Source: Candidatus Yanofskybacteria bacterium
GTDB lineage: Bacteria > Patescibacteriota > Minisyncoccia > 2-02-FULL-40-12 > GWA2-44-9
Length of the DNA: 50,606 bases
Assembly (NCBI GenBank): GCA_016181145.1
Contig: JACOZW010000002.1
Span: 1 to 50,606 of the forward strand
Direction: 5' to 3'
Part shown: positions 1-50,606 of the stretch, piece by piece
Layout: the number at the start of each line of letters is the position of its first letter
Numbering within the stretch: position 1 is the first letter of the stretch
Program-made: the position numbers and the translations under genes
Notes under the pieces: model-generated
What the model was told of the DNA's origin: nothing
The model's input: the letters and a program-made list of their open reading frames with translations, nothing else
Database searches by the model: none

Positions 1-339
1 TTTTCGGTTATTTCCGCGACGCTGGAGCATCTGGAAAATTTTTCTCCTGCCCTCGATCACATCCTCGCCAGCACCAAAAAAGTAATTGTAGCTAGAACTT
101 ATCTGGGCGAAAAACAAGAGCGTGATATTATGCTCAAAGATCAGAGCAAATATCCATATCGCATGAATCAATATTCTTTTTTGGACATTTTCCGAACGTT
201 TGCTAAATATAATTTTGAAACAAAGATAATCCGCGACCGCTATACCGATTCCCTGCCCTATTATGTCCCGTTTGAGACCTTGCCAGGACAAGGTCTGATT
301 AGAACCCAATATGTAATTGTAGGCCATAGAAAAAAATGA
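1..339 (+). CDS. SAM-dependent methyltransferase, C-terminal fragment (5' end outside window)
   Basis: Frame 1 is open from base 1 (FSVISATLEHLENFSPALDHILASTKKVIVARTYLG...) and continues into the listed 130..339 ORF. The xxEHL...L motif is typical of class I methyltransferases. Its stop overlaps the next start (ATGA at 336-339). Confidence 0.45.
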   Translation, partial: FSVISATLEHLENFSPALDHILASTKKVIVARTYLGEKQERDIMLKDQSKYPYRMNQYSFLDIFRTFAKYNFETKIIRDRYTDSLPYYVPFETLPGQGLIRTQYVIVGHRKK

Positions 340-1016
340 AAAATAGCTATCTCTCAGTAGTTTACAACGAAACTAGAACGCCCATAACTAGATACCCCGA
401 CCAGCTTATCGCATATCTGATAAAAAGGTTCGATTTAAGACCCGGAGAGCGCATACTGGAGCTGGGCTGCGGTCGTGGTGATTTTATATCCGCCTTTAAA
501 CGGGCGGGCCTGCACTGTTCTGGAGTAGACAGAGAACAACCTAATATTACCGGGGTTGAGACAAAAACATGCGACCTATCTAAGGATCTCCTGCCATTTG
601 AAGATGAGAGTTTCGATATAGTCTACCACAAATCGGTCATTGAACATCTCTACCAGCCTAATCACATAATGGATGAAACGTACCGTGTCCTGAAAAAAGG
701 CGGAAAGTTGATTTTTCTGACTCCTGATTGGGAAAGACAATTAAAAATTTTTTACGAAGACATCACTCATTGCCGCCCCTATAATGTCACGTCGGTAAGA
801 GACACTCTCTCTATGTGGGGGCTGCAGGATATAGAGGCTGAAAAGTTTTATCAATACCCTCTATTTTGGCGCTGGCCCATTCTAAAATATTCAGGCGCAT
901 TATTTAACCCATTTCTTTCTGTGAAGCTGGCCCGCTGGTTCACTCGCAAAACAAACAAGAAATTTTTCCAATTCTCAATAGAAACCATGGTCCTAGGATA
1001 TGGCATAAAGAAATAA
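336..1016 (+). CDS. class I SAM-dependent methyltransferase
   Basis: SAM motif I ILELGCGRGDF, then FDIVYHKSVIEHL and VLKKGGKLIF motifs. Translationally coupled to the upstream ORF. Confidence 0.85.
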   Translation: MKNSYLSVVYNETRTPITRYPDQLIAYLIKRFDLRPGERILELGCGRGDFISAFKRAGLHCSGVDREQPNITGVETKTCDLSKDLLPFEDESFDIVYHKSVIEHLYQPNHIMDETYRVLKKGGKLIFLTPDWERQLKIFYEDITHCRPYNVTSVRDTLSMWGLQDIEAEKFYQYPLFWRWPILKYSGALFNPFLSVKLARWFTRKTNKKFFQFSIETMVLGYGIKK

Positions 1017-1034
1017 CGAGACCATCTCAACAAC

Positions 1035-2630
1035 ATGAATTTTGAATCTTCTGATTATCTGCCCAACACAGAAAAACGCATAGCGCATCTGAGGGAAATA
1101 ATCGCAGGCCGGCCGGTGGCTATTTTGGCTGCCGGACCATCCATAAAAGAACTGGAGGAAAGAATTGATGAATTGCGTAATACTGACATATGTTATTTCG
1201 GGATTAACACATTTTTCGTCCAGGAAAATCATATTTTAAAAAAAATAAGCAAGTATTTTTCCGTCATAATCGAGGCTACACTGATTAAAGACGACGAAGA
1301 TATTCTGCCGAATATTTTTGATAAGGTTGTTTCTTTCCTAGACCGGAAAGATAATAACATACTTGTTTCTTCCCTAACCAGCCTCCTTCAATTTTCAGAT
1401 AAATACGACGAGAAACTACTCTCCCCTTCTTTTGTTAATGGTGATCGGAAAATACCGAACCGTGACCATCCTTTGCACCTCATAAACGGTAATTCCCTCT
1501 CCGGACTGATATATCTGGCTGTTATCGGCGGGGCTTCTAAGGTCATCCTCTTTGGAGCTGATGGTTATACCGTAAATACTGACACTGAAAAAACATATTA
1601 TCGTGCGGATGAATATTATCCCACCATGGAAAAGAGTTCGGAACCGCAACAACAGCTTATGCGCAATACAAATAAAGGTTTTAACCCCATCATCCCCATC
1701 AGCTTAAGGAATATTTACCAGACACATGATATCAAGCCCATACCAATACTTAATTGTTCCGAAGTAAGTTTCTTAACTCCCTTTCCGAAAGTATCATATA
1801 ACGACGCTTTCGCTATACTGCTCGGGAAAAAAGGCATTGAAGATATAAAAGATCTTCGTGTTCCCACTGCCTCCATCATCATCCCTCACTCCGGCAATGA
1901 AAATAGATTACAGACAACTTTAACCAGCATAGCTCAGCAATCATATTCAAATTATGAGACTGTCGTCGTTGACGAGAGCCAAGGTTTTGTAAAAATGATG
2001 AAAAAAGCCATATCTTCAGCTAGGGGTAAATATATATTTTACTGTCCTTCAGGCAACACTTACAATGATCTCGACTGGATAAATTCCTGCCTAGAAGTAC
2101 TGGAAAACAGGCCTCAAATTTCTTTAGTCTGTGGCTTACCTAAAAATGCTGAATCTCCCTGGCCAAAGAAAAAATTTATCTACTATTGGCTCAAGAAAAA
2201 AATATTTTTTCCAGCTAATCTGATCTGCGTCCGCAAAGAAATTCTGGAACAATGCCTTCTCCGGACTAATAACGCATACACGAGCACTGAACTCAACAAT
2301 TGGCTGGTCTTCAACCTGCGATTTAATATGGCTGGATACTTACCGGACTTTATTCCAGTAACTTCCAATCGGAACGAAGATATGAGAATCGACCAGGGGT
2401 CGCTAGATGTATATAAACGCCAAATTAATAACTACAAAAGCCAACTCATCTTTAAAAGAATATCACATCGATTCAGAGATGGCACTGGCAATATTTTATC
2501 GGGTAAATTTTACCTGAGCATATTCTTGTTTTATGGACTTGTTGAGAAAATCAGTGACAAATTACCTGATTTTCTGCGCCCGATATTAAACACTGCCAAA
2601 CAAGCTATCCGAAGAAGCTATATAAAATAA
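1035..2630 (+). CDS. fusion protein: DUF115/MptE-like (Maf-type) domain + family 2 glycosyltransferase domain
   Basis: The N-terminal part (VAILAAGPSIKEL...ICYFGIN...LIYLAVIGGASKVILFGADGY) resembles the DUF115 fold of motility-accessory-factor-type proteins. From about aa 285, ASIIIPHSGNENRLQTTLTSIAQQSYSNYETVVVDES is a GT-A/GT2 N-terminal signature. Confidence 0.6.
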   Translation: MNFESSDYLPNTEKRIAHLREIIAGRPVAILAAGPSIKELEERIDELRNTDICYFGINTFFVQENHILKKISKYFSVIIEATLIKDDEDILPNIFDKVVSFLDRKDNNILVSSLTSLLQFSDKYDEKLLSPSFVNGDRKIPNRDHPLHLINGNSLSGLIYLAVIGGASKVILFGADGYTVNTDTEKTYYRADEYYPTMEKSSEPQQQLMRNTNKGFNPIIPISLRNIYQTHDIKPIPILNCSEVSFLTPFPKVSYNDAFAILLGKKGIEDIKDLRVPTASIIIPHSGNENRLQTTLTSIAQQSYSNYETVVVDESQGFVKMMKKAISSARGKYIFYCPSGNTYNDLDWINSCLEVLENRPQISLVCGLPKNAESPWPKKKFIYYWLKKKIFFPANLICVRKEILEQCLLRTNNAYTSTELNNWLVFNLRFNMAGYLPDFIPVTSNRNEDMRIDQGSLDVYKRQINNYKSQLIFKRISHRFRDGTGNILSGKFYLSIFLFYGLVEKISDKLPDFLRPILNTAKQAIRRSYIK

Positions 2631-2675
2631 AGATCTTAAAAAAAATTGTACAATAACTAACCTTAAATTTCTTTT

Positions 2676-2715
2676 TGTCAATATTGATACCTTTTGATAC
2701 CTTTTGATACGATAC
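2676..2715 (+). promoter_or_regulatory. phased-hexamer promoter/operator element (copy A): TGTCAA-TA-TTGATAC-CTTT-TGATAC-CTTT-TGATAC-GATAC
   Basis: TGATAC at 2685-2690, 2695-2700 and 2705-2710, exactly 10 bp apart. Also readable as TTGATA(-35, 2684-2689)-N16-GATACG(-10-like, 2706-2711). It ends 12 nt before the ATG at 2723. Confidence 0.55.
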
Positions 2716-2722
2716 ATAGGAT

Positions 2723-2968
2723 ATGTCTTCCATTAACCCACATGAAGTCTACACCGCTGCCGAGTCTAAGGAATTATTAAAGGTAAGCAGCAGTACCATG
2801 AAGCGCCTTTTGAAAAGTGGCTTCGTTCGTGCCAATAAAATCGGCGGTCAATATCGTATCATGGGAAAAGAGCTTCTGAGACTTCTCTCTCCATCTATGG
2901 AAAGGGGTGCTGTTAAAACTTATCAGAAAATAAAGAAGCGGATAAAAAGTAAAATCAAAAACTGGTAA
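2723..2968 (+). CDS. small DNA-binding protein, excisionase/MerR-like HTH (HTH_17 type)
   Basis: ESKELLKVSSSTMKRLLKSGFVRANKIGGQYRIMGKELLRLL matches the excisionase-family helix-turn-helix pattern (...vs..T..r....G.l.a.kiGg.wri....l...l). It has a basic C-terminal tail. The stop lies 3 nt before the next ATG. Confidence 0.7.
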   Translation: MSSINPHEVYTAAESKELLKVSSSTMKRLLKSGFVRANKIGGQYRIMGKELLRLLSPSMERGAVKTYQKIKKRIKSKIKNW

Positions 2969-2971
2969 TTT

Positions 2972-3973
2972 ATGGTTATATCTAGAACACCTTTTAGGAT
3001 ATCTTTTTTTGGTGGTGGTACAGATTATCCCGCCTGGTATCAAAAGAATGACGGGGCTGTTTTATCTACAGCCATCAACAAATACTGCTATATTACTTGC
3101 CGGTATTTACCGCCATTTTTCAAATACAAGCATAGGATCGTATATAGCAAGAACGAAACAGTAAGTGAGATAGCTGAAATAGACCATCCATCGGTCAGAG
3201 AAACTATGCGTTTTCTTAATATTGATAAAGGGTTGGAGATACATCACGACGGAGACTTGCCATCTATGTCCGGGCTTGGGTCCAGCTCTTCTTTTACTGT
3301 TGGACTTGTAAACGCGCTAAGCATTCTGAACGGAACACCAAAAACAAAGAGAGAAATAGCAATGAATGCGATCCATATTGAACAAAATATGATAAAAGAA
3401 AACGTTGGTTCTCAGGACCAAACGGCGGCAGCTTTTGGCGGACTCAATCGCATAAATTTTGGAGGTGATGAAGAAATATCTATCAAGCCATTAATCTTAA
3501 GCTCTAGCCGACTTGAATCTCTTCAGAACCATCTGTTATTATTTTTTACCGGCCTATCGCGAGATGCTTCAAGAATCGCAAAAGAACAGATAACAAACAT
3601 TAAAGATAGGGATGTCGAGTTGAAATTAATGCACAGACTAGTTGACGAAGGAGAGGCAATTTTAAAAAATAACAGAAAAGGGCTTGATGAATTCGGAAAA
3701 CTACTTAATGAGGGTTGGCAAATAAAAAAATCATTGTCATCAAAAATATCCAATCCGTACATCGACGATGTCTATAAGGCCGGAATGCAAGCCGGAGCGT
3801 TAGGGGGCAAGCTTCTTGGCGCGGGAGGGGGTGGATTTATTCTATTCTTCGCGAAACCAGAGTTACATAAAAAAATAAAAAGCAAATTAAAAAATTTGCT
3901 TTTTGTACCATTTCGATTTGATCATTTGGGCAGCCGGATTATCTATACTGGTAATGATTTTGAAAAATTCTAG
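2972..3973 (+). CDS. GHMP-family sugar kinase (HddA / heptose-7-phosphate-kinase-like)
   Basis: RTPFRISFFGGGTDYP N-terminus, GHMP motif II PSMSGLGSSSSFTVGL and motif III GGKLLGAGGGGFILFF. Confidence 0.85.
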   Translation: MVISRTPFRISFFGGGTDYPAWYQKNDGAVLSTAINKYCYITCRYLPPFFKYKHRIVYSKNETVSEIAEIDHPSVRETMRFLNIDKGLEIHHDGDLPSMSGLGSSSSFTVGLVNALSILNGTPKTKREIAMNAIHIEQNMIKENVGSQDQTAAAFGGLNRINFGGDEEISIKPLILSSSRLESLQNHLLLFFTGLSRDASRIAKEQITNIKDRDVELKLMHRLVDEGEAILKNNRKGLDEFGKLLNEGWQIKKSLSSKISNPYIDDVYKAGMQAGALGGKLLGAGGGGFILFFAKPELHKKIKSKLKNLLFVPFRFDHLGSRIIYTGNDFEKF

Positions 3974-4758
3974 AAAAACCTACTCTGACCTCCATCAATA
4001 ACAACTGAACTGCCGTTCAACAAGCTTGCCCTATCTGAGCACATAAATGCTACAACACTTGCCACTTCTTCGGGCGAACCGAGTCTTCCAAGAGGAAAAT
4101 TCTCTGACACAAACTTACTAAACTCTCCCGGATTTTCCTTTTGTTTTTTGTCCAAACCCGTATCCGGTATCATTATGTGTCCGGGAGCGACACTATTAAA
4201 TGTAATTCCATCCCTTACTAGGTCATGGTTAGCGGATAAATTCTTCATAAGACTTATCTGCGCACTCTTTGCTACGCTATACCATGCCCTTCCACCAGTT
4301 TCACGACCGCATATAGAGGACACCGTGACTACTCTACCCCACTTTTCTTTTCGCATGAGAGGCAGACAAGACATTGTAAATCTGATGGCCGACATGACAT
4401 TTTTATCATACACTTCCCGCCACACATTTTCGGGAGTTTGCTCGACATCATCACTACCCCAGCTTCCACCGCCACCGACATTATTTATCAAGATATGCAA
4501 CCTTCCCCAGGAGATCGTTATCTCATTTACCACACGCGTAACATCATCTGGATTCGTTGCATCAGCCATTATTCCCTTGCCAATAACCTTTTTTCTTTCT
4601 ATCTCTCCGACTACTTCGTCGATTCTTTGTTTATTTCTGGCACAAATAGCCACATTACAGCCTTCATCGGCTAAAGTAAGGGCTATGGCTCGGCCAATTC
4701 CATGACTGCCTCCTGTCACCAGCGCATATTTGCCGTCTAATCCGAGATTCATATCCAA
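3970..4758 (-). CDS. short-chain dehydrogenase/reductase (SDR) family oxidoreductase
   Basis: TGGSHGIGRAIA Rossmann motif, NNVGGGG, and catalytic YSVAKSA (YxxxK). Confidence 0.9.
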   Translation of the reverse strand: MDMNLGLDGKYALVTGGSHGIGRAIALTLADEGCNVAICARNKQRIDEVVGEIERKKVIGKGIMADATNPDDVTRVVNEITISWGRLHILINNVGGGGSWGSDDVEQTPENVWREVYDKNVMSAIRFTMSCLPLMRKEKWGRVVTVSSICGRETGGRAWYSVAKSAQISLMKNLSANHDLVRDGITFNSVAPGHIMIPDTGLDKKQKENPGEFSKFVSENFPLGRLGSPEEVASVVAFMCSDRASLLNGSSVVIDGGQSRFF

Positions 4759-4793
4759 ACCCCCGTTTCATATTTTCAAATAGACTGGTTAGC

Positions 4794-4822
4794 ATAATAG
4801 AATACTATTTATAATCTGTCAA
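4794..4822 (-). promoter_or_regulatory. sigma70-like promoter for the SDR gene: TTGACA-N17-TATTAT
   Basis: On the minus strand, TTGACA is the reverse complement of 4817-4822 and TATTAT of 4794-4799, with a 17-nt spacer. It directly abuts the upstream terminator hairpin. Confidence 0.45.
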
Positions 4823-4844
4823 AAAAGCCGCTTGTGCGGCTTTT
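4823..4844 (-). terminator. intrinsic terminator after the transketolase genes
   Basis: AAAAGCCGC-ACAA-GCGGCTTTT hairpin followed by a T run on the minus strand. Confidence 0.6.
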
Positions 4845-4848
4845 AGAT

Positions 4849-5796
4849 TTATATTTCGTGAGTCTTTCTTAACCAAGACAATACTGTTTCTTCCAGATCG
4901 GGCAGTGTAAGGTTATTCAAAGAATGCAGCCAATTTCTCGTTCCATAAACAACAAACTGCTTATCTTGCGAACCTATTCTTTTCAGCTTTATATCAGAAT
5001 CGTTGTCGCTTAATAATTCGCCGACAATGCTTCCCAGACCGCCGACCAGAGAATTTTCCTCAATGGTTATTAATAGTTCGGTGTTACGAATAGTTTCATA
5101 GAAGAGCGGATCAACCGGTTTTAATCGCATCAAGTCTAACAGCCCTACATTGATGCCACGACCTGCCAGACCCTCAGCCAACACCATAGCAACGGAGGTC
5201 ATGTAACCGGTACTGACAATACTTATTCTCTGAACCGGCCTTATAATCTTAAATCCCGACTGAAGCTCAAAACTATTTTCATAAATAACCGGATATACGC
5301 CTTTATCTAAGCGTATATAAGAGGGGCTGTTTTTCTCATATGCCATTCTTGCAACAGCAGAAGCTGACACAGCATCCGAAGGATTATAAATAGTGATTTC
5401 GGGTAATGATCTCATTATGGCTATGTCTTGGGTCCCATGGAGAGCAGGACCGTCCGAATCAAATGAGAACCCGGCACCGATACCAACCACAACTACCGGC
5501 AGATTCATCCCGCAAATATTGAACTTTATCTGCTCGAAACAGCGCATGGTCATAAAAGAGCAAATACCGAAAACAAATACCTTCTTACCGCATAGTGTAA
5601 GGCCAGTGGCAACATTAATCTGATTTTGCTCGGCCACGCCGATGTTAATAAACTGGTCCGGAAAATCACGAACGAATTTTTTAAGCCCGAAGGCATCCAT
5701 ATCATCCGTGAGAAAAAGCATATTCTTGTCTGCCTTGCCTATCTCATAAATTTCGTCAAAAAAGGCATCTCTTATATCTGTTTTGCTTATACCCAC
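4849..5796 (-). CDS. transketolase, C-terminal subunit (pyrimidine-binding + C-terminal domains)
   Basis: FINIGVAEQNQINVATGL and GPALHGTQDIAIMRSLP motifs. Overlaps the N-terminal subunit gene by 10 nt. Confidence 0.9.
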   Translation of the reverse strand: MGISKTDIRDAFFDEIYEIGKADKNMLFLTDDMDAFGLKKFVRDFPDQFINIGVAEQNQINVATGLTLCGKKVFVFGICSFMTMRCFEQIKFNICGMNLPVVVVGIGAGFSFDSDGPALHGTQDIAIMRSLPEITIYNPSDAVSASAVARMAYEKNSPSYIRLDKGVYPVIYENSFELQSGFKIIRPVQRISIVSTGYMTSVAMVLAEGLAGRGINVGLLDLMRLKPVDPLFYETIRNTELLITIEENSLVGGLGSIVGELLSDNDSDIKLKRIGSQDKQFVVYGTRNWLHSLNNLTLPDLEETVLSWLRKTHEI

Positions 5797-6605
5797 TGGG
5801 AACTCAGTTCCTTTCTAGCTATCTCCACTTGTTCCTTAGTCGGAACACCGTGATGCCAATTTGCTTTATTCTCCATAAACGAAACGCCCTTACCCTTTAC
5901 GGTATTAGCCATAACTATCGATGGTTTATCAGACAACTTAACCATCCCCAGGACAGCTAAAATCTCATCCATATTGTGTCCATCCAGCTCCAGATAATTC
6001 CAGCCGAATAATTCCAGTTTTCTGCCAAAGTTCATAAATACGCTATTATCATCATCGATTGTCTCCATAACAGATAAACGATTTCTATCAATTATCACCA
6101 CGAGATTATTTAATTTATGCTGTGAACCAAACATTAATGCTTCCCAGACTGAGCCTTCGAAAAGCTCGGCATCACCGATCATTGTGTAGGCATAATAATC
6201 CCTAGAATCCATTTTGGCTGCTAGAGCCATTCCGGCAGCAATACCAATAGAATGACCCAAAGAACCGGTATTTGTTTCGATCCCGGGCAGGCTTATGTCC
6301 ACCTGACCACCAAGACCGCCGTTCTTGCCATATGTCTCGTAAAGCCCAGGAGAGATGATGCCCATGTCCTTGAATATCGCAAACAGAGCAAGCGAAGCAT
6401 GTCCCTTGCTAAGTATAAATCTGTCCCTATCTTCCCATCCGGGATTATCCAATTTGAATCTCAGAATTTTCCCATAATACAACGCAACCAGAATATCCGT
6501 ACAAGAATATGTCCCGCCGATATGTCCTTTTCCACCAGAAACGGTTGATTCAAGGACTTCCATTCTTACCCAAGCTGCTTTCTTGATTAGCTCTTTGCTA
6601 TCCAT
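5787..6605 (-). CDS. transketolase, N-terminal (ThDP-binding) subunit
   Basis: GHIGGTYSCTDIL, LSKGHASLALFA, GSLGHSIGIAAGMALA and GDAELFEGSVWEA motifs. Confidence 0.9.
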   Translation of the reverse strand: MDSKELIKKAAWVRMEVLESTVSGGKGHIGGTYSCTDILVALYYGKILRFKLDNPGWEDRDRFILSKGHASLALFAIFKDMGIISPGLYETYGKNGGLGGQVDISLPGIETNTGSLGHSIGIAAGMALAAKMDSRDYYAYTMIGDAELFEGSVWEALMFGSQHKLNNLVVIIDRNRLSVMETIDDDNSVFMNFGRKLELFGWNYLELDGHNMDEILAVLGMVKLSDKPSIVMANTVKGKGVSFMENKANWHHGVPTKEQVEIARKELSSQWV

Positions 6606-7753
6606 GTCAGGCCTCCGGTTCGATATTCCAGATTTATTTTTTCTGGGCTAAACGGCTCTATGATTTTTTGATTGTTATCACAGAAAACTTCGACAAAAGT
6701 GGGCTGATCATCAGACATAATAACTTTTAGCTTCTCATCTATCTCTTCGTGGCCAGTTATAACCGCGTATCTCAACCCGAATGCATCAGCAATTTTAGCT
6801 AGATCTAGAGACTCAGCGCCAGTTTCATCATCTGATCCTATGCGCCTACCCTCAAAAACACTATCCTGCCAGTTTCTCATAGAAACGTATCCGCCATTAT
6901 TGATAACAAACAATTTTATATTAAGTCCGTAATACGATATCGTCTTAAGCTCCTGGATATTTAATTCGAGCGAGCCATCTCCTGTTATGGCTAAAATCTG
7001 GGCATCTTTCTTGGCAACACTTGCGCCGATAGCTAACGGAATTGTTAATCCCATTGCGGCAAATGTTCCGGACGTTAGCTCTCTCTGGCCATTTTCAAAT
7101 CTGAAGACCTGGCCGCCGACATAGTAATTTGAGCCGGCATCAGTAACCAAAACATTGCGCGCGCCGGAAAGTGCGTCAACTCTCGACATAAAATAGTAGA
7201 GGTCAATCGGATCTTTTACCATATCTTCTGTTACCATAGGATAAGCTTCTTTCAAACTTTGACAGTAGCTAAGCCAAGAGTTGAAATTGAAAGATCCGGA
7301 TAACTTAGCGTTTAATTTATTGATCACTGTTTTAACATCTGCATTTATAGGCAGGTCTATTCTCACGCCTGATTTTTTTAACTCGGCCGATTCTATATCG
7401 ACAACGATCCTGAATGCACTCTCGGAAAAAGCATCTAATTCGTGGCCGACAAACGGCACCGCAAGCCTGCTACCCAAAGAGATAATCAGATCCGCTGACT
7501 TTAGTATTTTTTTACAATACCGACTCCCCTTAATTCCTGCCAACCCCATATTGCTAGGATGAGAAAAAGGCAGAATATCAATACCGAGCCTGGATAGAAC
7601 CACCGGCGCATTAAGAAGATTCAACAATTCCTTAAAGTCATTTATAGCATTCCCCTGCCTGATTCCGTAACCAGCAACAATAAGCGGCCTGTGCGATTGG
7701 CTTATGGCATGCAGTATTAAATCAATATCCTTTTCCAGGTCATGTATCGGCAT
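6587..7753 (-). CDS. ThDP-dependent ALS/YerE-fold enzyme, central + C-terminal domains (N-terminal domain encoded separately)
   Basis: Central domain PLIVAGYGIRQ..., and the C-terminal ThDP motif GDGSLELNIQELKTISYYGLNIKLFVINNGGY (GDG-x24-NN). Confidence 0.85.
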   Translation of the reverse strand: MPIHDLEKDIDLILHAISQSHRPLIVAGYGIRQGNAINDFKELLNLLNAPVVLSRLGIDILPFSHPSNMGLAGIKGSRYCKKILKSADLIISLGSRLAVPFVGHELDAFSESAFRIVVDIESAELKKSGVRIDLPINADVKTVINKLNAKLSGSFNFNSWLSYCQSLKEAYPMVTEDMVKDPIDLYYFMSRVDALSGARNVLVTDAGSNYYVGGQVFRFENGQRELTSGTFAAMGLTIPLAIGASVAKKDAQILAITGDGSLELNIQELKTISYYGLNIKLFVINNGGYVSMRNWQDSVFEGRRIGSDDETGAESLDLAKIADAFGLRYAVITGHEEIDEKLKVIMSDDQPTFVEVFCDNNQKIIEPFSPEKINLEYRTGGLTWIAKS

Positions 7754-7769
7754 ACTTTTAACCGGCGGG

Positions 7770-8237
7770 CTAAAGCCTTGCCTTCTCCAGATGATATCTA
7801 ATTAAACTAGGATCATTAACCATAACCGCATACTTAGTTAAGGAACTTACTATTGGAATAATATCAATTTCAGCAGTTCCAAAACTTCTTAACCCAGGAA
7901 TTCCCATATTGTGAGTTGTGTGATTGCGCGGCGCTTGCCCGGATATGATCAGAACCGGAGCGGCATCAACATACGCCTCAGCTAAACCCGGTATGGCATT
8001 AGTTGAGCCCGGCCCGCTAGTAAGACAAACCGCCCCCAAAGACTGTTTTAGCCTGGCATATGCTTCAGCCATCATCGGAGAAGCCGCTTCGTTTCTGGCG
8101 CAATAATATTTTATGCTCGGCTGGCTTGCAATCCCATCATTAAGATACATAGCTCCATTTCCGGTGAGAAGAAAGATATCTTCGATACCATTATCAACTA
8201 GAAATCTGGCAATAAAATCTGCAACTCTTGTCATCAT
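7770..8237 (-). CDS. ThDP-dependent ALS/YerE-fold enzyme, N-terminal pyrimidine-binding domain (split or frameshifted from 6587..7753)
   Basis: FLLTGNGAMYLND, ARNEAASPMMAEAYARL and GPGSTNAIPGLAEAY motifs. It stops 16 nt before the next ORF, which is in another frame. A GGAGGG RBS lies just upstream. Confidence 0.85.
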   Translation of the reverse strand: MMTRVADFIARFLVDNGIEDIFLLTGNGAMYLNDGIASQPSIKYYCARNEAASPMMAEAYARLKQSLGAVCLTSGPGSTNAIPGLAEAYVDAAPVLIISGQAPRNHTTHNMGIPGLRSFGTAEIDIIPIVSSLTKYAVMVNDPSLIRYHLEKARL

Positions 8238-8273
8238 TCCCTCCTATCGTTTTCAAGGATCTTTTGTACAAAA

Positions 8274-8301
8274 AGCATACTATATTTTTTGACAAAATCA
8301 A
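8274..8301 (-). promoter_or_regulatory. candidate sigma70-like promoter TTGATT-N16-TATGCT for the ThDP/transketolase operon
   Basis: On the minus strand, TTGATT is the reverse complement of 8296-8301 and TATGCT of 8274-8279. Confidence 0.3.
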
Positions 8302-8457
8302 GTAAGTGAAGCCTTCTTATCTTTCATAATCAATGACGGCTAGAGGTACTGAAAATTTAGCCAGCAGTGTTAGAGAATATAGATTTATAACCCTACAAAT
8401 AAAAATAGCCCTAGTGGGCCATATTATTCTCTAATACTTTCAATAATTTAAATTTAA

Positions 8458-9165
8458 TTAAGCACTCCATCTGAGGTAATGGAGACCGAGGGCTCTTTTG
8501 AGGTCACGTTCGACCATATTTTCGATGCCATGCCGATCTGAAATTTCAGCAGCAAAAGACCGTAGAAAACACAGGCGACCAGGCATATGTGGATCAACAA
8601 TCGACCGCACCTCATCTGATGGAAGCATCCGATACCACTCTGTTTGCCTAATGGCATCTTGGTAAAAATTACGGGGATTCCCCCTTTCCGTTAAAGTAAA
8701 TGGATCCGGATCGCCATACATCCCATTGATGGTCCACATATATGCCGCGCCGACAACTCCAATCGGCCCAAGCCAATCAAGACGATCAGCGCTCCTAAGA
8801 GCTATAAGTAACGAAGAGTCATCCGGCTTGTCTAACTTAGAATGTTTTTCGACGGCATCAATAATTCTATTTTCTGCTTCTTCTGAAAAACCGATGCCAA
8901 ATAAAAGATTGCGACAAACCGTTCCAAAGCCTTCATTGAATATCCGCTCACGATAAGACTTGATCCTATCAACATTGTGCAGAGTAACCGCAGCCTTGAA
9001 TTCCCTATTATCAAATAATATAAAATGCTTGAGTTTTTCGCCAATCTTTAGCATACGAGATGGGTGAGTCCAATCATGTGGCCCCTCCACTTCAGACATT
9101 TTAGAAGATATGCTTTTTTGAAAGTTCATAAGCCCCTCAAGAAGGACATCCACTTCTACTGCCAT
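8458..9165 (-). CDS. HD-domain metal-dependent phosphohydrolase (putative)
   Basis: The spaced motifs HDWTH ... LHNVDR ... ADRLD fit the H..HD..D pattern of the HD superfamily. No finer assignment is possible by eye. Confidence 0.55.
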   Translation of the reverse strand: MAVEVDVLLEGLMNFQKSISSKMSEVEGPHDWTHPSRMLKIGEKLKHFILFDNREFKAAVTLHNVDRIKSYRERIFNEGFGTVCRNLLFGIGFSEEAENRIIDAVEKHSKLDKPDDSSLLIALRSADRLDWLGPIGVVGAAYMWTINGMYGDPDPFTLTERGNPRNFYQDAIRQTEWYRMLPSDEVRSIVDPHMPGRLCFLRSFAAEISDRHGIENMVERDLKRALGLHYLRWSA

Positions 9166-9196
9166 GCCACCTAACCCTACTTTTTTCTTTTTTAAA

Positions 9197-9255
9197 ATAC
9201 TAACTTAACTTATAAGGCTTGTCAAATTGACTTTTTTAGTTTTAACACTTATCAT
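9197..9255. promoter_or_regulatory. divergent promoter node with palindromic back-to-back -35 boxes (TGTCAA-A-TTGACT)
   Basis: Plus strand: TTGACT (9227-9232)-N17-TATCAT (9250-9255). Minus strand: TTGACA (reverse complement of 9220-9225)-N17-TAGTAT (reverse complement of 9197-9202). It shares the TTGTCAAATTGAC core with the 13129 site. Confidence 0.45.
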
Positions 9256-9264
9256 TATTCAAAA

Positions 9265-10239
9265 ATGCCGCCAACTTCTATGCCTAAAACAAATACAGTC
9301 CACTCGCTGACTCTCTATAGAAAAATGTACATGACAAGAAAAGCTGAAGAAAGAATCCAGATAGAAGACAAAAAAAATGAGATGAAGACTCCAATGCATA
9401 TGTCTATGGGAGAAGAAGCAATCTCTGCCGGAGTTTGTGCGGCCCTGAACAAAAGAGCGCAGATCTTTAGCACCTACCGGACACATGCCGTATATCTCTC
9501 GGCCACCGAAGATTTGAAAGGTTTTTTTGCTGAATTATACGGTAAAGCCACGGGGCCAGGAGGCGGCAAAGGAGGTTCTATGCATCTGGCTAATCCTAAG
9601 CGGGGCGTGATATTCAGTTCCGCAGTAGTTGCCACAAATATTGCTCCGGCTCTCGGAGCTGCTTTTGCAAACCGTCGATTAGGTAATGATAAGGTGGCTA
9701 CGACATTCTTCGGAGATGGGGCAGTCGACGAGGGTGTATTTTGGGAAAGTATTAATCTGGCCTGCCTCTGGAAACTACCCGTATTGTTCGTGTATGAAGA
9801 TAATAATTTAGCTATTCACACCCCGGCTTCTATAAGACATAGTTACAAAAACATCGTCGAGATAGTAAAAAAGTTTGGATGTCCAGCAGTAAAATATGAC
9901 GGTACTGATGTAGAAAAAATTTATCAACTAACAGAATCTGCATTGAAACAATTAAAGTCTGGGCCATTTTTTATGTCTTTAAAGTACTATCGATATCTTG
10001 AGCATGTGGGCATAGGAGAAGATTTTAATGCAGGCTATCGTTCTAAAGAAGAATTCCTGAAATGGCAAAAAATTGATCCCCTGGATACCCAGAGGGCAAG
10101 GTTAGTTAAATTGGGTCTCGAGAACACAGTGCTAGCACTAGAAAAGAAGGTGCTGAAAGATATTAATAATGCAGTTGACCTAGCAAAGTCAGCGCCATTT
10201 CCAGAACCAAGAGATCTTTACCGTGGAGTTTATGAATAA
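9265..10239 (+). CDS. ThDP-dependent 2-oxoacid dehydrogenase E1 component, alpha subunit
   Basis: GEEAISAGVCAAL, YRTHAVYL and GGKGGSMHL, plus the ThDP motif FFGDGAVDEGVFWESINLA...VYEDNNLAI. The start may be M1 or M6. Confidence 0.9.
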   Translation: MPPTSMPKTNTVHSLTLYRKMYMTRKAEERIQIEDKKNEMKTPMHMSMGEEAISAGVCAALNKRAQIFSTYRTHAVYLSATEDLKGFFAELYGKATGPGGGKGGSMHLANPKRGVIFSSAVVATNIAPALGAAFANRRLGNDKVATTFFGDGAVDEGVFWESINLACLWKLPVLFVYEDNNLAIHTPASIRHSYKNIVEIVKKFGCPAVKYDGTDVEKIYQLTESALKQLKSGPFFMSLKYYRYLEHVGIGEDFNAGYRSKEEFLKWQKIDPLDTQRARLVKLGLENTVLALEKKVLKDINNAVDLAKSAPFPEPRDLYRGVYE

Positions 10240-11284
10240 AAATATTAGAAAAATTAGCTACCAGCAGGCAATTAGCGAGGCTCTTAGCCAAGAAATGGAA
10301 CGAGATCCGAGAGTTTTTACTTATGGACTAGATGTAGCCGACCATAAATCAATATTCGGTTCAACGGCCGGATTAGTAAAAAAGTTCGGACCTAAAAGAT
10401 GTTTTAGCACTCCCCTCTCAGAAGAAGCCCTTATGGGTTTTGGTATTGGGGCAGCCCTCAACGGACTCAGGCCGGTTAATATTCATATACGAGTAGAGTT
10501 TTTATTGCTAGCCATGAACCAACTGGCCAACATAGCCTCTTCTTTAAGATATGGCAGTAAGGGGGAGCTGTCAGTACCGATAGTTATTAGGGTTATAATC
10601 GGACGAGGCTGGGGTCAAGGCTACCAACACTCAAAGAGCCTACAGTCATTTTTCGCTCATATACCAGGATTAAAAGTAATCATGCCTACGACTCCATATG
10701 ATATGAAGGGGTTATTAGTTTCGGCCATAAGAGATAACGATCCTGTTATTTGCCTAGAGCATCGTTGGCTCTATTGGATTGAAGATCATGTTCCCGAAGA
10801 ACTCTACACCGTGCCAATTGGTCAAAGCCATATCATAAGAAAAGGCTCTGACGTAACTGTTGTGGCAACATCGTGGATGAATGTTGAAGCTCACGATGCC
10901 GCAAATATACTGGCTAAAAGAGGGGTAAATATTGAGATAATTGACCCCAGGACAATATCGCCCCTGGACGACCGTACAATCATTGATTCAGTAAATAAAA
11001 CTGGACATTGTATCGTCGCAGATTATGATTGGCTTAACTGTGGCTTTGGCTCCGAAGTATCAGCGCGCGTATCTGAAAAATGTTTTAGAAAACTAAAATC
11101 TCCCGTAACAAGAATCGGCTTCGCACCGACTCCGTGTCCAACCACAAGACCACTTGAAAATTTATTCTATCCTAATGCGGTTAGCATTGTTAGGGCCGTA
11201 GAAAAAAAGATGAGCCTAAAAGAAGCAGATTTAAGAAAAGAGAGCTTTCATACCTGGGAAAATAAGTTTAGAGGACCTTTTTAA
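10223..11284 (+). CDS. 2-oxoacid dehydrogenase E1 component, beta subunit
   Basis: ISYQQAISEALSQEMERDPRVFTYGLDV and PLSEEALMGFGIGAALNGLRP, with a C-terminal transketolase-C-like domain. Overlaps the alpha gene by 17 nt. Confidence 0.9.
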   Translation: MEFMNKNIRKISYQQAISEALSQEMERDPRVFTYGLDVADHKSIFGSTAGLVKKFGPKRCFSTPLSEEALMGFGIGAALNGLRPVNIHIRVEFLLLAMNQLANIASSLRYGSKGELSVPIVIRVIIGRGWGQGYQHSKSLQSFFAHIPGLKVIMPTTPYDMKGLLVSAIRDNDPVICLEHRWLYWIEDHVPEELYTVPIGQSHIIRKGSDVTVVATSWMNVEAHDAANILAKRGVNIEIIDPRTISPLDDRTIIDSVNKTGHCIVADYDWLNCGFGSEVSARVSEKCFRKLKSPVTRIGFAPTPCPTTRPLENLFYPNAVSIVRAVEKKMSLKEADLRKESFHTWENKFRGPF

Positions 11285-11317
11285 AAAATCCCGGGTTCAA
11301 TGCCTGGGATTTTTTAA
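11285..11317 (+). terminator. intrinsic terminator
   Basis: AAAATCCCGGG-TTCAATG-CCTGGGATTTT hairpin with one G-T wobble, followed by TTTTTT. Confidence 0.7.
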
Positions 11318-11365
11318 ATTTAGAGATTTTACTAGATTTTTGTTTTTAAATTCATCCAAGCTATT

Positions 11366-12115
11366 ATGAAATTAATTTCTTTAAATATCTGGGGCGGGAA
11401 ATTATATGAGCCGCTTATGGAATTTATCAGCAAAACCCGAGAGGATACTGATATTTTTTGTTTTCAGGAACTTTTTTTCGGTGATAGGCCCGGAAAAGAT
11501 GTAAACGGAGCCAGGGCTAACATCGCTAAAGAGATTGAAGGCGCATTACCGGAATTCAATATTTATCCATACCTCGCACCTAAAGAATCATCCTTTATCG
11601 GAAAAAGGACTTTGTCACCTATAGGTCAGGCGATTTTTTCAAGAAAAAGCTTATCAGTTACCGACAAGGGTGGTTTCTATACTCATCTTCCGGTTATAAA
11701 TCATAGCGGGATTTTTCAATACATTAAAGTTATAAATGGTAAAGATAAATTTATTATAGGTAATCTCCACGGCTTGTGGCTTCCGACCGGAAAACTAGAT
11801 AATCCTGAGCGCATTAAACAATCAGAAATGATCATAAATCTTTACAATAGCTATGGAGGCAAGATGATAATATGCGGAGACTTTAATCTAAGACCCGAAA
11901 CAGAAAGTATCGCGATTTTCGATAAAAACTTCAAAAACCTAATCAGAGATTTCGGAATAAAATCTACCCGCAGTTCTTTCTATAAGGACGCCGAGAAGTA
12001 TAAAGATTTCATATCTGACTATGCTTTTGTGTCACAAGATATAAATATAATGAATTTTAAGGCGATAGATATCTCAGTATCCGACCATCTGCCGATAATG
12101 GTTGAGTTTTCTTAA
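11366..12115 (+). CDS. endonuclease/exonuclease/phosphatase (EEP) family protein
   Basis: LNIWGG, FCFQE, GDFNL and SDHLPI catalytic motifs. Confidence 0.85.
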   Translation: MKLISLNIWGGKLYEPLMEFISKTREDTDIFCFQELFFGDRPGKDVNGARANIAKEIEGALPEFNIYPYLAPKESSFIGKRTLSPIGQAIFSRKSLSVTDKGGFYTHLPVINHSGIFQYIKVINGKDKFIIGNLHGLWLPTGKLDNPERIKQSEMIINLYNSYGGKMIICGDFNLRPETESIAIFDKNFKNLIRDFGIKSTRSSFYKDAEKYKDFISDYAFVSQDINIMNFKAIDISVSDHLPIMVEFS

Positions 12116-12155
12116 ATTTATAACATTTTATCCTCCTTGGCGATTGGATCAAAAT

Positions 12156-12179
12156 AAAAATGGACGGTAGTCCATTTTT
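12156..12179. terminator. short bidirectional hairpin between convergent genes
   Basis: AAAAATGGAC-GGTA-GTCCATTTTT, a 5-bp GC core flanked by A and T runs. Confidence 0.4.
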
Positions 12180-13069
12180 CATGCTTGTTCAAATAAAACA
12201 TCTAGGTGCCTCTCTATAGCGAGTCTGACATCCGTAAAATTCACACTTAGCTGCCCACAAGTCCAGGCAGTATCAAGCACCAATCGACGAGGAAAGGATA
12301 TCGTGCATACCTCTTGTGGCATTTCTTCGCGAGAACTCGGAATATTATGGCGCCGAAAATAATTCAACACAGCATCGGCAATATCAAAGCGCGACAGTGG
12401 CTCACCAGAGCATGAACAATGATAAATAACATTTCTATATTCTCCTATATAGATCCTCCTGAGCATCTTTAAAAAATCAAATAGATATGCCGGCCTAAGA
12501 AAAATGTTATTCCAAAATGGCAAGTGGTCGAATCCTTGAAGAGTTCTAACCATTGGTGTAATTAGGCGATTATCCACCCCCAGCATACTCTGAACCCGAA
12601 CCACTACTCCACCAAAATGGATGACCACGCGCTCCGCACAAGCCTTGGATAGTCCGTAGAAGTTAGCAGGCTCAATAGAATCTTGTTCGGTATAAAATCG
12701 ACCCTCGCTGTTTCCGCTAAAAACATTGTCCGTAGAAACAAACAACACCCGCTTAGCAGACTGACACATACTTGCAGTAAGACCAACATTGGAATCGATG
12801 ACCTCTCTGGCATTTTCCGGCCTATTACAATATTTTGTGTCAACCACTCCAGCTAAGTGAAGTACGAAGTCATATACTTTAGGCGCAAATTTACTAGAAG
12901 AATCCCTGATAATATACACTTTGTTGAACTTTTTAAAGGAAGGATAATCTGGAATCAGAGATGTCCTTTGCGTAAGCCATATCTCATCTTCAAGATTGAA
13001 AACTTTGTCAAGATTCTCTAAGACACCTCTGCCAATACGACTTGATGCGCCCGTGATAAGAACGTTCAT
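12179..13069 (-). CDS. NAD(P)-dependent sugar epimerase/reductase (RmlD-like SDR)
   Basis: VLITGASSRIGRG Rossmann motif and YGLSKACAE (YxxxK). I moved the start to the ATG at 13069 (MNVLITGASS), because the longer ORF start at 13105 lies upstream of the predicted -10/TSS. Confidence 0.8.
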   Translation of the reverse strand: MNVLITGASSRIGRGVLENLDKVFNLEDEIWLTQRTSLIPDYPSFKKFNKVYIIRDSSSKFAPKVYDFVLHLAGVVDTKYCNRPENAREVIDSNVGLTASMCQSAKRVLFVSTDNVFSGNSEGRFYTEQDSIEPANFYGLSKACAERVVIHFGGVVVRVQSMLGVDNRLITPMVRTLQGFDHLPFWNNIFLRPAYLFDFLKMLRRIYIGEYRNVIYHCSCSGEPLSRFDIADAVLNYFRRHNIPSSREEMPQEVCTISFPRRLVLDTAWTCGQLSVNFTDVRLAIERHLDVLFEQA

Positions 13070-13106
13070 GACCCACCCAACCCGATAACTTAAAATAACT
13101 TTCAAT

Positions 13107-13164
13107 ATTTTATATCAAACTTATAATATTGTCAAATTGACACTTTTTGATACTTTTTGATACT
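13107..13164. promoter_or_regulatory. divergent promoter node: perfect palindrome TGTCAA-A-TTGACA plus phased hexamers (copy B)
   Basis: Plus strand: TTGACA (13137-13142)-N16-GATACT (13159-13164), with TGACAC/TGATAC/TGATAC at 13138, 13148 and 13158. Minus strand: TTGACA (reverse complement of 13130-13135)-N17-TAAAAT (reverse complement of 13107-13112). Confidence 0.55.
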
Positions 13165-13217
13165 TTTAACTATGCTGGTTAGGTTTCGAGCTAATCCAAT
13201 CACTATTTAATTTACAA

Positions 13218-14414
13218 ATGAAAAAAATAATATATCCCCTACAAAAAGATACTATCGCAAAAGAGGATCACCGCGCACTTGCCCAATGGATCGATAGTGA
13301 CCCATTACCACGCTTAACCATGGGATCTTTAGTTAAGAAATTTGAAGATAAATGGTCGGATTGGCTTGGTGTAAAATATTCTATAGCCTGTAATTCCGGC
13401 TCCTCGGCAAACTTGTTGATGTATTATACTCTCTTACGCTCGGGCAGATTAAAAAATAAGAAGATTATCGTACCAAGTGCTGCCTGGGTAACAACTGTGG
13501 CTCCAGCCATTCAGCTTGGATTTGAACCAATTATGTGTGAAGCCGATACCAAAACCTTCGGTTTAGATCATAATCACCTGGAGCAGCTTCTAAAAAAGCA
13601 TCGGCCCTCAACGGTAATTATGGTCCAAGTTTTAGGAGTACCCAATGATATGGATAAAATCATGAAGCTTAAAAAGAAATATAAATTCTTTCTCTTGGAA
13701 GATGTGTGTGCTGCCATGGGCTCAAAATATAAAGAGCGAAAACTTGGTACTTATGGTGATATGGCTAGTATCTCTACTTACTTTGGACACCAGTTCTCAA
13801 CAATAGAGGGTGGTCTTGTGTCAACTAATGACAGGGGGTTTTATGAACTCCTGATAATGCTTAGGAGTCATGGCTGGATAAGCGGTCTTAGTTCTAAGAC
13901 AAGGACTAATCTGCTTAAAAAATATAAGATAGCTGATACTGGCACGCATTTTATTTTTTGTGAACCCGGTTTTAATTTTCGCTTAACCGACCTGCAGGCA
14001 TTCATAGGAATCCGTCAGCTTGAAAAAATGGATTGGTTAGTGGAAAATAGATCTAGGAATCATAATTTATACAAGGATTTTCTGTCATCTAATTTTGACA
14101 TCCAAGAATATGACCGCAGCTCAAGAGTATGTAGCATACATTTCTGTGTACTAGCTGATAATAAAGAAGAGCGTATTAAAATAATTAAGGCCCTTGAAGA
14201 CAGCGGTATAGAAACAAGGCCCTTTACATCAGGTAATCAGGGTCTACATCCATACTGGTTCAGAGAATATGGAAAATTCAATGCTCCCGTGGCAGACCGC
14301 CTGTATTATTGTGGCTTTTTCTTACCTAACTATCCGACCCTTACTACAAAAGATATAAAATACATATGCTCAGTTGTAACAAAAGCGGCATTAAAAAACA
14401 GACATGAAGCATAA
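13218..14414 (+). CDS. PLP/PMP-dependent sugar 3-dehydratase of the DegT family (ColD / E1-type, His in place of catalytic Lys)
   Basis: DegT/DnrJ/EryC1 fold (ACNSGSSANLL, LLEDVCAAMGS). At the position where aminotransferases carry the Schiff-base Lys, the sequence reads STYFGHQFSTIEGG, followed by LRSHGW, as in ColD/E1 3-dehydratases. Confidence 0.7.
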   Translation: MKKIIYPLQKDTIAKEDHRALAQWIDSDPLPRLTMGSLVKKFEDKWSDWLGVKYSIACNSGSSANLLMYYTLLRSGRLKNKKIIVPSAAWVTTVAPAIQLGFEPIMCEADTKTFGLDHNHLEQLLKKHRPSTVIMVQVLGVPNDMDKIMKLKKKYKFFLLEDVCAAMGSKYKERKLGTYGDMASISTYFGHQFSTIEGGLVSTNDRGFYELLIMLRSHGWISGLSSKTRTNLLKKYKIADTGTHFIFCEPGFNFRLTDLQAFIGIRQLEKMDWLVENRSRNHNLYKDFLSSNFDIQEYDRSSRVCSIHFCVLADNKEERIKIIKALEDSGIETRPFTSGNQGLHPYWFREYGKFNAPVADRLYYCGFFLPNYPTLTTKDIKYICSVVTKAALKNRHEA

Positions 14415-15360
14415 ATCAAATAAAAATCCCAAAGTGCTGGTCACGGGAGGAGCTGGATATATTGGTTCTATTTTAGTGCCGACTTTATTGCACTCGGGCT
14501 TTGATGTCACGGTAATAGATAATTTTATGTACAGACAAACTCCCCTTCTAGACCATTGCCACCTCAAGCATTTGGATATAGTGAAAGGTGATACTAGAGA
14601 TGATAAACTTTTAAAAAAGTATATTCCCAAAGCAGATATAATAATACCACTTGCCTGCATAGTTGGTGCCCCGGCTTGCGATAAAGATCCTCTAAAGGCT
14701 AGGTCTGTAAACCTAGATGCAATTGTTAAAATTCTAAAAATAAAATCTCCCAGTCAATTAGTTATCTATCCCAACACAAATAGCGGTTATGGCGTTGGTC
14801 AAAAAGGAATTTATTGTAATGAAAAAACGCCCCTAAACCCAATATCTCTCTACGGTAAATTAAAGGTCCAAGCCGAAGAAGCTGTATTAAGCTCAAAAAA
14901 TTCAATTACACTAAGGCTAGCAACAGTATTTGGTCTAAGTCCCAGGATGAGACTAGATCTATTAGTAAACGATTTCGTCCATAGAGCAGTCAATGATAGA
15001 TTTCTAGTTTTATTTGAAGCCCACTTCAAAAGGAACTATGTCCACATAAGAGATGTCGCTTCTGCATTTATGCATAGCATAGAAAATTTCAATCGCATGA
15101 AAGGACAACCATATAATGTAGGCCTGAGCAAAGCCAATTTAAGCAAGTGGGAACTATGCCACGAAATAAAGAAACAGGTGCCTGAGTTCTACTTTCATGA
15201 AGCAGAAATAGGAGAAGATCCGGATAAACGTAATTATATTGTCAGTAACGCCAAAATTGAAGCGACAGGTTTTAAGACTAAGATTTCATTGCAAGAGGGA
15301 ATAGCTGAATTAATAAAGGGCTATCGCATCATTAGCCATAATAACTTTACCAATGTCTAA
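14404..15360 (+). CDS. NAD-dependent sugar-nucleotide epimerase/dehydratase
   Basis: VLVTGGAGYIGS Rossmann motif and a YGKLK (YxxxK) motif. Overlaps the upstream gene by 11 nt. Confidence 0.85.
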   Translation: MKHKSNKNPKVLVTGGAGYIGSILVPTLLHSGFDVTVIDNFMYRQTPLLDHCHLKHLDIVKGDTRDDKLLKKYIPKADIIIPLACIVGAPACDKDPLKARSVNLDAIVKILKIKSPSQLVIYPNTNSGYGVGQKGIYCNEKTPLNPISLYGKLKVQAEEAVLSSKNSITLRLATVFGLSPRMRLDLLVNDFVHRAVNDRFLVLFEAHFKRNYVHIRDVASAFMHSIENFNRMKGQPYNVGLSKANLSKWELCHEIKKQVPEFYFHEAEIGEDPDKRNYIVSNAKIEATGFKTKISLQEGIAELIKGYRIISHNNFTNV

Positions 15361-16330
15361 AAAAATCACCCCCAAAAAAGCTTTAATAACAGGAATTTCT
15401 GGTTCTGGGGCTAGCTACCTTGCAGATTATATTCTTGATAACCACCCCGACATTGAACTTCATGGCACAACTCGCAGTAACAGCAACCTCAAAAACATTG
15501 AAAATAGGATTAGTAAAATAAATCTCTGGACCGACATATTAGAGAACAAGGATGATCTAACTGAAATGCTTCGCCATCTTAAACCAGATTTGATTTTTCA
15601 CATCGCTTCATATGCTAACGTCCGGGAATCTTGGGATAGGGTGCCTTTTGTAATGGAAAACAATATCAAAATGACCGCCGATTTACTCGAGGCCATACGA
15701 CTAGCTGAAATTAAACCTAGAATTCAAATATGCAGCACACCTGAAGTCTATGGCCAGGTCGATCCTAAAAATATCCCAATTAATGAAAGCTGTCCTATTA
15801 ACCCGAGCAATCCCTATGCCGTATCCAAGTTCGCCCAGGAATCACTTGGATATTCTTACTTCAAGGGCTACGGTTTACCGATAGTAATCACCCGCATGTC
15901 TACCTACCTTAATCCCAGGAGGGCCGATCTCTTTGCTACTGCTTTTGCAATGCAAGTTGCGCGCATAGAGGCCGGCCTGCAAAAGACGTTACTCCACGGT
16001 AACCTCGAATCAACAAGAACAATCCTTGATGCTCGTGATTGTGCAAGTGCGTACTGGACAGCTCTTGAACGAGGTATACCTGGCCAAGTGTATAATATCG
16101 GTGGAATACAAATTGTAAGTGTTGGAGAATTTTTAGATATCCTTAAGAAAAAAGCTGCATGTCCTATCCCATCCGAAGTAGACCCAAAACTACTGAGGCC
16201 GTCTGATGTTACATTACAGGTTATAGATAGCACAAAATTTATGGATCAAACTGGCTGGAAACCCCAGTATACATTTGAAGAAAGTGTTGCTCTTCTGCTT
16301 GAACATTGCCGTCGGGAAGTTAAAAAATAA
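15353..16330 (+). CDS. GDP-mannose 4,6-dehydratase / GDP-6-deoxy-mannose reductase family (Gmd/Rmd-like)
   Basis: ALITGISGSGASYLADYIL, YAVSKFAQE and LRPSDV are arranged as in Gmd/Rmd proteins. Overlaps the upstream gene by 8 nt. Confidence 0.7.
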   Translation: MSKKITPKKALITGISGSGASYLADYILDNHPDIELHGTTRSNSNLKNIENRISKINLWTDILENKDDLTEMLRHLKPDLIFHIASYANVRESWDRVPFVMENNIKMTADLLEAIRLAEIKPRIQICSTPEVYGQVDPKNIPINESCPINPSNPYAVSKFAQESLGYSYFKGYGLPIVITRMSTYLNPRRADLFATAFAMQVARIEAGLQKTLLHGNLESTRTILDARDCASAYWTALERGIPGQVYNIGGIQIVSVGEFLDILKKKAACPIPSEVDPKLLRPSDVTLQVIDSTKFMDQTGWKPQYTFEESVALLLEHCRREVKK

Positions 16331-16365
16331 ACACTGCCTCAAAAAAGTTAGTGATAATTCAGAGT

Positions 16366-16394
16366 AAACCGATATTAAACAAATCGGTTTTTTA
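16366..16394 (+). terminator. intrinsic terminator
   Basis: AAACCGAT-ATTAAACAA-ATCGGTTT hairpin followed by TTTT. Confidence 0.6.
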
Positions 16395-16397
16395 AAC

Positions 16398-16426
16398 TTG
16401 TGCTGTAATTGTATATGTGTTATAAA
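16398..16426 (+). promoter_or_regulatory. candidate promoter TTGTGC-N17-TATAAA (TG-extended -10)
   Basis: -35 at 16398-16403 and -10 at 16421-16426, preceded by TGT. Confidence 0.35.
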
Positions 16427-16459
16427 ATTAAAACTAGCATTTTAACAAGGGGTGTAGTT

Positions 16460-17391
16460 ATGGTAAGAAGAGTTTTAGTCTGTGGAGCAAGTGGATTTGT
16501 CGGGAGAAACATATTCGAACGCCTATCTGAGCGCCAAGATATTGAACTTATAGGAACTTACTATAAGAATCGTTTTAGCTCAGACCCGCGCTTAGTTCAA
16601 GTCGACCTAACTGACAGAAATCAGGTGAATGAGCTAATGAAGGGCGTTGATGTTTTAATCCAGGCCGCAGCGGTTACTAAGAAAGGCCATATATCCATGT
16701 TACCGATAATGGAATTATGAACCTCCTTCTGTATCAGGCTTCTTTTGACCAGTGCGTTGAAAAAGTAATTTTCTTCAGCTGTTCGATTATGTATCCCGGC
16801 GGTGATAGGCCTCTGAAAGAAACTGATCTGGATCTCAATGACGGTATTTATCCCGCATATTTAGGAGCTGGTTGGACAAAGGTCTATCTAGAGAAAATGT
16901 GTGACTTTTATTCACGCCAAGGCAGAACCAAGTTTGTCGTGATTAGGCATTCCAATACATACGGTCCGTATGATAAATATGATCTTGAGCGATCTCATAT
17001 GTTCGGCGCCAACATTACCAAAGTTATGACGGCTAAAGATAGTGATGAGATCACAGTCTGGGGAACCGGCCAGGAAAAAAGAGATCTGGTATATATTTCT
17101 GATGTTGTTGATTTTGTCGAGCTGGCCATGGCAAAGCAAAGTCAAGAAAACTTTGACCTAGTTAATGTCGGCTGCGGTGAAGCCCTGAGCGTAAACGATA
17201 TAATTTCAAAAATAATTCTTGCCTCAGGCAAGAACCTATCATTAACACACAATATAGCTGGACCGACTATTCCGGTTAGCATTGTACTCGACATAACAAG
17301 AGCAAAAAATGTATATGGCTGGCGACCTAAAGTTTCTCTTGATACGGGCATTGCTAAGACCATTGATTGGTATCGTAAAAATCTTCTATAA
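16460..17391 (+). pseudogene. GDP-L-fucose-synthase/ColC-like epimerase-reductase, interrupted by a frameshift near 16676-16682
   Basis: ORF 16409..16720 carries MVRRVLVCGASGFVGRN...QAAAVT and then runs into nonsense and a stop. The frame of ORF 16717..17391 is open from 16681 (ERPYIHVTDNGIMNLLLYQASF...SCSIMYP...YGPYDKYDLERSHMFGA). Joining the two at the AAGAAAGG run restores a normal SDR. AAGGGG RBS before the ATG at 16460. Confidence 0.75.
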
Positions 17392-17393
17392 AG

Positions 17394-17417
17394 CCTCGCA
17401 TAATGCGAGGTTTTTTA
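17394..17417 (+). terminator. intrinsic terminator
   Basis: CCTCGCA-TAA-TGCGAGG hairpin followed by TTTTTT. Confidence 0.75.
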
Positions 17418-17425
17418 TCCTTTTC

Positions 17426-17453
17426 TTGACACGCACCAGTAATTATATAGAAT
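17426..17453 (+). promoter_or_regulatory. candidate promoter TTGACA-N16-TAGAAT
   Basis: -35 at 17426-17431 and -10 at 17448-17453, about 20 nt before the ATG at 17473. Confidence 0.45.
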
Positions 17454-17472
17454 AACAATCAGCTATTTATCA

Positions 17473-18459
17473 ATGTTGGGGAAAATATCTGTGAAATACA
17501 GACCGCTCGGAGCAAGTGGAATTATAGTTTCCGAAATTGGATTTGGTGGCTGGGGCATCGGTGGCGTAACTCCGGGTCCGACCTCCTACGGTCCGACCGA
17601 CGACAATGAATCGCGAAGAGCCCTAGAAACAGCTTTTGATAAGGGAATAAACTATTACGACACCGCTAGCGTCTACGGCAAGAGCGAAGAATTAATCGGA
17701 AAAACTTTCAGGGATAAACGAGACCAGGTCGTTATTGGCACTAAGGTTGGATTTCTAGAACATCACACTCCGCAAGATTTTTCCCAGAAAAATATTGTCG
17801 CTACGCTTGAAAAAAGTTTAAATAATCTGGGAACAGATTACATCGACCTTTATCAGCTACACAACCCCGATATTCCAAATTTACCAATGGATGAGATCAT
17901 AGATACCTTAAACGGATTAAAGACTCGGGGCTTGATCAGGGCCCTCGGAGTTTCAGTTAAACATCCTAATCACGGCTTAACAGTGTTTAAATACGGGATA
18001 TTCAGCTCAATACAGGCTAATCTTAGTATGATCGATCAGAGAGCAATTGATAACAATCTCATGGAACTAGCCGAGGAACAGAGCGTGGGAGTTATCGGGC
18101 GCACTCCCTTGAACTTTGGATTCCTTACTGATAACGGGAAAACAATGAGCCTTGACTTCAGTCCGCAGGATCATAGGTCAGTTTGGCCAATGAAGCAAAG
18201 AGAAGCCTGGCAAAAGGCTGCCCGACTATTGTCGGAAGTCGCCCCTGAATATCCACTGGCCCAATTGGCCTTATGTTACTGCTTAAGCATTGCGGGAGTG
18301 AGTACTGTTATCCCCGGCCTACTTACAGTAAATGATGTTTTGGAGAACACCCTCGCCTCAAGCCTGCCGAGACTAAGTCCGGACCAAATGGATCAGATCA
18401 GACAGATATACAACGAAAACGACCAATTCTTCGTCCAGCAACCTAGACCCCCTCAATAA
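17473..18459 (+). CDS. aldo/keto reductase
   Basis: GFGGWGIGG, YYDTASVYGKSEELIG and LYQLHNPD motifs. Confidence 0.9.
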   Translation: MLGKISVKYRPLGASGIIVSEIGFGGWGIGGVTPGPTSYGPTDDNESRRALETAFDKGINYYDTASVYGKSEELIGKTFRDKRDQVVIGTKVGFLEHHTPQDFSQKNIVATLEKSLNNLGTDYIDLYQLHNPDIPNLPMDEIIDTLNGLKTRGLIRALGVSVKHPNHGLTVFKYGIFSSIQANLSMIDQRAIDNNLMELAEEQSVGVIGRTPLNFGFLTDNGKTMSLDFSPQDHRSVWPMKQREAWQKAARLLSEVAPEYPLAQLALCYCLSIAGVSTVIPGLLTVNDVLENTLASSLPRLSPDQMDQIRQIYNENDQFFVQQPRPPQ

Positions 18460-18470
18460 GGGGGCTTTTT
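18448..18470 (+). terminator. intrinsic terminator overlapping the stop codon
   Basis: CCCCC-TCAATAA-GGGGG hairpin followed by CTTTTT. Confidence 0.5.
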
Positions 18471-18479
18471 ATTCAGTCA

Positions 18480-18508
18480 TTGCCAAAAGATCAGTTTTAA
18501 TGTATAAA
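18480..18508 (+). promoter_or_regulatory. candidate promoter TTGCCA-N17-TATAAA
   Basis: -35 at 18480-18485 and -10 at 18503-18508. AGGAG RBS at 18532-18536, 5 nt before the GTG start. Confidence 0.35.
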
Positions 18509-18541
18509 TATCGCTATGAACCTTAATAATTAGGAGCCATT

Positions 18542-20701
18542 GTGAGCTTAATTCCGCTTAAGACTGCAACAGAAGGACCTATTTACCCGATGGCGACAAA
18601 ACCACCGATAGAAAAAATTAAGGTAGGCCAAGTTCAGCTTAATACCAGCTTCTCGAATCAGTATTATCTTCCCCTCGCCTCCGGGATGCTTCGGGCTTAT
18701 TCAAAAAAACACCTGATATATTCGGACTATTACGAATTTAATGATATGGTCTTCAAATTTCCTAAAAATAAAAAGGAGTTAGATGAAACGGCTGAACAAC
18801 TAAGCGAAAACCACTTACTCCTAGTCGGAAACTATACCTGGGGAGAACAACACTCTTTAGCCTTAGCCCGCAAATATAAACAGTATAATCCTAACGGAAT
18901 TGTTGTTTTCGGCGGACCTCAGGTACCTGACAGCAAAAAACAATTCCGCAGAAACAAAACTATTGAGCTTACCGAGGAAGAACAAAAGAGAAAAAGAACA
19001 AGCTTTACCCCAAACTACCATCACGCTAATCCGTTTATTGATATTTGTCTTCACGGTGAAGGCGAAAGATCATTGCGTTATCTTCTTGAACAAATGGCAA
19101 TTGACGGTCTTCGGGATAAAACCGCTATTCCCTCTGCTAGTTACGTGGATATGAGCGGCAATTTCTGCTACAACGCAAAGCTCGGAAGAATGAGTAGCCA
19201 GGAATTGGCCGAAACGGCATCACCGTTTACAACCAGCATATTTGATAACCTCATTCCGCGTTATCCAGAGCTTGTTTTCATAGTAATGTATGAGACAGAC
19301 CGCGGTTGTCCATTTAACTGTACATATTGCGATTGGGGTGGCGCGACAGAAGACAGAATAAGCCAGATGCCTATGGAAATGATCTATAAGGATATCATGT
19401 GGATGGGAGAGAGACGAATTCCATATGTATTTTTATGTAATGCAAATTTCGGAATTCTCGAACGCGACATACAAATTGCCGAATTTTTCGCCGAAGCTAA
19501 AGCTAAATATGGATTTCCGGAAGCAATTAGCACTCAGAATTCAAAGAATCCTAAAAGACACACTATAGAAGCTCTCAAAGTCTTACAGCGAGCTGGTATA
19601 AACAAGGCTACAGTAATGTCCCAACAATCATTAAATCCCCCCACCCTAAAGGCGGTAAGGCGTAATAACATGAATCTTGACGAATACTATAAAATCCAGA
19701 AGGAATTGGCGGCAGAGGGAATTGATACGATGACAGACCTGATTCCCGGCATGCCGGAAGAGACATACGACACCCTATTTAACGGTATTGTGACTTTAAT
19801 CACCAATGGCCAGCATAACCGCATCCAATTCAACATTCTTTCCACGCTGATTAATACCGAGATGGCCAATGAGGAATATAAGGACTATTACGGATTCCAA
19901 ACGGTAAAAACCCCGATCATTAATGCCCATGGAAGCAGAGGCGATATGAATACCGGAATCGAGGAATTGCAGGAGTTTGTGGTCGCTACCAATACTATGC
20001 CAACCGAGGATTGGATTAAAACATACGTCCTCTGCTGGACCGTCAATCTGCTTTATTTCAGTAAACTTCTCCAGATTCCCATAATAGTTCTCAACAAAGT
20101 ATACGGCTTGGATTACCGCAAAATTTTTGAACTATTTCTTACTGGACGATTTTCGCAATACGGAGATTTTCCAGTACTATCCGAAATTAACAAGTTCCTG
20201 ACTGAGGTTGGCTCAGGTATCCAGAAAGGTGAACGAGGAGAATTCACTTACTCCAAAGAGTGGCTGGATATTTACTGGATGTCAGATGAATATGTATTAA
20301 TAAAGATGTGCAAAGAAGGAAAGATGGAGAAATTTTATGAAGAAGCTCACAGATTAATGTCGCAACTCATTGAGCCTCATCAGAACAGAGGGCCGCTTGA
20401 CGAAGCCGTCAAGCTAAACAAATCTTTACTAAAAATTCCGTTCCAGACGAGCGATCTGGACCTGACCCTCAAATACAGCATCTGGGATATGTATAGGGCC
20501 GTGCTTCGGGGTAAAAACGAAGACTTAAGAACCGGACATTACCAGTATACTATCGACCGAACTACAAAAGACGAGCGTGGTAGCAATTGGTGGGGATCAT
20601 GGGAGGATTGGTACAGGCAGATGGTTTGGTACTGCAACCGGCGAGGTGCCTATCTTTACGGCAATGTGAATCCGCATCAGGAAATCTCCGGTCATCATTA
20701 A
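18542..20701 (+). CDS. B12-binding-domain radical SAM enzyme (class B type) with a long C-terminal extension
   Basis: N-terminal Rossmann-like B12-type domain (LLLVGNYTW...VVFGGPQVP). Radical SAM cluster motif RGCPFNCTYCDWGG (CxxxCxxC). Confidence 0.85.
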   Translation: MSLIPLKTATEGPIYPMATKPPIEKIKVGQVQLNTSFSNQYYLPLASGMLRAYSKKHLIYSDYYEFNDMVFKFPKNKKELDETAEQLSENHLLLVGNYTWGEQHSLALARKYKQYNPNGIVVFGGPQVPDSKKQFRRNKTIELTEEEQKRKRTSFTPNYHHANPFIDICLHGEGERSLRYLLEQMAIDGLRDKTAIPSASYVDMSGNFCYNAKLGRMSSQELAETASPFTTSIFDNLIPRYPELVFIVMYETDRGCPFNCTYCDWGGATEDRISQMPMEMIYKDIMWMGERRIPYVFLCNANFGILERDIQIAEFFAEAKAKYGFPEAISTQNSKNPKRHTIEALKVLQRAGINKATVMSQQSLNPPTLKAVRRNNMNLDEYYKIQKELAAEGIDTMTDLIPGMPEETYDTLFNGIVTLITNGQHNRIQFNILSTLINTEMANEEYKDYYGFQTVKTPIINAHGSRGDMNTGIEELQEFVVATNTMPTEDWIKTYVLCWTVNLLYFSKLLQIPIIVLNKVYGLDYRKIFELFLTGRFSQYGDFPVLSEINKFLTEVGSGIQKGERGEFTYSKEWLDIYWMSDEYVLIKMCKEGKMEKFYEEAHRLMSQLIEPHQNRGPLDEAVKLNKSLLKIPFQTSDLDLTLKYSIWDMYRAVLRGKNEDLRTGHYQYTIDRTTKDERGSNWWGSWEDWYRQMVWYCNRRGAYLYGNVNPHQEISGHH

Positions 20702-20706
20702 AATAT

Positions 20707-20733
20707 AAACCCCACACATAGTGTGGGGTTTTA
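20707..20733. terminator. bidirectional intrinsic terminator between convergent radical SAM genes
   Basis: AAACCCCACAC-ATA-GTGTGGGGTTT hairpin, flanked by an A run on the left and a T run on the right. Confidence 0.75.
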
Positions 20734-20739
20734 ATTATC

Positions 20740-22038
20740 TTAATACGACATTCCCCTGTCTCGAAGATATTTCTGAACCTGTTTAATGTTATTGGCAATC
20801 TCTTCACGAGTGAGAGAAGGACCCCATGGAGTTTCCTTTTCATACTCAAACGGCAGACCAACTTCTTCGTCATCACCGAAGCGATACATCAGATGGGCAT
20901 GCTTCGAAAGGTCCTGTTCAATGCTCTTGATACCTAAGGATTCGGCGCTATTATGAAAAACCGAGCCAGGTACAACATCCAACCCGGAAAGAGCTACGAA
21001 ATCAGGCTTAACTTCTTCGAGAAACTTGATAGTCTTCTCAACCACCTGATTCGTTTCTCCAGGCAAACCAAAAATAAGACAAACCTTTACTTTAATGTCT
21101 AGCTTTTTCAGAATATCAATATATCTACGGATTGAATCAACACTAGAATTAGGCTTATTAGACAGCTTAAGAACTTTATCAGATTCTACGCTTTCAACAC
21201 CAAGAGCCAGCTCCAGGCACCCGCTTTGACGAGCAAGCTTCAGAATCTCCTCAGTTCCCAAGGGTGTTGTCTGGCCTCTCCAAACAATGTTTTCAGCACC
21301 GATCGCTTCAAACATAGCTGTCGCTTCCTTACGATTGACCGGAATACAAACTTCATCTCGCAAATTAACGCCCCGCACACCATAGCGCTGTTTCAAATAT
21401 CTGATTTCTGCCGTAACCTGTTCCGGCAGCCTAAGCTCAAACCGGTTGGGATTGTTATACACGCAGAAACTACAATGAAAAACACAGCCACGCGAAAAGT
21501 AAACACTGGTTCCAGGAATTGAACCGTACTGAGCAAAGTGCTTGTCATGAACGATATCAGTATCGGGAAGAAAATCCCTTTGCGGAAAAGAATAAGAAGA
21601 AAAATGGAATATCTGATTACTCCTGTATACAGACTGAAGCTTATTAGAACGATAGTCCGCAAGTGCCTGTAATATTAATTCTTCGCCACTACCAACGATC
21701 GATGCATCAAATATGCCGGAGCATTCCTCCGTTAAATGGTCCACATGATTACCACCAGCAATGTGAATGCCATGAGGGTATCTTCGCTTTGTTTCCTGGA
21801 CAAGTTTATAAACTCTGGGGGCATCAGCACTTTTCATTATCCAATAAAAATATATATCTCGCTCCGGAAGCTCAATCTCTTCTTTATGTCGTCCGCGTAA
21901 ATCTATTACATCAACATTGGCCTTCGGATTACGCTCCCGCAGTAAAGTTGCATAATAAAGTTCCCAAAGAGGCTGTAATTTCTTTGGATCGATCCAGTAA
22001 TGCCAAAACGGAACAACAACAGCGATGTTTTCTCCCAT
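20740..22038 (-). CDS. B12-binding-domain radical SAM enzyme
   Basis: N-terminal B12-type domain (IAVVVPFWH...IHIAGGNHV). Cluster motif SRGCVFHCSFCVY. Confidence 0.85.
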   Translation of the reverse strand: MGENIAVVVPFWHYWIDPKKLQPLWELYYATLLRERNPKANVDVIDLRGRHKEEIELPERDIYFYWIMKSADAPRVYKLVQETKRRYPHGIHIAGGNHVDHLTEECSGIFDASIVGSGEELILQALADYRSNKLQSVYRSNQIFHFSSYSFPQRDFLPDTDIVHDKHFAQYGSIPGTSVYFSRGCVFHCSFCVYNNPNRFELRLPEQVTAEIRYLKQRYGVRGVNLRDEVCIPVNRKEATAMFEAIGAENIVWRGQTTPLGTEEILKLARQSGCLELALGVESVESDKVLKLSNKPNSSVDSIRRYIDILKKLDIKVKVCLIFGLPGETNQVVEKTIKFLEEVKPDFVALSGLDVVPGSVFHNSAESLGIKSIEQDLSKHAHLMYRFGDDEEVGLPFEYEKETPWGPSLTREEIANNIKQVQKYLRDRGMSY

Positions 22039-22122
22039 TACAACAACTCCTTTTCAAAGAACTAACATAGTAATACCTGTCGCCATATAATATCATAGTT
22101 AGCCCTTAATGCAAGATTAACC

Positions 22123-22151
22123 TTGACTTAGCAAAATTAGTTTAGTATAAA
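22123..22151 (+). promoter_or_regulatory. candidate promoter TTGACT-N17-TATAAA
   Basis: -35 at 22123-22128 and -10 at 22146-22151. Confidence 0.45.
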
Positions 22152-22160
22152 TAGTAATCT

Positions 22161-22721
22161 TTGAATATGCGGGGTATTGAAGTGAAGTTAGTTTTTCTTT
22201 ACGGACCACCGGCAGTTGGAAAATTAACTGTGGCAAAAGCCTTGTCAGAAAAGACAGGGTTTAAGCTCTTACACAATCATCTTTTTGCCGATTTAGTCAG
22301 ATCTGTCTTTGACTATAACAACGTTGTCGGTAGAAACGTTCATAAGAGCATCCGAATAATCATGTATGAAGCCGCCACAAGGAATGGCATAGACGGTCTT
22401 ATTTTTACTTTTTCATACTATGGCGGCATAGAGGATGATGTTGCTGTAAAAGAGTGGGTTGATATCACAAAAAAACATGGTGATAAAATTTATTTCGTAC
22501 GGCTTTCGTGTATCAAAGAAGAGCTGGAAAAACGCGTCCTAAATCCTTCTCGAATCGGAACAAAAAAGGTTACCGAAGTCGACAAGCTAAGAAAGATCAT
22601 GAGAGAAGAAAATCCTTGCATGGAAATACCGAGGGATATTATTGAAAGTTTACATATTGACAATACCAGCCTAGAACCTGAAAATACGGCCCTAGCAATA
22701 AAATCCCACTATAACCTATAG
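22161..22721 (+). CDS. P-loop NTPase / small-molecule kinase-like protein (AAA_33 / shikimate-kinase-like size)
   Basis: Walker A motif YGPPAVGKLT near the N-terminus, about 180 aa in total. The true start may be ATG 22167 or GTG 22182 (VKLVFLYGPP). Confidence 0.55.
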   Translation: MNMRGIEVKLVFLYGPPAVGKLTVAKALSEKTGFKLLHNHLFADLVRSVFDYNNVVGRNVHKSIRIIMYEAATRNGIDGLIFTFSYYGGIEDDVAVKEWVDITKKHGDKIYFVRLSCIKEELEKRVLNPSRIGTKKVTEVDKLRKIMREENPCMEIPRDIIESLHIDNTSLEPENTALAIKSHYNL

Positions 22722-22732
22722 AACTCTCGTTT

Positions 22733-22756
22733 GCCCTCGCGCCAGAGGGCTTTTAT
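22733..22756 (+). terminator. intrinsic terminator
   Basis: GCCCTC-GCGCCA-GAGGGC hairpin followed by TTTTATATATT. Confidence 0.65.
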
Positions 22757-22804
22757 ATATTGCAAAAATAAGATACAACTTATAGCATATGGCTAACCCA
22801 TATT

Positions 22805-23401
22805 ATGAATCACGAGGTAGAATTTTTTTTGAAAAATAAAATATTTCCCGAACTTGAACAAGGACGTCCGGGATGGGATAAACCGCATACAGAATGTGTC
22901 GTTTCATATGTAAAAAAGATCGTGCGAAACGCCCCACATCTCAAATTAGATCTTGATTCACTTATAATTGTGGGTTACTCTCACGACTGGGGATATGCAA
23001 AGTTATTCAAAAATGGACTTTATGTGGGCGGGAAAGAAATTCAAAAGGTCAAAAGTTTACACGCACAAATAAGTGCAAAAAAAATCTCCTCCTTACTAAA
23101 AAACTCTATATTTGATTTTTTGAAACCTGAGCAAAAAGAAAGAATACGCCATTTAGTGCTCAACCACGATAATCTAGAAAAGTTAATACACAACGATGAG
23201 CTAGTGTTTATGGAAGCCGATACCCTGGGACAACTCGATATAAACCGAGTAGTACCGACCTTTAATAAAACAGATGGAGAAAAATACATGGAAAAAGTAG
23301 AACAAACTAGAATACCAAAATTTATTACCCAATTTTCAAAAAAAAGAGCCGAAAAACTGCTTAAGCTGAGAAAAGAGTACCACAAGATCCCACCTCGATA
23401 A
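22805..23401 (+). CDS. HD-domain phosphohydrolase (putative)
   Basis: KPHTECV ... GYSHDWGY ... LNHDN ... EADTLGQLD fits the H..HD..D pattern. Confidence 0.55.
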   Translation: MNHEVEFFLKNKIFPELEQGRPGWDKPHTECVVSYVKKIVRNAPHLKLDLDSLIIVGYSHDWGYAKLFKNGLYVGGKEIQKVKSLHAQISAKKISSLLKNSIFDFLKPEQKERIRHLVLNHDNLEKLIHNDELVFMEADTLGQLDINRVVPTFNKTDGEKYMEKVEQTRIPKFITQFSKKRAEKLLKLRKEYHKIPPR

Positions 23402-23494
23402 GCTAATAAAACGTAAAGTTGACGAATCTAGAAAAAAACTTTACCATACCACATAGTTAGCCTTCCTTAAAAAAACAAGGAAAATAAAGACACT

Positions 23495-24448
23495 ATGTTC
23501 GATGGTAGCAAGGTTTTAGTTACTGGCGGAGCCGGTTTTATCGGAACTAACCTCATAAAAAGACTCCTCGAAACAGGGGCCGTTATCAAAGCCACTTTCC
23601 ATCAGCAGGAACCCACAGAATTCATTGATCGGGTTAACTATATAAAAGCTGACCTGACAAGAGAAAGAGATTGCCGAATGGTTAGTGAAGGAGTTGATTA
23701 TGTTTTTATGTGCTCATCTTATGCCCTGGGCGCAGGTAAGACCGAAGAAGAAAAACTGCGACACACTAATGACGATCTTACGATGACCTCTCTCATGCTT
23801 GAATCGTCCTGGCAAGCAAGAGCAAAGAAGTTTCTTTGGATAAGCAGTTGTGTTATATATCCCCTATCTGATTCTCCTCTTAAAGAAGAGCGTGGCCATG
23901 ATGATCCTCTCTTTGATAAATATTTTCTGATTGGGTCCGCCAAAAGACGCGGAGAAAAACTCTGCCAAGAATACGCCGAAAAAACCGAAGGTCAGATGAC
24001 TATTGTAGTCGTCAGACCGACTAGTGCTTACGGACCCCACGAAAACATGGCAACCTCCCATGTCATACCGGCTCTTATCCGGAAAGTTATCGAAAGAAAT
24101 GATCCGGTAGAAGTATGGGGTGACGGTACGGCCATTAAAGACCTTATCTATGCGGATGACCTTGCAAGAGGAATGATTCTGGCGATGGAGAAAGTAAATA
24201 GGTTTATGCCCATTAATCTCGGCTCCGGTGAACAAACAAGTATCAGAAGAATCGTAGAGACAATAATTAGAGTCGACGGCTACAGTAATGCAAGGATAGT
24301 TTTTGACCCGTCTAAACCCACGATGATACCGAAAATGCTCGTCGATGTTACCCGAGCCAAAGAAGTTTTGGGTTTCCAGACGACAACTAGCCTTGAAGAT
24401 GGGTTAAGAAAAACAATTGAGTGGTACAGACAGAAAAGAGATAAATAA
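23495..24448 (+). CDS. NAD-dependent epimerase/reductase, GDP-L-fucose-synthase-like
   Basis: VLVTGGAGFIGTNL, SSCVIYP and YGPHENMATSHVIPALIRK motifs. Confidence 0.8.
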   Translation: MFDGSKVLVTGGAGFIGTNLIKRLLETGAVIKATFHQQEPTEFIDRVNYIKADLTRERDCRMVSEGVDYVFMCSSYALGAGKTEEEKLRHTNDDLTMTSLMLESSWQARAKKFLWISSCVIYPLSDSPLKEERGHDDPLFDKYFLIGSAKRRGEKLCQEYAEKTEGQMTIVVVRPTSAYGPHENMATSHVIPALIRKVIERNDPVEVWGDGTAIKDLIYADDLARGMILAMEKVNRFMPINLGSGEQTSIRRIVETIIRVDGYSNARIVFDPSKPTMIPKMLVDVTRAKEVLGFQTTTSLEDGLRKTIEWYRQKRDK

Positions 24449-24456
24449 TTATTGCG

Positions 24457-24492
24457 AACCGCCCCGAATTTATTGAACGGGCGGTTTTTTTT
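24457..24492 (+). terminator. intrinsic terminator
   Basis: AACCGCCC-(13-14 nt loop)-GGGCGGTT hairpin followed by TTTTTT. Confidence 0.7.
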
Positions 24493-24513
24493 CGAGACAA
24501 GAAAACCGGCTTT

Positions 24514-24541
24514 TTGACATCAGCTGACACTTTTTGATACT
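24514..24541 (+). promoter_or_regulatory. phased-hexamer promoter/operator element (copy C)
   Basis: TGACAT (24515-24520), TGACAC (24525-24530) and TGATAC (24535-24540). Also readable as TTGACA-N16-GATACT. It ends 16 nt before the ATG at 24557. Confidence 0.5.
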
Positions 24542-24556
24542 CTAAGGTCAGATAAT

Positions 24557-25651
24557 ATGCCCAACAACGCATCGACAAACGCAGGTATCACAATCCCCAC
24601 GATGAACAGAGCTGATTTCGTTATCCGACAACTTCGCTACTATGCGTCGGTCAAGTGCCCACATACCATTTATATCGGCGACTCAAGCGACAAAGAAGAT
24701 TCGGAAAAAATACAAAATGAGGTAAAGCGGCTCGGAAGCTCGATCAAAGCAAAGTACTATTCTCTGCCCTCCTACAATATCTGGCAAGCCCACTATTATC
24801 TCCTCACCCAAGTAGAAGAAAAGTATACCTGTCTTAGCGGTGATGATGATTACCAGATACCAGATTCGGTAACTGAATGCGCCAAGTTTCTTGAAAATAA
24901 CCCGGAATATACAACCGCGAGCGGACATGCCGTAAGCTTCAGATTAAATCCTCATGGGGTCTATGGAAAACTTCTGAGGTTGGCTGATTATCACCGAGGA
25001 CAGATAGAAAATGGATCTGCCGCCGACCGGATCGTAGAATATTTCAATAGTTACTTTGTGACTTTTTTTTCTGTAAATAGAACTGAACAGACAAAAAGAT
25101 GCTGGAAAAGCTCCGAAAAAATACCGGACCAGGCATTTGGAGCAGAGATCCTGCCGTCATCCCTGCAAATAGTTAACGGCAAATCAAAGATAATAGATTG
25201 CCTTGGCTTCATAAGGCAGATCCATGGCCAACAGAATGGGTTAGTAAACACTTTCGAATGGATTACCAAGCCCATCTGGCTTGAATCGTATGAAAAATTT
25301 GAAAAAATAATTTCTGATGCCATGGTGGAGCGTGGCGGTATAAGCTATGCAGAGGCTAGAGAAGCAACACGATTGGGATTTTGGTCTTATCTTCAAACCT
25401 GGCTGGCAAAAGATTATAGAAGTACACTCTCGAGCAAAGGCCTGGACAAAACCAAGGACAGTAAAATAAAAGTCTTAAAAAGTACGCTTAAAAAGAAACT
25501 GCCCCTAATAGGAAAGGTGTATTCTGCGATAAAGCCCTTTATCTCAGATAAAAAGTATCTGCATTACGAAGTGCTTCAAAATAGCTCCAAATACTATAAG
25601 GATTTTAAGCCGGTCATGGATTCATTTACCGGTCAGATCAGGAATACCTGA
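24557..25651 (+). CDS. putative GT-A/GT2-like glycosyltransferase
   Basis: ITIPTMNRADF and SGDDDYQIP (DxD-like) resemble GT2 signatures. The remainder is not recognisable by eye. Confidence 0.45.
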   Translation: MPNNASTNAGITIPTMNRADFVIRQLRYYASVKCPHTIYIGDSSDKEDSEKIQNEVKRLGSSIKAKYYSLPSYNIWQAHYYLLTQVEEKYTCLSGDDDYQIPDSVTECAKFLENNPEYTTASGHAVSFRLNPHGVYGKLLRLADYHRGQIENGSAADRIVEYFNSYFVTFFSVNRTEQTKRCWKSSEKIPDQAFGAEILPSSLQIVNGKSKIIDCLGFIRQIHGQQNGLVNTFEWITKPIWLESYEKFEKIISDAMVERGGISYAEAREATRLGFWSYLQTWLAKDYRSTLSSKGLDKTKDSKIKVLKSTLKKKLPLIGKVYSAIKPFISDKKYLHYEVLQNSSKYYKDFKPVMDSFTGQIRNT

Positions 25652-25667
25652 GTGTTGATAATCCCCA

Positions 25668-25695
25668 TTGACACTTTCTGATACCTTTTGATACC
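25668..25695 (+). promoter_or_regulatory. phased-hexamer promoter/operator element (copy D)
   Basis: TGACAC (25669-25674), TGATAC (25679-25684) and TGATAC (25689-25694). Also readable as TTGACA-N16-GATACC. Confidence 0.5.
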
Positions 25696-25724
25696 ATCTA
25701 GGGGTTGGCAGATTACTCATTTTA

Positions 25725-25768
25725 TTTTACCTATAAGCAACCCTAACCAGGGTTGCTTATAGGTAAAA
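25725..25768 (+). promoter_or_regulatory. perfect 20-bp stem / 4-nt loop hairpin in the predicted 5' leader of the nonulosonic-acid operon
   Basis: TTTTACCTATAAGCAACCCT-AACC-AGGGTTGCTTATAGGTAAAA has no mismatch. There is no U tract after it on either strand. Confidence 0.5.
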
Positions 25769-25800
25769 TGGGGCAGCTTGACTTATTTATAATAACCGTT

Positions 25801-26559
25801 ATGAAAAAGGTGCGTATAATTCCACGCCTAGATATAAAAGGCCCTAACGTCGTGAAGGGTATTCACTGCGAGGGTTTACGTGTAGTTGGAAACCCCAAAG
25901 ACCTAGCTTATCGATATTATCGGGATGGAGCTGATGAAATTCTCTTTATGGATATAGTAGCCAGCCTATATCAACGCAACTTTGACTTTAATATTTTGAG
26001 ATCGATATCCGAAAGAATATTTATCCCCATAACCGTAGGGGGTGGTATTCGATCGATTAATGACATTAATAATGCGCTAAGATCTGGTGCTGATAAAGTT
26101 GCTATAAATACTTATGCCATTAAACACCCTGAGTTCCTGGGCACAGCGGCTCGAAAATTCGGATCTCAATGCATAGTTCTATCCATAGAGGCCAAAAGAA
26201 CTCCGTCTGGATGGTGGGAAGCCTACACAGATGGCGGGAGGGAGCACACTGGAATAAATGCTATTGAATGGGCGAGAAGGGCAATCAAGCTTGGAATTGG
26301 AGAGATTTTGGTCACATCAATAGATAATGACGGAACCAGGGATGGCTTTGATAATCAACTAATCCGATCTATCTCTTCTTTCTCTCCGGTTCCCGTAGTA
26401 ATTCATGGCGGAGCAGGATCTAAAAATTCATTTCTGAATGCTTGCCAAACCCATTTACCAGAAGGTCTGTCTGCTGCGTCTGTTTTCCATTATAAAGAGC
26501 TGTCCATAAAAGACTTGAAAAAATATTTATATAAAAATAATATTCCGGTACGGATATGA
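25801..26559 (+). CDS. hisF: imidazole-glycerol-phosphate-synthase cyclase-subunit homologue (HisF-like, WbuZ type)
   Basis: RIIPRLDIKGPNVVKG, ILFMDIVAS, ITVGGGIRS, EILVTSIDNDGT and IHGGAG motifs. Start set to the ATG at 25801 (MKKVRIIPRLD), because the listed TTG at 25753 lies inside the hairpin. Confidence 0.9.
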   Translation: MKKVRIIPRLDIKGPNVVKGIHCEGLRVVGNPKDLAYRYYRDGADEILFMDIVASLYQRNFDFNILRSISERIFIPITVGGGIRSINDINNALRSGADKVAINTYAIKHPEFLGTAARKFGSQCIVLSIEAKRTPSGWWEAYTDGGREHTGINAIEWARRAIKLGIGEILVTSIDNDGTRDGFDNQLIRSISSFSPVPVVIHGGAGSKNSFLNACQTHLPEGLSAASVFHYKELSIKDLKKYLYKNNIPVRI

Positions 26560-27188
26560 CACGAAAAAAAATTGCTATAATTGATTACGGCGTTGGCAAC
26601 TTACATAGCCTCCTAAAGGCCTTTGATCGATTTGGACAAAACAGTTTCATAACCGAAGAATCAAGCGATATTGATTCGGCTGATGCTATCGTCTTACCAG
26701 GCGTCGGCGCATTTCAATCTGGCATGGATGGATTAAAAATAAGAAACCTGATCAATCCCATAAAAAATTATGCGGAACAGAAAAAGCCCATTCTGGGAAT
26801 ATGTCTTGGAGCTCAAATCCTAATGTCTGAGGGATACGAATTTGGTAGATTTAAAGGCCTTGATATAATTCCGGGCAAAGTAGTGATTTTCAAAAATATA
26901 ACAGAAAAAGTACCCCACATAGGCTGGAATGAGATCTATTCACCGGCATCCGCAAATTGGAATAAGTCTATATTGAAATCAGTCAAATCTAACTCTGATG
27001 TTTATTTTGTCCATTCTTATATATTTCAGCCCAAAAATTATAAAAACATATTAGCGATTACCAAATATGGTGGTCTGGAGTTCTGCTCAGCAATATATAA
27101 AGATAGAATTTATGGTTGCCAGTTCCATCCGGAAAAAAGTGGAGAAATAGGATTAAAAATAATAAAAAACTTTATTGAACTAATATGA
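26556..27188 (+). CDS. hisH: glutamine amidotransferase subunit homologue (HisH-like, WbuY type)
   Basis: IAIIDYGVGNLHSL, LPGVGAF, GICLGAQIL (Cys nucleophile) and FHPEKS motifs. ATGA overlap with the upstream gene. Confidence 0.9.
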   Translation: MTRKKIAIIDYGVGNLHSLLKAFDRFGQNSFITEESSDIDSADAIVLPGVGAFQSGMDGLKIRNLINPIKNYAEQKKPILGICLGAQILMSEGYEFGRFKGLDIIPGKVVIFKNITEKVPHIGWNEIYSPASANWNKSILKSVKSNSDVYFVHSYIFQPKNYKNILAITKYGGLEFCSAIYKDRIYGCQFHPEKSGEIGLKIIKNFIELI

Positions 27189-28429
27189 AAACACTGTATG
27201 GTTTGCCCGAAAAAGTTATTTTTTGCAAGAAATGTGTAATATCAAACCAGCGCCCAAGTTCAGCTGTAGAGTTTAAGCACACCATTAAAAGCAAGAAGGA
27301 GACTATCCACTTCAATGAGAATAATGTATGCGATGCTTGCCTATATAACGAACAGAAAAAAAATATTGACTGGGACCTGAGGGAAAAAGAACTAATAAAG
27401 CTCTGTAATAAATATAGGAAGAGAAATGGTCAATACGATGTCTTGGTGCCCGGATCAGGAGGAAAAGACAGTATAAAAGCAGCTCATGTATTAAAGTACA
27501 AGTACGGAATGCATCCCCTTACTGTTACCTGGGCACCCCACATGCATACGCCCTGGGGATGGAAAAATTTCGAATCATGGATCCACTCCGGCTTTGATAA
27601 CTATCTATGCACACCCAACGGAAAGGTTCATCGACTCCTCACTAGATTAGCTGTCGAGAACTTATTCCATCCCTTTCAGCCGTTTATGATCGGCCAGAAA
27701 TCTCTTGCCCCAAAGATGGCATTATTATTCCGAATTCCCCTGATAATTTTCGGTGACAATGAAGCGGAATATGGCAATCCGATCGCCGACAACAATACCG
27801 CCCTGAGGGATTGGAAATATTTTACAGCAGAAGACCAAACCAAAATTTATTTAGGAGGAGTTTCTTTCAGGGATTTGAAGAGCAAATATGGACTCATCGA
27901 TGCAGACTTAATCCCCTACTTGCCGGCTGACCCCAAAGAGCTTAAGAGATTAAAAGCTGAAGTCCATTATCTGGGATACTATATGAAATGGCATCCGCAG
28001 GAATCCTATTATTATTCAGTGAAACATGCCGGCTTCCAGGCATCACCGGAAAGAACTCCCGGCACATACAGTAAATATAACAGCATAGACGACAAGATAG
28101 ATGACTATCATTACTATACGACCTTTATCAAGTTCGGGATTGGACGGGCAACATATGATGCCGCCCAAGAAGTCAGAAACGGAGAAATAACCCGCGAAGA
28201 AGGTGTGTCGTTAATACATAGATTCGACGGTGAATATCCGGACAGATTCGAAAAGGAGATATTTGATTATCTGACAATCGGCAAGCACGAATTCCCTAAG
28301 GCCTACAAGGAGTTGGGACATCCGGATATGAATAAGGATTATTTTATGAAATTGGCCGATAAATTCAGATCGCCTCACCTTTGGAAAAAAGAAAAAAATA
28401 AATGGATATTACGCCACCAAGTAAAATAG
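27185..28429 (+). CDS. N-acetyl sugar amidotransferase (WbuX / PseA family, PP-loop ATPase)
   Basis: PP-loop VLVPGSGGKDS and an N-terminal Cys cluster CKKCVISNQRP...CDAC. The gene order hisF-hisH-amidotransferase matches known acetamidino-sugar loci. Confidence 0.85.
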   Translation: MKTLYGLPEKVIFCKKCVISNQRPSSAVEFKHTIKSKKETIHFNENNVCDACLYNEQKKNIDWDLREKELIKLCNKYRKRNGQYDVLVPGSGGKDSIKAAHVLKYKYGMHPLTVTWAPHMHTPWGWKNFESWIHSGFDNYLCTPNGKVHRLLTRLAVENLFHPFQPFMIGQKSLAPKMALLFRIPLIIFGDNEAEYGNPIADNNTALRDWKYFTAEDQTKIYLGGVSFRDLKSKYGLIDADLIPYLPADPKELKRLKAEVHYLGYYMKWHPQESYYYSVKHAGFQASPERTPGTYSKYNSIDDKIDDYHYYTTFIKFGIGRATYDAAQEVRNGEITREEGVSLIHRFDGEYPDRFEKEIFDYLTIGKHEFPKAYKELGHPDMNKDYFMKLADKFRSPHLWKKEKNKWILRHQVK

Positions 28430-28430
28430 C

Positions 28431-29420
28431 ATGAGAAATATTCTAAGAGATTACAAAATTTTCGATATAGATCCCACTAGATCCAGAAGTAAGGACTTCT
28501 ATAAGAACATGCTTGATTACCGAGATCATACGATGAAACAATACCATCCCGCCATTAAAAGAGCTGGCTTTAAATGTTTGCTGTGCGGAAAATCTAGGGC
28601 AAAAGAGTTTCTGGAGTATGAGAATTATAAATTATTTGACTGCCTTTCCTGCGGATTAGTTTCACCTAACATAGATCTAGAAAAACTTAAATCGCTAGAA
28701 ATATATGATGACCCAGCCTATATCAAAGATGCGACGAGAGAGATATTAGATACTTATAATTACAGAAAGGGACAGTATGCACCGGAAAGATTAAATTATA
28801 TCCTCCAGAAAACTAAACTATCGCCTAATAAAATAAAATTACTAGACTTAGGCTGTGGCCCAGGATATTTCTTGAGCTATCTAAAAAATAAAAAGATAAA
28901 ATATAAGGGACTCGAATTAGCCAACTTCTTAGTTAAAATCTGCAAGCAAAAAAATCTTAATGTAGAGGGCTCTGATTTAAGAAAAGAGGTCTCTCAAAGC
29001 TATAATGTTATAACAATGTTTGATGTACTTGAACATTTAACGGATCCGGTTGGCTTGTTTAAGGATCTGAATAATAAAATAGTAAAGGGTGGATACGTTT
29101 TAGCATATACTCCCAATATCCACTCCTTGGCCTATTCACTAATGAAAGAAAGGCAGAATACTCTATATCCATTTCAACATTTGGCATTTTTTGACAACAA
29201 GTCGCTTAACTACCTTGCGAAAAAGACAGGATTTAAGGTTTTTTCAATAGATTACTTCGGATTAGATGTGGCGGATTACTTATACATGAAAGCTTATGAT
29301 GATGCTCATGACTATTTAGAAAAACTAAAAGATTTTATACCGACAATGCAAGCGGTAATTGATAAACAAAACTTAAGTAATCACATGCGAATAATATTTA
29401 AAAAAATAAAAAATGTATAA
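28431..29420 (+). CDS. class I SAM-dependent methyltransferase with N-terminal zinc ribbon
   Basis: CLLCG...CLSCG (two CxxC pairs), LLDLGCGPGYF and ITMFDVLEHL motifs. Confidence 0.85.
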   Translation: MRNILRDYKIFDIDPTRSRSKDFYKNMLDYRDHTMKQYHPAIKRAGFKCLLCGKSRAKEFLEYENYKLFDCLSCGLVSPNIDLEKLKSLEIYDDPAYIKDATREILDTYNYRKGQYAPERLNYILQKTKLSPNKIKLLDLGCGPGYFLSYLKNKKIKYKGLELANFLVKICKQKNLNVEGSDLRKEVSQSYNVITMFDVLEHLTDPVGLFKDLNNKIVKGGYVLAYTPNIHSLAYSLMKERQNTLYPFQHLAFFDNKSLNYLAKKTGFKVFSIDYFGLDVADYLYMKAYDDAHDYLEKLKDFIPTMQAVIDKQNLSNHMRIIFKKIKNV

Positions 29421-30111
29421 GAATAAAAAAATATTAGCCGTCATTACGGCACGCGGAGGATCCAAGGGAGTACAAAGAAAAAATATTAAGCCGCTGAATG
29501 GTCATCCCCTTATATCATATGTGATAAATACAGCTAAAGGATCAAAGCTCATAGATCAGGTTATAGTGTCTACCGAGGATAAGGAAATAGCCGAAATAGC
29601 AAAAAAATATGGTGCAATGGTACCTTTCATGCGCCCATTAGAACTCGCGAGTGATACCGCCAAAAGCCTCGATGTTCTCCTGCATGCCGTAAAGTATCTA
29701 GAGCAGGTAAATAAATATAAGGCCGATATTATTGTGTTAATCCAACCGACCACTCCGCTATCAATCACACAGGATATCGATGATTGTATTAAAAAACTAG
29801 TAGATACGCGCTCTAATTCCTGCACTACTGTAGCTGAAGTAGTAGAAAGGCCAGAGTATATGTATTCAATAAAAAACAATAAGGCTGTAGCTTATGTAAA
29901 AAATAGAGATCCAGAAGCTCGACGTCAAGACTTATCTAAGCTTTACATTTCAAATGGAGCGGCTTTCGCCGTAAAGAGAAATATACTGGTCAATAAGAAT
30001 ATGCTCGTGGACGAAGGGAATCACACTGCAGTAATAATGCCGAGAGAACGCTCCGTAGATATAAATGAGCCGCTAGATTTCAAGATTATCGAGGCACTAT
30101 TAGCAAAATAA
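29413..30111 (+). CDS. neuA: CMP-nonulosonic acid synthetase (acylneuraminate cytidylyltransferase)
   Basis: AVITARGGSKGVQRKNIKPLNGHPLI N-terminal signature, about 230 aa. Confidence 0.9.
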   Translation: MYKNKKILAVITARGGSKGVQRKNIKPLNGHPLISYVINTAKGSKLIDQVIVSTEDKEIAEIAKKYGAMVPFMRPLELASDTAKSLDVLLHAVKYLEQVNKYKADIIVLIQPTTPLSITQDIDDCIKKLVDTRSNSCTTVAEVVERPEYMYSIKNNKAVAYVKNRDPEARRQDLSKLYISNGAAFAVKRNILVNKNMLVDEGNHTAVIMPRERSVDINEPLDFKIIEALLAK

Positions 30112-30118
30112 CAAAGCT

Positions 30119-31174
30119 ATGAATGAAACAATAAGAATTGGATCTAAATCTATCGGCAAAGACAAGCCTGTTTTTATTATCGCTGAAGGCGGAGTTAATC
30201 ACAACGGACGCCTCGACTTGGCCTTGAAACTAGTTGATGCCGCCGCCGATGCCGGTGCTGATGCAATTAAGTTTCAGACTTGGACCACGCCAGAGTTAGT
30301 TACGATGCAGGCTCAAATGGCAGAATATCAGAAAAAAAATCTAGGTAAAACTACCTCTCAGGCGGAAATGCTCAGAAAAGTTGAATTAAAAGAAGAATAT
30401 TTTCCGGCAATTTTAAGGAGAGCTGCTAAAAGAAAACTTATCCTCCTATCGTCAGCTCATGGCGGATTTGCCGCCGTAGACCGAGTTCAAAGACTAGGAC
30501 TTCCGGCATTTAAGATAGCTTCTGGAGACACGGTAAATTATCCTATCCTAGCTCACGCTGCAAAATATGGAAAGCCCATAATTCTTGGAACTGGTATGTG
30601 CACAATGGCCGAGCTAAAAGAATCAATCCGAATTATGCGAAAAGCCGGAAATGATAAGATCGTCATGCTTCATTGCACAACCAACTATCCGACACCTTCT
30701 AACGAAGTAAACCTTCGAGCGATGCTGACAATGATGAGGGAGCTAGATGTTCTTATCGGTTACTCCGACCACACCATCGGCCATCAAGTTGCGACAATGG
30801 CTGTTACACTTGGCGCGTGCTGTATTGAAAAGCACTTGACACTTGATAAGAATATGGAGGGGCCGGACCACAAAGCATCGAGCGAACCACAAGAATTTAA
30901 GGCTATGGCAGACTCGATTCGCAATATAGAGGTTATTATGGGATCGCCGATTAAAAAGCCTTGCCCGAGCGAAACTAGAATAATGGCTATCGCCAGAAAG
31001 AGCATAGTCACGACTGCAACGATTAAAAAAGGTGATAGATTCACTAAAAATAATATTGGCATCAAGAGACCCGGCAACGGCATACCACCACAGCATTACT
31101 GGAAAATTCTAGGAGAGACTGCCAAAAAAAATATCTCTTCCGACAAGATCCTAAGACCATCTGATATAGAGTAA
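30119..31174 (+). CDS. neuB: N-acylneuraminate (nonulosonic acid) synthase
   Basis: FIIAEGGVNHNG, ADAIKFQTW and SDHT motifs, with a C-terminal SAF domain (IVTTATIKKGDRFTKNNIGIKRPG). Confidence 0.92.
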   Translation: MNETIRIGSKSIGKDKPVFIIAEGGVNHNGRLDLALKLVDAAADAGADAIKFQTWTTPELVTMQAQMAEYQKKNLGKTTSQAEMLRKVELKEEYFPAILRRAAKRKLILLSSAHGGFAAVDRVQRLGLPAFKIASGDTVNYPILAHAAKYGKPIILGTGMCTMAELKESIRIMRKAGNDKIVMLHCTTNYPTPSNEVNLRAMLTMMRELDVLIGYSDHTIGHQVATMAVTLGACCIEKHLTLDKNMEGPDHKASSEPQEFKAMADSIRNIEVIMGSPIKKPCPSETRIMAIARKSIVTTATIKKGDRFTKNNIGIKRPGNGIPPQHYWKILGETAKKNISSDKILRPSDIE

Positions 31175-31197
31175 ATTGTGTCACAATTTTTTATTTT

Positions 31198-32343
31198 ATG
31201 AAAAAGAAAGTACTGATAATTACAGGTGCTAGGTCCGAATACGGTTTATTAAAACCGGTGTTCCTAGAAATGCAAAAAAGTAAAAAAATAGAACCTCTTC
31301 TTTTGGTTACCGGCATGCATACTCTTAAAAAACATGGATACACGGTCAATGAAGTCAAGAACGATGGCATACCGATAGCTCATGTTGCAAGTATATCAGA
31401 AGACGACGATATGCTTTCAGCTTTAGCCAGCGAAATAACTAGTATTAAAAAGTACTGCATAGCCAATAAGCCCAACCTAATCCTAGTTAATGGCGATAGG
31501 GATGAGTCATTTGCGGGAGCAATCGTAAGTGGCCATTTAAAAATACCTCTTGGCCACATTCATGGCGGAGATGTAACCGGATTCGTGGTCGATGAATATA
31601 TCAGACATGCAACAACTAAGTTTGCCCATCTCCATTTTACAGCTAGTCCGGCCAGCTACAGGAGAGTACTTAAGCTGGGTGAGGAAAAATGGCGGGTTTT
31701 TTGTACGGGATCAACTGGACTGGACAGATATTCCGACATGGGTTTCCTTCCTAAGGAGGATCTAGCTAAGAAATATAATCTTAATCTGAATAAAAAATGG
31801 TTTTTAGTTATTCATCACCCAACACCATTAGATAAAATCTCGATCAAGCAGCAGATCAATCCCCTATTAGCCTCTCTGGCGGATTCTAAGGATACTGAAA
31901 AGATTGTTATTTATCCCAACTCCGATATGGGCAGTAAATTATTTATTAAAGAGATAAACAGATATAAAAATCGCCAAGATTTTCATATATATCCCAATGT
32001 TTCACTAAAAGACCATGCTAGTTTTATGAAAAATGTCAATATATTGATCGGTAATTCCAGTTCGGGTATCATTGAGGCGGCTTATTTCAAGCTACCAGTA
32101 GTCAATATAGGCAACCGGCAGAGGGGAAGGGAAAGAGATAATAATGTAATAAACTGCGCCTATGATAGAGAAAGTATTGAAAAATCGATTACTCTTGCTT
32201 CTTCGGCAAAATTTGTCAAAGATTGTAAAAAAATAAGAAGTCTATACAAATCCGGAGCTAGTAAAAAAATAGTTAAAATCATTGAACAAAATATCGATAA
32301 AAAAAATCTGTTTTTAAAGGAATTTACCTACTCAAAAATCTAA
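31198..32343 (+). CDS. neuC: UDP-N-acetylglucosamine 2-epimerase (hydrolysing)
   Basis: ITGARSEYGLLKPV, GDRDESFAGAI, GHIHGGD and NSSSGIIEA motifs. Confidence 0.88.
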   Translation: MKKKVLIITGARSEYGLLKPVFLEMQKSKKIEPLLLVTGMHTLKKHGYTVNEVKNDGIPIAHVASISEDDDMLSALASEITSIKKYCIANKPNLILVNGDRDESFAGAIVSGHLKIPLGHIHGGDVTGFVVDEYIRHATTKFAHLHFTASPASYRRVLKLGEEKWRVFCTGSTGLDRYSDMGFLPKEDLAKKYNLNLNKKWFLVIHHPTPLDKISIKQQINPLLASLADSKDTEKIVIYPNSDMGSKLFIKEINRYKNRQDFHIYPNVSLKDHASFMKNVNILIGNSSSGIIEAAYFKLPVVNIGNRQRGRERDNNVINCAYDRESIEKSITLASSAKFVKDCKKIRSLYKSGASKKIVKIIEQNIDKKNLFLKEFTYSKI

Positions 32344-34070
32344 TGCCATCTAAAACCAAAAAGCCAGTAAGAATTCTAGGAATTGGACCAGAGGTCTGGA
32401 TATCTTCGGCTGCCTTAATAGAAAATGGACGAATAGTCGCCGGTGCAGCCGAAGAAAGATTTAACCGACAGAAAGCATCTAGGGATTTCCCATTTAAATC
32501 TATTGAGCATTGTCTCAAGGAGGCAAAATGTAAATTCGAGGACATAGACTATGTTGCGGTCGGCTGGAATCCGGCCGTACACCTGAAGTTATATAATTAT
32601 AGATTTTCCAAGGCCTCGAGATGGCGGGCCGAATATTTATATTCCATACCAAACCACCTAATGACCCTGATGAAAGATAAGAAGGTAGATTATGTCGAGC
32701 AGAACTTCGCTCAAAAAAACGGAAAATGCCGGATAGCTTACGTGAACCACCATACTGCACACGCCGCTAATGCATTTTTCTTGTCACCCTATAAAAAGGC
32801 GGCTATTTTGACAGTCGACGGAAGAGGTGAAGATGACACTGCCCTATTTGCAATCGGCAATGGAAATAAAATAGAGGAGCTTCGAACCGTAGAACATCCT
32901 CACTCGCTAGGACTTGTTTATACTACATTCACCCAATTTCTGGGATTTCAAATCCATACTGACGAATGGAAGGTAATGGCTCTAGCCTCCTATGGTAGTA
33001 AAAATAATAGTTATTATACGTCTCTTAAAAAGATGTTTAAGCTGAAACCAGATGGACGTTTTGAAATTGATCTAACTTATTTTGATTATTACCTGCATGA
33101 TCGAAATAATTTTTGGTCACATAAGCTCACTCGAATATTCGGAGAGCCAAGAACTCCTGATTCGAAAATAACAAAAAGACATCAAGATATTGCCGCCGCC
33201 CTGCAACAAGTTACCGAGGAAGTTCTAGCTCATATGCTCAACTGCCTGTATAAAGAAACCGGAATAACTAACTTAACAGTTGGTGGAGGTACATTCATGA
33301 ATTCCGTTTTTAACGGAAAAATAACTAAAATGACGCCATTTAAAAATGTTTTTATTTCTTCTTGCCCAGATGACAGCGGCATATCAATAGGCGCCGCAAC
33401 CTACGTTTATAATCACATACTTGGCAACCCACACCGCTATGAGCAATCTCATAACTTCTACGGGCCAGAACTCACGGCCAGCCAGATCAATAAGGACCTG
33501 CTGAAATATGGCCAGAAAGCTACCTATATAAAAAATATAGAAAATTACGCAGCAAGACTAATTAGTGAGGGCAAAATCATAGGCTGGTTCCAGGGAAAAA
33601 TGGAATTCGGGCAAAGGGCTCTTGGGAACAGGTCCATATTAGCGGATGCCAGAGATCCAAACATGAAGGATAGAGTTAACTCGGTAATAAAATACCGAGA
33701 AAGTTTCCGGCCGTTTGCACCATCTATATTAGAAGAAGAGGTTCATGATTACTTCGACTGTGCAAAAAATTCTAAAGTTCCTTTCATGGAGAGGGTGTAC
33801 TTAATTAAGGAGGATAAACAAAAATCTATTCCGGCAGTAACCCATATCGATGGCACCGGGAGGTTACAGACAGTCAGCAGGGCCACTAACCCAAGATACT
33901 ATAAACTAATAGAAGAGTTTAAGAAACTCACTGGAATTCCCGTGGTAATGAACACTTCGTTTAACCTAAAGGGAGAACCGATCGTCTGTACCTCAACGGA
34001 TGCTATCAGGACTTTCCATTCCTGTGGATTAGATGCTTTGATAATTGGAAACTATGCGCTCTTAAAATAG
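32343..34070 (+). CDS. carbamoyltransferase (NodU/CmcH family)
   Basis: ILGIGPEVWISSAALIENGRIV, NHHTAHAANAF and NTSFNLKGEPIV motifs. TAATG overlap with neuC. Confidence 0.9.
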   Translation: MPSKTKKPVRILGIGPEVWISSAALIENGRIVAGAAEERFNRQKASRDFPFKSIEHCLKEAKCKFEDIDYVAVGWNPAVHLKLYNYRFSKASRWRAEYLYSIPNHLMTLMKDKKVDYVEQNFAQKNGKCRIAYVNHHTAHAANAFFLSPYKKAAILTVDGRGEDDTALFAIGNGNKIEELRTVEHPHSLGLVYTTFTQFLGFQIHTDEWKVMALASYGSKNNSYYTSLKKMFKLKPDGRFEIDLTYFDYYLHDRNNFWSHKLTRIFGEPRTPDSKITKRHQDIAAALQQVTEEVLAHMLNCLYKETGITNLTVGGGTFMNSVFNGKITKMTPFKNVFISSCPDDSGISIGAATYVYNHILGNPHRYEQSHNFYGPELTASQINKDLLKYGQKATYIKNIENYAARLISEGKIIGWFQGKMEFGQRALGNRSILADARDPNMKDRVNSVIKYRESFRPFAPSILEEEVHDYFDCAKNSKVPFMERVYLIKEDKQKSIPAVTHIDGTGRLQTVSRATNPRYYKLIEEFKKLTGIPVVMNTSFNLKGEPIVCTSTDAIRTFHSCGLDALIIGNYALLK

Positions 34071-34074
34071 ACCG

Positions 34075-35058
34075 ATGACTCAACGACATAAAAAAATAGT
34101 TATCATTGGAGCTGGCCAGATCGGAAGCAGGCATCTACAAGCCATGAAATCGGTCAGTTTACCACTAGAGATACTGATTGTTGACCCTAGTACCAAATCC
34201 CTACAGACAGCCGAGGAAAGATATTTATCGATGCCAAAAGGTAAATTTGAGCATGCGCTCAAATTTCAAAACAGCATGCCCAATAACCTAATTTTCGACT
34301 TAGCTATTATTGCAACGTGTTCCGATATAAGAGCTAAGGTAACCGCAAAACTATTAAATTCCAATCGCATAGACAATCTAGTCCTGGAGAAGATTCTCTT
34401 CGCTAACGGATCCGACTATAAGACTATCGGAAAATTACTAAATAAATCTGATGCAACCGCCTGGATTAACTGCCCAATGAGAATGATGCCTGCATACCAA
34501 GCGATAGAAAAATATTTTAAGAAAGAAAAAATTTCATACATAGTCACCGGGAGTAAATTCGGCCTTATAACCAATGCGATACACTATCTTGACCACGCAT
34601 CTCATTTATCCGGTACGACAGAGTTTGAAATCAATACCGATGGCCTTAATTCGAAACCGATTAGCAGTAAGCGAAAAGGGTTTTTGGAATTCAACGGGAC
34701 TTTGACTGCTCACTTTTCAAATGGAAGTAATGTATCACTAACTTGCCATCCCGAAGGAAATGCTCCGATTATAGTTGAAATACACGGCAATAAAACTAAA
34801 TATATCGGCCGAGAATCCGAAGGAAAAGCCTGGCTGGCGAGAGCCGACAATAATTGGCATTGGGAAGAGTTGGAAGCTCCCATCCCCTTCCAAAGCCAGT
34901 TGACGACTATACTAACTGAGAAAATATTAAATACAGGTAAATGCGATCTGGTTTCATATAATGAATCCGGAAAGATCCACCTAAACATGCTCGAGCCATT
35001 AAGATATTTTTTAAACAAGAACTCAAAAAAGAAATATAAAGAATATCCCTTCACGTAA
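34075..35058 (+). CDS. Gfo/Idh/MocA-family oxidoreductase
   Basis: KIVIIGAGQIGSRHLQA N-terminal Rossmann motif, with length and layout typical of the family. Confidence 0.7.
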   Translation: MTQRHKKIVIIGAGQIGSRHLQAMKSVSLPLEILIVDPSTKSLQTAEERYLSMPKGKFEHALKFQNSMPNNLIFDLAIIATCSDIRAKVTAKLLNSNRIDNLVLEKILFANGSDYKTIGKLLNKSDATAWINCPMRMMPAYQAIEKYFKKEKISYIVTGSKFGLITNAIHYLDHASHLSGTTEFEINTDGLNSKPISSKRKGFLEFNGTLTAHFSNGSNVSLTCHPEGNAPIIVEIHGNKTKYIGRESEGKAWLARADNNWHWEELEAPIPFQSQLTTILTEKILNTGKCDLVSYNESGKIHLNMLEPLRYFLNKNSKKKYKEYPFT

Positions 35059-35092
35059 TAAAAAATCCCACGCTTGTTAAAAAGCCTGGGAT
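35058..35092 (-). terminator. intrinsic terminator for the minus-strand gene (convergent junction)
   Basis: On the minus strand, ATCCCAGGC-(loop)-GCGTGGGAT followed by TTTTTTATTA. Confidence 0.55.
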
Positions 35093-35101
35093 AAGCCCTA
35101 G

Positions 35102-36169
35102 CTAGATCAGGCCGGAGATAATATTTTTCGCCCGAATAGAATTTCTACCATCAAGACTGAATGCCTTCTCCTGGGCGTCACGAAGACCAAGATCAGAGTT
35201 CAAGGCCTTATCCAATAGCGATATAAGTTCTTCACGGTTTCCCGCCCTGGCTGTACATCCCAGAGAGATTAGCGGGTATTCATCTGTTTTTGTTACATCT
35301 GTATATACTTTTAAGCCGTGGTCGGGATATAAAATAGCGATGTTCGGCAGCCTTAGAATAGCCGCTTCATTCAAAGTAGTAGAAAACATAGATAATACCA
35401 CATCGGACGTAGCCAGAACATCAGAGATACCAAAAGAAGAGGAATCAACTAACGTTCCCGCGCGAAATTCGGTAAGAGCCCTCTCCCAAAGCGGAACCTC
35501 TTCCGGCGTATTGTCCTTCATTGCCGGATGAGGCCGGGCAATGAAATATACATCCTGCCCGAGCTGATTCAAGGCATGTACCGCCTCACCAACAGCATGT
35601 CCGGTCTGCCACCATTGACCGGCAAACATAACTACCGGCTTGTTTTCCGACAAGGATAGGGCATATTTAACCCTTACCTTAGTGCCTTGAACATCAAGCC
35701 TCGCATATTTATCGAGAGCCGGATAACCGGTAACAAAGATATTGCCACAAAAATCTGGCCAAGCTCTTAAAACAAAATTTCTGTCTAGTTCATCGTTCAC
35801 GAGAACTAAATCCGGCCGATACTCCTGGTCGATCCAAACATCACTAAGGCCATTGGTCCACTGATCCTGGATTACTACAATCGGACAGGTGCCTCGAAAA
35901 AGTCTGGCAATCTCCTGACCAACCGTAGAACACATACTGGAGACAACCAGATCTACGCCGCCAGGATACCTAGATATAATCTTATCGATAGCATCATCGT
36001 TAGATGAAAAAATATCAAAATCATAGCCAGAATTCCTTAATATATCTTTCCCTCTGCCGTTATCCTGCGCTATCCACCGAATTCTATGATTTTTTTTGAG
36101 CAGATCCATCACTGGTAGAAGAGCATTGGCCCCGCCCACATCTTTGCACACAGCTAGAATTACTCCCAA
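35102..36169 (-). CDS. GT-B-fold protein of the glycosyltransferase / 2-epimerase superfamily, function unknown
   Basis: Two-Rossmann layout, with TGYPALDKY and ARPHPAM (HP motif) plus a C-terminal STTLNEAAILRLPNIAI helix. TTG start, with GGAGG 6 nt upstream. Confidence 0.35.
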   Translation of the reverse strand: MGVILAVCKDVGGANALLPVMDLLKKNHRIRWIAQDNGRGKDILRNSGYDFDIFSSNDDAIDKIISRYPGGVDLVVSSMCSTVGQEIARLFRGTCPIVVIQDQWTNGLSDVWIDQEYRPDLVLVNDELDRNFVLRAWPDFCGNIFVTGYPALDKYARLDVQGTKVRVKYALSLSENKPVVMFAGQWWQTGHAVGEAVHALNQLGQDVYFIARPHPAMKDNTPEEVPLWERALTEFRAGTLVDSSSFGISDVLATSDVVLSMFSTTLNEAAILRLPNIAILYPDHGLKVYTDVTKTDEYPLISLGCTARAGNREELISLLDKALNSDLGLRDAQEKAFSLDGRNSIRAKNIISGLI

Positions 36170-36208
36170 CCAGCGCCTCCATGGATTATACTTTAAAAGA
36201 ACCCCGTG

Positions 36209-36237
36209 AATATACTAAAAGTATTAGTAAAAGTCAA
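36209..36237 (-). promoter_or_regulatory. candidate promoter TTGACT-N17-TATATT with a degenerate T-rich phased spacer
   Basis: The minus strand reads TTGACTTTTACTAATACTTTTAGTATATT. The -35 is the reverse complement of 36232-36237 and the -10 of 36209-36214. Confidence 0.4.
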
Positions 36238-36290
36238 TATAGAAGCTCGCCTTAAATTATGGTATAAAAATATAGTTTAATTTGGACTTC

Positions 36291-37226
36291 ATGAGTAATA
36301 CTCTACTGATCGGAACCGGTTATATGGGTAAGGAATACGCAAAAGTTTTAAAGACCCAAAGGGTTAGTTTTGCCGTTGTCGGACGCTCTCAAGAATCAAC
36401 TGACAAATTTAAAAATGAACTTGGCATAGATGCTATGCCCGGAGGCATAGATAGATGGCTTAAGACCAATCCCGTCCCGCAAAAGGCAATCATTGCTGTC
36501 ACCGAGGATCAGCTTGGAATAGTGACCAGAAGCTTAATCGACTCGGGATGTAAATCAATCTTGGTTGAGAAACCGGGTGGTTTAGATGCCCAAGATATTA
36601 AAAAAGTTGCTATTTCGGCAAGAAAGAAGAGATCGAAAGTTTATGTAGGTTACAACCGCCGTTTTTATACCTCGACTCAAAAAGCCATGGAAATCATACG
36701 GAAAGAAGGTATTAAGTCATTTGTTTTTGATTTTACAGAACGAAGCAATATTATTGATAAATTACCCCAATCACAAAAGATAAAGAACAACTGGTTTATA
36801 CAAAACTCAACTCATGTTATCGATATGGCCTTTTTCTTGGGTGGTAATCCGTCTAAACTAACTGCATATAAAAAAGGCGGTCTAAAATGGCACCCCAGCG
36901 GTTCTATCTACAGCGGAGCCGGCGTATCCAGCAAGGGGGTACTATTTTCCTATCACGCTAATTGGGAATCGGCCGGCCGCTGGAGCTTAGAAATAATTAC
37001 CGGAAGGCAAAAGCTAATATTTCGACCCCTAGAGAAACTTCAGGCCCAAAAATTCGGGAGCATGACCATTGAAGATGTGATTCTGAATGATAAGATTGAT
37101 ACAGACTTTAAACCAGGCATATACAGACAAGTTCAGTCTTTTCTGGGAAATAAAGAGAACCTTCTCACCATAGAAGAACAGGTCAAAAATTTGCCATATT
37201 ATAAAAAAATAGCTGGCAGAATCTAA
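36291..37226 (+). CDS. Gfo/Idh/MocA-family oxidoreductase
   Basis: LLIGTGYMGKEYAKVL Rossmann motif and VEKPG motif. I prefer the ATG at 36291 to the listed TTG at 36282. Confidence 0.75.
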   Translation: MSNTLLIGTGYMGKEYAKVLKTQRVSFAVVGRSQESTDKFKNELGIDAMPGGIDRWLKTNPVPQKAIIAVTEDQLGIVTRSLIDSGCKSILVEKPGGLDAQDIKKVAISARKKRSKVYVGYNRRFYTSTQKAMEIIRKEGIKSFVFDFTERSNIIDKLPQSQKIKNNWFIQNSTHVIDMAFFLGGNPSKLTAYKKGGLKWHPSGSIYSGAGVSSKGVLFSYHANWESAGRWSLEIITGRQKLIFRPLEKLQAQKFGSMTIEDVILNDKIDTDFKPGIYRQVQSFLGNKENLLTIEEQVKNLPYYKKIAGRI

Positions 37227-37228
37227 TA

Positions 37229-38122
37229 ATGTCAATATTATCAAAAATAAGACACGTCGATAGCTACCTTTACCGCAATCTAATTGCGCCACGCTTGTAT
37301 TCTTGGCGCGATCGCAAGATTTTAGAAAAAAATCTTGAGCTCAAGAATAAATATGCCGGAAAGCGTTGTTTTATTATCGGTGGCGGACCATCGGTGTCCA
37401 ATATAGATCTCGGGATTTTAAGTAACGAATACACATTTGTAATGGCTGAGTTTGATAAGAATCTGGAATATCTAAAGCTAATGCCCAAGTTCCACATAAT
37501 CGCCGATTCAGCTTATTTCTCCGAAGATCAAACGGAATACTGGCCTGAAAGATTAAGGGCTAAAAGCGGGTTTATCCCCACGCAAACAATAATGTATATA
37601 AATATTGGGGCTAAGTCTTTTATTGATAAATACGGTCTATTTAAAAACCATAGGGTTTACTTTATCGGCATGCAAGGAATTTTTACTGAAAATCTTCCGT
37701 TTAATATAGGCCTGACTAAATATGTTCCCTACCCTAAAAATTCTGTGTTAATGTGTCTAATGGTAGCTCACTGGATGGGGTTCGAAGAAATTTATCTATT
37801 GGGCTGTGAGCATAATTTTTTATCCTTTAACATAGGCCGAGGTAAATCATTAGTATATAGCCATAGCTATCAAGACGAGCTATCAAAACTTGATCCATCT
37901 AACGACGCGGTACTCAAAAAATATATCTCGCCACGTGACTTAAAACTAACATATGAAAAGAATATCGCCCATGTATTGCAGTTATTTAAAAATTATCGGT
38001 TTTTCTATAAGCGGGCCAGGGAAGAAAATCCAAAAATAAGAATCTTAAATGCCACGCCTGATAGTTTCTTAGATGTCTTTCCTATGGTAAATTTTGAGGA
38101 TATAAAATTTGATGGAAAATAA
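37229..38122 (+). CDS. DUF115 / MptE-like (Maf-type) protein
   Basis: RCFIIGGGPSVSNID ... IYLLGCEHNF is the same domain architecture as the N-terminal half of 1035..2630. Confidence 0.6.
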   Translation: MSILSKIRHVDSYLYRNLIAPRLYSWRDRKILEKNLELKNKYAGKRCFIIGGGPSVSNIDLGILSNEYTFVMAEFDKNLEYLKLMPKFHIIADSAYFSEDQTEYWPERLRAKSGFIPTQTIMYINIGAKSFIDKYGLFKNHRVYFIGMQGIFTENLPFNIGLTKYVPYPKNSVLMCLMVAHWMGFEEIYLLGCEHNFLSFNIGRGKSLVYSHSYQDELSKLDPSNDAVLKKYISPRDLKLTYEKNIAHVLQLFKNYRFFYKRAREENPKIRILNATPDSFLDVFPMVNFEDIKFDGK

Positions 38123-38852
38123 AAACTACACAGATAAAAAATTCTGGGATAATTACTTCCAAGAACGAGGCATTCGTCCGCTTGAACAAACACCTTTTGC
38201 CGATATCTTTACTAAATATTTAACTCCCGACCCCGCAAAACATGCATTTGAAATCGGTTGTGCTGGAGGAATTTATCTTGCCTATCTGGCTAAGACTTTC
38301 GGATATCATGCGTCGGGCATAGATTATTCCGACGAGATCAAGCAAACACAGACTTTGTTCAAATTCCATAATCTGCCCGAACCTACATTGTATAAAGAGG
38401 ATTTTTTTTCCTTCCGACCGCCACACTTGTATGATGTTGTCTGTTCATTCGGTTTCGTAGAACATTTTAATAATTTCCAGAGCATTGTCCGCCTACATGC
38501 CGCCTTAGTTGCCAATGGAGGTACCCTTATTATTACCATGCCGCACTTCTCTGGCTTACAATATGCCTTCCACTGGCTTATTGACCGCGACAACCTCGGC
38601 AAGCACAACATAGGCGTCATGAATCCCGCCTCGCTTAAAACCGCTCTCACCGGATTGCCATTTCAGATAGAATACCTTGATTACTACAAAACCTTCGGAT
38701 TTTGGACCGAAAAAAAAGATTTCGCCCCATGGGAGAAAATGGCTTTTGGGATTATCCGTAAATTAGGAAAAATAGCCCAGGTCATATTAGGATATGACCG
38801 GCCGAACCGCTGGATCTCTCCGCACATAGTTTGCGTAGCCAAAAAAATATAA
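38109..38852 (+). CDS. class I SAM-dependent methyltransferase
   Basis: AFEIGCAGGIYLAYLA (motif I), VVCSFGFVEHF and LVANGGTLIITMP motifs. Confidence 0.8.
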   Translation: MMENKNYTDKKFWDNYFQERGIRPLEQTPFADIFTKYLTPDPAKHAFEIGCAGGIYLAYLAKTFGYHASGIDYSDEIKQTQTLFKFHNLPEPTLYKEDFFSFRPPHLYDVVCSFGFVEHFNNFQSIVRLHAALVANGGTLIITMPHFSGLQYAFHWLIDRDNLGKHNIGVMNPASLKTALTGLPFQIEYLDYYKTFGFWTEKKDFAPWEKMAFGIIRKLGKIAQVILGYDRPNRWISPHIVCVAKKI

Positions 38853-38860
38853 TTTAATAA

Positions 38861-40069
38861 ATGAACATACTCCAAGTCAATACTGTTGATACAAGAGGAG
38901 GAGCTGCTAAAGTGGCCTATCGCCTTAAAAATGGGTTAACTGGCCGTGGACACCCCACGGATATGATAGTCGCCCGAAAGTACTCCCAAGACCCCAATGT
39001 GCACCTGTTACGCCCCTACAATCGCCTACGCGAGCGTATAGTGCGCAAATTGACCTATTGGCTAGCTGATGACCTAGATCTCTCTCCAGCAGGACGCATC
39101 CATACAATGCCCTCCTATAAACAGGCTGATATTGTCCACCTACATAATATTCACTCAAATTACTTTAACCTGGGGACACTCCCGTCAATCACCCGCGAGA
39201 AACCGACCGTCTGGACATTGCATGACATGTGGGCATTAACAGCTCATTGCGCCTATACCATGGACGGCTCAGTCTCCAATGGCTTTTTCCAATGCCCGAA
39301 TCTTGATTCATATCCCCCCATTGCCTGGCATAATGAAAAATATTTAGAGTGGAAAAAAAGAAGAGTTTACGGGAGGTCTGATTTCCATATTGTAGTTCCA
39401 TCGCGCTGGCTACTAGGAAAAGTTAAACAAACCGTTCTTTCCGAAAAACCGTCGTCAGTTATTTACAACGGTATTGATGTCAATATTTTTAGCCCCGAAC
39501 CCCAGCAGAAGGTACGCGAGGAACTTGATCTGCCGAAAGATAAATTCATAATCCTGTTCGCATCAAAAGGCGGTCTCGACCAGCAGCGCAAGGGTTACGA
39601 TTTTGTTCAATCCATTTCACAATAATTAAAAGATAATCCTAGGGCCCTCTCCTTGATTATCGGCGGCGACCAGGCCGTTAAGACTCCTAACCTGATAAAG
39701 ACCGGCTACATCAGCGACGAATCTCTCTTGGCAAAATATTTTTCTGCAGCAGATATATTCCTATTCCCTTCTACCGCCGACAACTGCCCCCTGGTCGTCC
39801 TTGAGGCGATGGCCTGCGGATTGCCTGTCGTTTCTTTTGCTACCGGAGGAATACCAGAACTAGTCGACCATCAAAAAACAGGCTATATTGCCCGCTATAA
39901 AGATGCAGATGACTTGGCTAACGGCGTTGCCTGGATGCTGGCGCGCACACCCGCCGAACACGCTAATATGCGCGAATCTGCTGTTATAAAAATCAGATCT
40001 GGGTTTACTCTGGACCACATGGTCGAACAATATCTACAACTCTATGAATCTATGCTAAAAAATAGTTAG
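38861..40069 (+). pseudogene. GT4-family (GT-B) glycosyltransferase interrupted by a single in-frame TAA at 39623-39625
   Basis: ORFs 38861..39625 (N-terminal GT4 domain, MNILQVNTVDTRGGAAKVAYRL) and 39653..40069 (C-terminal domain, FPSTADNCPLVVLEAMACGLPVV...GGIPELV) are in the same frame. Read-through gives ...FVQSISQ*LKDNPRALSLIIGGDQ..., a normal interdomain linker. Confidence 0.8.
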
Positions 40070-40743
40070 TACTCTATGGCATCTTTCCCGACAATTAAAT
40101 CGGTCAATCGGATACCATGATTCTCGTTTAGATCCCTTATTAAATCCTCCGGCCTGACTTTATTTTTAAACGCAACTGAAAAATAAAATTCGCTATCGCC
40201 GTCAGAATTTGTTTTGTGCTGCAAAAGCTTATAGGACTCGAGGTATTTTCCGAATAATTCTTCGTAGAATTTACTTGAAAAATTTTTATCCGCTATAAAT
40301 GTCAGCAAAAATCCATCTTGGGCTACGGATCCAAAATTATATTTATCCAGGAAATAAATTATCGCCAGCAAAGCGCCGGTACCTAAAATAGAAACTACAT
40401 AATTGGCGGTTCCCACTCCCATGCCGACAGCCAGGCTAAAAAATAAATAGGTGGCATCTTTTGTATCTTTAATAATCGTCCTGAACCTGATCAGGGTAAA
40501 CACGCCCAAAATACCAAGGGCCCTTACAACGTTGTTCCCCAAGATCATCATTGCTATAGCTGCCAGCACAGACATCATTACCAGAGAATCAACATAAGAG
40601 CTGGAGTAGGATAACCCACGATGAGTTTTCTTATAAATTATTGCGATTAATAGACTCAGTCCGAACGAAAGGAAAATGTTAAAAAAAATAACGGCGGCAC
40701 TGAGCTCTGTAAGCGCTAAATTTGTAGTGTTTAGATAATCCAT
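40066..40743 (-). CDS. DUF4956-family membrane protein
   Basis: Several TM helices, then LIRFRTIIKDTKDATYLFFSLAVGMGVGTANY and a soluble C-terminal domain. Positioned downstream of VTC/CotH genes, as in the conserved triad. Confidence 0.7.
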   Translation of the reverse strand: MDYLNTTNLALTELSAAVIFFNIFLSFGLSLLIAIIYKKTHRGLSYSSSYVDSLVMMSVLAAIAMMILGNNVVRALGILGVFTLIRFRTIIKDTKDATYLFFSLAVGMGVGTANYVVSILGTGALLAIIYFLDKYNFGSVAQDGFLLTFIADKNFSSKFYEELFGKYLESYKLLQHKTNSDGDSEFYFSVAFKNKVRPEDLIRDLNENHGIRLTDLIVGKDAIEY

Positions 40744-40778
40744 ATTTTTGTTATAGCCATATTCGGATGATTGAACGG

Positions 40779-41507
40779 CTACCTCAGCACCGGATTAAAC
40801 CAGCGCAGAACGTCTATTGATTTCTCATACTTTGAGTATGTGTCAACTTTCAAGCTATACTTACTGACGATCCCCTTGAGCCAAAAGGGCAGGAGATATC
40901 TATATTTAACCTCCATAACTACCTTGCCCCTATTAACCGGTTTCATGAAGGAATTATACATAAAATTATCGCCCCTGCAAGCCTCCAGATCAGAATCAAA
41001 CGTGATTCTTAAGTCCTGGGATTCGTTAAGATAAGCTCTCCTTTTGTACCTAACTGCTACCGCCGGTTTTATCGAGTAATTGATTGCATTCCATAAAATT
41101 TCATTTTTCTTTCCGCTATCTTTCTGCTCCCATTTTTTTTCAACCAGGAAGGTATTGCCGCGCCGAAAAAAATCTTTAAACTCATCCTGATCAAGCAATA
41201 TTCTGGTTTTGAAATTTTCCTGCCTAAACTTATTCTTTATCTCAAGCCAAACCGTTTTGGATTCGCCAATCGTAGGTTTATAAGCACGCAGTCGAAATTT
41301 TTTCCTCTTAATAAATCCGCCGGCCTTATCTGCATAATCAGATAGAGCATAAGAATCATAATATAAACTATTCACAAAGTATTCGCCGTTAGCCGAACCG
41401 ATATTTGGATCCGGCCTCATTCCATATTTAACAATCTCTTTCTCGATCAAATAAGCTCGGCTTGAGCTAAGTTCATACTTAAATTCAAATCTTAATTTTT
41501 TAGTCAT
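40779..41507 (-). CDS. VTC-domain (polyphosphate-polymerase-like, CYTH/triphosphate-tunnel) protein
   Basis: LRFEFKYEL start, alternating basic beta-strand pattern (KRKKFRLRAY, WLEIKNK, VAVRYKRRAY, VMEVKY). Start set to M6 (41507), 4 nt after the CotH stop. Confidence 0.7.
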   Translation of the reverse strand: MTKKLRFEFKYELSSSRAYLIEKEIVKYGMRPDPNIGSANGEYFVNSLYYDSYALSDYADKAGGFIKRKKFRLRAYKPTIGESKTVWLEIKNKFRQENFKTRILLDQDEFKDFFRRGNTFLVEKKWEQKDSGKKNEILWNAINYSIKPAVAVRYKRRAYLNESQDLRITFDSDLEACRGDNFMYNSFMKPVNRGKVVMEVKYRYLLPFWLKGIVSKYSLKVDTYSKYEKSIDVLRWFNPVLR

Positions 41508-43920
41508 TTTTATTATCGCCAAAGATTAGATTGTACATACTGGCCGGCAATATTTTATTTAACTCGGGATCGGCCTGTCTGATTGCGGTTCCGCCTTCAT
41601 ATCCTCCTTCCACGACGCTATCCTCGATAGTTAAACCTGAAAACCCGTCTTTCTCTATTTCCGCGGAATTGCCCCAGATTATGGATCTGCTGACCCTGGC
41701 TTTTCCGCCATTGATAAAACTGGGCTTCTTTCTATATAGATATAGACCATGGCTGATATTTCCTACCACCTTATTATTATCAATGACTGCATAAGAAGCA
41801 TCCTTAACCGCAATGCCGATATTGCACCCGGCTATGATATTGCCGGATATTATGGGAGTGGATTTTTCACCAACACTTATGCATTTATCACCATAACGCA
41901 ACAGCTGATTATTTTTAATTTCTACACTGGTGCCTGAAAGGTCTATGGCGTCACCGTTGTTTCCTCCTATGGTATTATTAATAAATCTGCTATTTTCTAT
42001 TCTGCCAGATTTTATAAAATCTAAATCTATGCCATCAGAACTATTATTCTCAAACAAACTATTAGAGATCTCGAGCGTTCCTATAATAGCATGAAAACCA
42101 TCATCCGACTTTCCATTTTTAAACACGGAACCCTCAACTAAAGATTCGGCATTATGCAGAGAAAACTGCGAAGTAAGCCTTAAACCGTTAACCGTATCTT
42201 CGGATCCCCCGCTCACAATAATATTGCGAAAATAATTTTTATCGATGCCGGTGTTGACTGTAGCAAAAACTCCCCACGGTTTATCCGAGCCCGGATAAGA
42301 AGATGTCATCGTAATCGGATTCGAGATATGGCCATTGGCGGTCACCGGACTGTAGGTAATCAATGAAACGCCGGGATTAAAAAGCAATCGTGCCCCGGGC
42401 TCAATAATCAGTCTGAAGCCAGCCGGGACGATAATTGTTTTATAGAAAACATGGCTTCCGGCATTGATAACCAATGTTTTGTTGTTACTTTTTTTAAATT
42501 GAGGATTTTCAGCTATGAACTGATCTATACTCTTAACTGTACTCGGTAAATATTTAAAACTTCCAACAAAATTAAGCTTATCAGAGAACGACAGCCCGTC
42601 AGACACATTAACCTCTTTAATATTTTCTGTAGCTAATAATTCTTTCACCTTTCGAAAGTTTTTTATTATCAAGTCGCGGTTATCACTATTCATTCTATTG
42701 AAAACAAAGTTGTTTTCGTTCTTGGCCTGGTCGCTGTAAAAATCATTTTTGGTAGCATCTATGATGCTGTCGTAGTAATCCAAGTCATCAGCCAAATTAC
42801 TCTCATCTTCCACGTAATCCCCCAGTATCTCAAGAAACTTTTTAGAATATGTTTCGTTTTTAAATATTCTTCTGACCAACAGAGGCTGATTAGTGCTGTA
42901 TATTTCGTCGCCTAATTCTTCGGATTCTATATCCCATACAACCGGCTCAAATTTGCCGGTTTCACGACGGAATAACAGCACTAAATTACTATTATCGCTC
43001 TGGTGGGCAGAACCGGATAGTACAGTTATTAGTTGCCATCTATAAAACTTATCCAGATCAACAAGCTTATCTATATACTTATAAAAAACATCGTCCGGAG
43101 CCCTACTAACTAACTCACCAAGCATTTCAAGCTCCTCAAACGGACCCTCCTCATTCTCCGCCGTATAACTTTTCCAACCAGAAAAGGGCGCCTTGGTATT
43201 GCCGGATATACCGGCCTCACCGACATCCTTGTTCGATAAGATATTGTTTACATCTGCTATCCCATTTTTGTCCAATAATTCAGTTGACCACGCTTCAGAA
43301 GCAAGATAGACCCCGAAATCTCTTTTATTGATACGTAGCCTTACAAATTTTATATCTGGGGCAAGTACTCCCATTTTCTTGGCCCGATAGCTATTGAAGG
43401 AAGCGACATAGAATTCACGATCAAGAGGAATTATTAGATTTAATTCCCTCATCCCCTGAAACAAATTATCTTTTGGAAATTTAATTTTGAATGACTTCTG
43501 CTCCGCCTGCCAATGATTCTGCATAAGCCCCCTGTACCTTAACTTGATCTTCGATTCATAGCCATCATCCCCCACAAAGTATGCATTAACATAGCTTTTA
43601 TCGCTGTCCAGCAAGGGTCCATAATCCATCTCCTCCATATCAATAGGGACACCGCTGTTCAATTCTTCGATATCCTTAATATCTATAAAAACCTGAAGCT
43701 GAGATAAATTACTGCCACCGAACCAAAAAGGGAGATACACAATATTAGGAAATTTCTTAATCGATCTCCAACTATGGGCAAAATAATTTTTTAGCGGAGT
43801 CTTGATATTGCCTAAGCCGGAGTATCCGGCGGAGATAAAAATTATCGCCACAATAATACCATATACGATTGGCTTTTTTATTAATAAACTGCAATTTTTT
43901 GTGATAGTTTTTAAAAACAT
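41500..43920 (-). CDS. CotH-kinase-family protein with N-terminal membrane anchor and C-terminal right-handed beta-helix (PbH1) repeats
   Basis: TM helix IVYGIIVAIIFISAGY. CotH signature KIKLRYRGLMQNHWQAEQKSFKIKFPKDNLFQGMRELNLI. The C-terminal third has repeated N-x-x-x-G-I-x-L/DGID/GDAIDLSG units. Confidence 0.8.
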   Translation of the reverse strand: MFLKTITKNCSLLIKKPIVYGIIVAIIFISAGYSGLGNIKTPLKNYFAHSWRSIKKFPNIVYLPFWFGGSNLSQLQVFIDIKDIEELNSGVPIDMEEMDYGPLLDSDKSYVNAYFVGDDGYESKIKLRYRGLMQNHWQAEQKSFKIKFPKDNLFQGMRELNLIIPLDREFYVASFNSYRAKKMGVLAPDIKFVRLRINKRDFGVYLASEAWSTELLDKNGIADVNNILSNKDVGEAGISGNTKAPFSGWKSYTAENEEGPFEELEMLGELVSRAPDDVFYKYIDKLVDLDKFYRWQLITVLSGSAHQSDNSNLVLLFRRETGKFEPVVWDIESEELGDEIYSTNQPLLVRRIFKNETYSKKFLEILGDYVEDESNLADDLDYYDSIIDATKNDFYSDQAKNENNFVFNRMNSDNRDLIIKNFRKVKELLATENIKEVNVSDGLSFSDKLNFVGSFKYLPSTVKSIDQFIAENPQFKKSNNKTLVINAGSHVFYKTIIVPAGFRLIIEPGARLLFNPGVSLITYSPVTANGHISNPITMTSSYPGSDKPWGVFATVNTGIDKNYFRNIIVSGGSEDTVNGLRLTSQFSLHNAESLVEGSVFKNGKSDDGFHAIIGTLEISNSLFENNSSDGIDLDFIKSGRIENSRFINNTIGGNNGDAIDLSGTSVEIKNNQLLRYGDKCISVGEKSTPIISGNIIAGCNIGIAVKDASYAVIDNNKVVGNISHGLYLYRKKPSFINGGKARVSRSIIWGNSAEIEKDGFSGLTIEDSVVEGGYEGGTAIRQADPELNKILPASMYNLIFGDNKND

Positions 43921-43947
43921 ACTTTGTGATAGTTTTTAAAAACATAC
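43898..43947. repeat. perfect 25-bp tandem duplication (2 copies) covering the CotH start codon
   Basis: TTTGTGATAGTTTTTAAAAACATAC occurs at 43898-43922 and again at 43923-43947. On the minus strand each copy contains ATGTTTTTAAAAACTATCACAAA (MFLKTITK). Confidence 0.9.
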
Positions 43948-44090
43948 ACCTATGGGAAATGACATTAGAGCTAGTCTATGGGGCAGGATAATTCTGATAA
44001 AAAATACACCAAAATGAGCCAAACGTCAACCTATGGGCATCGGGTTAATAACGAAATTAATTTGATATAATCGGCCCCGGACTACCATCA

Positions 44091-44119
44091 AAAAATAAAC
44101 CCCACTTTTATGTGGGGTG
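44091..44119 (-). terminator. intrinsic terminator after the radical SAM gene
   Basis: On the minus strand, ACCCCAC-ATAAAA-GTGGGGT followed by TTATTTTTT. Confidence 0.7.
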
Positions 44120-44122
44120 TCC

Positions 44123-45694
44123 TTATTCAGCTCCGGGCGCCATCGATCGGATTATCTCAATTCTTTCCGGCTTATTTAAATATTCCCATGCTTTTCTGGA
44201 AACAAATTCAATATATTTAGGATCCATCAATGTTTTCATCGACGGCCATAACCAGTCGAGGTCGGCTATTTCAACGCCGGGCAGCAATAGATCATTCTGA
44301 ACAGCATGATCGTACAGGGCAGTGCCGGGGAATGGCGTGACAATAGTAAAATTCACATATTCAGATCCCGCATCCATATGTTTTTTAGCAACTAGAATCG
44401 TGGTAAGCAGTTCTTCATATGTCTCATCGGGATAACCGATGAGATAACAGCTTGAAACGGTAATGCCTAATGAGTTTGCTTTTCTTATCAATGCAGATAT
44501 ATCATAGTTCTCATGATTTATTTTACCGGAAGCCCACTTATCTACTACTCTTTGGGAACCGGATTCAACGGGGAAAGAGAGCCTTTTAAAACCAGCCTCT
44601 GCCATCGTTTCCAGCATCTCTTCATCTATAACAATCCTGCCGCCCTCGTTTTTATGGAGGTGTGATAAATTTATTCCATTAACGTCGCCGAGATTAAATC
44701 CGAATTTAATCATCATTCTAAAAAGATTTAATGCCCTTTTCTTTCTTGCTAATAAAGAATCATCTTCAATGTAAATATCCTCTATTCCGAGATTTTTAAT
44801 GGAAGCTAACTCTTTTTCTACACGCTCCACTGATTGAAATCTGAATTTGCCTATATAGCCGGTATCTGCCCCCTTTTGTTCTCCTGAAATATGGCAAAAG
44901 GTGCATACATATGGACAACCCCTAGATGTCTGAAGCGATCCATAAGGCAGAGGTTTATCTAACTGACCTACCGTTAGGACGCCGCCATGTGGCCGAGCAA
45001 TCTCCCAAATACGATCGAGTGGTAGCAAATCTCTGGCCGGAATGGGCAATAAATCTAAATTGTCTTCAATATGACCCGCCTGATTAATCTGAATCCGTCC
45101 ATCTTTTATGAAAGAGATTCCGGATACGCCAGAGAAGTCTCGACTTCCTTTTCTAAGGATATCGCCAATTTCAACTACTGTCTGCTCCGCCTCTGAAAGA
45201 CAAATGAGGTGGGCGCCGGCATCAAAGAATCTTCTCGTTTGCGTACGCGCATTAATTCCACCCATTATAATCAACTTCTCTGGATAAGCTTGAGAAATTA
45301 ATCTGAGTATTTCCTCAACCATATATGTTTGTGGGGTAAAAATTGAACTGATACCAATCACATCATACTCTGCCACTTCTCGAAGAATATCCTCTGGCGC
45401 CATTCCGATTCTAACCATGCCGTTCTGTAGCGGTATTTGACGGTAAAAACTTTGCTCGAGCGAATATCTTTCGTTCCCCAAACAACAATCCAAAATATTG
45501 ACCTGAAATCCGGCATCGCGTAATGCTCCGGCAAGATATAAGTTCCCCAAAGATGCCTCTGGCTTAACCGCACCAAAGCGCAGATTAAAACGTTGAGGCG
45601 CATACATCAATAAAAATTTAGGTTCCCTAATATTTTTTATCAATGGAGACGATTCTTGTTTCTTTTTTACCCGAATTCCCGTCTGCATATCCAT
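44123..45694 (-). CDS. B12-binding-domain radical SAM enzyme
   Basis: N-terminal B12-type domain (VIGISSIFTPQ...LIIMGGINA). Cluster motif SRGCPYVCTFCHISG. Confidence 0.85.
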   Translation of the reverse strand: MDMQTGIRVKKKQESSPLIKNIREPKFLLMYAPQRFNLRFGAVKPEASLGNLYLAGALRDAGFQVNILDCCLGNERYSLEQSFYRQIPLQNGMVRIGMAPEDILREVAEYDVIGISSIFTPQTYMVEEILRLISQAYPEKLIIMGGINARTQTRRFFDAGAHLICLSEAEQTVVEIGDILRKGSRDFSGVSGISFIKDGRIQINQAGHIEDNLDLLPIPARDLLPLDRIWEIARPHGGVLTVGQLDKPLPYGSLQTSRGCPYVCTFCHISGEQKGADTGYIGKFRFQSVERVEKELASIKNLGIEDIYIEDDSLLARKKRALNLFRMMIKFGFNLGDVNGINLSHLHKNEGGRIVIDEEMLETMAEAGFKRLSFPVESGSQRVVDKWASGKINHENYDISALIRKANSLGITVSSCYLIGYPDETYEELLTTILVAKKHMDAGSEYVNFTIVTPFPGTALYDHAVQNDLLLPGVEIADLDWLWPSMKTLMDPKYIEFVSRKAWEYLNKPERIEIIRSMAPGAE

Positions 45695-45763
45695 TTGTTA
45701 AGGTGCCCCCAAATATAAACTGAGCTTCAAATAAACTAGCAGAAAAAAATATAGGCAGCAACT

Positions 45764-46822
45764 TCAATTGAGTGACTGAATATTGTCTAATAACTTTTTA
45801 GCGATAACCCGGGATTTAAGATCGGAGATATAAAATTCATAAGCCCCTTTTGCTATTCTCCCCAATTCCTCCGGGTTATTTTTTGCCCACAATATCTTGT
45901 CAGCTAAAGACCTGGCATTAGCCGGCTCGCAGGTAATACAAGTCTCATCTGATTTCAATAGTTCCAATATCCCACTATTGGCCGCGGTAAGATATGGCAG
46001 ACGCATAGCTAATGCCTCATATGCCTTGTGCGGAATAGTCCTGCTTAAGCGTTCATGTTTCGACAACTGACCTATGCTTAAGTGGCATTTTTGCATGAGA
46101 AGACAAAGTTCATCGCTTTGAATATAGTTAGTTCTGAGATCTAAATTCTTGGGCCTGTATTCATGGATTACTTCCCTCGCCCTATCTAATAACTGACCGC
46201 CGCACTGCATGATAAATTTTATATCCTCATTCTCTAGTAATTTAGCCGCCTGAATTAAATACTCAGCCCCCGTCTCCGGTTGAAGCGCACCCCTGAATAA
46301 AACCGTGAATGTTGGAAATTTTGGAATTGCGGGATCATAGAAAAACTTATCTTCATCAACCCCGATCCAGCTTCTGAATACTTTTTTACCGTCGATTATA
46401 AATATTTTTTTAAAATAATCAGCCTGGCTGTCAGATTCCACAAAAATTAAATCTGCAAAATGTACAGCTACAAAATCAAGCAGCCAATAATAAAAGGCTT
46501 TAATTGAAAATCGAGAAGCTAAACCCCTCGAGACTATCAATCTCTCATATACCGATAAAACAGCATTATAAATAATTTTTTTTCGACAAAAAAAACGTAG
46601 AAAGATAACTAAGCTCGGGCTATCATAACCGACGATGACAGCGTCTATATCCTTGCGATTGCGTAAATAAAAAACCAAGAACCTGAAAAAATCAAAAACG
46701 CCTCCGTTAGCCAGACCAAATTCCACGACCCCAACCCCATTCTCCATCAGTCCCCTTATACAGACTGCATTAAGAGAGTATTCAAGTCGCGACCTGCTTG
46801 TATAAATTATTTTTTTAATCAT
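45764..46822 (-). CDS. GT-B-fold glycosyltransferase (GT4-like)
   Basis: C-terminal domain FRGALQPETGAEYLIQAAKLL ... IPHKAYEALAMRLPYLTA resembles the GT4 nucleotide-sugar-binding domain. Confidence 0.6.
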   Translation of the reverse strand: MIKKIIYTSRSRLEYSLNAVCIRGLMENGVGVVEFGLANGGVFDFFRFLVFYLRNRKDIDAVIVGYDSPSLVIFLRFFCRKKIIYNAVLSVYERLIVSRGLASRFSIKAFYYWLLDFVAVHFADLIFVESDSQADYFKKIFIIDGKKVFRSWIGVDEDKFFYDPAIPKFPTFTVLFRGALQPETGAEYLIQAAKLLENEDIKFIMQCGGQLLDRAREVIHEYRPKNLDLRTNYIQSDELCLLMQKCHLSIGQLSKHERLSRTIPHKAYEALAMRLPYLTAANSGILELLKSDETCITCEPANARSLADKILWAKNNPEELGRIAKGAYEFYISDLKSRVIAKKLLDNIQSLN

Positions 46823-47597
46823 GCCAGCTGCTTAATAGGCGAAGTTCTTTCCGCCAATTATAATTCCCCCAGTTATTATATTGCATTTTAAGCTCTTCAT
46901 TTTCAAATCCGGGATGACAACCAAGCTCTATAATTCTATCGGGATATTTATCTGATAATTCTTTTACCGACTCAATATCCTTTTCGCTCAGATTGCCTGC
47001 ATTAATAAAGCCGACAAAAAAATCATTACACCTGAGACCGCTTCGAATAATCATTTTTTTGGCAATCCCTGATAAAAAATTTAAAAATACCAATTGAGCT
47101 TTTCTGAGCGGGCCTCCTGCCGTGTTAAGGGGTTCATTTACAATACGGATATACGGAATTTCGTATTTTTTTGCCAAAGAGATAATAATATCCATAATCC
47201 CGGGAAGCAAATGAAGGTGCTGATGGCTATTAATAAATCTAAGATTGATTTGGGCCTTCAAGCATTTATTTATTTGAGCCTCTAGCTCCTTCTCAATATC
47301 GTTCTTTCTTATCAGACCTAAAATATACTTAAAGAAAAAAACTCTGTGATCTTTAGGGAAAGTTTTTAGAACAAGGGGTTTTTCTTCGACCAAAACTAAA
47401 TGTACTCCGATATTTAAAAATCCGATCTCCGAACATCGACGCACGGCATCATCGAAAGCCATACCGTTAGCCATAAGAGAAGCTCCGCTTATAAAACTAT
47501 TTTTTAAAAGATAAACTATGCCCTCATTAATGCCGGGGCTAAGACCCAAATCATCAGCTACGATAAAAATCCCTTCCTTAGAGCGAGTGAATTCCAT
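46815..47597 (-). CDS. ChbG/YdjC/HpnK-family carbohydrate deacetylase
   Basis: IVADDLGLSPGINEGI, GVHLVL and INSHQHLHLLPG motifs. Start set to M18 (MEFTRSK) to limit overlap with the upstream gene. Confidence 0.8.
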   Translation of the reverse strand: MEFTRSKEGIFIVADDLGLSPGINEGIVYLLKNSFISGASLMANGMAFDDAVRRCSEIGFLNIGVHLVLVEEKPLVLKTFPKDHRVFFFKYILGLIRKNDIEKELEAQINKCLKAQINLRFINSHQHLHLLPGIMDIIISLAKKYEIPYIRIVNEPLNTAGGPLRKAQLVFLNFLSGIAKKMIIRSGLRCNDFFVGFINAGNLSEKDIESVKELSDKYPDRIIELGCHPGFENEELKMQYNNWGNYNWRKELRLLSSWHD

Positions 47598-48558
47598 ATG
47601 GAGTTTCCGTAATACTATCATTCTTAATATTACATGTTTCGGAAACAATATATAAAGGACGGCCCTTAACCTCGTTAAACATTTTGTACATATATTCTCC
47701 GACTACCCCCAGAACCATCAATTGGATACTCCCCAAAAACAAAACCAATATAACCAAAGTTGCCCAGCCGGCAATTAAGGGGTTTGGATTAACATAATGA
47801 TCAACAACAACATATCCTGAAAAAATAATACTTATGCCCAAAACGAATAGTCCCGCCCAAAAAGCCAGTCGTAATGGAAAGGCTGAGAAAGAAGTAACTC
47901 CGCTTAAAACCAGTTTTGTTAACCTTTTAATATCATATTTGGGCTTACCGGCCCTTCTTGATTCAACGATATAGGGAACATATTTCTTTTTAAAGCCGAT
48001 CCATTGGATCATGCCCCTCAGATATCTTTCTCTCTCGGGTAATTTTTTAAGCGCATTAACCACGGGCCTTTTGTATAAGGCGAAGTCAGAAACATTCCTG
48101 AACTCAAGATTCGTGATAATGCTCATTAACTTATAAAATCCTCTGCCTCCGGCTTCTCTTAATTTAGAGTTCTGCTTATTATCCAGTCTTTCGCCTATAA
48201 CTATATCGTGGCCTTCTTCGGCATATCTGATAAATGTCGGTATTAAAGCTGGCGGATGCTGTAAATCACCGTCCATGGTCAATACCATATCTCCTTGGGA
48301 AAAATCTATCCCAACATTAAAAGCGGCCTGGTGGCCGAAATTTCTTGAAAATTTAATAACCTTAAACTTAGGATTCTGATCAGCAACTTTTTTGATCAGC
48401 TGAAAAGTATTATCAGTTGAACCATCGTCAACTAGAATAACCTCGTAATTTTTACCGAGAGTTAAGCCCGTACGATTAAGTTCTTCAATTAAGAAAGGGA
48501 TGACCTCTTGCTCATTAAAAAGAGGTATAACTATGGATAAATCTATGTTTTTTGGCAT
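47578..48558 (-). CDS. polyprenyl-phosphate glycosyltransferase (GT2; GtrB/ArnC/DPM1-like) with two C-terminal TM helices
   Basis: LSIVIPLFNEQEVI, VILVDDGSTDNT and FSRNFGHQAAFNVGIDFSQGDMVLTMDGDLQHPP motifs. Hydrophobic C-terminus AFWAGLFVLGISIIF...LVILVLFLGSIQLMVLGVVGEY. Confidence 0.9.
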   Translation of the reverse strand: MPKNIDLSIVIPLFNEQEVIPFLIEELNRTGLTLGKNYEVILVDDGSTDNTFQLIKKVADQNPKFKVIKFSRNFGHQAAFNVGIDFSQGDMVLTMDGDLQHPPALIPTFIRYAEEGHDIVIGERLDNKQNSKLREAGGRGFYKLMSIITNLEFRNVSDFALYKRPVVNALKKLPERERYLRGMIQWIGFKKKYVPYIVESRRAGKPKYDIKRLTKLVLSGVTSFSAFPLRLAFWAGLFVLGISIIFSGYVVVDHYVNPNPLIAGWATLVILVLFLGSIQLMVLGVVGEYMYKMFNEVKGRPLYIVSETCNIKNDSITETPYGIHSL

Positions 48559-48564
48559 TGGATA

Positions 48565-48593
48565 ATTCTACAACGATAAATCGGTTTTGTAAA
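48565..48593 (-). promoter_or_regulatory. candidate promoter TTTACA-N17-TAGAAT only 6 nt upstream of the ATG (leaderless-type spacing)
   Basis: On the minus strand, the -35 is the reverse complement of 48588-48593 and the -10 of 48565-48570. The ATG is the reverse complement of 48556-48558. Confidence 0.35.
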
Positions 48594-48605
48594 TCGATAC
48601 AAAAT

Positions 48606-48638
48606 CATCAAAAAAAGCGATTCTATGATCGCTTTTTG
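48606..48638 (-). terminator. intrinsic terminator overlapping the stop of the FdtA-like gene
   Basis: On the minus strand, AAAAAGCGAT-CATAGA-ATCGCTTTTT followed by TTGATG. Confidence 0.65.
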
Positions 48639-49039
48639 AATTCATTGTAATCCCTGATATAGTCACTCTCTTTATAGTGGTCGCCGGCTAAAACTAAAAT
48701 CACACAATCTCCGGAGAAATTATCCATCTCATGCCACAAATAATTTCCCAGTAGAACCCCGATGCTTGGGTCATTCATTTTCAGAATCTGTCTTCTGCGT
48801 CCATCGTCAAGAAGAAGATCAAAGCTACCGCCAAGGCATATAATAACCTGCCTCAGCTTCTTGTGGGCATGCCTTCCTCTTACCGCAGAACTATCCTTAA
48901 AATTATTTATGAAATAGATTCTCTTAATGTCGAAGGGTATTTCACGCCTAGCTTCAGCTATAAAAAGATCGCCGTCAGGATAATCCTTAAACATTTTAAG
49001 TTTTATAGTGCCGGAATTTTTTACTTTTATTTTGTTCAT
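48623..49039 (-). CDS. WxcM/FdtA-like cupin, sugar-nucleotide 3,4-ketoisomerase
   Basis: IPFDIKRIYFINNF...VRGRHAHKKLRQVIICLGGSFDLLLDDG...LWHEM...VILVLAGDHYKESDYIRDYNEF matches the FdtA/WxcM-C pattern along its whole length. Confidence 0.8.
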   Translation of the reverse strand: MNKIKVKNSGTIKLKMFKDYPDGDLFIAEARREIPFDIKRIYFINNFKDSSAVRGRHAHKKLRQVIICLGGSFDLLLDDGRRRQILKMNDPSIGVLLGNYLWHEMDNFSGDCVILVLAGDHYKESDYIRDYNEFKKRS

Positions 49040-49186
49040 GTAAAGGTTCTCCCGGTCAGTCTACTGAGGCCCCGCCTTTGGAGTAAGTTATACTATATTA
49101 TATTAAGCCAATCAATCAGTGAGAAGCGGAGCATATATGAGCCGACAATCCACGCTCACCCCGCTAAGAAACTGAATCTTACATGC

Positions 49187-50606
49187 TTATATTTTCGAAC
49201 AATCGAAAATATAAGATTCAACTTTTTTATCTTGGAATTTCTTAAGCAATAGGCATCTGGCTACCAATGGCCAGTACCGGCCATTTTTATCTATGGCCGG
49301 GAAGTCTACAATCATATAATGCCCCCGATAAGCATCCATCCGCACAGTGTAATCACGCGACGGAGCAGTATAAAAACGAGCCTCATATTTATCGGCCAAC
49401 CTTAGATCATAAGCACCGATATCGTAATAAGTTATCACATTAGTAATATCTGGATTATTGCGCACATAGTCAACTGAGGCCCTCGTAACTGCGGGAACAC
49501 TGCCAAATAATGAACCGAATAAATATTCGTTCATAAAAACTAAATTATATCCTAAACCGAATACTAAAAAGATGATGGCTAAATGAACCCTGATCTTTTT
49601 AAAAAACAACGCCCCGGCCAAGAAAAACCCGCACAATAGCCACATCCAAAGAATAAATTGGGCAGAAAAGTAAAATCCGGCCGGACCAGAACCGCCTGTC
49701 AGAGGCAGAAGAAAATTAAAATCCAGTGACTGAATATGCCTGACATATTCTTCTTTGGGATTAAGCGGAAGAACGGCTTGGTTTACCGATAGAGTAAAAA
49801 AGGAAATGCCGGTAAATAAAACTCCGATTGATATAAGATTGAAATAATTTTTCCTTACATTAAACCCGCTTATCAGCTTAAGAATAATCTCACTGGATAT
49901 GATTACGGAGGGAATAATCCAGAACATAAAATATCTTTCTATCGTCAGTTTTGTAAAATCGAATAGGACCAGATAGAAAACAAGATTGATCACCAGATAT
50001 AAGTACCAGAATCTGTACTTTCTTAAAATTTCTCTATTAAAGATGCCTCCGACAACGGGCAGAAGCAAAAGCGGAGAAAGCCAGACAAATGATTTCAGTA
50101 CTTTGAAGCCAAGTTCAAAATAGGCCCGTGATCCGAAATTTAACGAATTAAAATTCCTGGCATATTCAATCACATAATCCAAACGGCTGGCATACAAGTA
50201 GAAGAAAACTAATCCAGCTAAAACCAGAGGCCACCAAAACTTTATAATCCTTAAAGAGATTCTCTTAAAATCTAACCTACTAGATACATATGAAGACAAT
50301 AGATAATCTATAATTAGTGTCCCGAGAAATAAGACAAAACTCATCTTGGTCAATAATCCACCTGCGATGCCCAGTACAAAAATCACCCGCCAGAACCAGC
50401 CCTTGTCCTCGGACATCCGTAAATAGGCATAATAAGTCAGCAATACAAAGAAGGGTAGGATCGCGCCATCAATATCTATCTGAAGGTTGGAAATAGCACT
50501 ATATACGCTTATTACATATAAAAATGCCCCTAAAAGCGCTATTTTGGCCCCAGAAGTAACCTTTTTGACTATTTGGTAGACGAGTACCAGATTTAAAAAA
50601 CCGAAC
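49187..50606 (-). CDS. GT-C-fold membrane glycosyltransferase (ArnT/PMT, GT39-like), N-terminus outside window
   Basis: The reading frame stays open upstream of the listed start to the window edge (FGFLNLVLVYQIVKKVTSGAKIALLGAFLYVISVYSAISNLQIDIDGAILPFFVLLTYYAYL...). It has more than 10 hydrophobic helices and a soluble C-terminal domain. It sits in an operon with a GtrB-like GT2. Confidence 0.5.
   Translation of the reverse strand, partial: FGFLNLVLVYQIVKKVTSGAKIALLGAFLYVISVYSAISNLQIDIDGAILPFFVLLTYYAYLRMSEDKGWFWRVIFVLGIAGGLLTKMSFVLFLGTLIIDYLLSSYVSSRLDFKRISLRIIKFWWPLVLAGLVFFYLYASRLDYVIEYARNFNSLNFGSRAYFELGFKVLKSFVWLSPLLLLPVVGGIFNREILRKYRFWYLYLVINLVFYLVLFDFTKLTIERYFMFWIIPSVIISSEIILKLISGFNVRKNYFNLISIGVLFTGISFFTLSVNQAVLPLNPKEEYVRHIQSLDFNFLLPLTGGSGPAGFYFSAQFILWMWLLCGFFLAGALFFKKIRVHLAIIFLVFGLGYNLVFMNEYLFGSLFGSVPAVTRASVDYVRNNPDITNVITYYDIGAYDLRLADKYEARFYTAPSRDYTVRMDAYRGHYMIVDFPAIDKNGRYWPLVARCLLLKKFQDKKVESYIFDCSKI

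Follow-up and report, generated by a model that had tools for sequence, protein, structure and literature searches.

Phased hexamer repeats within the promoters of surface-glycan operons in Patescibacteria and their candidate BldC/Xis-like regulator

BldC, a MerR-like developmental regulator of Streptomyces, assembles into cooperative head-to-tail multimers on variable numbers of direct repeats spaced one helical turn apart, each repeat combining an AT-tract, contacted by the wing, with a specific C-G pair, read by an arginine of the recognition helix (PMC5859096). Direct repeats one turn apart are also the binding sites of recombination directionality factors (RDFs), among which Apl uses this mode of binding to repress promoters (PMC7498355). 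For proteins of the Apl, Cox and Xis type, one monomer binds each one-turn repeat with high cooperativity, and the operators of 186 Apl and P2 Cox overlap and repress promoters (PMC7498355; PMC11963761). Gp36 of mycobacteriophage D29 is a small MerR-like protein that oligomerizes weakly, binds direct repeats and represses downstream genes (PMC12266134), and PhoB/OmpR-type proteins bind pho boxes, direct repeats of ∼10–11 bp in the -35 region (PMC5859096).

[quoted passage not shown] A 2024 review of the unexplored biology of this group is without the words ‘transcription factor’, ‘promoter’ and ‘sigma’, and our literature searches on the motif described below and on CPR regulators of such a type found nothing relevant. 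The DNA analysed here, referred to as the window, is the whole 50.6-kb contig of a Candidatus Yanofskybacteria metagenome-assembled genome, with 51 ORFs. Judged from its sequence, the window probably encodes an autoregulated BldC/Xis-like regulator, likely to be a repressor, of surface-glycan operons whose sigma70 promoters have an operator built into them. The features on which the argument draws are as follows.

2684..2713, plus strand: promoter with candidate operator A, 42.4 bits by weight matrix
2684-2689, plus strand: -35 element of site A, TTGATA
2685-2690, 2695-2700 and 2705-2710, plus strand: the three hexamers of site A, with CTTT between them
2705-2713, plus strand: extended -10 element of site A, TG-A-TACGAT, with a spacer of 18 to TTGATA
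2723..2968, plus strand: gene for the 81-aa HTH_17 protein (BldC/Xis-like winged HTH, from Pfam and fold), candidate ligand and autoregulator
2972..3973, plus strand: GHMP-family sugar kinase (HddA-like), from its domain match
13135..13107, minus strand: canonical divergent promoter adjoining site B
13137..13166, plus strand: promoter with candidate operator B, TTGACAC-TTTT-TGATAC-TTTT-TGATAC-TTT, 46.1 bits
13218..17391, plus strand: operon B, with a DegT/PseC-type aminotransferase and NDP-sugar epimerases/dehydratases
17390-17414: terminator-like hairpin at the end of operon B
∼24458-24492: GC-rich hairpin and T-run before site C
24514..24543, plus strand: promoter with candidate operator C, TTGACAT-CAGC-TGACAC-TTTT-TGATAC-TCT, 35.5 bits
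24557..25651, plus strand: TIGR04440-type (TIGR00180 family) glycosyltransferase, a single-gene unit
25668..25697, plus strand: promoter with candidate operator D, TTGACAC-TTTC-TGATAC-CTTT-TGATAC-CAT, 40.7 bits
25724..25769, plus strand: perfect hairpin of 21 bp within what is predicted to be the 5' leader of operon D
25801..35058, plus strand: operon D, with WbuZ/HisF-like, HisH-like, WbuX amidotransferase, methyltransferase and CMP-sugar synthetase genes and with NeuB, UDP-GlcNAc 2-epimerase, carbamoyltransferase and oxidoreductase genes

The pattern TGAYAY-N4-TGAYAY-N4-TGAYAY has exactly four matches in the window (2685-2710, 13138-13163, 24515-24540 and 25669-25694), all on the plus strand, and none in 100 dinucleotide-preserving shuffles of the window; the two-hexamer version matches eight times, every time within the four sites, where 0.15 matches are expected. 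A weight matrix derived from 41 independent triple-hexamer sites of other organisms scores the four sites at 35–46 bits and all remaining positions at 22 bits or less, those at 5–22 bits being the same four sites in registers shifted by 10 bp. The best unrelated position reaches only ∼1 bit, and hidden weak copies are therefore absent from the window; the maxima over 30 mononucleotide shuffles have a mean of 2 and a largest value of 19. All four sites are intergenic, and each is directed at a plus-strand gene at an operon start, with the start codons at 2723, 13218, 24557 and 25801 located 12, 54, 16 and 106 nt past hexamer 3, and the base before hexamer 1 is T in all four, giving TTGATA or TTGACA. 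The first-pass annotation, which had proposed one layout recurring at four sites, in intergenic gaps ahead of plus-strand operon starts and with hexamer 1 overlapping a TTGACA/TTGATA -35-like box, is borne out in each of these respects. The flanks of the four sites do not align with one another, conservation being limited to ∼30 bp.

Its further proposal that each site can be read as a sigma70-type promoter also holds, since TTGAYA is combined with a -10 element at 16–18 nt. The elements, located at operon starts, comprise a -35 hexamer (TTGACA or its TTGATA variant) and a -10 that reads either TGnTACnnT (18 nt) or GATACT (16 nt), and the -35, the spacer and the -10 are each filled by one 10-bp direct-repeat unit made of a T-tract plus TGAYAC. 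The register suggested for the -10, GATACN at 16 nt, fits best at one half of them but gives way to TGnTACnnT at 18 nt in the other half; the extended form is favoured because of a conserved T three bases past hexamer 3, found in 83% of sites (an A occupies the tenth base in 70%). A T precedes the first hexamer in 68 of 73 sites, and three units at exactly 10 bp, with YTTT between them, are seen at each of the window sites as well as in most of 93 ortholog promoters. In the 41-site matrix, which is anchored on the hexamer pattern, the middle hexamer is conserved like the -35, with ∼1.7 bits at TGA.AC. More distant relatives have TATAAT, TATACT or TATGAT in place of hexamer 3, 16–18 nt from TTGACA, and other operon starts in the window carry canonical TTGACA-N16/17-TAnnAT promoters that lack the middle hexamer. 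The commonest gap between hexamer 3 and the ATG is 9–10 nt (24 of 66 sites), and this modal distance by itself suggests that the HTH mRNA may have a leaderless start.

Other promoter classes were considered and rejected. TGACAC-N4-TGATAC bears a superficial likeness to the sigma54 pattern TGGCAC-N5-TTGC, but sigma54 promoters have near-invariant GG and GC dinucleotides, and inspection finds both absent here; nor does the element match the consensus of sigma28, ECF or Bacteroidetes-type promoters.

The gene directly behind site A had been described as an 81-aa ORF with an excisionase-type HTH, and its product indeed matches Pfam HTH_17 (PF12728) above the cut-off (residues 9–55, E = 9e-8, 32.7 bits against a cut-off of 27), a domain also present in all of at least 120 homologs among the matches listed. 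Homologs are annotated in their sources as ‘excisionase family DNA binding protein’. The sub-threshold match to MamR (NCBIfam NF040990, 42.6 bits against a cut-off of 100) reflects just the common HTH_17 domain, and the protein has no sensor domain, so that an input signal is not evident. The AlphaFold2 model (mean pLDDT 89.6) consists of a winged HTH (residues 9–55) and a basic C-terminal helix (57–80), modelled with high confidence and followed by the invariant W81. Residues S56, P57, K71 and W81 are invariant in both ortholog alignments and E60 and Y67 invariant or nearly so; S24, T25, R28, K31 and R45, the presumed DNA-contact residues, are invariant as well. The best PDB matches found by Foldseek are the BldC–DNA complexes 6ama and 6amk (target-normalised TM 0.66–0.74, 25–27% identity; probability 1.00 and rmsd 2.0–2.4 Å over ∼51 residues for the best chains), with E-values of merely ∼0.01 that follow from the small size of the domain; Pukovnik Xis (4j2n), RdfS (8dgl) and NmlR are further structural matches. 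Searching PDB sequences with the protein and its profile gave no meaningful match, BldC included, so that on the model the kinship to BldC and Xis appears only at the level of the fold.

BldC is thus the closest structural match to the modelled protein, and the likeness extends from the small winged HTH to the sites. The units in the window pair a T4 tract with TGAYAC, R28 is invariant in the predicted recognition helix, and if the sites belong to the 81-aa protein then it too would bind AT-tract direct repeats one turn apart. There are also differences: BldC is solely a winged HTH (PMC5859096), whereas the window protein adds the conserved basic helix and W81; the BldC repeat is AATTnnnnC rather than TGAYAC; BldC sites include unusual positions such as -50 to -80, whereas the candidate operator here falls on the -35, the spacer and the -10 themselves; and development in Streptomyces is replaced by a predicted surface-glycan regulon in Patescibacteria. 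With 186 Apl, P2 Cox, lambda and Pukovnik Xis and RdfS the window protein has the winged-HTH fold in common (4j2n, 8dgl), and its candidate sites are likewise tandem repeats one turn apart. RDFs, however, are encoded by phages or ICEs, act with an integrase at att sites and are reported to have relaxed specificity, while the window gene is a conserved chromosomal operon leader outside any integrase or mobile-element context, and its candidate sites are highly conserved and exactly 10 bp apart. The comparison with D29 Gp36 is at the superfamily level; Gp36 is phage-encoded and its repeats are GC-rich. PhoB/OmpR proteins differ in their DNA-binding fold and in having a receiver domain, and pho boxes substitute for a missing -35, whereas the window repeat is itself a perfect TTGACA. 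Classical MerR activators bind as symmetric dimers to a palindrome within a 19–20 bp spacer, unlike the direct repeats and 16–18 nt spacers seen here. The earlier suggestion that the phased repeats would suit an oligomeric binder is supported by the BldC/Xis-type fold, whose family binds one-turn direct repeats (PMC5859096, PMC7498355).

The motif and the HTH gene are linked well beyond this contig. When 185,579 species genomes were scanned with the strict motif, 88 stretches were found, compared with ∼2 expected by our own calculation, and Patescibacteria dominate among them; in 32 of the 88, nearly all labelled Patescibacteria, an ortholog of the HTH gene (51–68% identity) starts directly downstream on the same strand. 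From the protein side, the best 80 of at least 562 relatives (56–73% identity) were selected, and the 150 nt upstream were inspected in 72 non-identical metagenome loci chosen by protein alone. Phased repeats lie within this distance in 66 of the 72 loci (three phased hexamers in 37, two in 26, a looser pair in 3), and in three of the remaining six the motif is found 150–190 nt upstream. A strict phased hexamer pair is present at 63 of the 72, where we calculate an expectation of ∼1 in 1,000 per position. Conservation of motif and HTH gene together in related islands, a check that had been proposed, is therefore seen both from the motif and from the protein. The arrangement occurs in loci labelled Yanofsky-, Wolfe-, Falkow-, Campbell-, Buchanan-, Doudna- and Saccharibacteria. 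Scan matches outside the Patescibacteria, among them Coleofasciculus, Bacteroidales, Omnitrophica, Ignavibacteriales, Verrucomicrobia and Clostridia, belong to unrelated TGATACC-repeat families that lack an HTH homolog, except for locus L059 (Flavobacteriaceae), an integrase / HTH_17 / Rep element with four identical phased hexamers.

The genes that follow the motif point to surface glycans. In the window, the GHMP kinase starts 4 nt beyond the HTH stop codon and is probably co-transcribed with the HTH gene; the pair recurs in L030, L116, L118, L166 and L097, the loci whose sites align with site A. The genes of operon D jointly look like a nonulosonic-acid pathway. Among 99 downstream neighbours of the HTH gene are 38 ABC exporters, 25 GDP-mannose dehydratases and 16 ABC-2 permeases, the rest including GHMP kinase, PEP mutase and Wzx-type flippases, and the gene typically leads an operon for surface-glycan synthesis or export in Patescibacteria. 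The targets of the other window sites are also preceded by the motif elsewhere: the DegT ortholog by a two-hexamer site in L119, the TIGR04440 glycosyltransferase in L003, L067, L040 and L075, the last two with sites orthologous to site C, and the HisF-like gene in L048 and L166. That the glycan island forms a single regulon, as had been suggested, goes too far, as the units that carry the site are only 4 of ∼14 transcription units and ∼18 of 51 ORFs.

It had also been asked whether the motif is simply an organism-wide housekeeping promoter. Outside HTH promoters, ∼391 kb of related Patescibacteria DNA contain 10 two-hexamer matches in a few sites, two of which, those with identified downstream genes, precede DegT-type and HisF-type glycan genes, and the strict pattern matches just once in a complete Wolfebacteria genome of 0.98 Mb. 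This sparseness, together with the canonical promoters elsewhere in the contig, argues against a housekeeping consensus within the contig, the 391 kb and the Wolfebacteria genome.

From the association and the family-typical architecture of the sites we infer, by analogy, that the 81-aa protein is the binder of the hexamers; the stoichiometry and sign of regulation proposed here are likewise deduced. Unit 1 would be the -35 hexamer itself (TTGACA), unit 2 would fill the spacer, and unit 3 would supply the TG and TA of the extended -10 (TGnTACnnT, 18-nt spacer) or GATACT at 16 nt. One protomer of the winged-HTH protein may bind each 10-bp unit, the protomers lying head-to-tail on one face of the helix like BldC, Xis, Apl and Cox on phased direct repeats. 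Repression is the most probable outcome because bound protomers would lie over all three promoter parts, -35, spacer and -10; in competing with RNA polymerase for the same bases, the protein would repress its own nearly leaderless mRNA and three more glycan operons. The system is chromosomal and conserved across the Patescibacteria. A broader formulation, of a Patescibacteria-wide regulator of glycan synthesis and export with Xis/RDF-like descent, a -35 hexamer serving as operator unit, a three-protomer filament opposing sigma70 and a leaderless, autoregulated mRNA, is more tentative, and we place it slightly short of an even chance. The 24-residue C-terminal helix, missing from BldC and Xis, speaks against the binding mode proposed here, the long helix of classical MerR proteins giving symmetric dimers that fit palindromes, not direct repeats. 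The repressor sign has against it that BldC is also able to activate and that PhoB-type activators occupy the -35 with direct repeats.

It is unlikely, although worth serious consideration, that the same protein acts on the same repeats as an activator, in a PhoB-like manner at the -35 or through a MerR/BldC-like distortion of an overlong 18-bp spacer. The -10 is non-consensus (TACnnT or GATACN), the spacer is possibly 18 nt, and the fold is of the MerR superfamily, with NmlR among the structural matches, whose classical members untwist DNA at overlong 19–20 bp spacers (PMC5859096). Most sites, however, have a perfect TTGACA -35, the two-hexamer relatives have a near-consensus -10 at 16–17 nt and should fire unaided, the repeats sit on bases that sigma must read, and the direct-repeat binders Apl and D29 Gp36 are repressors (PMC7498355; PMC12266134). 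We give little credence to the view that the element is only a strong promoter variant, its middle hexamer and T-tracts serving curvature or strength with no dedicated regulator and the HTH gene standing first by chance. The element does have full promoter features, and phased T-tracts bend DNA intrinsically, but the middle hexamer, besides being missing from the canonical promoters of the window, is as conserved as the -35 in the hexamer-anchored 41-site matrix, for which the strict pair at the protein-chosen loci provides independent evidence. We know of no base-specific reading of that spacer region by sigma70, and the element is tied almost exclusively to one DNA-binding gene and its functional neighbours.

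Less credible still is that another protein, such as an OmpR/PhoB-type response regulator, reads the repeats and that the HTH_17 gene is a target. Response regulators are the best-known binders of 10–11 bp direct repeats overlapping the -35 (PMC5859096), and association alone is short of proof of a ligand's identity; against this, neither a receiver domain nor a further DNA-binding regulator domain occurs in the 51 window ORFs, and across many Patescibacteria lineages no DNA-binding gene other than the HTH_17 gene, whose structural family is known for binding direct repeats, is consistently linked to the motif. That the protein is a true excisionase, with the hexamers serving as its arm-type sites in a mobile glycan island, is the most improbable proposal: the annotation of its homologs and the L059 element would agree with it, but an integrase or recombinase domain is found in none of the 51 ORFs of the contig, the sites belong to four separate promoters and are oriented with their genes at promoter distance, and in ∼100 loci the gene stands in synteny with chromosomal glycan operons.

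An autoregulated, repressing BldC/Xis-like protein thus remains our preferred reading, and suggests that cell-surface glycan genes are under a self-regulating switch that is so far undescribed. It supplies a sequence-defined candidate operator, an 81-aa candidate regulator and a promoter model that includes leaderless starts, and its candidate regulon is coherent, comprising nonulosonic-acid and other sugar pathways together with ABC, Wzm and Wzx exporters. If true, it would be, according to our literature searches, the first assignment of a transcription factor, operator and regulon specific to ultrasmall episymbiotic bacteria, and the regulator would act on those surface structures through which contact with a host is most likely made. 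It would also give the BldC/Xis binding mode, in which head-to-tail filaments form along phased direct repeats, a chromosomal housekeeping role in a lineage new to it. As some Saccharibacteria are genetically tractable and can be grown in culture, the prediction is directly testable.

Neither the window nor six non-CPR loci matched a family in Rfam, so that no known RNA family accounts for the repeats or the leader hairpin. In L030, a hairpin related to that in the leader of operon D separates the motif from the HTH gene.

The TGAYAY-N4-TGAYAY-N4-TGAYAY pattern has exactly four matches in the 50,606-bp window, all on the plus strand, each intergenic and oriented toward a plus-strand gene. These sites (A–D, with their 10-bp-phased repeats numbered hexamers 1 to 3) and the features discussed with them are:

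2685, plus strand: site A, hexamer 3 lying 12 nt before the ATG of the HTH gene
2723–2968, plus strand: 81-aa ORF matching Pfam HTH_17 (the HTH gene)
13107–13135, minus strand: canonical divergent promoter TTGACA-17-TAAAAT, adjoining hexamer 1 of site B
13138, plus strand: site B, 54 nt before the ATG of a DegT gene
24515, plus strand: site C, 16 nt before the ATG of a TIGR04440 glycosyltransferase gene
25669, plus strand: site D, 106 nt before the ATG of a HisF-like gene
25724–25769: perfect hairpin (21-bp stem, 4-nt loop) within what is predicted to be the 5' leader, downstream of promoter D and upstream of the HisF-like gene

The triple pattern was absent from 100 dinucleotide-preserving shuffles of the window, and window matches to the two-hexamer pattern are confined to the same four sites. 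With a weight matrix built from 41 sites of other organisms, the four sites score 35–46 bits and no other position exceeds 22 bits, those scoring 5–22 bits being shifted registers of the same sites. The four phased sites reported in the first-pass annotation are thus confirmed, far beyond chance expectation. Conservation among them is limited to ∼30 bp, since their flanks show no mutual alignment.

The motif and the HTH gene are found together whichever of the two is used for the search. When 185,579 species-representative genomes were scanned with TGAYAYNNNNTGAYACNTTTTGATAC, 88 stretches matched, against ∼2 expected by chance according to our own calculation; the record titles include Yanofsky-, Wolfe-, Falkow-, Campbell-, Buchanan- and Doudnabacteria, Saccharibacteria, Paceibacter and unclassified Patescibacteria. 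In 32 of the 88, the motif is immediately followed, in the same orientation, by a gene for an ortholog of the 81-aa protein (51–68% identity); among these 32 are a few records with Gammaproteobacteria or SAR324 labels, which we give as they stand. In the opposite direction, a metagenome profile search with the protein turned up at least 562 relatives. The best 80, the closest relatives, were taken and yielded 72 non-identical loci with sufficient upstream sequence. Within 150 nt upstream of the gene, 37 of these 72 carry three phased hexamers, 26 carry two and three carry a looser pair; three of the remaining six have the motif 150–190 nt upstream. When syntenic intergenic regions are aligned, the motif is the sole conserved part.

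Site B, C and D targets are likewise motif-preceded elsewhere: the DegT ortholog in L119, TIGR04440 glycosyltransferase orthologs in L003 and L067 and in the close relatives L040 and L075, and HisF-like orthologs in L048 and L166 (L-numbers denoting loci of other genomes or metagenomes). In L040, hexamer 3 of the site C ortholog has drifted to TGGTAT and the cassette behind it is unlike that of the window, yet is still headed by the motif. Further motif-preceded genes in Patescibacteria encode a PseB-like dehydratase (from its N-terminal sequence), a CMP-sugar synthetase (BLAST match to the window gene), a pyruvate-kinase-barrel/ATP-sulfurylase fusion, an MptE/Maf-like protein, a radical-SAM enzyme and a GT2. 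In the 99 loci where the immediate downstream neighbour of the HTH gene was tabulated, it is an ABC exporter (38), GDP-mannose 4,6-dehydratase (25), ABC-2 (Wzm-like) permease (16), GHMP kinase (4), PEP mutase fusion (3), Wzx-like flippase (3) or another gene (10), and these neighbours identify the HTH gene as the leader gene of surface-glycan operons. Judged by gene context, the motif marks the heads of glycan cassettes.

Scanning ∼51 window ORFs with Pfam and NCBIfam revealed a glycan island comprising a DegT/PseC-type aminotransferase; numerous NDP-sugar epimerases and dehydratases; a WbuX, HisH-like and WbuZ amidotransferase set; NeuB, CMP-sugar synthetase and UDP-GlcNAc 2-epimerase; a carbamoyltransferase, methyltransferases and radical-SAM enzymes; an MptE/Maf-like protein and several glycosyltransferases; and a GHMP sugar kinase and thiamine-diphosphate enzymes. 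Among these ORFs there is no integrase, recombinase or response regulator, and no DNA-binding regulator besides the 81-aa HTH_17 ORF. The suggestion that the island forms a single regulon is not borne out, the motif being present at 4 of ∼14 window transcription units. Two window genes are split: an NAD-dependent epimerase (16409–17391; ORFs of 103 and 224 aa with a 4-nt overlap) and a GT4 glycosyltransferase (38861–40069; N-terminal 254 aa and C-terminal 138 aa). The latter split may be genuine because two separate pieces also occur in the relatives L052, L024 and L056.

The element is, on sequence grounds, a promoter, with hexamer 1 as the −35 box and hexamer 3 over the −10. This follows from several features combined. 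Of 73 non-redundant sites, 68 have a T directly before hexamer 1, which completes TTGACA or TTGATA; in the 66 three-hexamer sites upstream of HTH orthologs, base +3 after hexamer 3 is T in 83% and base +10 is A in 70%, and hexamer 3 most often lies 9–10 nt from the ATG (24/66, a sharp mode), with a second mode at 18–19 nt. More distant orthologs retain hexamers 1 and 2, hexamer 3 being replaced by TATAAT, TATACT or TATGAT 16–18 nt from TTGACA. The −10 register proposed earlier, a GATACT-type box with a 16-nt spacer, stands as one of two equally frequent readings, the other being an extended TG-n-TACnnT with an 18-nt spacer, which is favoured by the conserved T at +3. With both registers, transcription is predicted to start on the ATG, or within 2–3 nt of it, in ∼40% of orthologs, and such mRNAs would be leaderless or nearly so; sites A and C, with gaps of 12 and 16 nt to the ATG, are among these cases. 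Canonical promoters of the window also stop 9–10 nt short of the start codon (as at 9227–9265, where the −10 box finishes at 9255 and the ATG follows at 9265), so leaderless initiation may be common in the organism and not specific to the regulon.

That the motif differs from a general promoter, as first argued, is upheld. Other operon starts in the first 20 kb of the window have canonical promoters without a middle hexamer (TTGACA-17-TATTAT, TTGACA-17-TAGTAT, TTGACT-17-TATCAT, TTGACA-16-TAGAAT and TTGACA-17-TAAAAT). In ∼391 kb of related Patescibacteria DNA outside HTH promoters there are 10 two-hexamer matches, clustered in few sites, the two with an identified downstream gene preceding DegT-like and HisF-like genes, and a complete Wolfebacteria genome of 0.98 Mb contains one strict match.

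Several features surround the motif. At site A, as in a few relatives, a GTCAA-like sequence immediately 5' of hexamer 1 makes a short palindrome (GTCAAT/ATTGAC). ATCCAC, in many cases as the DnaA-box-like TTATCCAC, is found 8–12 nt upstream of hexamer 1 in 12 of 93 HTH promoters (∼12 times the background rate; carriers include L089, L099, L101, L104, L106, L109, L112 and L148) and is absent at all four window sites. The close relative L030 has a different hairpin (1652–1695) with the same TTACCT...AGGTAA ends as that at 25724–25769, inserted between motif and HTH gene; both may represent either a small palindromic insertion element or an RNA structure in the leader.

The 81-aa protein is on record as a helix-turn-helix domain-containing protein of Candidatus Yanofskybacteria bacterium, and the window is one entire contig of a Patescibacteria (CPR) genome bin. 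At least 342 clusters (90% identity) match it; the 120 homologs listed are nearly all 80–82 aa, carry PF12728 in every case and are named solely 'excisionase family DNA binding protein' or 'helix-turn-helix domain-containing protein'. Residues Y10, T11, E14, S22, S24, T25, K27, R28, K31, A37, K39, G41, Y44, R45, G48, E50, S56, P57, K71 and W81 are invariant or nearly so. In the AlphaFold2 model (mean pLDDT 89.6), residues 9–55 form a strand, two helices, a two-stranded wing and a further helix, and residues 57–80 a long basic helix. Sequence-only PDB searches gave no match; the top Foldseek PDB matches are the BldC–DNA complexes 6ama and 6amk (rmsd ∼2 Å over ∼51 residues, 25–27% identity), others among the best being mycobacteriophage Pukovnik Xis (4j2n), the RdfS excisionase (8dgl) and MerR-type NmlR. 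In a 50%-identity representative library, only 4 proteins reach E ≤ 1e-30 and 81 reach E ≤ 1e-10; most of these matches stop short of the C-terminal helix, which therefore marks the orthologous group. No sensor domain is present, and a partner or ligand would most obviously be sought at the basic C-terminal helix, which is conserved and ends in Trp. Four proteins from this search (P0132, P0173, P0186 and P0188) contain four or five tandem HTH_17 domains per polypeptide, and for P0132 Pfam confirms five; they resemble head-to-tail arrays in covalent form and presumably recognise phased direct repeats in sets of four or five.

BldC forms head-to-tail cooperative multimers on variable numbers of 9-bp direct repeats (AATTnnnnC), its wing entering the narrowed AT-rich minor groove and a recognition-helix Arg reading a C-G pair (PMC5859096). 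The recombination directionality factors Xis, Cox and Apl place a monomer on each of several direct repeats one turn apart, and Apl and Cox repress promoters overlapped by their operators (PMC7498355); D29 Gp36 is a MerR-like repressor on direct repeats (PMC12266134). By analogy, the present system may work in the manner of BldC, Apl and Cox. Because the YTTT plus TGAYAC unit at exactly 10 bp shares the site logic of BldC and these factors, three protomers (two in some lineages) would lie along one promoter face over the −35, spacer and −10. The 81-aa protein probably binds the phased repeats and autoregulates; if so, repression is severalfold likelier than activation. The promoters should be active unaided, given that unit 1 is a perfect TTGACA and two-hexamer variants have a near-consensus −10, and the protein should therefore act as a repressor, which would also limit its own synthesis. 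The effect of a filament formed at site B might extend to the divergent RmlD-like gene (12179–13105), which is served by the adjoining minus-strand promoter.

Other class assignments fit less well. The protein belongs to Pfam HTH_17, yet we reject a bona fide excisionase since the contig shows neither an integrase nor a mobile context, and a classical MerR since the sites are direct repeats; its C-terminal helix also sets it apart from the BldC family, defined as 'winged HTH only'. Searches of the available literature on the motif strings and on CPR/Patescibacteria regulators found no description of the system, which provides a testable regulator–operator–regulon in a lineage whose regulation is essentially unexplored.

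Phased repeats also occur outside Patescibacteria, at these loci:

L059, 7346–8000: Flavobacteriaceae mobile element of Snuella sedimenti (NZ_JAELVQ010000028.1)
L011, L019, L027, L038, L051, L062, L069, L077: TGATACC-TTT repeats, Coleofasciculus
L016, L017, L042, L061, L070, L071, L085: TGATACC-TTT repeats, Omnitrophica, Ignavibacteriales and Bacteroidales
L022, L023, L043, L060: TGATACC-TTT repeats, Verrucomicrobia bin-1889

The mobile element has, in order, a tyrosine integrase C-terminus, four TGACAC/TGATAC hexamers in exact 10-bp phase (7720–7755), a 103-aa HTH_17 gene on the minus strand, whose product is 29% identical to the window protein across the HTH, and a Rep (ORF2/G2P) gene. Here the same phased hexamers adjoin a Xis-type gene, which suggests common ancestry, or a common DNA specificity, between the CPR regulator and an excisionase. 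The TGATACC-TTT loci, also matched in the motif scan, represent several unrelated multi-copy families in which these units are followed by family-specific conserved sequence, one ('...ctgtcagttctcgtgtcag...ctgacaccagggtatcaaa') being common to three phyla. They have no HTH homolog or Rfam match, adjoin unrelated genes and may be mobile or iteron-like elements.

Follow-up and report, generated by a model that had tools for sequence, protein, structure and literature searches.

Three thiamine-diphosphate (ThDP)-dependent enzyme systems, namely a YerE-like carboligase with the acetolactate synthase (ALS) fold, a transketolase (TK)-like pair and an E1 alpha/beta pair, lie together in the glycan island of a CPR bacterium, within a 50,606-nucleotide stretch (the window) of a Candidatus Yanofskybacteria MAG. 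A preliminary description of this DNA had presented them as unrelated systems lying side by side; instead, all three are co-located again in other phyla and their association is more than chance. They stand together in a sugar island because they form a gene module common to many uncultured phyla. Judging from sequence, we consider it reasonably likely that the region represents, in this genome, a conserved module that has spread horizontally and serves to C-branch nucleotide-activated keto-sugars or to lengthen their chains; its products are probably unusual branched surface sugars. All three systems described earlier are indeed present, though the ALS-fold gene is disrupted.

A gene module shared by uncultured phyla

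The YerE-like carboligase, the N half of the TK, its C half and a short-chain dehydrogenase/reductase (SDR) are encoded in this order by a tightly coupled operon, and the E1 alpha/beta pair, which has no accompanying E2 or E3, constitutes the second unit of the module. An ALS-fold protein at least 50% identical to that of the window was found in 24 genomes, 20 of which had enough downstream sequence to be judged. In all 20 informative loci the split TK lies directly 3' of the ALS-fold gene, with offsets of +5 to +120 nt and one intervening gene in two of them. The E1 pair is found within 10 kb of the ALS-fold gene in 17 of the 24, usually behind a 4,6-dehydratase-like gene. Neither the split TK nor the E1 pair occurs in any of 32 loci whose ALS-fold homologue is less than 40% identical. 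Most carriers of this YerE-like gene are uncultured CPR, Omnitrophota, Planctomycetota and Chloroflexota, and the close loci all come from uncultured organisms. Two close relatives (L084 and L085) retain the YerE-like, TK-N, TK-C and SDR genes in this order, with the YerE-like gene intact and a GHMP kinase gene divergently adjacent.

Conserved partners of the module include the 4,6-dehydratase-like gene, an SDR or aldo-keto reductase (AKR), methyltransferases, an HddA-like GHMP kinase and, in loci other than the window, GmhA- and HddC-type heptose genes. The ColD-type operon of the window, to which the preliminary description had tied these enzymes as a source of a 3,6-dideoxy-4-keto-hexose, is not a conserved partner in the orthologous loci compared; hence, a heptose, not a hexose, may be the sugar involved. 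The supply genes 5' of the YerE-like gene differ between loci: either a class I/II aminotransferase, or an acetaldehyde dehydrogenase paired with a DmpG-type aldolase (L009 and L010), or altronate-dehydratase-like and PdxA-like genes would provide the 2-oxoacid.

A YerE-like carboligase with a frameshifting deletion

The ALS-fold enzyme, previously read as a single gene, spans 6587-8237 (1651 nt) on the reverse strand and consists of two ORFs in different frames. The N-terminal fragment (7770..8237, 155 aa) contains the PYR domain with the catalytic Glu in a NEAAS motif (TPP_enzyme_N 1.5e-31, limited to profile positions 2-108 of 119). The C-terminal fragment (6587..7753, 388 aa), whose product is entered at NCBI as 'MAG: thiamine pyrophosphate-binding protein [Candidatus Yanofskybacteria bacterium]', contains the TH3 and PP domains (TPP_enzyme_M 3.2e-26, TPP_enzyme_C 2.3e-34) and the GDG-x24-NN motif, which had been correctly recognized. 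Upon alignment, the Logan metagenome contig L001, from another read set, is 100% identical to the window except for 92 bases that are missing from the latter, and encodes an intact protein of 579 aa with a complete N-terminus. The deletion site (7754..7780, reverse strand; junction 7779/7780) comprises the premature stop of the N-terminal fragment and a short gap between the ORFs. The residues lost, about 153-183 of the intact protein, hold 11 columns invariant among 25 orthologues, e.g. those of a GRPGPVW motif. As the deletion shifts the frame, the YerE-like step is probably lost in this organism, if the assembly is correct.

The best solved relative of the ALS-fold protein is JanthE (8rph; 2.6e-95 versus 3.6e-68 for AHAS), which aligns over residues 3-555. 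The bit scores are 323 for JanthE, 234 for plant AHAS and 208 for PpYerE (5ahk), and since PpYerE falls below plant AHAS, sequence similarity alone defines no YerE-like clade. These scores place the protein nearest to JanthE, a YerE-like carboligase that accepts ketones, in line with the YerE precedent cited before. The fragment reaches 218 bits against the NCBIfam housekeeping equivalog cut-off of 976.

A transketolase-like pair with an altered active site

The TK-like N half (5787..6605, reverse strand; Transketolase_N 1.4e-31), which corresponds to the ThDP-binding PP domain, overlaps the YerE-like gene by 19 nt and the gene for the C half by 10 nt. The C half (4849..5796, reverse strand) combines the Pyr and C domains (Transket_pyr 3e-26, Transketolase_C 6.9e-15) with an altered phosphate pocket. 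The closest solved structures belong to the split TK of Carboxydothermus (6yak 1.6e-55, 6yaj 5.3e-44), so that Pfam and structural matches bear out the two-gene TK of the preliminary description; the C half is also similar to DXS (2o1s, 7.7e-29). The N half scores 232.7 bits against an NCBIfam equivalog cut-off of 488.

In the C half (human numbering), DMDAF takes the place of DLSxST in the S345 region, H416 is a Gly and R474 a Lys, and R318, E366 and D424 are retained; about 25 orthologues share this pattern. Conserved substitutions in the N half include H110 (E. coli H100) to Gln, GSLGQ to GSLGH and GDG to GDA. Thus, two of the four phosphate-binding residues are lost, a third is changed and the donor-hydroxyl His is a Gln. 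In the window lineage, moreover, a Leu or Ile corresponds to E. coli H473, and the motif reads DGPALHG versus DGPTHHG in the rest of the TK-like family. The canonical split TK of Carboxydothermus keeps the usual residues at all substituted positions. The natural substitutions fall on positions mutated in the engineered Geobacillus TK (TKgst), in which H102L/H474S allowed pyruvate or aliphatic 2-oxoacids as donors and S385D/H462I/R521H allowed non-phosphorylated acceptors (PMC11997939). The prediction for the TK-like enzyme is accordingly that its donor is a 2-oxoacid and its acceptor carries no phosphate.

An E1 alpha/beta pair without E2 or E3

The alpha-KADH2-type E1 alpha-like subunit (9265..10239, forward strand; E1_dh 3.1e-53; TIGR03182 248 bits versus a cut-off of 394) has orthologues of 49-53% identity in 13 loci, usually directly behind the 4,6-dehydratase-like gene. 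The E1 beta-like subunit (10223..11284, forward strand; Transket_pyr and Transketolase_C) scores 303 bits against an equivalog cut-off of 321 and aligns from residue 11 to 330 with residues 4-323 of the 325 of 3duf_B (7.9e-70). Beyond this it carries a C-terminal tail of about 21 aa, here ending in FRGPF, which is kept as FxGPF in 20 orthologues. As described earlier, E2 and E3 are missing: no lipoyl, E2 or E3 domain was matched by Pfam in the window, and no E2/E3 motif turned up among 517 ORFs scanned in the window and in 27 related loci.

The surrounding sugar genes

The sugar-gene setting reported before is upheld, and with its ColD-type 3-dehydratase, 4,6-dehydratase, ketoreductases and methyltransferases, together with the 2-oxoacid supply genes, fits sugar branching. 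The GHMP sugar kinase (2972..3973, forward strand; Pfam GHMP_kinases_N and _C) is only distantly HddA-like (NCBIfam HddA, 159.6 bits versus a cut-off of 600) and has homologues of 50-60% identity in 12 orthologous loci. The last gene of the YerE-like operon encodes a classical SDR ketoreductase (3970..4758, reverse strand; adh_short_C2 9.1e-50), homologues of which (52-65% identical) lie 3' of the TK in 11 loci; it may play a YerF-like role in reducing the branch ketone. Between the YerE-like and E1 alpha genes lies a lineage-specific ORF of 235 aa (8458..9165, reverse strand) with no Pfam or NCBIfam match, which is present in L001 and absent from the other loci compared; the AF2 model of its product has a pLDDT of 34, too low for use.

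Downstream, on the forward strand, a ColD-type PMP-dependent 3-dehydratase of the DegT family (13218..14414; PDB 2gms, ColD, 4.1e-52) has a His at the PLP-lysine position, aligned with ColD His188, the site mutated in 3b8x. It is followed by an extended SDR, an epimerase or reductase (14404..15360; Pfam Epimerase), with homologues of 61% identity in an Elusimicrobia locus (L013) and 47-50% in SAR11 loci. Next comes the NDP-sugar 4,6-dehydratase-like enzyme (15353..16330; GDP_Man_Dehyd 3.7e-56), which has the T-x-E and YxxxK dehydratase residues (STPEVYG and YAVSK motifs). Its orthologues directly precede E1 alpha and E1 beta, in that order, in at least 12 loci, and it probably makes the 4-keto acceptor. 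The His in place of lysine in the ColD-like protein and these dehydratase residues make the GDP-3,6-dideoxy-4-keto sugar of the preliminary description plausible.

A GDP-L-fucose-synthase-like epimerase/reductase gene (16409..17391; NCBIfam Fcl) is frameshifted near 16678-16684 into two ORFs, the L013 orthologue aligning to frame 2 and then to frame 1. Further on are an AKR (17473..18459; Aldo_ket_red 1.2e-58), with homologues of 42-46% identity adjoining the TK in L006 and L013, and a radical SAM enzyme (18542..20701; Radical_SAM) that co-occurs with the module, its homologues likewise adjoining the TK in these two loci. A second GDP-L-fucose-synthase-like protein (23495..24448; NCBIfam Fcl 7.1e-44) is a frequent partner of the module, 20 sources contributing members to its cluster. 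At 38861-40069 lies a split GT4 gene. That the YerE-like gene is broken and at least two other island genes are split may reflect either decay of the module's local copy or an imperfect assembly.

Proposed function and alternatives

All three ThDP classes have been documented or proposed as keto-sugar branchers (PMC12247030), as the preliminary description had held for the YerE and AviB1/B2 types. In the proposed scheme the 4,6-dehydratase and, in the window, the ColD-type 3-dehydratase would generate a GDP-linked 4-keto-6-deoxy or 3,6-dideoxy hexose or heptose. The E1 pair would decarboxylate pyruvate and transfer the acetyl equivalent to the sugar ketone, as alpha-KADH2 enzymes do, and the YerE-like enzyme would use a 2-oxoacid as the source of an acyl-anion equivalent that it adds to a sugar ketone. 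Another transfer, of a C2 or acyl unit from a 2-oxoacid to a non-phosphorylated acceptor, could be carried out by the TK-like enzyme. The new branch ketone would be reduced by the SDR and AKR enzymes, and the branch possibly decorated by methyltransferases or radical SAM enzymes.

Irrespective of the module's role in other organisms, there is an appreciable, if lesser, chance that it is an inactive remnant in this organism, where no branched sugar would be made because of the YerE-like pseudogene and the decaying island. The loss of the 11 invariant residues, the frameshift in the fucose-synthase-like gene and the split GT4 gene point this way. However, the gene is whole in the otherwise identical L001 contig, which stems from a different read set, so that an assembly error or a minority variant could account for the deletion; furthermore, the TK, E1, SDR and GHMP kinase genes are full-length, and lineage-specific motifs are conserved among relatives. 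At the other extreme, it is very improbable that these are genes of central metabolism (AHAS of the branched-chain amino acid pathway, E1 of PDH or acetoin metabolism, and pentose-phosphate TK) that came to lie in a glycan island by accident. Among named NCBIfam models, those for acetolactate synthase, PDH E1 and transketolase do score highest, but every score lies under its equivalog cut-off, which agrees with the sugar role favored in the preliminary description. Moreover, no ilvN, ilvC or ilvD gene is present, nor any E2 or E3 gene in the window and related loci, synteny with sugar genes is conserved across phyla, and each subfamily has its own signature, such as the TK substitutions and the E1 beta tail.

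Two further proposals concern the order of events and the TK. The C-C bond might be made before activation: a free higher-carbon ketose or acyloin would be formed, in DXS-like fashion, from small 2-oxoacids and aldehydes, and only then would the conserved GHMP kinase phosphorylate it, ahead of nucleotide activation and transfer. This would suit the conservation of a kinase that is only distantly HddA-like, the TK pocket changes fitting small non-phosphorylated substrates, the 2-oxoacid supply genes and the DXS similarity of TK-C. We regard it as unlikely, given that several loci group the GHMP kinase with GmhA-like SIS, HAD and NTP-transferase genes, which is the standard heptose route from sedoheptulose-7-phosphate, that the dehydratase-E1 order and the ColD-like gene indicate NDP-keto-sugar acceptors, and that such sugars are the substrates of characterized YerE-like enzymes (PMC9306805). 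Those same heptose genes (GmhA-like SIS, HddA-like GHMP kinase, HAD/NTP-transferase), with the TK-type fold and cofactor residues, could suggest that the split TK is an ordinary pentose-phosphate enzyme supplying sedoheptulose-7-phosphate for GDP-heptose, with only the YerE-like and E1 enzymes acting on sugars. This is less probable still: the TK has conserved changes at S345, H416, R474 and the donor-hydroxyl His, is always joined to the YerE-like gene and not to gmhA, and scores far below the TK cut-off. TK-like genes also occur in loci devoid of heptose genes and in an 8-Mb genome, where a separate housekeeping TK would be expected.

Relationship to known systems

The YerE-like carboligases of the decarboxylase superfamily (YerE of yersiniose A, ErwE of erwiniose, MMAR_2332 of caryophyllose, and JanthE) share with the module's enzyme the PYR/TH3/PP architecture, the GDG-x24-NN motif and the catalytic Glu. 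They likewise have keto-sugar-forming genes, a reductase and 2-oxoacid supply genes nearby, and the acetaldehyde dehydrogenase/DmpG-type aldolase pair of L009 and L010 follows the same logic as ErwJ/ErwI for erwiniose (PMC9306805). However, no split TK-like gene is reported in the YerE, ErwE and MMAR_2332 clusters, whereas the module's gene always has one 3'. The known systems act in a CDP-3,6-dideoxyglucose context, in contrast to the GDP/ColD-type context here and the heptose context of other loci. They also differ in phyletic distribution from the module's carboligase, with its mainly uncultured hosts, and in lacking the disruption seen in the window.

By gene content and context the E1 pair resembles the alpha-KADH2 pairs (AlmDI/DII of aldgarose, KbDH-alpha/beta of kibdelomycin and the proposed AviB1/B2), which also occur in deoxysugar clusters without E2/E3 and next to a 4,6-dehydratase-like gene. 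These come from actinomycete antibiotic clusters, while the module's pairs come from surface-glycan islands of many phyla and have the conserved FxGPF tail. The split TKs proposed for miharamycin and amipurimycin are similar in gene arrangement and context, being two-gene TKs in sugar-modifying clusters, and both they and the module's TK are candidates for transferring an acyl or hydroxyacetyl group onto a sugar carbonyl. The 13 such candidates, proposed only, are all from Streptomyces (PMC12247030); the module's TK occurs outside actinomycetes, invariably alongside a YerE-like gene, and is marked by defined residues in its active site. With housekeeping TKs, including the split enzyme of Carboxydothermus hydrogenoformans, it shares the fold, the cofactor-activating Glu and the catalytic His residues (human H37, H77, H258), and the split architecture with the latter; it departs from them in the substitutions at H110, S345, H416 and R474 and, in the window lineage, at E. 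coli H473.

A conserved module with three classes of thiamine-diphosphate enzymes

The preliminary description placed three thiamine-diphosphate (ThDP)-dependent systems side by side in this contig, and ORF listing together with Pfam and NCBIfam scans recovers all of them. These are a split transketolase (TK), encoded by an N-terminal half (TK-N; 5787-6605, minus strand; Transketolase_N, 1.4e-31) and a C-terminal half (TK-C; 4849-5796, minus strand; Transket_pyr and Transketolase_C), a YerE-like carboligase of the acetolactate synthase (AHAS) fold (6587-8237, minus strand), and a 2-oxoacid dehydrogenase E1-like pair comprising E1 alpha (9265-10239, plus strand; E1_dh, 3.1e-53) and E1 beta (10223-11284, plus strand). 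The YerE-like gene, however, is broken into two ORFs in the window. Relatives of the intact form of its product number more than 120 among the matches listed, with 56-89% identity, and come from Omnitrophota, Curtissbacteria, Chloroflexota and other lineages.

We scanned 185,579 species genomes for the YerE-like family, and compared the resulting 80 loci by tblastn with the window proteins and by ORF clustering. Where the YerE-like protein has at least 50% identity (24 loci), both TK halves are present in all 20 loci having at least 1.8 kb of downstream sequence, and E1 alpha/beta lies within 10 kb in 17 of the 24. At 40-50% identity (25 loci) TK-N and TK-C are found in 12 and E1, in the form of E1 beta, within 10 kb in two; below 40% identity (32 loci) neither the TK halves nor E1 alpha/beta are found in any locus. 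The TK genes of the first group directly follow the YerE-like gene (offset +5 to +120 nt), with one intervening gene in two loci. Among the carriers are Planctomycetota, Gammaproteobacteria, Omnitrophota, Patescibacteria, Saccharibacteria, Nealsonbacteria, Microgenomates, Chloroflexota, Elusimicrobia and Marinimicrobia; the close ones are all uncultured organisms. Two close relatives of the window locus, L084 (83% identity) and L085 (75%), possess an intact YerE-like > TK-N > TK-C > SDR array with a divergently adjacent GHMP kinase gene, as in the window (SDR, 3970-4758, minus strand; GHMP kinase, 2972-3973, plus strand).

The recurrent partners of the module are an SDR or AKR beside TK, methyltransferases, which in Nealsonbacteria include one fused to TK-C, epimerases of the fucose-synthase-like and RmlC-like kinds, and an HddA-like GHMP kinase. 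In several loci there are also GmhA-like SIS genes and NTP-transferase/HAD genes, and together these amount to the GDP-heptose route. The earlier proposal that the trio, lying beside a 3,6-dideoxy-4-keto-hexose operon, points to branched sugars is strengthened by this comparative evidence but has to be revised: the trio is a conserved module, the ColD operon is no conserved partner of it, and heptose genes are frequent partners. The gene directly upstream of the YerE-like gene varies between loci, and each version represents a way to make a 2-oxoacid, namely a class I/II aminotransferase, an acetaldehyde dehydrogenase with a DmpG-type 4-hydroxy-2-oxovalerate aldolase, or an altronate/galactarate-dehydratase-like gene with a PdxA-like gene. 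The second of these, the aldolase with its dehydrogenase, follows the same logic as erwiniose synthesis, where ErwI/ErwJ supply ErwE with its donor; transamination is named there as another donor source (PMC9306805). A sister subfamily of the YerE-like proteins (43-48% identity) occurs without TK in SAR11/Pelagibacteraceae (L024-L033 and L048), and its neighbors there are an HddA-like GHMP kinase, a gene of the ColD-like/DegT kind and a homologue of the window SDR encoded at 14404.

The YerE-like carboligase and its deletion

The window copy is not a single polypeptide with PYR, TH3 and PP domains: it consists of a 155-aa N-terminal fragment (7770-8237, minus strand), whose PYR domain ends at profile position 108 of 119, and a 388-aa C-terminal fragment (6587-7753, minus strand) with the TH3 and PP domains. 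A Logan contig (L001, SRR12113430) matches the window with 100% identity for about 1 kb, apart from an additional 92 bases at 7779/7780, and the window therefore carries a frameshifting 92-bp deletion. Residues ~153-183 (AVYLATSGRPGPVWLDIPMDVQYAQINPDEL) of the 579-aa protein are thereby lost, a segment that holds 11 columns invariant among 25 orthologues. All three domains are present in the 579-aa product of the intact allele (L001 plus window), as they are in all 120 homologues among the matches listed. The GDG-x24-NN ThDP motif is present in the window, and E49, D450, G451 and N476/N477 are invariant in the 25 orthologues. A microhomology-mediated origin of the deletion was considered and dropped, as AAGGC is kept on both sides of the junction with no clean slippage signature.

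The best solved relative of the protein is the ketone-accepting YerE-like carboligase JanthE (8rph, identified as such in PMC12188165), which it matches over residues 3-555 with 2.6e-95, compared with 3.6e-68 for AHAS. The corresponding bit scores are 323 for JanthE, 234 for AHAS and only 208 for PpYerE (5ahk); since PpYerE scores lower than AHAS, sequence similarity alone does not delimit the YerE-like class. In the window the gene is accompanied by ColD-like and 4,6-dehydratase-like genes for NDP-keto-sugar formation, and an SDR or AKR is found downstream. We infer that the enzyme carboligates a 2-oxoacid onto an NDP-4-keto sugar.

The split transketolase

The N, Pyr and C domains of TK are all present in the two halves, and the cofactor and catalytic residues H37, H77, H258, E366 and D424 (human numbering) are kept. 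Among the phosphate-binding R318, S345, H416 and R474 and the His that contacts the donor C1-OH, H110, the only one kept in the window and about 25 orthologues, over which conservation at the signature positions was judged, is R318. The canonical residue is replaced by Gln at H110 (E. coli H100, TKgst H102), by Gly at H416 (TKgst H462) and by Lys at R474 (TKgst R521), TKgst being a Geobacillus TK of which engineered variants exist and whose numbering we take to be equivalent to that of the E. coli and human enzymes as given here. Likewise, the Gln of the GSLGQ motif is His in this family, the GDG motif reads GD[A/S/G] and the DLSxST of the S345 region reads DMDAF; the window lineage also has Leu or Ile at the position of TKgst H474. 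The canonical split TK of Carboxydothermus, unlike this family, keeps all canonical residues. Neither half reaches the NCBIfam equivalog cut-off (232.7 and 154.7 bits versus 488 for NF004559).

In TKgst the H102L/H474S variant accepts pyruvate and aliphatic 2-oxoacids as donors, and S385D/H462I/R521H makes better use of non-phosphorylated aldoses (PMC11997939). Comparison of the residue signature with these variants suggests that the TK-like enzyme would use a 2-oxoacid donor and a non-phosphorylated acceptor. As the natural active-site signature matches the engineered donor and acceptor switches, the members of this family are ready-made candidates for biocatalysis. A split gene within a keto-sugar cluster is a feature that the window TK shares with the putative sugar-branching TK of the miharamycin/amipurimycin type.

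In two Nealsonbacteria loci (L019 and L022; cluster c43, e.g. 12369-14219 of L022) the C half of TK carries a fused SAM-methyltransferase-like domain, which other loci encode as a separate gene downstream of TK. This is a Rosetta-stone link between the putative TK product and methylation.

The E1 alpha/beta pair

Both E1 domains are present in the window pair, with scores below the NCBIfam equivalog cut-offs (248 versus 393.85 bits for alpha; 302.7 versus 321 for beta). The observation that the pair has no E2/E3 partner in the window holds, in that Pfam detects no lipoyl, E2 or E3 domain in any sizeable window ORF, and a motif scan for E2/E3 across 517 ORFs from 28 sources (the window and related loci) likewise returned none. 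Beyond its canonical C-terminus E1 beta carries a tail of ~21-25 aa, which is conserved in the orthologues and ends in F[KRQN]GPF, with the GPF invariant (…ENKF[KR]GPF); the solved E1 beta chains of PDH and BCKDH, in contrast, lack such a GPF-ending tail. In the PDH of Geobacillus the canonical E1 beta C-terminus contributes to E2 binding. The order 4,6-dehydratase-like > E1 alpha > E1 beta is found in at least 12 loci, while in the window the dehydratase-like gene and the E1 pair are 4 kb apart. Such E1 alpha/beta genes without E2 or E3, adjoining NDP-sugar dehydratase genes, resemble the sugar-branching pairs of the alpha-KADH2 class. The His of the E1 alpha YRYxxH loop (human His263), tried as a discriminator between the alternatives, is conserved by eye and so uninformative.

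In the 83%-identical relative L084 the position of E1 alpha/beta, between the dehydratase-like and YerE-like genes, is held by two small ThDP-type ORFs (4501-5656) with only 27-33% identity to the window E1. One has 199 aa (E1_dh/TPP_enzyme_C, with GDM for GDG) and the other 181 aa (Transket_pyr only), and together they may form a minimal two-subunit ThDP enzyme.

Nucleotide-sugar genes of the window

A 3,6-dideoxy-4-keto-sugar operon, as earlier proposed, is plausible and probably of the GDP type, on the basis of a ColD-like gene at 13218 and 4,6-dehydratase motifs at 15353. The product of the former (2gms, 4.1e-52) has a His at the PLP-lysine position of aminotransferases, which aligns to the residue changed in 3b8x, the H188N structure of ColD. 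The latter contains the motifs STPEVYG and YAVSK, whose residues presumably have the roles known from GMD and RmlB. The GDP-L-fucose-synthase-like epimerase/reductase gene (16409-17391) is in two ORFs, with a frameshift near 16678-16684; an Elusimicrobia orthologue aligns to it first in frame 2 and then in frame 1. The third broken gene of the contig is a GT4 glycosyltransferase (38861-40069), split into a Glyco_transf_4 N-terminal ORF (38861-39625) and a Glycos_transf_1 C-terminal ORF (39653-40069). These two breaks and the 92-bp deletion may be real or may be assembly errors.

A proposed pathway and its alternatives

With the gene content, operon structure, conservation and residue signatures of the module established, a pathway can be proposed. 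The 4,6-dehydratase, together with ColD in the window, would make an NDP-4-keto-deoxy hexose or heptose, probably GDP-linked, to which E1 alpha/beta would add an acetyl unit derived from pyruvate. The YerE-like enzyme would add the acyl-anion equivalent of a locally supplied 2-oxoacid and the TK-like enzyme would perform a further transfer driven by a 2-oxoacid. Reduction of the branch ketone might then fall to the SDR or AKR, in the role of YerF, and the methyltransferases would decorate the product. The constant pairing of the YerE-like enzyme and TK could mean that they act in sequence on the acyloin ketone, that they work at two positions, or that each has a sugar of its own. The boldest version, which we offer as a long shot, is that one nucleotide sugar passes through all three carboligases in turn, the acyloin ketone left by each being the acceptor of the next. 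The obligately paired YerE-like and TK-like enzymes would then form a new two-enzyme carboligation unit, with a natural TK using 2-oxoacid donors on a non-phosphorylated NDP-sugar. From it would come a higher-carbon sugar, multiply branched or extended in its chain, of an undescribed type that CPR and other uncultured bacteria would widely carry on their surfaces.

Alternatively, the sugar or a substituent of it might be built free from small molecules and only then activated by the GHMP kinase, which we consider unlikely. That the split TK merely supplies sedoheptulose-7-phosphate is quite doubtful, as both the changes in its pocket and its strict coupling to the YerE-like gene speak against such a role. 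An assignment of the ThDP genes to central metabolism is highly improbable in light of their scores, their missing partner genes and their synteny. Local decay, by which the window copy would be inactive, is a real if tentative possibility in view of the deletion in the YerE-like gene, and is compatible with the pathway proposed above.

To our knowledge, ThDP-made branched-chain sugars have been described in a small number of pathogens and antibiotic producers, with one enzyme class in each; the module combines all three classes. That it is conserved in lineages as far apart as CPR bacteria, Planctomycetota and Gammaproteobacteria implies that an unstudied family of surface sugars is widespread among uncultured bacteria, and the YerE-like > TK-N > TK-C array provides a simple genomic marker to find such glycans. 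A literature search for a cluster combining these enzymes, or YerE with a transketolase, found no description, the only match being a 2025 review in which sugar branching is either documented or proposed for each of the three classes and the TK candidates listed are 13 uncharacterised Streptomyces sequences (PMC12247030). With the TKs described here, candidate sugar-modifying transketolases have their first large set from outside the actinomycetes; the field still regards this function as unproven.

Other features of the glycan island

Pfam and NCBIfam scans indicate that the whole window is a glycan island, which also includes several methyltransferases and glycosyltransferases. Neither an Rfam scan at gathering thresholds nor a tRNA scan of the window found anything; with no Rfam match, there is thus no TPP riboswitch in the window. 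Between the YerE-like gene and E1 alpha is a 235-aa ORF (8458-9165) that is present in L001 and in none of the related loci; it has no family match in Pfam at E 0.01, and its AF2 model is all-helical but of unusable confidence (mean pLDDT 34).

A nonulosonic-acid gene set (25753-35058) comprises HisF/HisH-like genes with a WbuX amidotransferase, a methyltransferase, a CMP-transferase, NeuB, a NeuC-like 2-epimerase, a carbamoyltransferase and a GFO/IDH oxidoreductase. These genes suggest that a CPR bacterium makes a legionaminic- or pseudaminic-type sugar bearing acetamidino or carbamoyl groups. The island also encodes three radical-SAM enzymes (18542-22038 and 44123-45694), of which two have B12-binding domains; the first two have homologues adjoining TK in L006 and L013, a hint that the branched sugar may be C-methylated. 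Finally, the minus strand at 40066-43920 encodes, inside the glycan island, a DUF4956 protein, a VTC-domain protein and an 806-aa CotH-kinase/beta-helix protein.

Follow-up and report, generated by a model that had tools for sequence, protein, structure and literature searches.

A predicted ColD-type nucleotide-sugar 3-dehydratase and its conserved, probably heptose-related gene neighbourhood in a Candidatus Yanofskybacteria bacterium

P0001, a protein encoded in a 50,606-nucleotide stretch of Candidatus Yanofskybacteria bacterium DNA (hereafter the window; assembly GCA_016181145.1, contig JACOZW010000002.1), is by its sequence and modelled fold a ColD-type sugar 3-deoxygenating enzyme in which a histidine replaces the Schiff-base lysine. 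This enzyme class is already well understood from ColD, E1 and the C. jejuni capsule enzymes. The neighbouring genes suggest that the substrate of P0001 is an activated seven-carbon sugar, handled within a widespread and uncharacterised cassette, and this cassette probably yields a surface sugar that is 3-deoxygenated and carbon-branched, rather than colitose. The 50-kb contig, ~5% of the 0.95-Mb genome, is given largely to glycan genes, and because of this share the product is probably important for life on the host cell.

Active site and class of P0001

The initial annotation had read, in a DegT-family protein of 398 amino acids, a histidine in place of the Schiff-base lysine, with LRSHGW following the motif, and alignment with ColD and E1 bore this out. 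The frame is open on translation (Table 1), LRSHGW occupies residues 215-220, and Pfam DegT_DnrJ_EryC1 matches the whole length of the protein (238 bits, residues 14-387). In HMMER alignments to solved structures, His191 of P0001 falls on His188 of ColD, a column fixed by the mutant structure entries H188N and S187N/H188K, and in the family profile alignment it shares its column with His220 of E1. In DegT/DnrJ/EryC1 sugar aminotransferases, the Schiff-base lysine belongs to an SxxxxK...GEGG block. The same column holds lysine in a 27%-identical aminotransferase-type paralogue (locus L051, motif SFHPVKSVTTGEGG), and the translation of P0001 has no lysine among residues 180-200; together, these observations rule out an ordinary aminotransferase. 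His191 is invariant in 36 of 36 aligned homologues and in 80 of 80 species-level orthologues, and its column is histidine in 147 of the 151 sequences of a wider alignment (P0001 and 150 cluster representatives, down to ~30% identity), so that neither a chance replacement nor an error in sequencing can explain it: it must be a family trait.

The closest solved relative of P0001 is ColD (2gms), which scored 180 bits in a single-sequence search and 252.7 bits in a family-profile search, where E1 reached 189.7 and aminotransferases ~153. ColD entries were also the best Foldseek matches (TM 0.84-0.87) of the AlphaFold model (pLDDT 92.6), in which the catalytic loop, residues 189-196, is modelled at pLDDT <50. 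The Cys-rich Fe-S segment of E1 aligns with a ColD-like stretch of P0001, RSHGWISGLSSKTRTNLL, that contains no cysteine, and a [2Fe-2S] Cys motif at the E1-aligned segment is found in 0 of the 150 cluster representatives. NCBIfam RfbH matched P0001 at 208 bits (cut-off 423), and FAD_binding_6 (PF00970), taken as a stand-in for E3/AscD-type reductases, had no match in the 92%-complete genome. The absence of the Cys-rich segment and of a FAD_binding_6 match rules out the E1/RfbH type, in agreement with the earlier preference for the ColD type.

Every residue that is invariant among the 36 aligned homologues is retained in P0001. Eight residues (G61, S62, E161, D162, S184, S186, N253, and R255) are family-invariant and aligned to identical ColD residues; we take G61, S62, D162, S186, N253, and R255 to represent cofactor-binding columns. 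These features bear on the possibility that P0001 is non-dehydrating, either as an aminotransferase or as an inactive relic. Three other genes of the island are broken, and the pathway may therefore be decaying in Candidatus Yanofskybacteria bacterium; moreover, the His-type enzyme SpnQ can, according to a review, transaminate when no reductase is present. However, the P0001 gene is intact and keeps all the invariant residues, including the presumed cofactor columns, the protein shares 55-85% identity with orthologues across many phyla, and the review reports no transamination by ColD or E1 in comparable conditions, so that we hold a non-dehydrating P0001 to be extremely improbable.

Gene neighbourhood and putative heptose supply

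Table 1. Features of the window discussed in the text.
Feature	Coordinates	Strand	Basis or remark
P0001, ColD-type (His-type, Fe-S-free) PMP/PLP-dependent nucleotide-sugar 3-dehydratase, 398 aa (predicted)	13218..14414	+	DegT match, ColD alignment
Active-site block STYFGHQFSTIEGG, residues 186-199	13773..13814	+	Translation; His191 codon = 13788-13790
Cj1427-like NAD-dependent GDP-heptose C4-dehydrogenase (predicted)	14404..15360	+	11-nt overlap with dehydratase gene
Rmd/DmhA-like GDP-sugar extended SDR	15353..16330	+	8-nt overlap with Cj1427-like gene
Fcl/ColC-like epimerase-reductase gene, broken	16461..17391	+	Two ORFs, Pfam Epimerase
Aldo/keto reductase	17473..18459	+	Pfam Aldo_ket_red, 199 bits
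RmlD-like SDR	12179..13105	-	Pfam RmlD_sub_bind, 71.8 bits; NCBIfam rmlD, 68.5 bits, below cut-off
PDH-E1-like ThDP enzyme pair (alpha 9265-10239, beta 10223-11284)	9265..11284	+	Pfam E1_dh, Transket_pyr, Transketolase_C
ALS/YerE-like ThDP enzyme (N domain 7770-8237; middle and C domains 6587-7753)	6587..8237	-	Two ORFs: Pfam TPP_enzyme_N; TPP_enzyme_M and TPP_enzyme_C
Split transketolase-like ThDP enzyme (N-part 5787-6605, C-part 4849-5796)	4849..6605	-	Pfam/NCBIfam transketolase halves
HddA-like heptose kinase (predicted)	2972..3973	+	NCBIfam HddA, 160 bits, cut-off 600

The SDR, the Gmd/Rmd-like SDR and the Fcl-like gene that had been noted downstream of the dehydratase are all present, the last of them split (Table 1). 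The first SDR matches PDB 6vo6/6vo8, recognised as Cj1427 by the entry titles from the structure search, over its full length (403 bits, residues 9-317), and its predicted structure aligns to the same entries with Z 41.5 and an rmsd of 1.9 over 306 residues at 54% identity, the next SDR match reaching Z 34.5. By this full-length homology in sequence and fold, it is predicted to be a Cj1427-type GDP-heptose C4-dehydrogenase; Cj1427 has been crystallised with GDP-D-glycero-D-mannoheptose.

The Rmd/DmhA-like SDR scored only 122 bits against NCBIfam gmd (cut-off 415) and is predicted to act as a C4-reductase or else as a heptose 4,6-dehydratase. Its T-P-E and Y-x-x-x-K motifs and its PRR stretch do not tell Gmd from Rmd, because Gmd keeps the Ser/Thr-x-Glu pattern just as Rmd does. 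Farther downstream, the aldo/keto reductase gene has counterparts that accompany the Fcl-like gene and a large B12 radical SAM gene in loci L022, L040, L076, and L078, and on the other side the RmlD-like SDR gene is transcribed divergently from the dehydratase operon.

The break in the Fcl/ColC-like gene, claimed in the initial annotation, was traced to a deletion. The N-terminal frame stops at 16720 and the C-terminal frame resumes at 16717, the two ORFs covering Pfam Epimerase positions 1-76 and 96-240, and a DNA alignment with the intact orthologue of genome G001 (83% amino acid identity in the C-terminal part) places 19 missing nucleotides at ~16679/16680. Reading TGA as a sense codon across the split was rejected by hand, as the read-through frame is un-SDR-like, and a homopolymer sequencing error is unlikely given a deletion of 19 nt.

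The four best PDB matches of the HddA-like kinase are all heptose-phosphate kinases (3k85, 4usm/4usk, and 4n3o; 122-140 bits), followed by fucokinase at 61 bits. At orthologous loci, HddC or mannose-1-P guanylyltransferase was the best match of the nucleotidyltransferase adjoining the kinase in four of the five loci tested, and in the fifth (L094) the best score was that of a long-form RmlA thymidylyltransferase. Together with the Cj1427/Rmd-type matches, these nucleotidyltransferases make GDP the probable nucleotide, as had been proposed. In the window, the kinase has no nucleotidyltransferase gene next to it, the sole candidates being on other contigs; the better one adjoins an APH-type kinase, a pairing that we take to resemble the AmgK/MurU pair. 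GmhA is encoded on contig C41 of the same genome and a GmhB-like protein on contig C46, and in five same-genus genomes the GmhA and dehydratase genes share a contig, 11-26 kb apart. The NCBIfam scores of the kinase, nucleotidyltransferases, GmhB and dehydratase are all under the curated cut-offs.

Conserved cassette and proposed pathway

A pattern scan matched 219 species-level genomes. We analysed the best 80 loci, drawn from many phyla, and a well-flanked set of 53, each with 6 kb or more on either side, which come from Patescibacteria, Elusimicrobiota, Nitrospirota, Acidobacteriota, Myxococcota, and other groups. The Cj1427-like gene accompanies the dehydratase in 76 of the best 80 and 53 of the 53 well-flanked loci, the HddA-like kinase is nearby in 58/80 and 46/53, and at least one ThDP enzyme is encoded within 10 kb in 49 of the 53; given these three frequencies, the likeliest reaction is C3-deoxygenation of a GDP-4-keto-heptose. 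Since the Gmd/Rmd-like SDR has an orthologue in only 18 of the best 80 loci, the core substrate is more likely to be a 4-keto-heptose with the 6-OH retained.

We therefore favour, with some reserve, a reading in which P0001 acts as a ColD-type 3-dehydratase on a GDP-4-keto-heptose, and its product is branched by ThDP systems or reduced or epimerised by SDRs. The GDP-heptose precursor would come from the HddA-like kinase, GmhA, the GmhB-like protein and a guanylyltransferase. By analogy with the mechanism established for ColD and the C. jejuni heptose C3-dehydratase, PMP would condense with the GDP-4-keto sugar at its C4 keto group to give a ketimine, His191 would take the C4' proton as the 3-OH is expelled, and hydrolysis would release the GDP-3-deoxy-4-keto sugar and ammonia, with PMP being regenerated by L-glutamate to give 2-oxoglutarate. 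The 3-deoxy-4-keto-heptose could then be branched at its ketone by a ThDP system, with the E1 alpha/beta pair as the leading candidate, or alternatively be reduced or epimerised by SDRs, and the end product would be a surface sugar not described before.

The NCBIfam scores under the cut-offs, the lack of a nucleotidyltransferase beside the kinase, the broken genes of the island and the low model confidence of the catalytic loop count against this reading, and so do two further observations. A true Gmd (502 bits, cut-off 415) is encoded elsewhere with an Fcl-like gene, on another contig and adjoining GmhA, and its presence alongside the Rmd/DmhA-like SDR means that 6-deoxy substrates are available too. 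In addition, the Fcl-like enzyme, if it reduces C4, would compete with branching at that position. A rival reading is a 3,6-dideoxy-heptose route as in C. jejuni HS:5, in which the Rmd/DmhA-like SDR would serve as the GDP-heptose 4,6-dehydratase and the C3-deoxygenation by P0001 would take place on GDP-6-deoxy-4-keto-D-lyxo-heptose. The HS:5 pathway has the same order of reactions (PMC10440746), and the heptose supply genes would be as described above. Nevertheless, we consider this route unlikely, as the SDR is Rmd-sized and matches the reductase Rmd best (2pk3, 171 bits), its orthologue takes the position of the Fcl-like reductase in several loci, and its frequency of 18/80, against 76/80 for the Cj1427-like gene, suggests that 6-deoxygenation is optional at the family level.

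The initial annotation had instead seen a complete colitose-like GDP-3,6-dideoxyhexose route, in which Gmd would act on GDP-mannose, P0001 on GDP-4-keto-6-deoxymannose and a ColC-like enzyme would finish; with ColC broken, the 4-keto-3,6-dideoxyhexose would pass to the YerE-like enzyme. ColD being the best solved relative of P0001, the true Gmd in the genome, the Gmd-ColD fusion proteins found among more distant family members (P0193), and the GDP-fucose-synthase-like (Fcl/ColC-like) gene that follows the dehydratase in 53 of the best 80 loci are all consistent with such a route. However, P0001 is only ~28% identical to ColD in Foldseek structural alignments, its gene is coupled to one for a homologue of a heptose C4-dehydrogenase and not to a Gmd gene, the true Gmd lies on a different contig next to GmhA, the conserved kinase belongs to the heptose type, and relatives carry ThDP genes plus an intact Fcl-like gene. 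With a Cj1427-type SDR, an HddA-like kinase and a Gmd/Rmd-like gene in only 18 of the 80 loci, the complete route was not upheld, and we regard a colitose-like pathway as quite improbable.

Returning to the GDP-heptose reading, a link between the dehydratase and the ThDP genes had been proposed with the broken ColC-like step as its cause. The link itself stands, as seen in 49 of the 53 well-flanked loci; the cause does not, since a same-genus genome with an intact Fcl-like gene has the same ThDP genes, which makes the link independent of the break. Orthologues of the E1 alpha/beta pair adjoin the dehydratase in 32 of the best 80 loci, and also in same-genus genomes, the split transketolase is nearby in 16/80, and ALS-like partners are found in 17/80, mostly in Nitrospira. 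The YerE-type partner originally suggested was likewise not supported, as the ThDP partner that the closest relatives conserve is either the PDH-E1 alpha/beta pair or the split transketolase, rather than the ALS/YerE-like gene. The split transketolase could merely supply sedoheptulose 7-phosphate, without acting on the sugar nucleotide. ThDP branching of 3-deoxy-4-keto sugars has precedents in YerE and ErwE (PMC9306805), and in AviB1/AviB2 and Pau11/Pau12 (PMC4753412).

Cj1427 reportedly uses 2-oxoglutarate to recycle its bound NADH, and a ColD-type enzyme yields that compound, so the two enzymes may feed each other. More tentatively, then, we propose that the overlapping ColD-type and Cj1427-type genes might encode a natural self-priming couple converting GDP-heptose to GDP-3-deoxy-4-keto-heptose, in which the 2-oxoglutarate by-product of the dehydratase would re-oxidise the dehydrogenase-bound NADH. 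As part of the same tentative proposal, interchangeable ThDP enzymes (PDH-E1-like, ALS/YerE-like or transketolase-like) might lead on to undescribed 3-deoxy, C-branched higher sugars in CPR bacteria, Nitrospira, Elusimicrobia and others.

We found no description of a natural pathway for the cassette in the literature. If the reading is correct, a natural pathway to 3-deoxy-heptoses retaining the 6-hydroxyl would be new, as would the use of such sugars as acceptors for ThDP-dependent carbon branching. The carriers of the cassette include ultra-small CPR bacteria and nitrite-oxidising Nitrospira, whose surface glycans are, to our knowledge, largely uncharacterised. The prediction is directly testable with published substrates and assays.

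Comparison with known systems

P0001 shares its fold with ColD/WbdK, the GDP-4-keto-6-deoxy-D-mannose 3-dehydratase of E. coli O55 (PDB 2gms, 2r0t, 3b8x, and 3gr9), as well as the catalytic histidine in the lysine column, the lack of an Fe-S cluster motif and, probably, a GDP-linked substrate and glutamate-driven recycling of PMP. The stretch after the motif is also similar in the two (RSHGW in P0001, RAHGW in ColD). They differ in the motif itself (GHQ in P0001, SHH in ColD) and in their partners, P0001 being encoded with a Cj1427-type C4-dehydrogenase and a heptose kinase and not with a Gmd. Unlike that of ColD, the likely substrate of P0001 is a heptose keeping its 6-OH, and ThDP enzymes are conserved nearby.

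The GDP-heptose C3-dehydratases of C. jejuni HS:5 and HS:11 carry out PLP/glutamate-dependent C3-deoxygenation of GDP-4-keto-heptoses (PMC10440746, PMC10680097); we liken them (UniProt A0A0U3ALB0 and A0A0U2RG51) to P0001 by published function, not by sequence. Cj1427 and the HS:5 C3-dehydratase together gave GDP-D-glycero-3-deoxy-4-keto-heptose in vitro (PMC10680097), and this mixture corresponds to the reaction pair proposed here for P0001 and the Cj1427-like SDR. In C. jejuni, Cj1427-type dehydrogenases occur in HS:2, 3, 4, 23/36, and 33 and the C3-dehydratases in HS:5 and HS:11, and the GDP-3-deoxy-heptoses with a 6-OH, made by mixing enzymes of different serotypes in the one study we found that produced them, were presented as novel in-vitro constructs (PMC10680097). 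Unlike in C. jejuni, the P0001 and Cj1427-like genes overlap in the window, and the two genes co-occur in all 53 well-flanked loci.

Finally, the systems that combine E1 (AscC/DdhC/RfbH) and E3 with YerE or ErwE, which lead to yersiniose- and erwiniose-type sugars, proceed through a 3-deoxy-4-keto product, ThDP branching at C4 and a reductase finish, a logic that fits the conserved neighbourhood of P0001. E1, however, has a [2Fe-2S] cluster, an E3 reductase and a CDP-hexose substrate, whereas P0001 has no Cys motif and lies in a predicted GDP-heptose context, and its ThDP partner is mainly two-subunit and PDH-E1-like, as in AviB1/AviB2 and Pau11/Pau12 and unlike the YerE/ErwE systems.

A ColD-type active site in a DegT-fold protein

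The contig (50.6 kb, ~40% G+C) consists for the most part of glycan biosynthesis genes and comes from a 0.95 Mb, 92%-complete genome. Its DegT-fold protein P0001 is a full-length hit to Pfam DegT_DnrJ_EryC1 (238 bits) and reaches no NCBIfam equivalog cut-off, the top score being RfbH (208 bits versus 423 needed).

According to a review, the replacement of Lys by His is the chief difference between sugar 3-dehydratases and aminotransferases, and ColD (GDP-4-keto-6-deoxymannose 3-dehydratase) is set apart from E1 (CDP-hexulose 3-dehydrase) and SpnQ by the absence of a cluster. Searched against all solved structures, P0001 retrieved four ColD entries at the top (180 bits), followed by E1 (140 bits) and perosamine synthase (126 bits). 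In the printed structure-database alignments His191 falls on ColD His188, a position that is certain because the H188N and S187N/H188K mutant entries mark it unambiguously. A family profile built from P0001 and 35 homologues (59-85% identical) widened the gap between ColD (252.7 bits) and E1 (189.7 bits; aminotransferases ~153) and put the conserved His opposite E1 His220. The column is validated by a distant paralogue in locus L051, whose classical SFHPVK...GEGG block places its Lys at the position of His191. The initial annotation, which had called for this alignment, was therefore right to read His in place of the Schiff-base Lys. The residue is invariant in 36/36 homologues and 80/80 species-level orthologues, and among 151 aligned sequences (150 cluster representatives, identity down to ~30%, together with P0001) 147 have His in the column, the other four showing a gap (two), Tyr (one) or Ser (one).

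The family profile aligned the Cys-rich stretch of E1 (GRDCYCAPGCDNTC) to a ColD-like segment, which in P0001 reads RSHGWISGLSSKTRTNLL and contains zero Cys; the E1 Cys motif is absent from all 150 cluster representatives. A search of the 92%-complete genome for FAD_binding_6, to which the E3/AscD reductase belongs, gave no match. P0001 thus fails as an E1-type enzyme, since it lacks the Cys-rich stretch and the genome gave no match for such a reductase, and as an aminotransferase through the His in its Lys column; the earlier preference for ColD over E1 holds. ColD structures are also closest to its AlphaFold model (pLDDT 92.6; TM 0.84-0.87), in which the catalytic loop 189-196 is poorly modelled. 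On these sequence and fold comparisons, in which the roles of the cofactor residues are putative, P0001 passes as ColD type, and ColD-like catalysis is predicted. ColD itself is distant (~28% identity), and P0001 is a member of a large subfamily whose motif is GHQ.

Three ColD-type homologues among the cluster representatives (P0135, P0139 and P0175) contain a LAGLIDADG-domain intein, inserted at about host residues 195-215, shortly after the catalytic GH...EGG block. ColD-type domains also occur in natural fusions, the partner being a true Gmd in P0193 (GDP_Man_Dehyd 448 bits), an Fcl/epimerase-like SDR in P0137, P0225 and P0266, and a GT2 glycosyltransferase in P0123.

A second His-type DegT protein (motif SFYASHIITAMGGG) is encoded on contig C42 of the same genome (L019:2538-3770, minus strand). 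It scores 382 bits against RfbH/E1 (cut-off 423), has zero Cys at the E1 cluster-binding positions, and is oriented divergently from its neighbours, which extend to 7676: an intact 616-aa ALS/YerE-like ThDP enzyme, a 4,6-dehydratase-like SDR and a PanB-like keto-acid hydroxymethyltransferase. This group looks like a second module of 3-dehydratase plus ThDP carboligase.

Neighbouring genes and sugar supply

Features of the P0001 region and of broken genes on the contig
Feature	Position	Strand	Remark
GHMP kinase	2972-3973	+	best NCBIfam score HddA
Transketolase	4849-6605	-	split
ALS/YerE-like ThDP enzyme, middle and C domains	6587-7753	-	split, ORFs 16 nt apart
ALS/YerE-like ThDP enzyme, N domain	7770-8237	-	
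PDH-E1 alpha/beta pair	9265-11284	+	
P0001 (398 residues)	13218-14414	+	intact ORF
Active-site block STYFGHQFSTIEGG	13773-13814	+	translation
His191 codon	13788-13790	+	translation
Cj1427 homologue	14404-15360	+	11-nt overlap with dehydratase gene
Third gene, GDP-sugar SDR	15353-16330	+	8-nt overlap with preceding gene
Fcl/ColC-like gene	16461-17391	+	split, two frames
GT4 glycosyltransferase, N domain	38861-39625	+	third broken gene of contig, separate ORFs
GT4 glycosyltransferase, C domain	39653-40069	+	

The gene coupled to the dehydratase encodes a homologue of Cj1427, the C. jejuni GDP-heptose C4-dehydrogenase. It matches PDB 6vo6/6vo8 over its full length (403 bits), and its predicted structure superposes on them with Z 41.5 and rmsd 1.9 over 306 residues (54% identity), against Z <=34.5 for all other SDRs. 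The third gene resembles two enzymes almost equally: Rmd, which reduces GDP-4-keto sugars (171 bits), and the GDP-heptose 4,6-dehydratase of C. jejuni (159 bits). NCBIfam rejects it as Gmd (122 bits, cut-off 415). The four best solved relatives of the GHMP kinase are all heptose-phosphate kinases. The initial annotation had placed the dehydratase in a colitose-like operon, a reading that is supported in part; the ColD-type enzyme stands, while these neighbours lead us, with moderate confidence and from sequence and modelled structure, to favour GDP-heptose as the probable substrate pathway instead.

Elsewhere in the genome, GmhA lies on contig C41 and a GmhB-like gene on C46, and there are two nucleotidyltransferases, both outside the window. 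On C41 (L016:3032-7683, minus strand) GmhA adjoins a true Gmd (502 bits) and an Fcl-like gene that scores 280 bits, under its cut-off, beside an MsbA/PglK-like ABC exporter; this group may constitute a distinct branch leading to a GDP-6-deoxy-sugar or heptose.

The Fcl/ColC-like gene is indeed broken, as first annotated: compared with an intact same-genus orthologue, whose C-terminal part shares 83% aa identity, it lacks 19 nt at ~16679/16680, a length that makes a homopolymer miscall unlikely. The gap may reflect a fixed mutation, variation between strains or faulty assembly. The proposal that this break ties the pathway to the ThDP enzymes does not hold, since the E1 alpha/beta and transketolase genes are likewise present in the relative whose gene is intact, making the ThDP link independent of the break.

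Conservation of the cassette

Scanning a single genome for each species gave 219 genomes with a match. The 80 best loci, analyzed here, span Patescibacteria, Elusimicrobiota, Nitrospirota, Acidobacteriota, Myxococcota, KSB1, Omnitrophota and one Nanoarchaeota bin.

Genes within 10 kb of the dehydratase gene (well-flanked: >=6 kb on both sides)
Gene	All loci	Well-flanked loci
Cj1427-like	76/80	53/53
HddA-like kinase	58/80	46/53
Fcl/GDP-fucose-synthase-like	53/80	
Rmd/DmhA-like SDR	18/80	
PDH-E1 alpha/beta pair	32/80	19/53
ALS-like enzyme	17/80	15/53
Split transketolase	16/80	11/53
At least one ThDP enzyme	69/80	49/53

A quick dehydratase tree shows no fewer than 15 changes of ThDP partner type over well-supported branches (the sum of the minima forced for the three types), indicating that the dehydratase/dehydrogenase core is constant and the ThDP enzyme is swapped. 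A complete Nitrospira chromosome has the operon order dehydratase, Fcl-like, Cj1427-like, kinase, nucleotidyltransferase, class I/II aminotransferase, B12 radical SAM enzyme and ALS-like. At L077:14935-16140, on a Nitrospira chromosome, the presence of the aminotransferase and of the B12 radical SAM enzyme (513 aa) hints that the sugar or the keto-acid donor is further aminated and C-methylated.

The kinase-adjoining nucleotidyltransferases scored highest, below cut-off, as HddC or mannose-1-phosphate guanylyltransferase in 4 of 5 loci tested, and as long-form RmlA thymidylyltransferase in the fifth, L094. In same-genus genomes GmhA lies on the same contig, 11-26 kb from the dehydratase gene; GmhA is also present in relatives without the cassette. 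In the same-genus genome G006 (90% complete, 150 contigs), GmhA and a Cj1427-like gene are 5 kb apart on contig C26, and the query used returned no dehydratase orthologue.

L094, from a Nanoarchaeota-labelled MAG, holds a full cassette in 11 kb (dehydratase, Rmd-like SDR, Cj1427-like, E1 alpha/beta, two Fcl-like, kinase and nucleotidyltransferase). The L094 dehydratase clusters with a sequence from Liptonbacteria; the cassette's presence in this bin is due to either transfer or mis-binning.

Predicted reactions and known systems

The ColD-type active site and the conserved, translationally coupled Cj1427 homologue are the firm points on which the following scheme is modelled. P0001 in its PMP form would yield a C4 ketimine, His191 would take the C4' proton as the 3-OH departs, and hydrolysis would release GDP-3-deoxy-4-keto-heptose and ammonia; glutamate would restore PMP, giving 2-oxoglutarate. 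As one enzyme would make 2-oxoglutarate and the other use it up, we infer that dehydratase and dehydrogenase may sustain each other.

In the literature, we found no report in which a Cj1427-type dehydrogenase and a C3-dehydratase are naturally paired; both terms occurred only in two C. jejuni papers (PMC10440746, PMC10680097). The same pair of reactions has been performed in vitro with Cj1427 and the HS:5 C3-dehydratase, and GDP-heptose modifications by mixed-serotype enzymes were presented as novel (PMC10680097).

The role of the split transketolase might be no more than to provide sedoheptulose 7-phosphate. Use of the 3-deoxy-4-keto product as a ThDP acceptor fits, by analogy, with the conserved ThDP genes: YerE and ErwE (PMC9306805), like the two-subunit enzymes AviB1/AviB2 and Pau11/Pau12 (PMC4753412), act on acceptors of the 3-deoxy-4-keto sugar kind.

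Follow-up and report, generated by a model that had tools for sequence, protein, structure and literature searches.

A nonulosonic acid operon with predicted amidino, carbamoyl, and methyl decorations in an uncultured groundwater bacterium

The O-chain of Legionella pneumophila is poly-5-acetamidino-legionaminic acid. Amidino genes can also adjoin nonulosonic acid genes and act elsewhere, as in Escherichia coli O145, where an amidino trio adjoins neuBAC yet modifies another sugar (PMC10607449). Bacillus subtilis SpsE belongs to a legionaminic pathway (PMC7439481), and the Tannerella forsythia transferases for pseudaminic and legionaminic acids contain a TagB-like domain (PMC5420450). We found no paper in the literature describing a carbamoylated nonulosonic acid, in agreement with a previous sequence-only reading of the DNA analyzed here, which had called this modification not established. 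That DNA, the window, is a stretch of 50,606 nucleotides from a small uncultured groundwater member of the Parcubacteria (CPR), with a genome that is 92% complete.

Operon organization and proposed pathway

An ORF check found nine tightly packed genes on the forward strand (25801 to 35058), with open reading frames where the sequence-only reading had placed them, in the order HisF, HisH, amidotransferase, methyltransferase, NeuA, NeuB, NeuC, carbamoyltransferase, and Gfo/Idh/MocA oxidoreductase. The successive junctions are −4, −4, +1, −8, +7, +23, −1, and +4 nt, and the overlapping stops and starts that had been pointed out (ATGA, TAATG) are present. A consensus scan placed a promoter-like site at 25668 to 25697 on the same strand (TTGACA, 18 nt, TACCAT), overlapping three TGAYAC hexamers with 10-bp phasing (25669, 25679, and 25689). 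A regular expression search found this phased triple only at 2685, 13138, 24515, and 25669. The 5′ leader contains a perfect inverted repeat (25725 to 25768, forward strand) with 19-nt arms and a predicted stem of up to ∼23 pairs (RNA fold of −41 kcal/mol, z = −6.0 versus shuffles); it is single copy in the genome, and no U-run follows it. The gene downstream of the operon is convergent, on the opposite strand.

On balance, and with a little more confidence than doubt, we favor a reading in which this operon, from one promoter, directs the synthesis and activation of a nine-carbon sugar resembling sialic acid and its decoration with predicted amidino, carbamoyl, and methyl groups. By homology, NeuC frees a 2-acetamido hexose from a UDP-HexNAc, NeuB condenses it with PEP, NeuA forms the CMP-sugar, and the Legionella-type amidotransferase turns N-acetyl into acetamidino with ammonia from HisH/HisF. 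Gene content suggests that the skeleton starts from plain UDP-GlcNAc and that the product is like Neu5Ac, having 7-, 8-, and 9-OH. The amidino group would probably sit at N5 of this nonulosonic acid. The carbamoyltransferase would take as its acceptor either the nonulosonic acid or the free hexosamine from which it is made, and family precedent suggests that its YrdC-like domain makes carbamoyl-AMP and that its Kae1-like domain moves the carbamoyl to a hydroxyl. Candidate sites, free in all three of the relatives' cluster types, would be the C7 substituent (hexose C4) or O4/O8. The zinc-ribbon methyltransferase would methylate the same sugar, two Gfo/Idh/MocA enzymes may adjust stereochemistry, and a TagB-like and/or Maf-like transferase would attach the sugar to a surface glycan or glycoprotein that is not flagellar. 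All of these acceptor assignments are based on gene neighborhood.

The carbamoyltransferase and its linkage to NeuB and NeuC

The NodU/CmcH-type enzyme that had been proposed at 32343 to 34070 (forward strand) is borne out by its Carbam_trans_N and Carbam_trans_C matches (PF02543, 194 bits; PF16861, 244 bits), which make it a two-domain (Kae1-like plus YrdC-like) carbamoyltransferase of the NodU/CmcH/TobZ family. Its matches in the PDB are 7XB6, NovN, GdmN, and TobZ (258 to 301 bits), and the motifs H-x3-H...D...DD, GxRALGxRS, FRPFAP, and NTSFN are invariant in an alignment of 12 sequences. Homologs with 54 to 69% identity are spread across phyla.

We looked at 152 distinct carbamoyltransferase loci. 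By identity to the window enzyme, NeuB was present in the same locus in 11 of 11 cases at ≥60% identity, 18 of 19 at 53 to 60%, 23 of 41 at 48 to 53%, and 3 of 27 below 48%. The clade of the window enzyme adjoins NeuB/NeuC in CPR bacteria, DPANN archaea, Omnitrophota, Desulfobacter, Planctomycetota, and SAR11. In its nine-row subclade of the tree, eight rows have NeuB; the ninth is a 4.5-kb contig on which NeuC is still present. NeuC lies immediately upstream of the carbamoyltransferase gene in L014 to L017, L020, L106 to L108, L111 to L114, and L127, and a recurring order is NeuB, NeuC, and carbamoyltransferase, with a reductase or aminotransferase gene next and a 4,6-dehydratase gene after that. 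Because this clade adjoins NeuB/NeuC specifically and repeatedly in many phyla, the carbamoyltransferase is very probably part of the nonulosonic acid pathway rather than tailoring another sugar, and since it travels with NeuB/NeuC whatever else the cluster holds, it would act on the nonulosonic acid or a precursor.

The amidino trio, the methyltransferase, and neighboring genes

Family profiles matched all three members of the HisF/HisH/WbuX-type trio, as the sequence-only reading had it. The HisF/WbuZ-like cyclase-fold subunit (25801 to 26559, forward strand, like all operon genes) matches His_biosynth (PF00977, 212 bits), and its hisF (283 bits) and WbuZ (TIGR03572, 252 bits) matches are both below the equivalog cut-offs. 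The longest ORF begins with TTG at 25753, but the family models begin to align near residue 17, in keeping with the previously proposed ATG start at 25801. The HisH-type class I glutaminase (26556 to 27188; GATase; TIGR01855, 216 bits, cut-off 105) has an ATGA overlap at each end. The third gene (27185 to 28429) encodes an N-acetyl sugar amidotransferase of the NASAT/WbuX family, Legionella subtype (TIGR03573, 373 bits, cut-off 203), with the PP-loop SGGKDS and a CxxC...CxxC motif. It matches L. pneumophila NASAT (PDB 8WEX) with 696 bits and ∼68% identity by our own count, and it shares with that enzyme an N-terminal insert, a segment that has been called unique to L. pneumophila NASAT (PMC10607449). 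In contrast, very little of it aligns with WbuX of E. coli O145, whose substrate is FucNAc (24% identity over 118 residues). This likeness makes the nine-carbon sugar the most likely predicted target of the amidino group. We found no FnlA/PseB-type dehydratase encoded in the genome, so a FucNAc-type route is not evident as an alternative target. The trio also adjoins NeuB and the carbamoyltransferase in L015, L017, L019, L020, L026, and L038.

The sequence-only reading had predicted this decorated sugar with FucNAm O-antigens as the precedent for the trio. Its nonulosonic acid core holds, and the linkage of the carbamoyltransferase and the subtype of the amidotransferase, Legionella and not O145, speak for it in part. 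The FucNAm precedent, however, points the other way: the O145 trio acts on a sugar other than the neuBAC product.

The SAM methyltransferase (28431 to 29420; Methyltransf_23, PF13489, 75 bits) has the LLDLGCGPG motif and a genuine N-terminal four-cysteine zinc ribbon, with CxxC...CxxC at Cys49/52 and Cys71/74. Orthologs with 58 to 61% identity occupy the same position (methyltransferase, NeuA, NeuB, NeuC, and carbamoyltransferase) in L016/L113, L111, L112, and L127, and the amidino trio is not in view in three of these four loci. We infer all the same that this enzyme would methylate the nonulosonic acid of the operon.

The last operon gene (34075 to 35058) is the Gfo/Idh/MocA oxidoreductase that had been noted after the carbamoyltransferase (GFO1; PF01408, 28 bits, cut-off 24); it possibly has a putative role in redox epimerization. 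A paralog, GFO2, lies at 36282 to 37226 (forward strand; PF01408, 39 bits). GFO1 orthologs adjoin a GFO2 ortholog in L016 (48 to 49%), L107 (36%), L116, L120, L122, and the SAR11 locus L038, and GFO2 orthologs in L010/L016 (52%) and L107 (44%) each adjoin a GFO1 ortholog. A TagB/TagF-like GT-B protein (35102 to 36169, reverse strand; PF04464, 39 bits; BFO_1060 family NF046086, 52 bits, below the cut-off of 200) is a candidate nonulosonic acid transferase, and Glyphos_transf-like genes adjoin nonulosonic acid genes in L104 and L106. Another candidate, for protein glycosylation, is the MptE/Maf-like (DUF115) protein at 37229 to 38122 (forward strand; PF01973, 24 bits, below the cut-off of 34.6), with a 46% ortholog in L010 that does match PF01973; no flagellin gene was found in the genome. 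It is followed by a second class I SAM methyltransferase (38109 to 38852, forward strand; PF13489, 44 bits) with a 52% ortholog in L016. Upstream of the operon, a glycosyltransferase with a TIGR04440 domain (24557 to 25651, forward strand; 158 bits, cut-off 70; no Pfam match) has its own TGAYAC-repeat promoter with phased hexamers at 24515 and may work as a transferase on the same glycan. The island in the window also encodes several further sugar pathways and no fewer than six glycosyltransferases.

Sugar skeleton, carbamoyl donor, and alternative readings

The NeuC-NeuB-NeuA core is real, with matches to TIGR03568, TIGR03569, and CTP_transf_3, respectively. NeuA (29413 to 30111) is a single-domain CMP-nonulosonic acid synthetase (PF02348, 87 bits) whose best NCBIfam match is PseF (170 bits, below the cut-off of 206) and whose best PDB match is Vibrio cholerae CMP-Neu5Ac synthetase (6IFD, 136 bits). 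NeuB (30119 to 31174) is a synthase for PEP condensation with a SAF domain (PF03102, 287 bits; TIGR03569, 421 bits, cut-off 400). Its KIASGD motif has Gly at the position of the PseI Phe (PMC7371886). NeuC (31198 to 32343) is a hydrolyzing UDP-HexNAc 2-epimerase (Epimerase_2; TIGR03568, 375 bits, cut-off 236). Phylogenetic placement, suggested by the sequence-only reading, put both NeuB and NeuC with enzymes of 6-deoxy-type clusters and not with the Neu5Ac enzymes of E. coli. NeuB groups with synthases of dehydratase-bearing clusters in a seven-row clade (SH-aLRT 99) that excludes E. coli K1/O145 NeuB, and the 12-row clade of NeuC (100/99) likewise leaves out its E. coli counterpart. No UDP-GlcNAc 4,6-dehydratase was found in the 92%-complete genome. 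The skeleton, Neu-like or 9-deoxy, is uncertain because the placement and the dehydratase search point in different directions.

If the sugar were instead a 5,7-diamino acid of the legionaminic type, like that of L. pneumophila, the genes for the 4,6-dehydratase, aminotransferase, and N-acyltransferase would lie elsewhere or in the 8% of the genome that is not assembled. This reading would fit the amidotransferase identity and the separation of NeuB and NeuC from Neu5Ac enzymes in both trees. It would also fit their nearest solved relatives, SpsE for NeuB and, for NeuC, GDP/UDP-diNAc-bacillosamine 2-epimerase (5ZLR, 190 bits versus 119 for human GNE). We nevertheless consider it very doubtful. 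No dehydratase, aminotransferase, or N-acetyltransferase of the legionaminic route was found; a PseB/PglF-type dehydratase, a NeuD/PglD-type acetyltransferase, and a PtmE-like enzyme were among those not found in the genome. Only two DegT genes are present, one on contig C42 and one in the window that is RfbH-like and sits among dideoxy/branched-sugar genes. Nor are such genes present near the core in the close relatives L106, L107, and L112. A different view of the carbamoyltransferase has it replace a LegH/PseH N-acetyltransferase by modifying the hexosamine precursor at its C4 substituent, giving a 7-carbamoyl product that is O-linked here and in reductase-type clusters and N-linked (ureido) in aminotransferase-type relatives. 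This agrees with the gene order of relatives, in which it immediately precedes a reductase or aminotransferase gene and the 4,6-dehydratase gene, with the L104 operon, which has NeuB, NeuC, a methyltransferase, the carbamoyltransferase, DegT, a dehydratase, and a transferase and is without an acyltransferase, and with the rarity of an L011-like hexapeptide acetyltransferase, the family screened systematically, in close loci (1 of 11 and 0 of 19). However, the NeuA-NeuB-NeuC-carbamoyltransferase core has no dehydratase, reductase, or aminotransferase beside it in the window, L106, L107, and L112, so the enzyme is not tied to 4-position chemistry, and all solved relatives are O-carbamoyltransferases on finished scaffolds. 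We therefore regard this view as unlikely.

Decoration of a different sugar of the repeat by the carbamoyltransferase and/or methyltransferase, leaving the nonulosonic acid undecorated or amidinated only, is less likely still. The O145 tailoring genes set an example (PMC10607449), the several other sugar pathways and glycosyltransferases of the island offer possible acceptors, and the link to NeuB is missing from remoter members of the family (Streptomyces, Chitinophagaceae, and others). Against this, the NeuB/NeuC linkage is kept across more than 10 phyla while the remaining cluster genes vary, and the carbamoyltransferase start overlaps the NeuC stop codon. The carbamoyl donor raises another question. 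We surveyed 14 CPR genomes with the transferase, six with the nonulosonic acid-linked type and eight with distant homologs. A search for carbamate kinase and carbamoyl-phosphate synthase turned up neither, whether in the genome of the window, in five relatives that share the cluster, or in the eight further genomes with a carbamoyltransferase among the 121 of a class sample. The window's genome likewise yielded no ornithine carbamoyltransferase, and a transcarbamylase-family match occurred in just one of nine carriers in the class sample. These enzymes might use another donor, such as carbamate or bicarbonate plus ammonia, as TsaC uses bicarbonate, or the gene might be idle for want of a donor. 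We give this little credence: every donor-site motif common to TobZ, GdmN, and NovN is retained in full, the gene itself is intact and strongly conserved, the genomes are not complete, and precursors could come from a host. The favored reading remains decoration of the operon's own nonulosonic acid, and the nonulosonic acid-linked branch of the carbamoyltransferase points to a kind of sugar decoration for which we could find no published description.

The nine-gene operon and its glycan island

Listing of open reading frames, together with family scans, confirmed every gene that the sequence-only reading had named, at the same positions. On the forward strand, a HisF/WbuZ-like protein (25801-26559; PF00977, 212 bits) is followed by HisH (26556-27188; TIGR01855, 216 bits), a WbuX-family amidotransferase (27185-28429; TIGR03573, 373 bits, cut-off 203), a class I SAM methyltransferase with CxxC pairs at residues 49-52 and 71-74 (28431-29420), and a cytidylyltransferase, NeuA (29413-30111; PF02348, 87 bits). 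Next are NeuB with a SAF domain (30119-31174; TIGR03569, 421 bits, cut-off 400) and NeuC (31198-32343; TIGR03568, 375 bits, cut-off 236), both of which pass these equivalog models. A two-domain carbamoyltransferase (CarbT, 32343-34070) is matched over the full length of both PF02543 (194 bits, cut-off 24) and PF16861 (244 bits, cut-off 27), and a Gfo/Idh/MocA oxidoreductase (GFO1, 34075-35058; PF01408, 28 bits, cut-off 24) comes last. For HisF, a longer reading frame begins at TTG 25753, yet the family models align from about residue 17. The overlapping stops and starts (ATGA, TAATG) described previously were also seen, and the junctions range from -8 to +23 nt. Because the gene at 35102-36169 on the minus strand converges on GFO1, we regard the unit as a nine-gene operon.

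A promoter-like site (25668-25697) lies in the 149-nt gap 5' of HisF and is overlapped by three TGAYAC hexamers with 10-bp phasing; other phased TGAYAC triples in the window occur only at 2685, 13138, and 24515. Between this site and the HisF start, the leader contains a perfect inverted repeat (25725-25768) with 19-nt arms and a predicted stem of ~23 pairs. The hairpin has an RNA fold z of -6 and is unique in the genome, and no U-run was found 3' of it.

The genome, 0.95 Mb in 68 contigs, is 92% complete, and the window is its contig 1; the names given to the closest homologs assign it to the Parcubacteria, a group of the candidate phyla radiation. The window is in its entirety a glycan island, with genes for ThDP and B12 radical SAM enzymes, for several SDRs and six or more glycosyltransferases, and for a CotH/VTC module. 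Matches to its DNA were found in groundwater metagenomes, all from one study, with no RNA data set among the matches listed. Among the low-depth Logan contigs of that study, those spanning the NeuC/CarbT junction all came from one run, from which the DNA itself may derive, and the remaining runs gave loose ends plus one weak joint. Three further groundwater samples of the study yielded contigs that matched at ≥99% and then passed into unlike sequence at recurrent points within the operon (26273, 29394, 30175, 33364, and others), which may reflect strain-level mosaicism of the island.

A GT4 glycosyltransferase gene (38861-40069) is split by a single in-frame TAA (39623-39625) into reading frames for a 254-aa N-domain and a 138-aa C-domain, and its ortholog in another CarbT-bearing locus (L010) is a single 419-aa protein. 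Either the TAA is a true nonsense mutation or it is an error, the depth here being about 8x. A GDP-fucose-synthase-like SDR (16330-17391), preceded by a 386-nt gap, retains 224 aa (model positions 89-304) and has an intact paralog at 23495-24448; it probably represents the remains of a gene.

Linkage of the carbamoyltransferase to NeuB and NeuC

CarbT combines a Kae1-like N-terminal domain with a YrdC-like C-terminal domain and aligns end to end with 7XB6, GdmN, NovN, and TobZ; alignments with solved NodU/CmcH-family structures are full length and score 258 to 301 bits. Residues H136, H140, D159, and D343/D344, which we take to be the metal site by TobZ numbering, and the carbamoyl-adenylate site motifs GxRALGxRS, FRPFAP, and NTSFN do not vary among 12 homologs and align with 7XB6. 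The named solved relatives (TobZ, GdmN, and NovN) are O-carbamoyltransferases, while the best match, 7XB6, is labelled only "carbamoyltransferase," and a literature search found no paper for PDB codes 7XB6 and 8HIU. TobZ, NovN, GdmN, and NodU share the architecture and motifs of CarbT, but their acceptors are antibiotics or Nod factors. CarbT scores 167 bits with the NodU equivalog model against a cut-off of 1000 and belongs to a separate clade linked to NeuB.

To quantify this linkage, we took 160 loci from species genomes and JGI metagenomes, with flanks of up to 10 kb per side, and searched them with the window proteins. Duplicates were removed, and loci with at least 10 kb of total flank were kept for the NeuB counts. 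NeuB was present in all 11 loci whose CarbT was 60% or more identical to that of the window, in 18 of 19 at 53 to 60%, in 23 of 41 at 48 to 53%, and in 3 of 27 below 48%. In a tree of 81 homologs, the window CarbT falls in a nine-row subclade in which eight rows have NeuB; the ninth is a 4.5-kb contig on which NeuC still adjoins. NeuB is missing from the Streptomyces clade, from the main clade of Chitinophagaceae, and from most of the other distant clades. Homologs at 54 to 69% identity come from candidate phyla radiation (CPR) bacteria, Woesearchaeota/Nanoarchaeia, Omnitrophota, Desulfobacter, and other lineages. Within the class sample of 121 genomes, nine contain a carbamoyltransferase homolog, the window's included; since the search of the 120 other genomes returned only homologs of 37 to 45% identity (in eight genomes), the close CarbT clade is patchy.

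The closest relatives of CarbT have NeuC directly upstream, as in the window. Pfam contexts revealed three versions of this core. NeuB-NeuC-CarbT is followed by a reductase and a PseB/PglF-type 4,6-dehydratase in loci L103 and L108, a DegT aminotransferase replaces the reductase in loci L104 and L011, and no dehydratase is in view in loci L106, L107, and L112 or in the window. The constancy of the core amid variable surroundings argues that CarbT most likely acts on the product or substrate of NeuB/NeuC rather than on another sugar of the glycan. The membership of CarbT in a pathway for a nonulosonic acid (NulO), a sialic-acid-like nine-carbon sugar, is well supported by this comparative evidence.

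A formyltransferase-carbamoyltransferase fusion (loci L026/L105) was set aside as functional evidence. In a cultured strain of Desulfobacter latus (loci L013/L025), a CarbT homolog of 54% identity overlaps a small, separate formyltransferase gene. The two genes belong to a NeuB/DegT/PtmE/NeuA cluster with flaG about 8 kb away, an arrangement suggestive of flagellin glycosylation in an organism that can be cultivated. In SAR11 (L037-L039, L057, and L059, loci from Pelagibacteraceae single-cell genomes and MAGs), CarbT directly adjoins NeuB, with PtmE-like and NeuA genes, and one locus (L038) also carries the amidino trio and both Gfo/Idh/MocA genes. Cultured SAR11 strains could serve as a tractable test system.

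Amidino and methyl groups and the sugar skeleton

The amidotransferase aligns over its full length with the N-acetyl sugar amidotransferase (NASAT) of Legionella pneumophila (PDB 8WEX) at 696 bits and about 68% identity by our own count, and the alignment shows the SGGKDS PP-loop and the two CxxC pairs of the zinc site. Such identity between a CPR bacterium and L. pneumophila is far above expectation from the distance between phyla and suggests horizontal transfer of the amidination module. L. pneumophila builds its O-chain solely from 5-acetamidino-7-acetamido-legionaminic acid, so the substrate of NASAT should be a NulO. The paper on 8WEX itself leaves that substrate unnamed and states that an N-terminal segment of the enzyme is absent from other family members (PMC10607449); the window amidotransferase shares this segment.

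HisH and HisF are adjacent in the window, joined within the trio by ATGA overlaps, and the trio lies beside NeuB and CarbT in six other loci from four phyla. The sequence-only reading had taken its precedent from the trio of FucNAm O-antigens. The families are the same, but in E. coli O145, where neuB/neuA/neuC likewise adjoin the WbuX/HisH/WbuZ trio, it is L-FucNAc made by fnlA, wbjC, and wecB (fnlA-C) that the trio aminates (PMC10607449). The O145 cluster has no carbamoyltransferase, and no FucNAc genes were found in the window. Only 118 residues of the window amidotransferase align with O145 WbuX, at 24% identity. No FnlA/PseB-type dehydratase was found in the window's genome, so a FucNAc-type route is not evident as another target. 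The likeness to the Legionella enzyme, the position of the trio beside NeuB and CarbT, and this lack of a FucNAc route lead us to read the amidino group as located at N5 of the nine-carbon sugar, and comparison across loci supports a NulO well as the predicted target of the amidotransferase.

The methyl group is more difficult to place. In four loci, orthologs of the methyltransferase (58 to 61% identity) stand at the corresponding position of an MT-NeuA-NeuB-NeuC-CarbT order, and in three of these loci the fetched flank shows no amidino trio. Amidines are N-methylated in Legionella and in Campylobacter, where Leg5Am7Ac also has an N-methylacetimidoyl form with the N-methyl on the amidine. Because the orthologs mostly occur without the trio, a role as amidine N-methylase is not favoured for the window enzyme. 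GFO1 and a second Gfo/Idh/MocA oxidoreductase (GFO2, 36282-37226) recur as a pair beside such clusters, with or without a dehydratase. Redox epimerisation of a finished NulO is carried out by EpaA/EpaB (PMC12053666), which belong to enzyme families other than those of GFO1 and GFO2.

Candidate NulO transferases are a TagB-like protein (35102-36169, minus strand), a Maf-like protein (37229-38122), and a TIGR04440 glycosyltransferase (24557-25651). The TagB-like protein weakly resembles the Pse/Leg transferases of Tannerella forsythia (Tanf_01245/BFO_1060), where a TagB-like GT-B also lies beside NulO genes, but it scores 52 bits against a BFO_1060 family cut-off of 200. In T. forsythia, the Pse5Am7Gra/Leg derivative is placed on surface-protein O-glycans, not on flagellin (PMC5420450).

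Gene content and phylogeny differ on the skeleton. The equivalog models passed by NeuC and NeuB also accept legionaminic-type enzymes. Among structural anchors, NeuB scores 205 bits with Bacillus subtilis SpsE, 190 with Neisseria meningitidis NeuB, and 184 with PseI, too close to assign a type, and the only bacterial anchor for NeuC is Acinetobacter baumannii LegG (190 bits). Pseudaminic acid can be excluded by the NeuC-type epimerase and by NeuB, which has KIASGD with Gly where PseI has Phe; the PseI model gives 288 bits, below its cut-off of 340. Phe in the KIASF motif is the published criterion for a PseI-type synthase; at position 184, a further criterion of that paper, the window's NeuB has Thr, which matches none of the three pathways (PMC7371886).

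Gene content finds no support for a legionaminic route. The LegB model reaches at best 98 bits (cut-off 475) and the LegC model 147 bits (cut-off 420), and no NeuD/PglD-type acetyltransferase, PseB/PglF-type dehydratase, or PtmE was found in the window or its genome. The DegT, SDR, and 4,6-dehydratase genes at 13218-16330 were rejected as LegC/LegB, as their best models are RfbH and GMD/RmlB and their scores are far below the Leg cut-offs. Of the genome's two DegT genes (in the window and on contig C42), the one typed, that of the window, is RfbH-like and occurs with GMD/RmlB-like SDRs and ThDP enzymes, and these upstream genes would fit a dideoxy- or branched-sugar pathway. The Legionella 5-acetamidino-legionaminic pathway resembles the window in its HisH/HisF partners, its NeuC/NeuB/NeuA core, and its amidotransferase with PP-loop and four cysteines; unlike Legionella, the window's genome has no dehydratase, aminotransferase, or N-acetyltransferase that we could find for a diamino precursor. 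The Legionella sugar is 8-O-acetylated and sometimes N-methylated and is not known to carry carbamoyl. We also know of no carbamoyl group on the legionaminic flagellin glycans of Campylobacter. Leg5Am7Ac in that genus (ptm genes, ptmG/cj1324) is likewise an acetamidino NulO with Maf-type transferases (PMC13130089, PMC9298399), but its diamino legionaminic skeleton is made from GDP-GlcNAc and placed on flagellin, and neither flagellin nor PtmE was found in the window's 92%-complete genome.

By gene content, then, the simplest product would be a Neu5Ac-type skeleton made directly from UDP-GlcNAc, a reading that we hold loosely. As close relatives carry the same core with and without a dehydratase, its absence here is probably real and not an assembly gap. 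The phylogeny to which the sequence-only reading had left the type of NeuB and NeuC points the other way. It places the window enzymes in a 12-row NeuC clade (support 100/99) and a 7-row NeuB clade (SH-aLRT 99), nearly all other members of which come from dehydratase-bearing clusters. The NeuC and NeuB of E. coli K1 and O145 group elsewhere, in other clades with good support; these two Neu5Ac sets were the only anchors, together with gene-context labels and no legionaminic references from Campylobacter or Legionella.

Mono-amino NulOs are a further comparison. Fusobacterium nucleatum makes fusaminic acid in a 5-acetimidoylamino-3,5,9-trideoxy form, thus with a 5-acetamidino group, on which to our knowledge no carbamoyl or methyl group has been reported. 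A product of this type is expected of those relatives in which NeuC/NeuB occur together with a dehydratase and a reductase; the window has neither. Fusaminic acid is named in passing in PMC7371886, and the F. nucleatum NASAT is aligned in PMC10607449.

Contig C59 of the same genome (L003:354-5896) contains a second, divergent ulosonic-acid gene set, flanked by two B12 radical SAM enzymes. Its NeuB homolog (296 aa) lacks a SAF domain and, at 234 bits, does not reach the TIGR03569 cut-off; a HAD enzyme resembling KdsC/KDN-9-P phosphatase and a second cytidylyltransferase accompany it. This set looks like a phosphate-dependent KDN-like route.

Carbamoyl donor and implications

NodU/CmcH/TobZ-family enzymes use carbamoyl phosphate and ATP. 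Searches of the window's 92%-complete genome found no carbamate kinase, carbamoyl-phosphate synthase (large subunit), or ornithine carbamoyltransferase, and neither of the first two turned up in five further CPR genomes that carry this cluster. In the class sample, carbamate kinase is present in four genomes and carbamoyl-phosphate synthase in one, none of them among the nine with a carbamoyltransferase, only one of which has a transcarbamylase-family match. Across 14 CPR genomes with a NodU/CmcH-type carbamoyltransferase (the window's and 13 others), neither carbamate kinase nor carbamoyl-phosphate synthase was found. The donor may be supplied by a host or made by a route not yet known. The absent carbamoyl-phosphate supply in CPR bacteria thus raises a concrete biochemical question about the donor.

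Amidino NulOs are well known, as are N-methylated amidino NulOs. The earlier statement that carbamoylation is not an established NulO modification agrees with our literature search, in which we found no paper reporting a carbamoylated NulO and none linking a carbamoyltransferase to a NulO or its gene clusters. Papers pairing carbamoyl with nonulosonic concerned Sinorhizobium or were unrelated, those pairing it with pseudaminic or legionaminic acid were irrelevant, and none of the top-ranked CPR papers mentioned NulOs. As judged from homology, the operon brings a NeuC/NeuB/NeuA core together with amidination of the Legionella type and a TobZ-type carbamoyltransferase. The decorated NulO predicted previously is supported in part: comparative evidence backs the place of CarbT in the pathway and the target of the amidotransferase.

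A broader reading would join these observations. Carbamoylated NulOs, here also amidinated and methylated, would be a widespread, chemically undescribed class of surface sugars made by a dedicated CarbT clade in CPR bacteria, DPANN archaea, SAR11, Omnitrophota, Planctomycetota, and sulfate reducers, and in CPR bacteria the carbamoyl group would arise by an undescribed route, e.g., ATP-dependent activation of carbamate or of bicarbonate plus ammonia in the YrdC-like domain. We consider this combination improbable as a whole.

NulOs cap microbial surface glycans, and it is on their small substituents that recognition by phages, lectins, immune receptors, and host cells depends. One CarbT clade accompanies NeuB/NeuC across lineages that are very distant from each other, among them such abundant ones as SAR11 and the CPR bacteria of groundwater. 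Carbamoylation of NulOs as predicted from the operon, if it holds, would add a new modification to the NulO repertoire and would provide both a defined mass for mass-spectrometry surveys and a gene marker for the carbamoyl modification. For host-attached CPR bacteria, it would point to an elaborate, co-regulated surface sugar.
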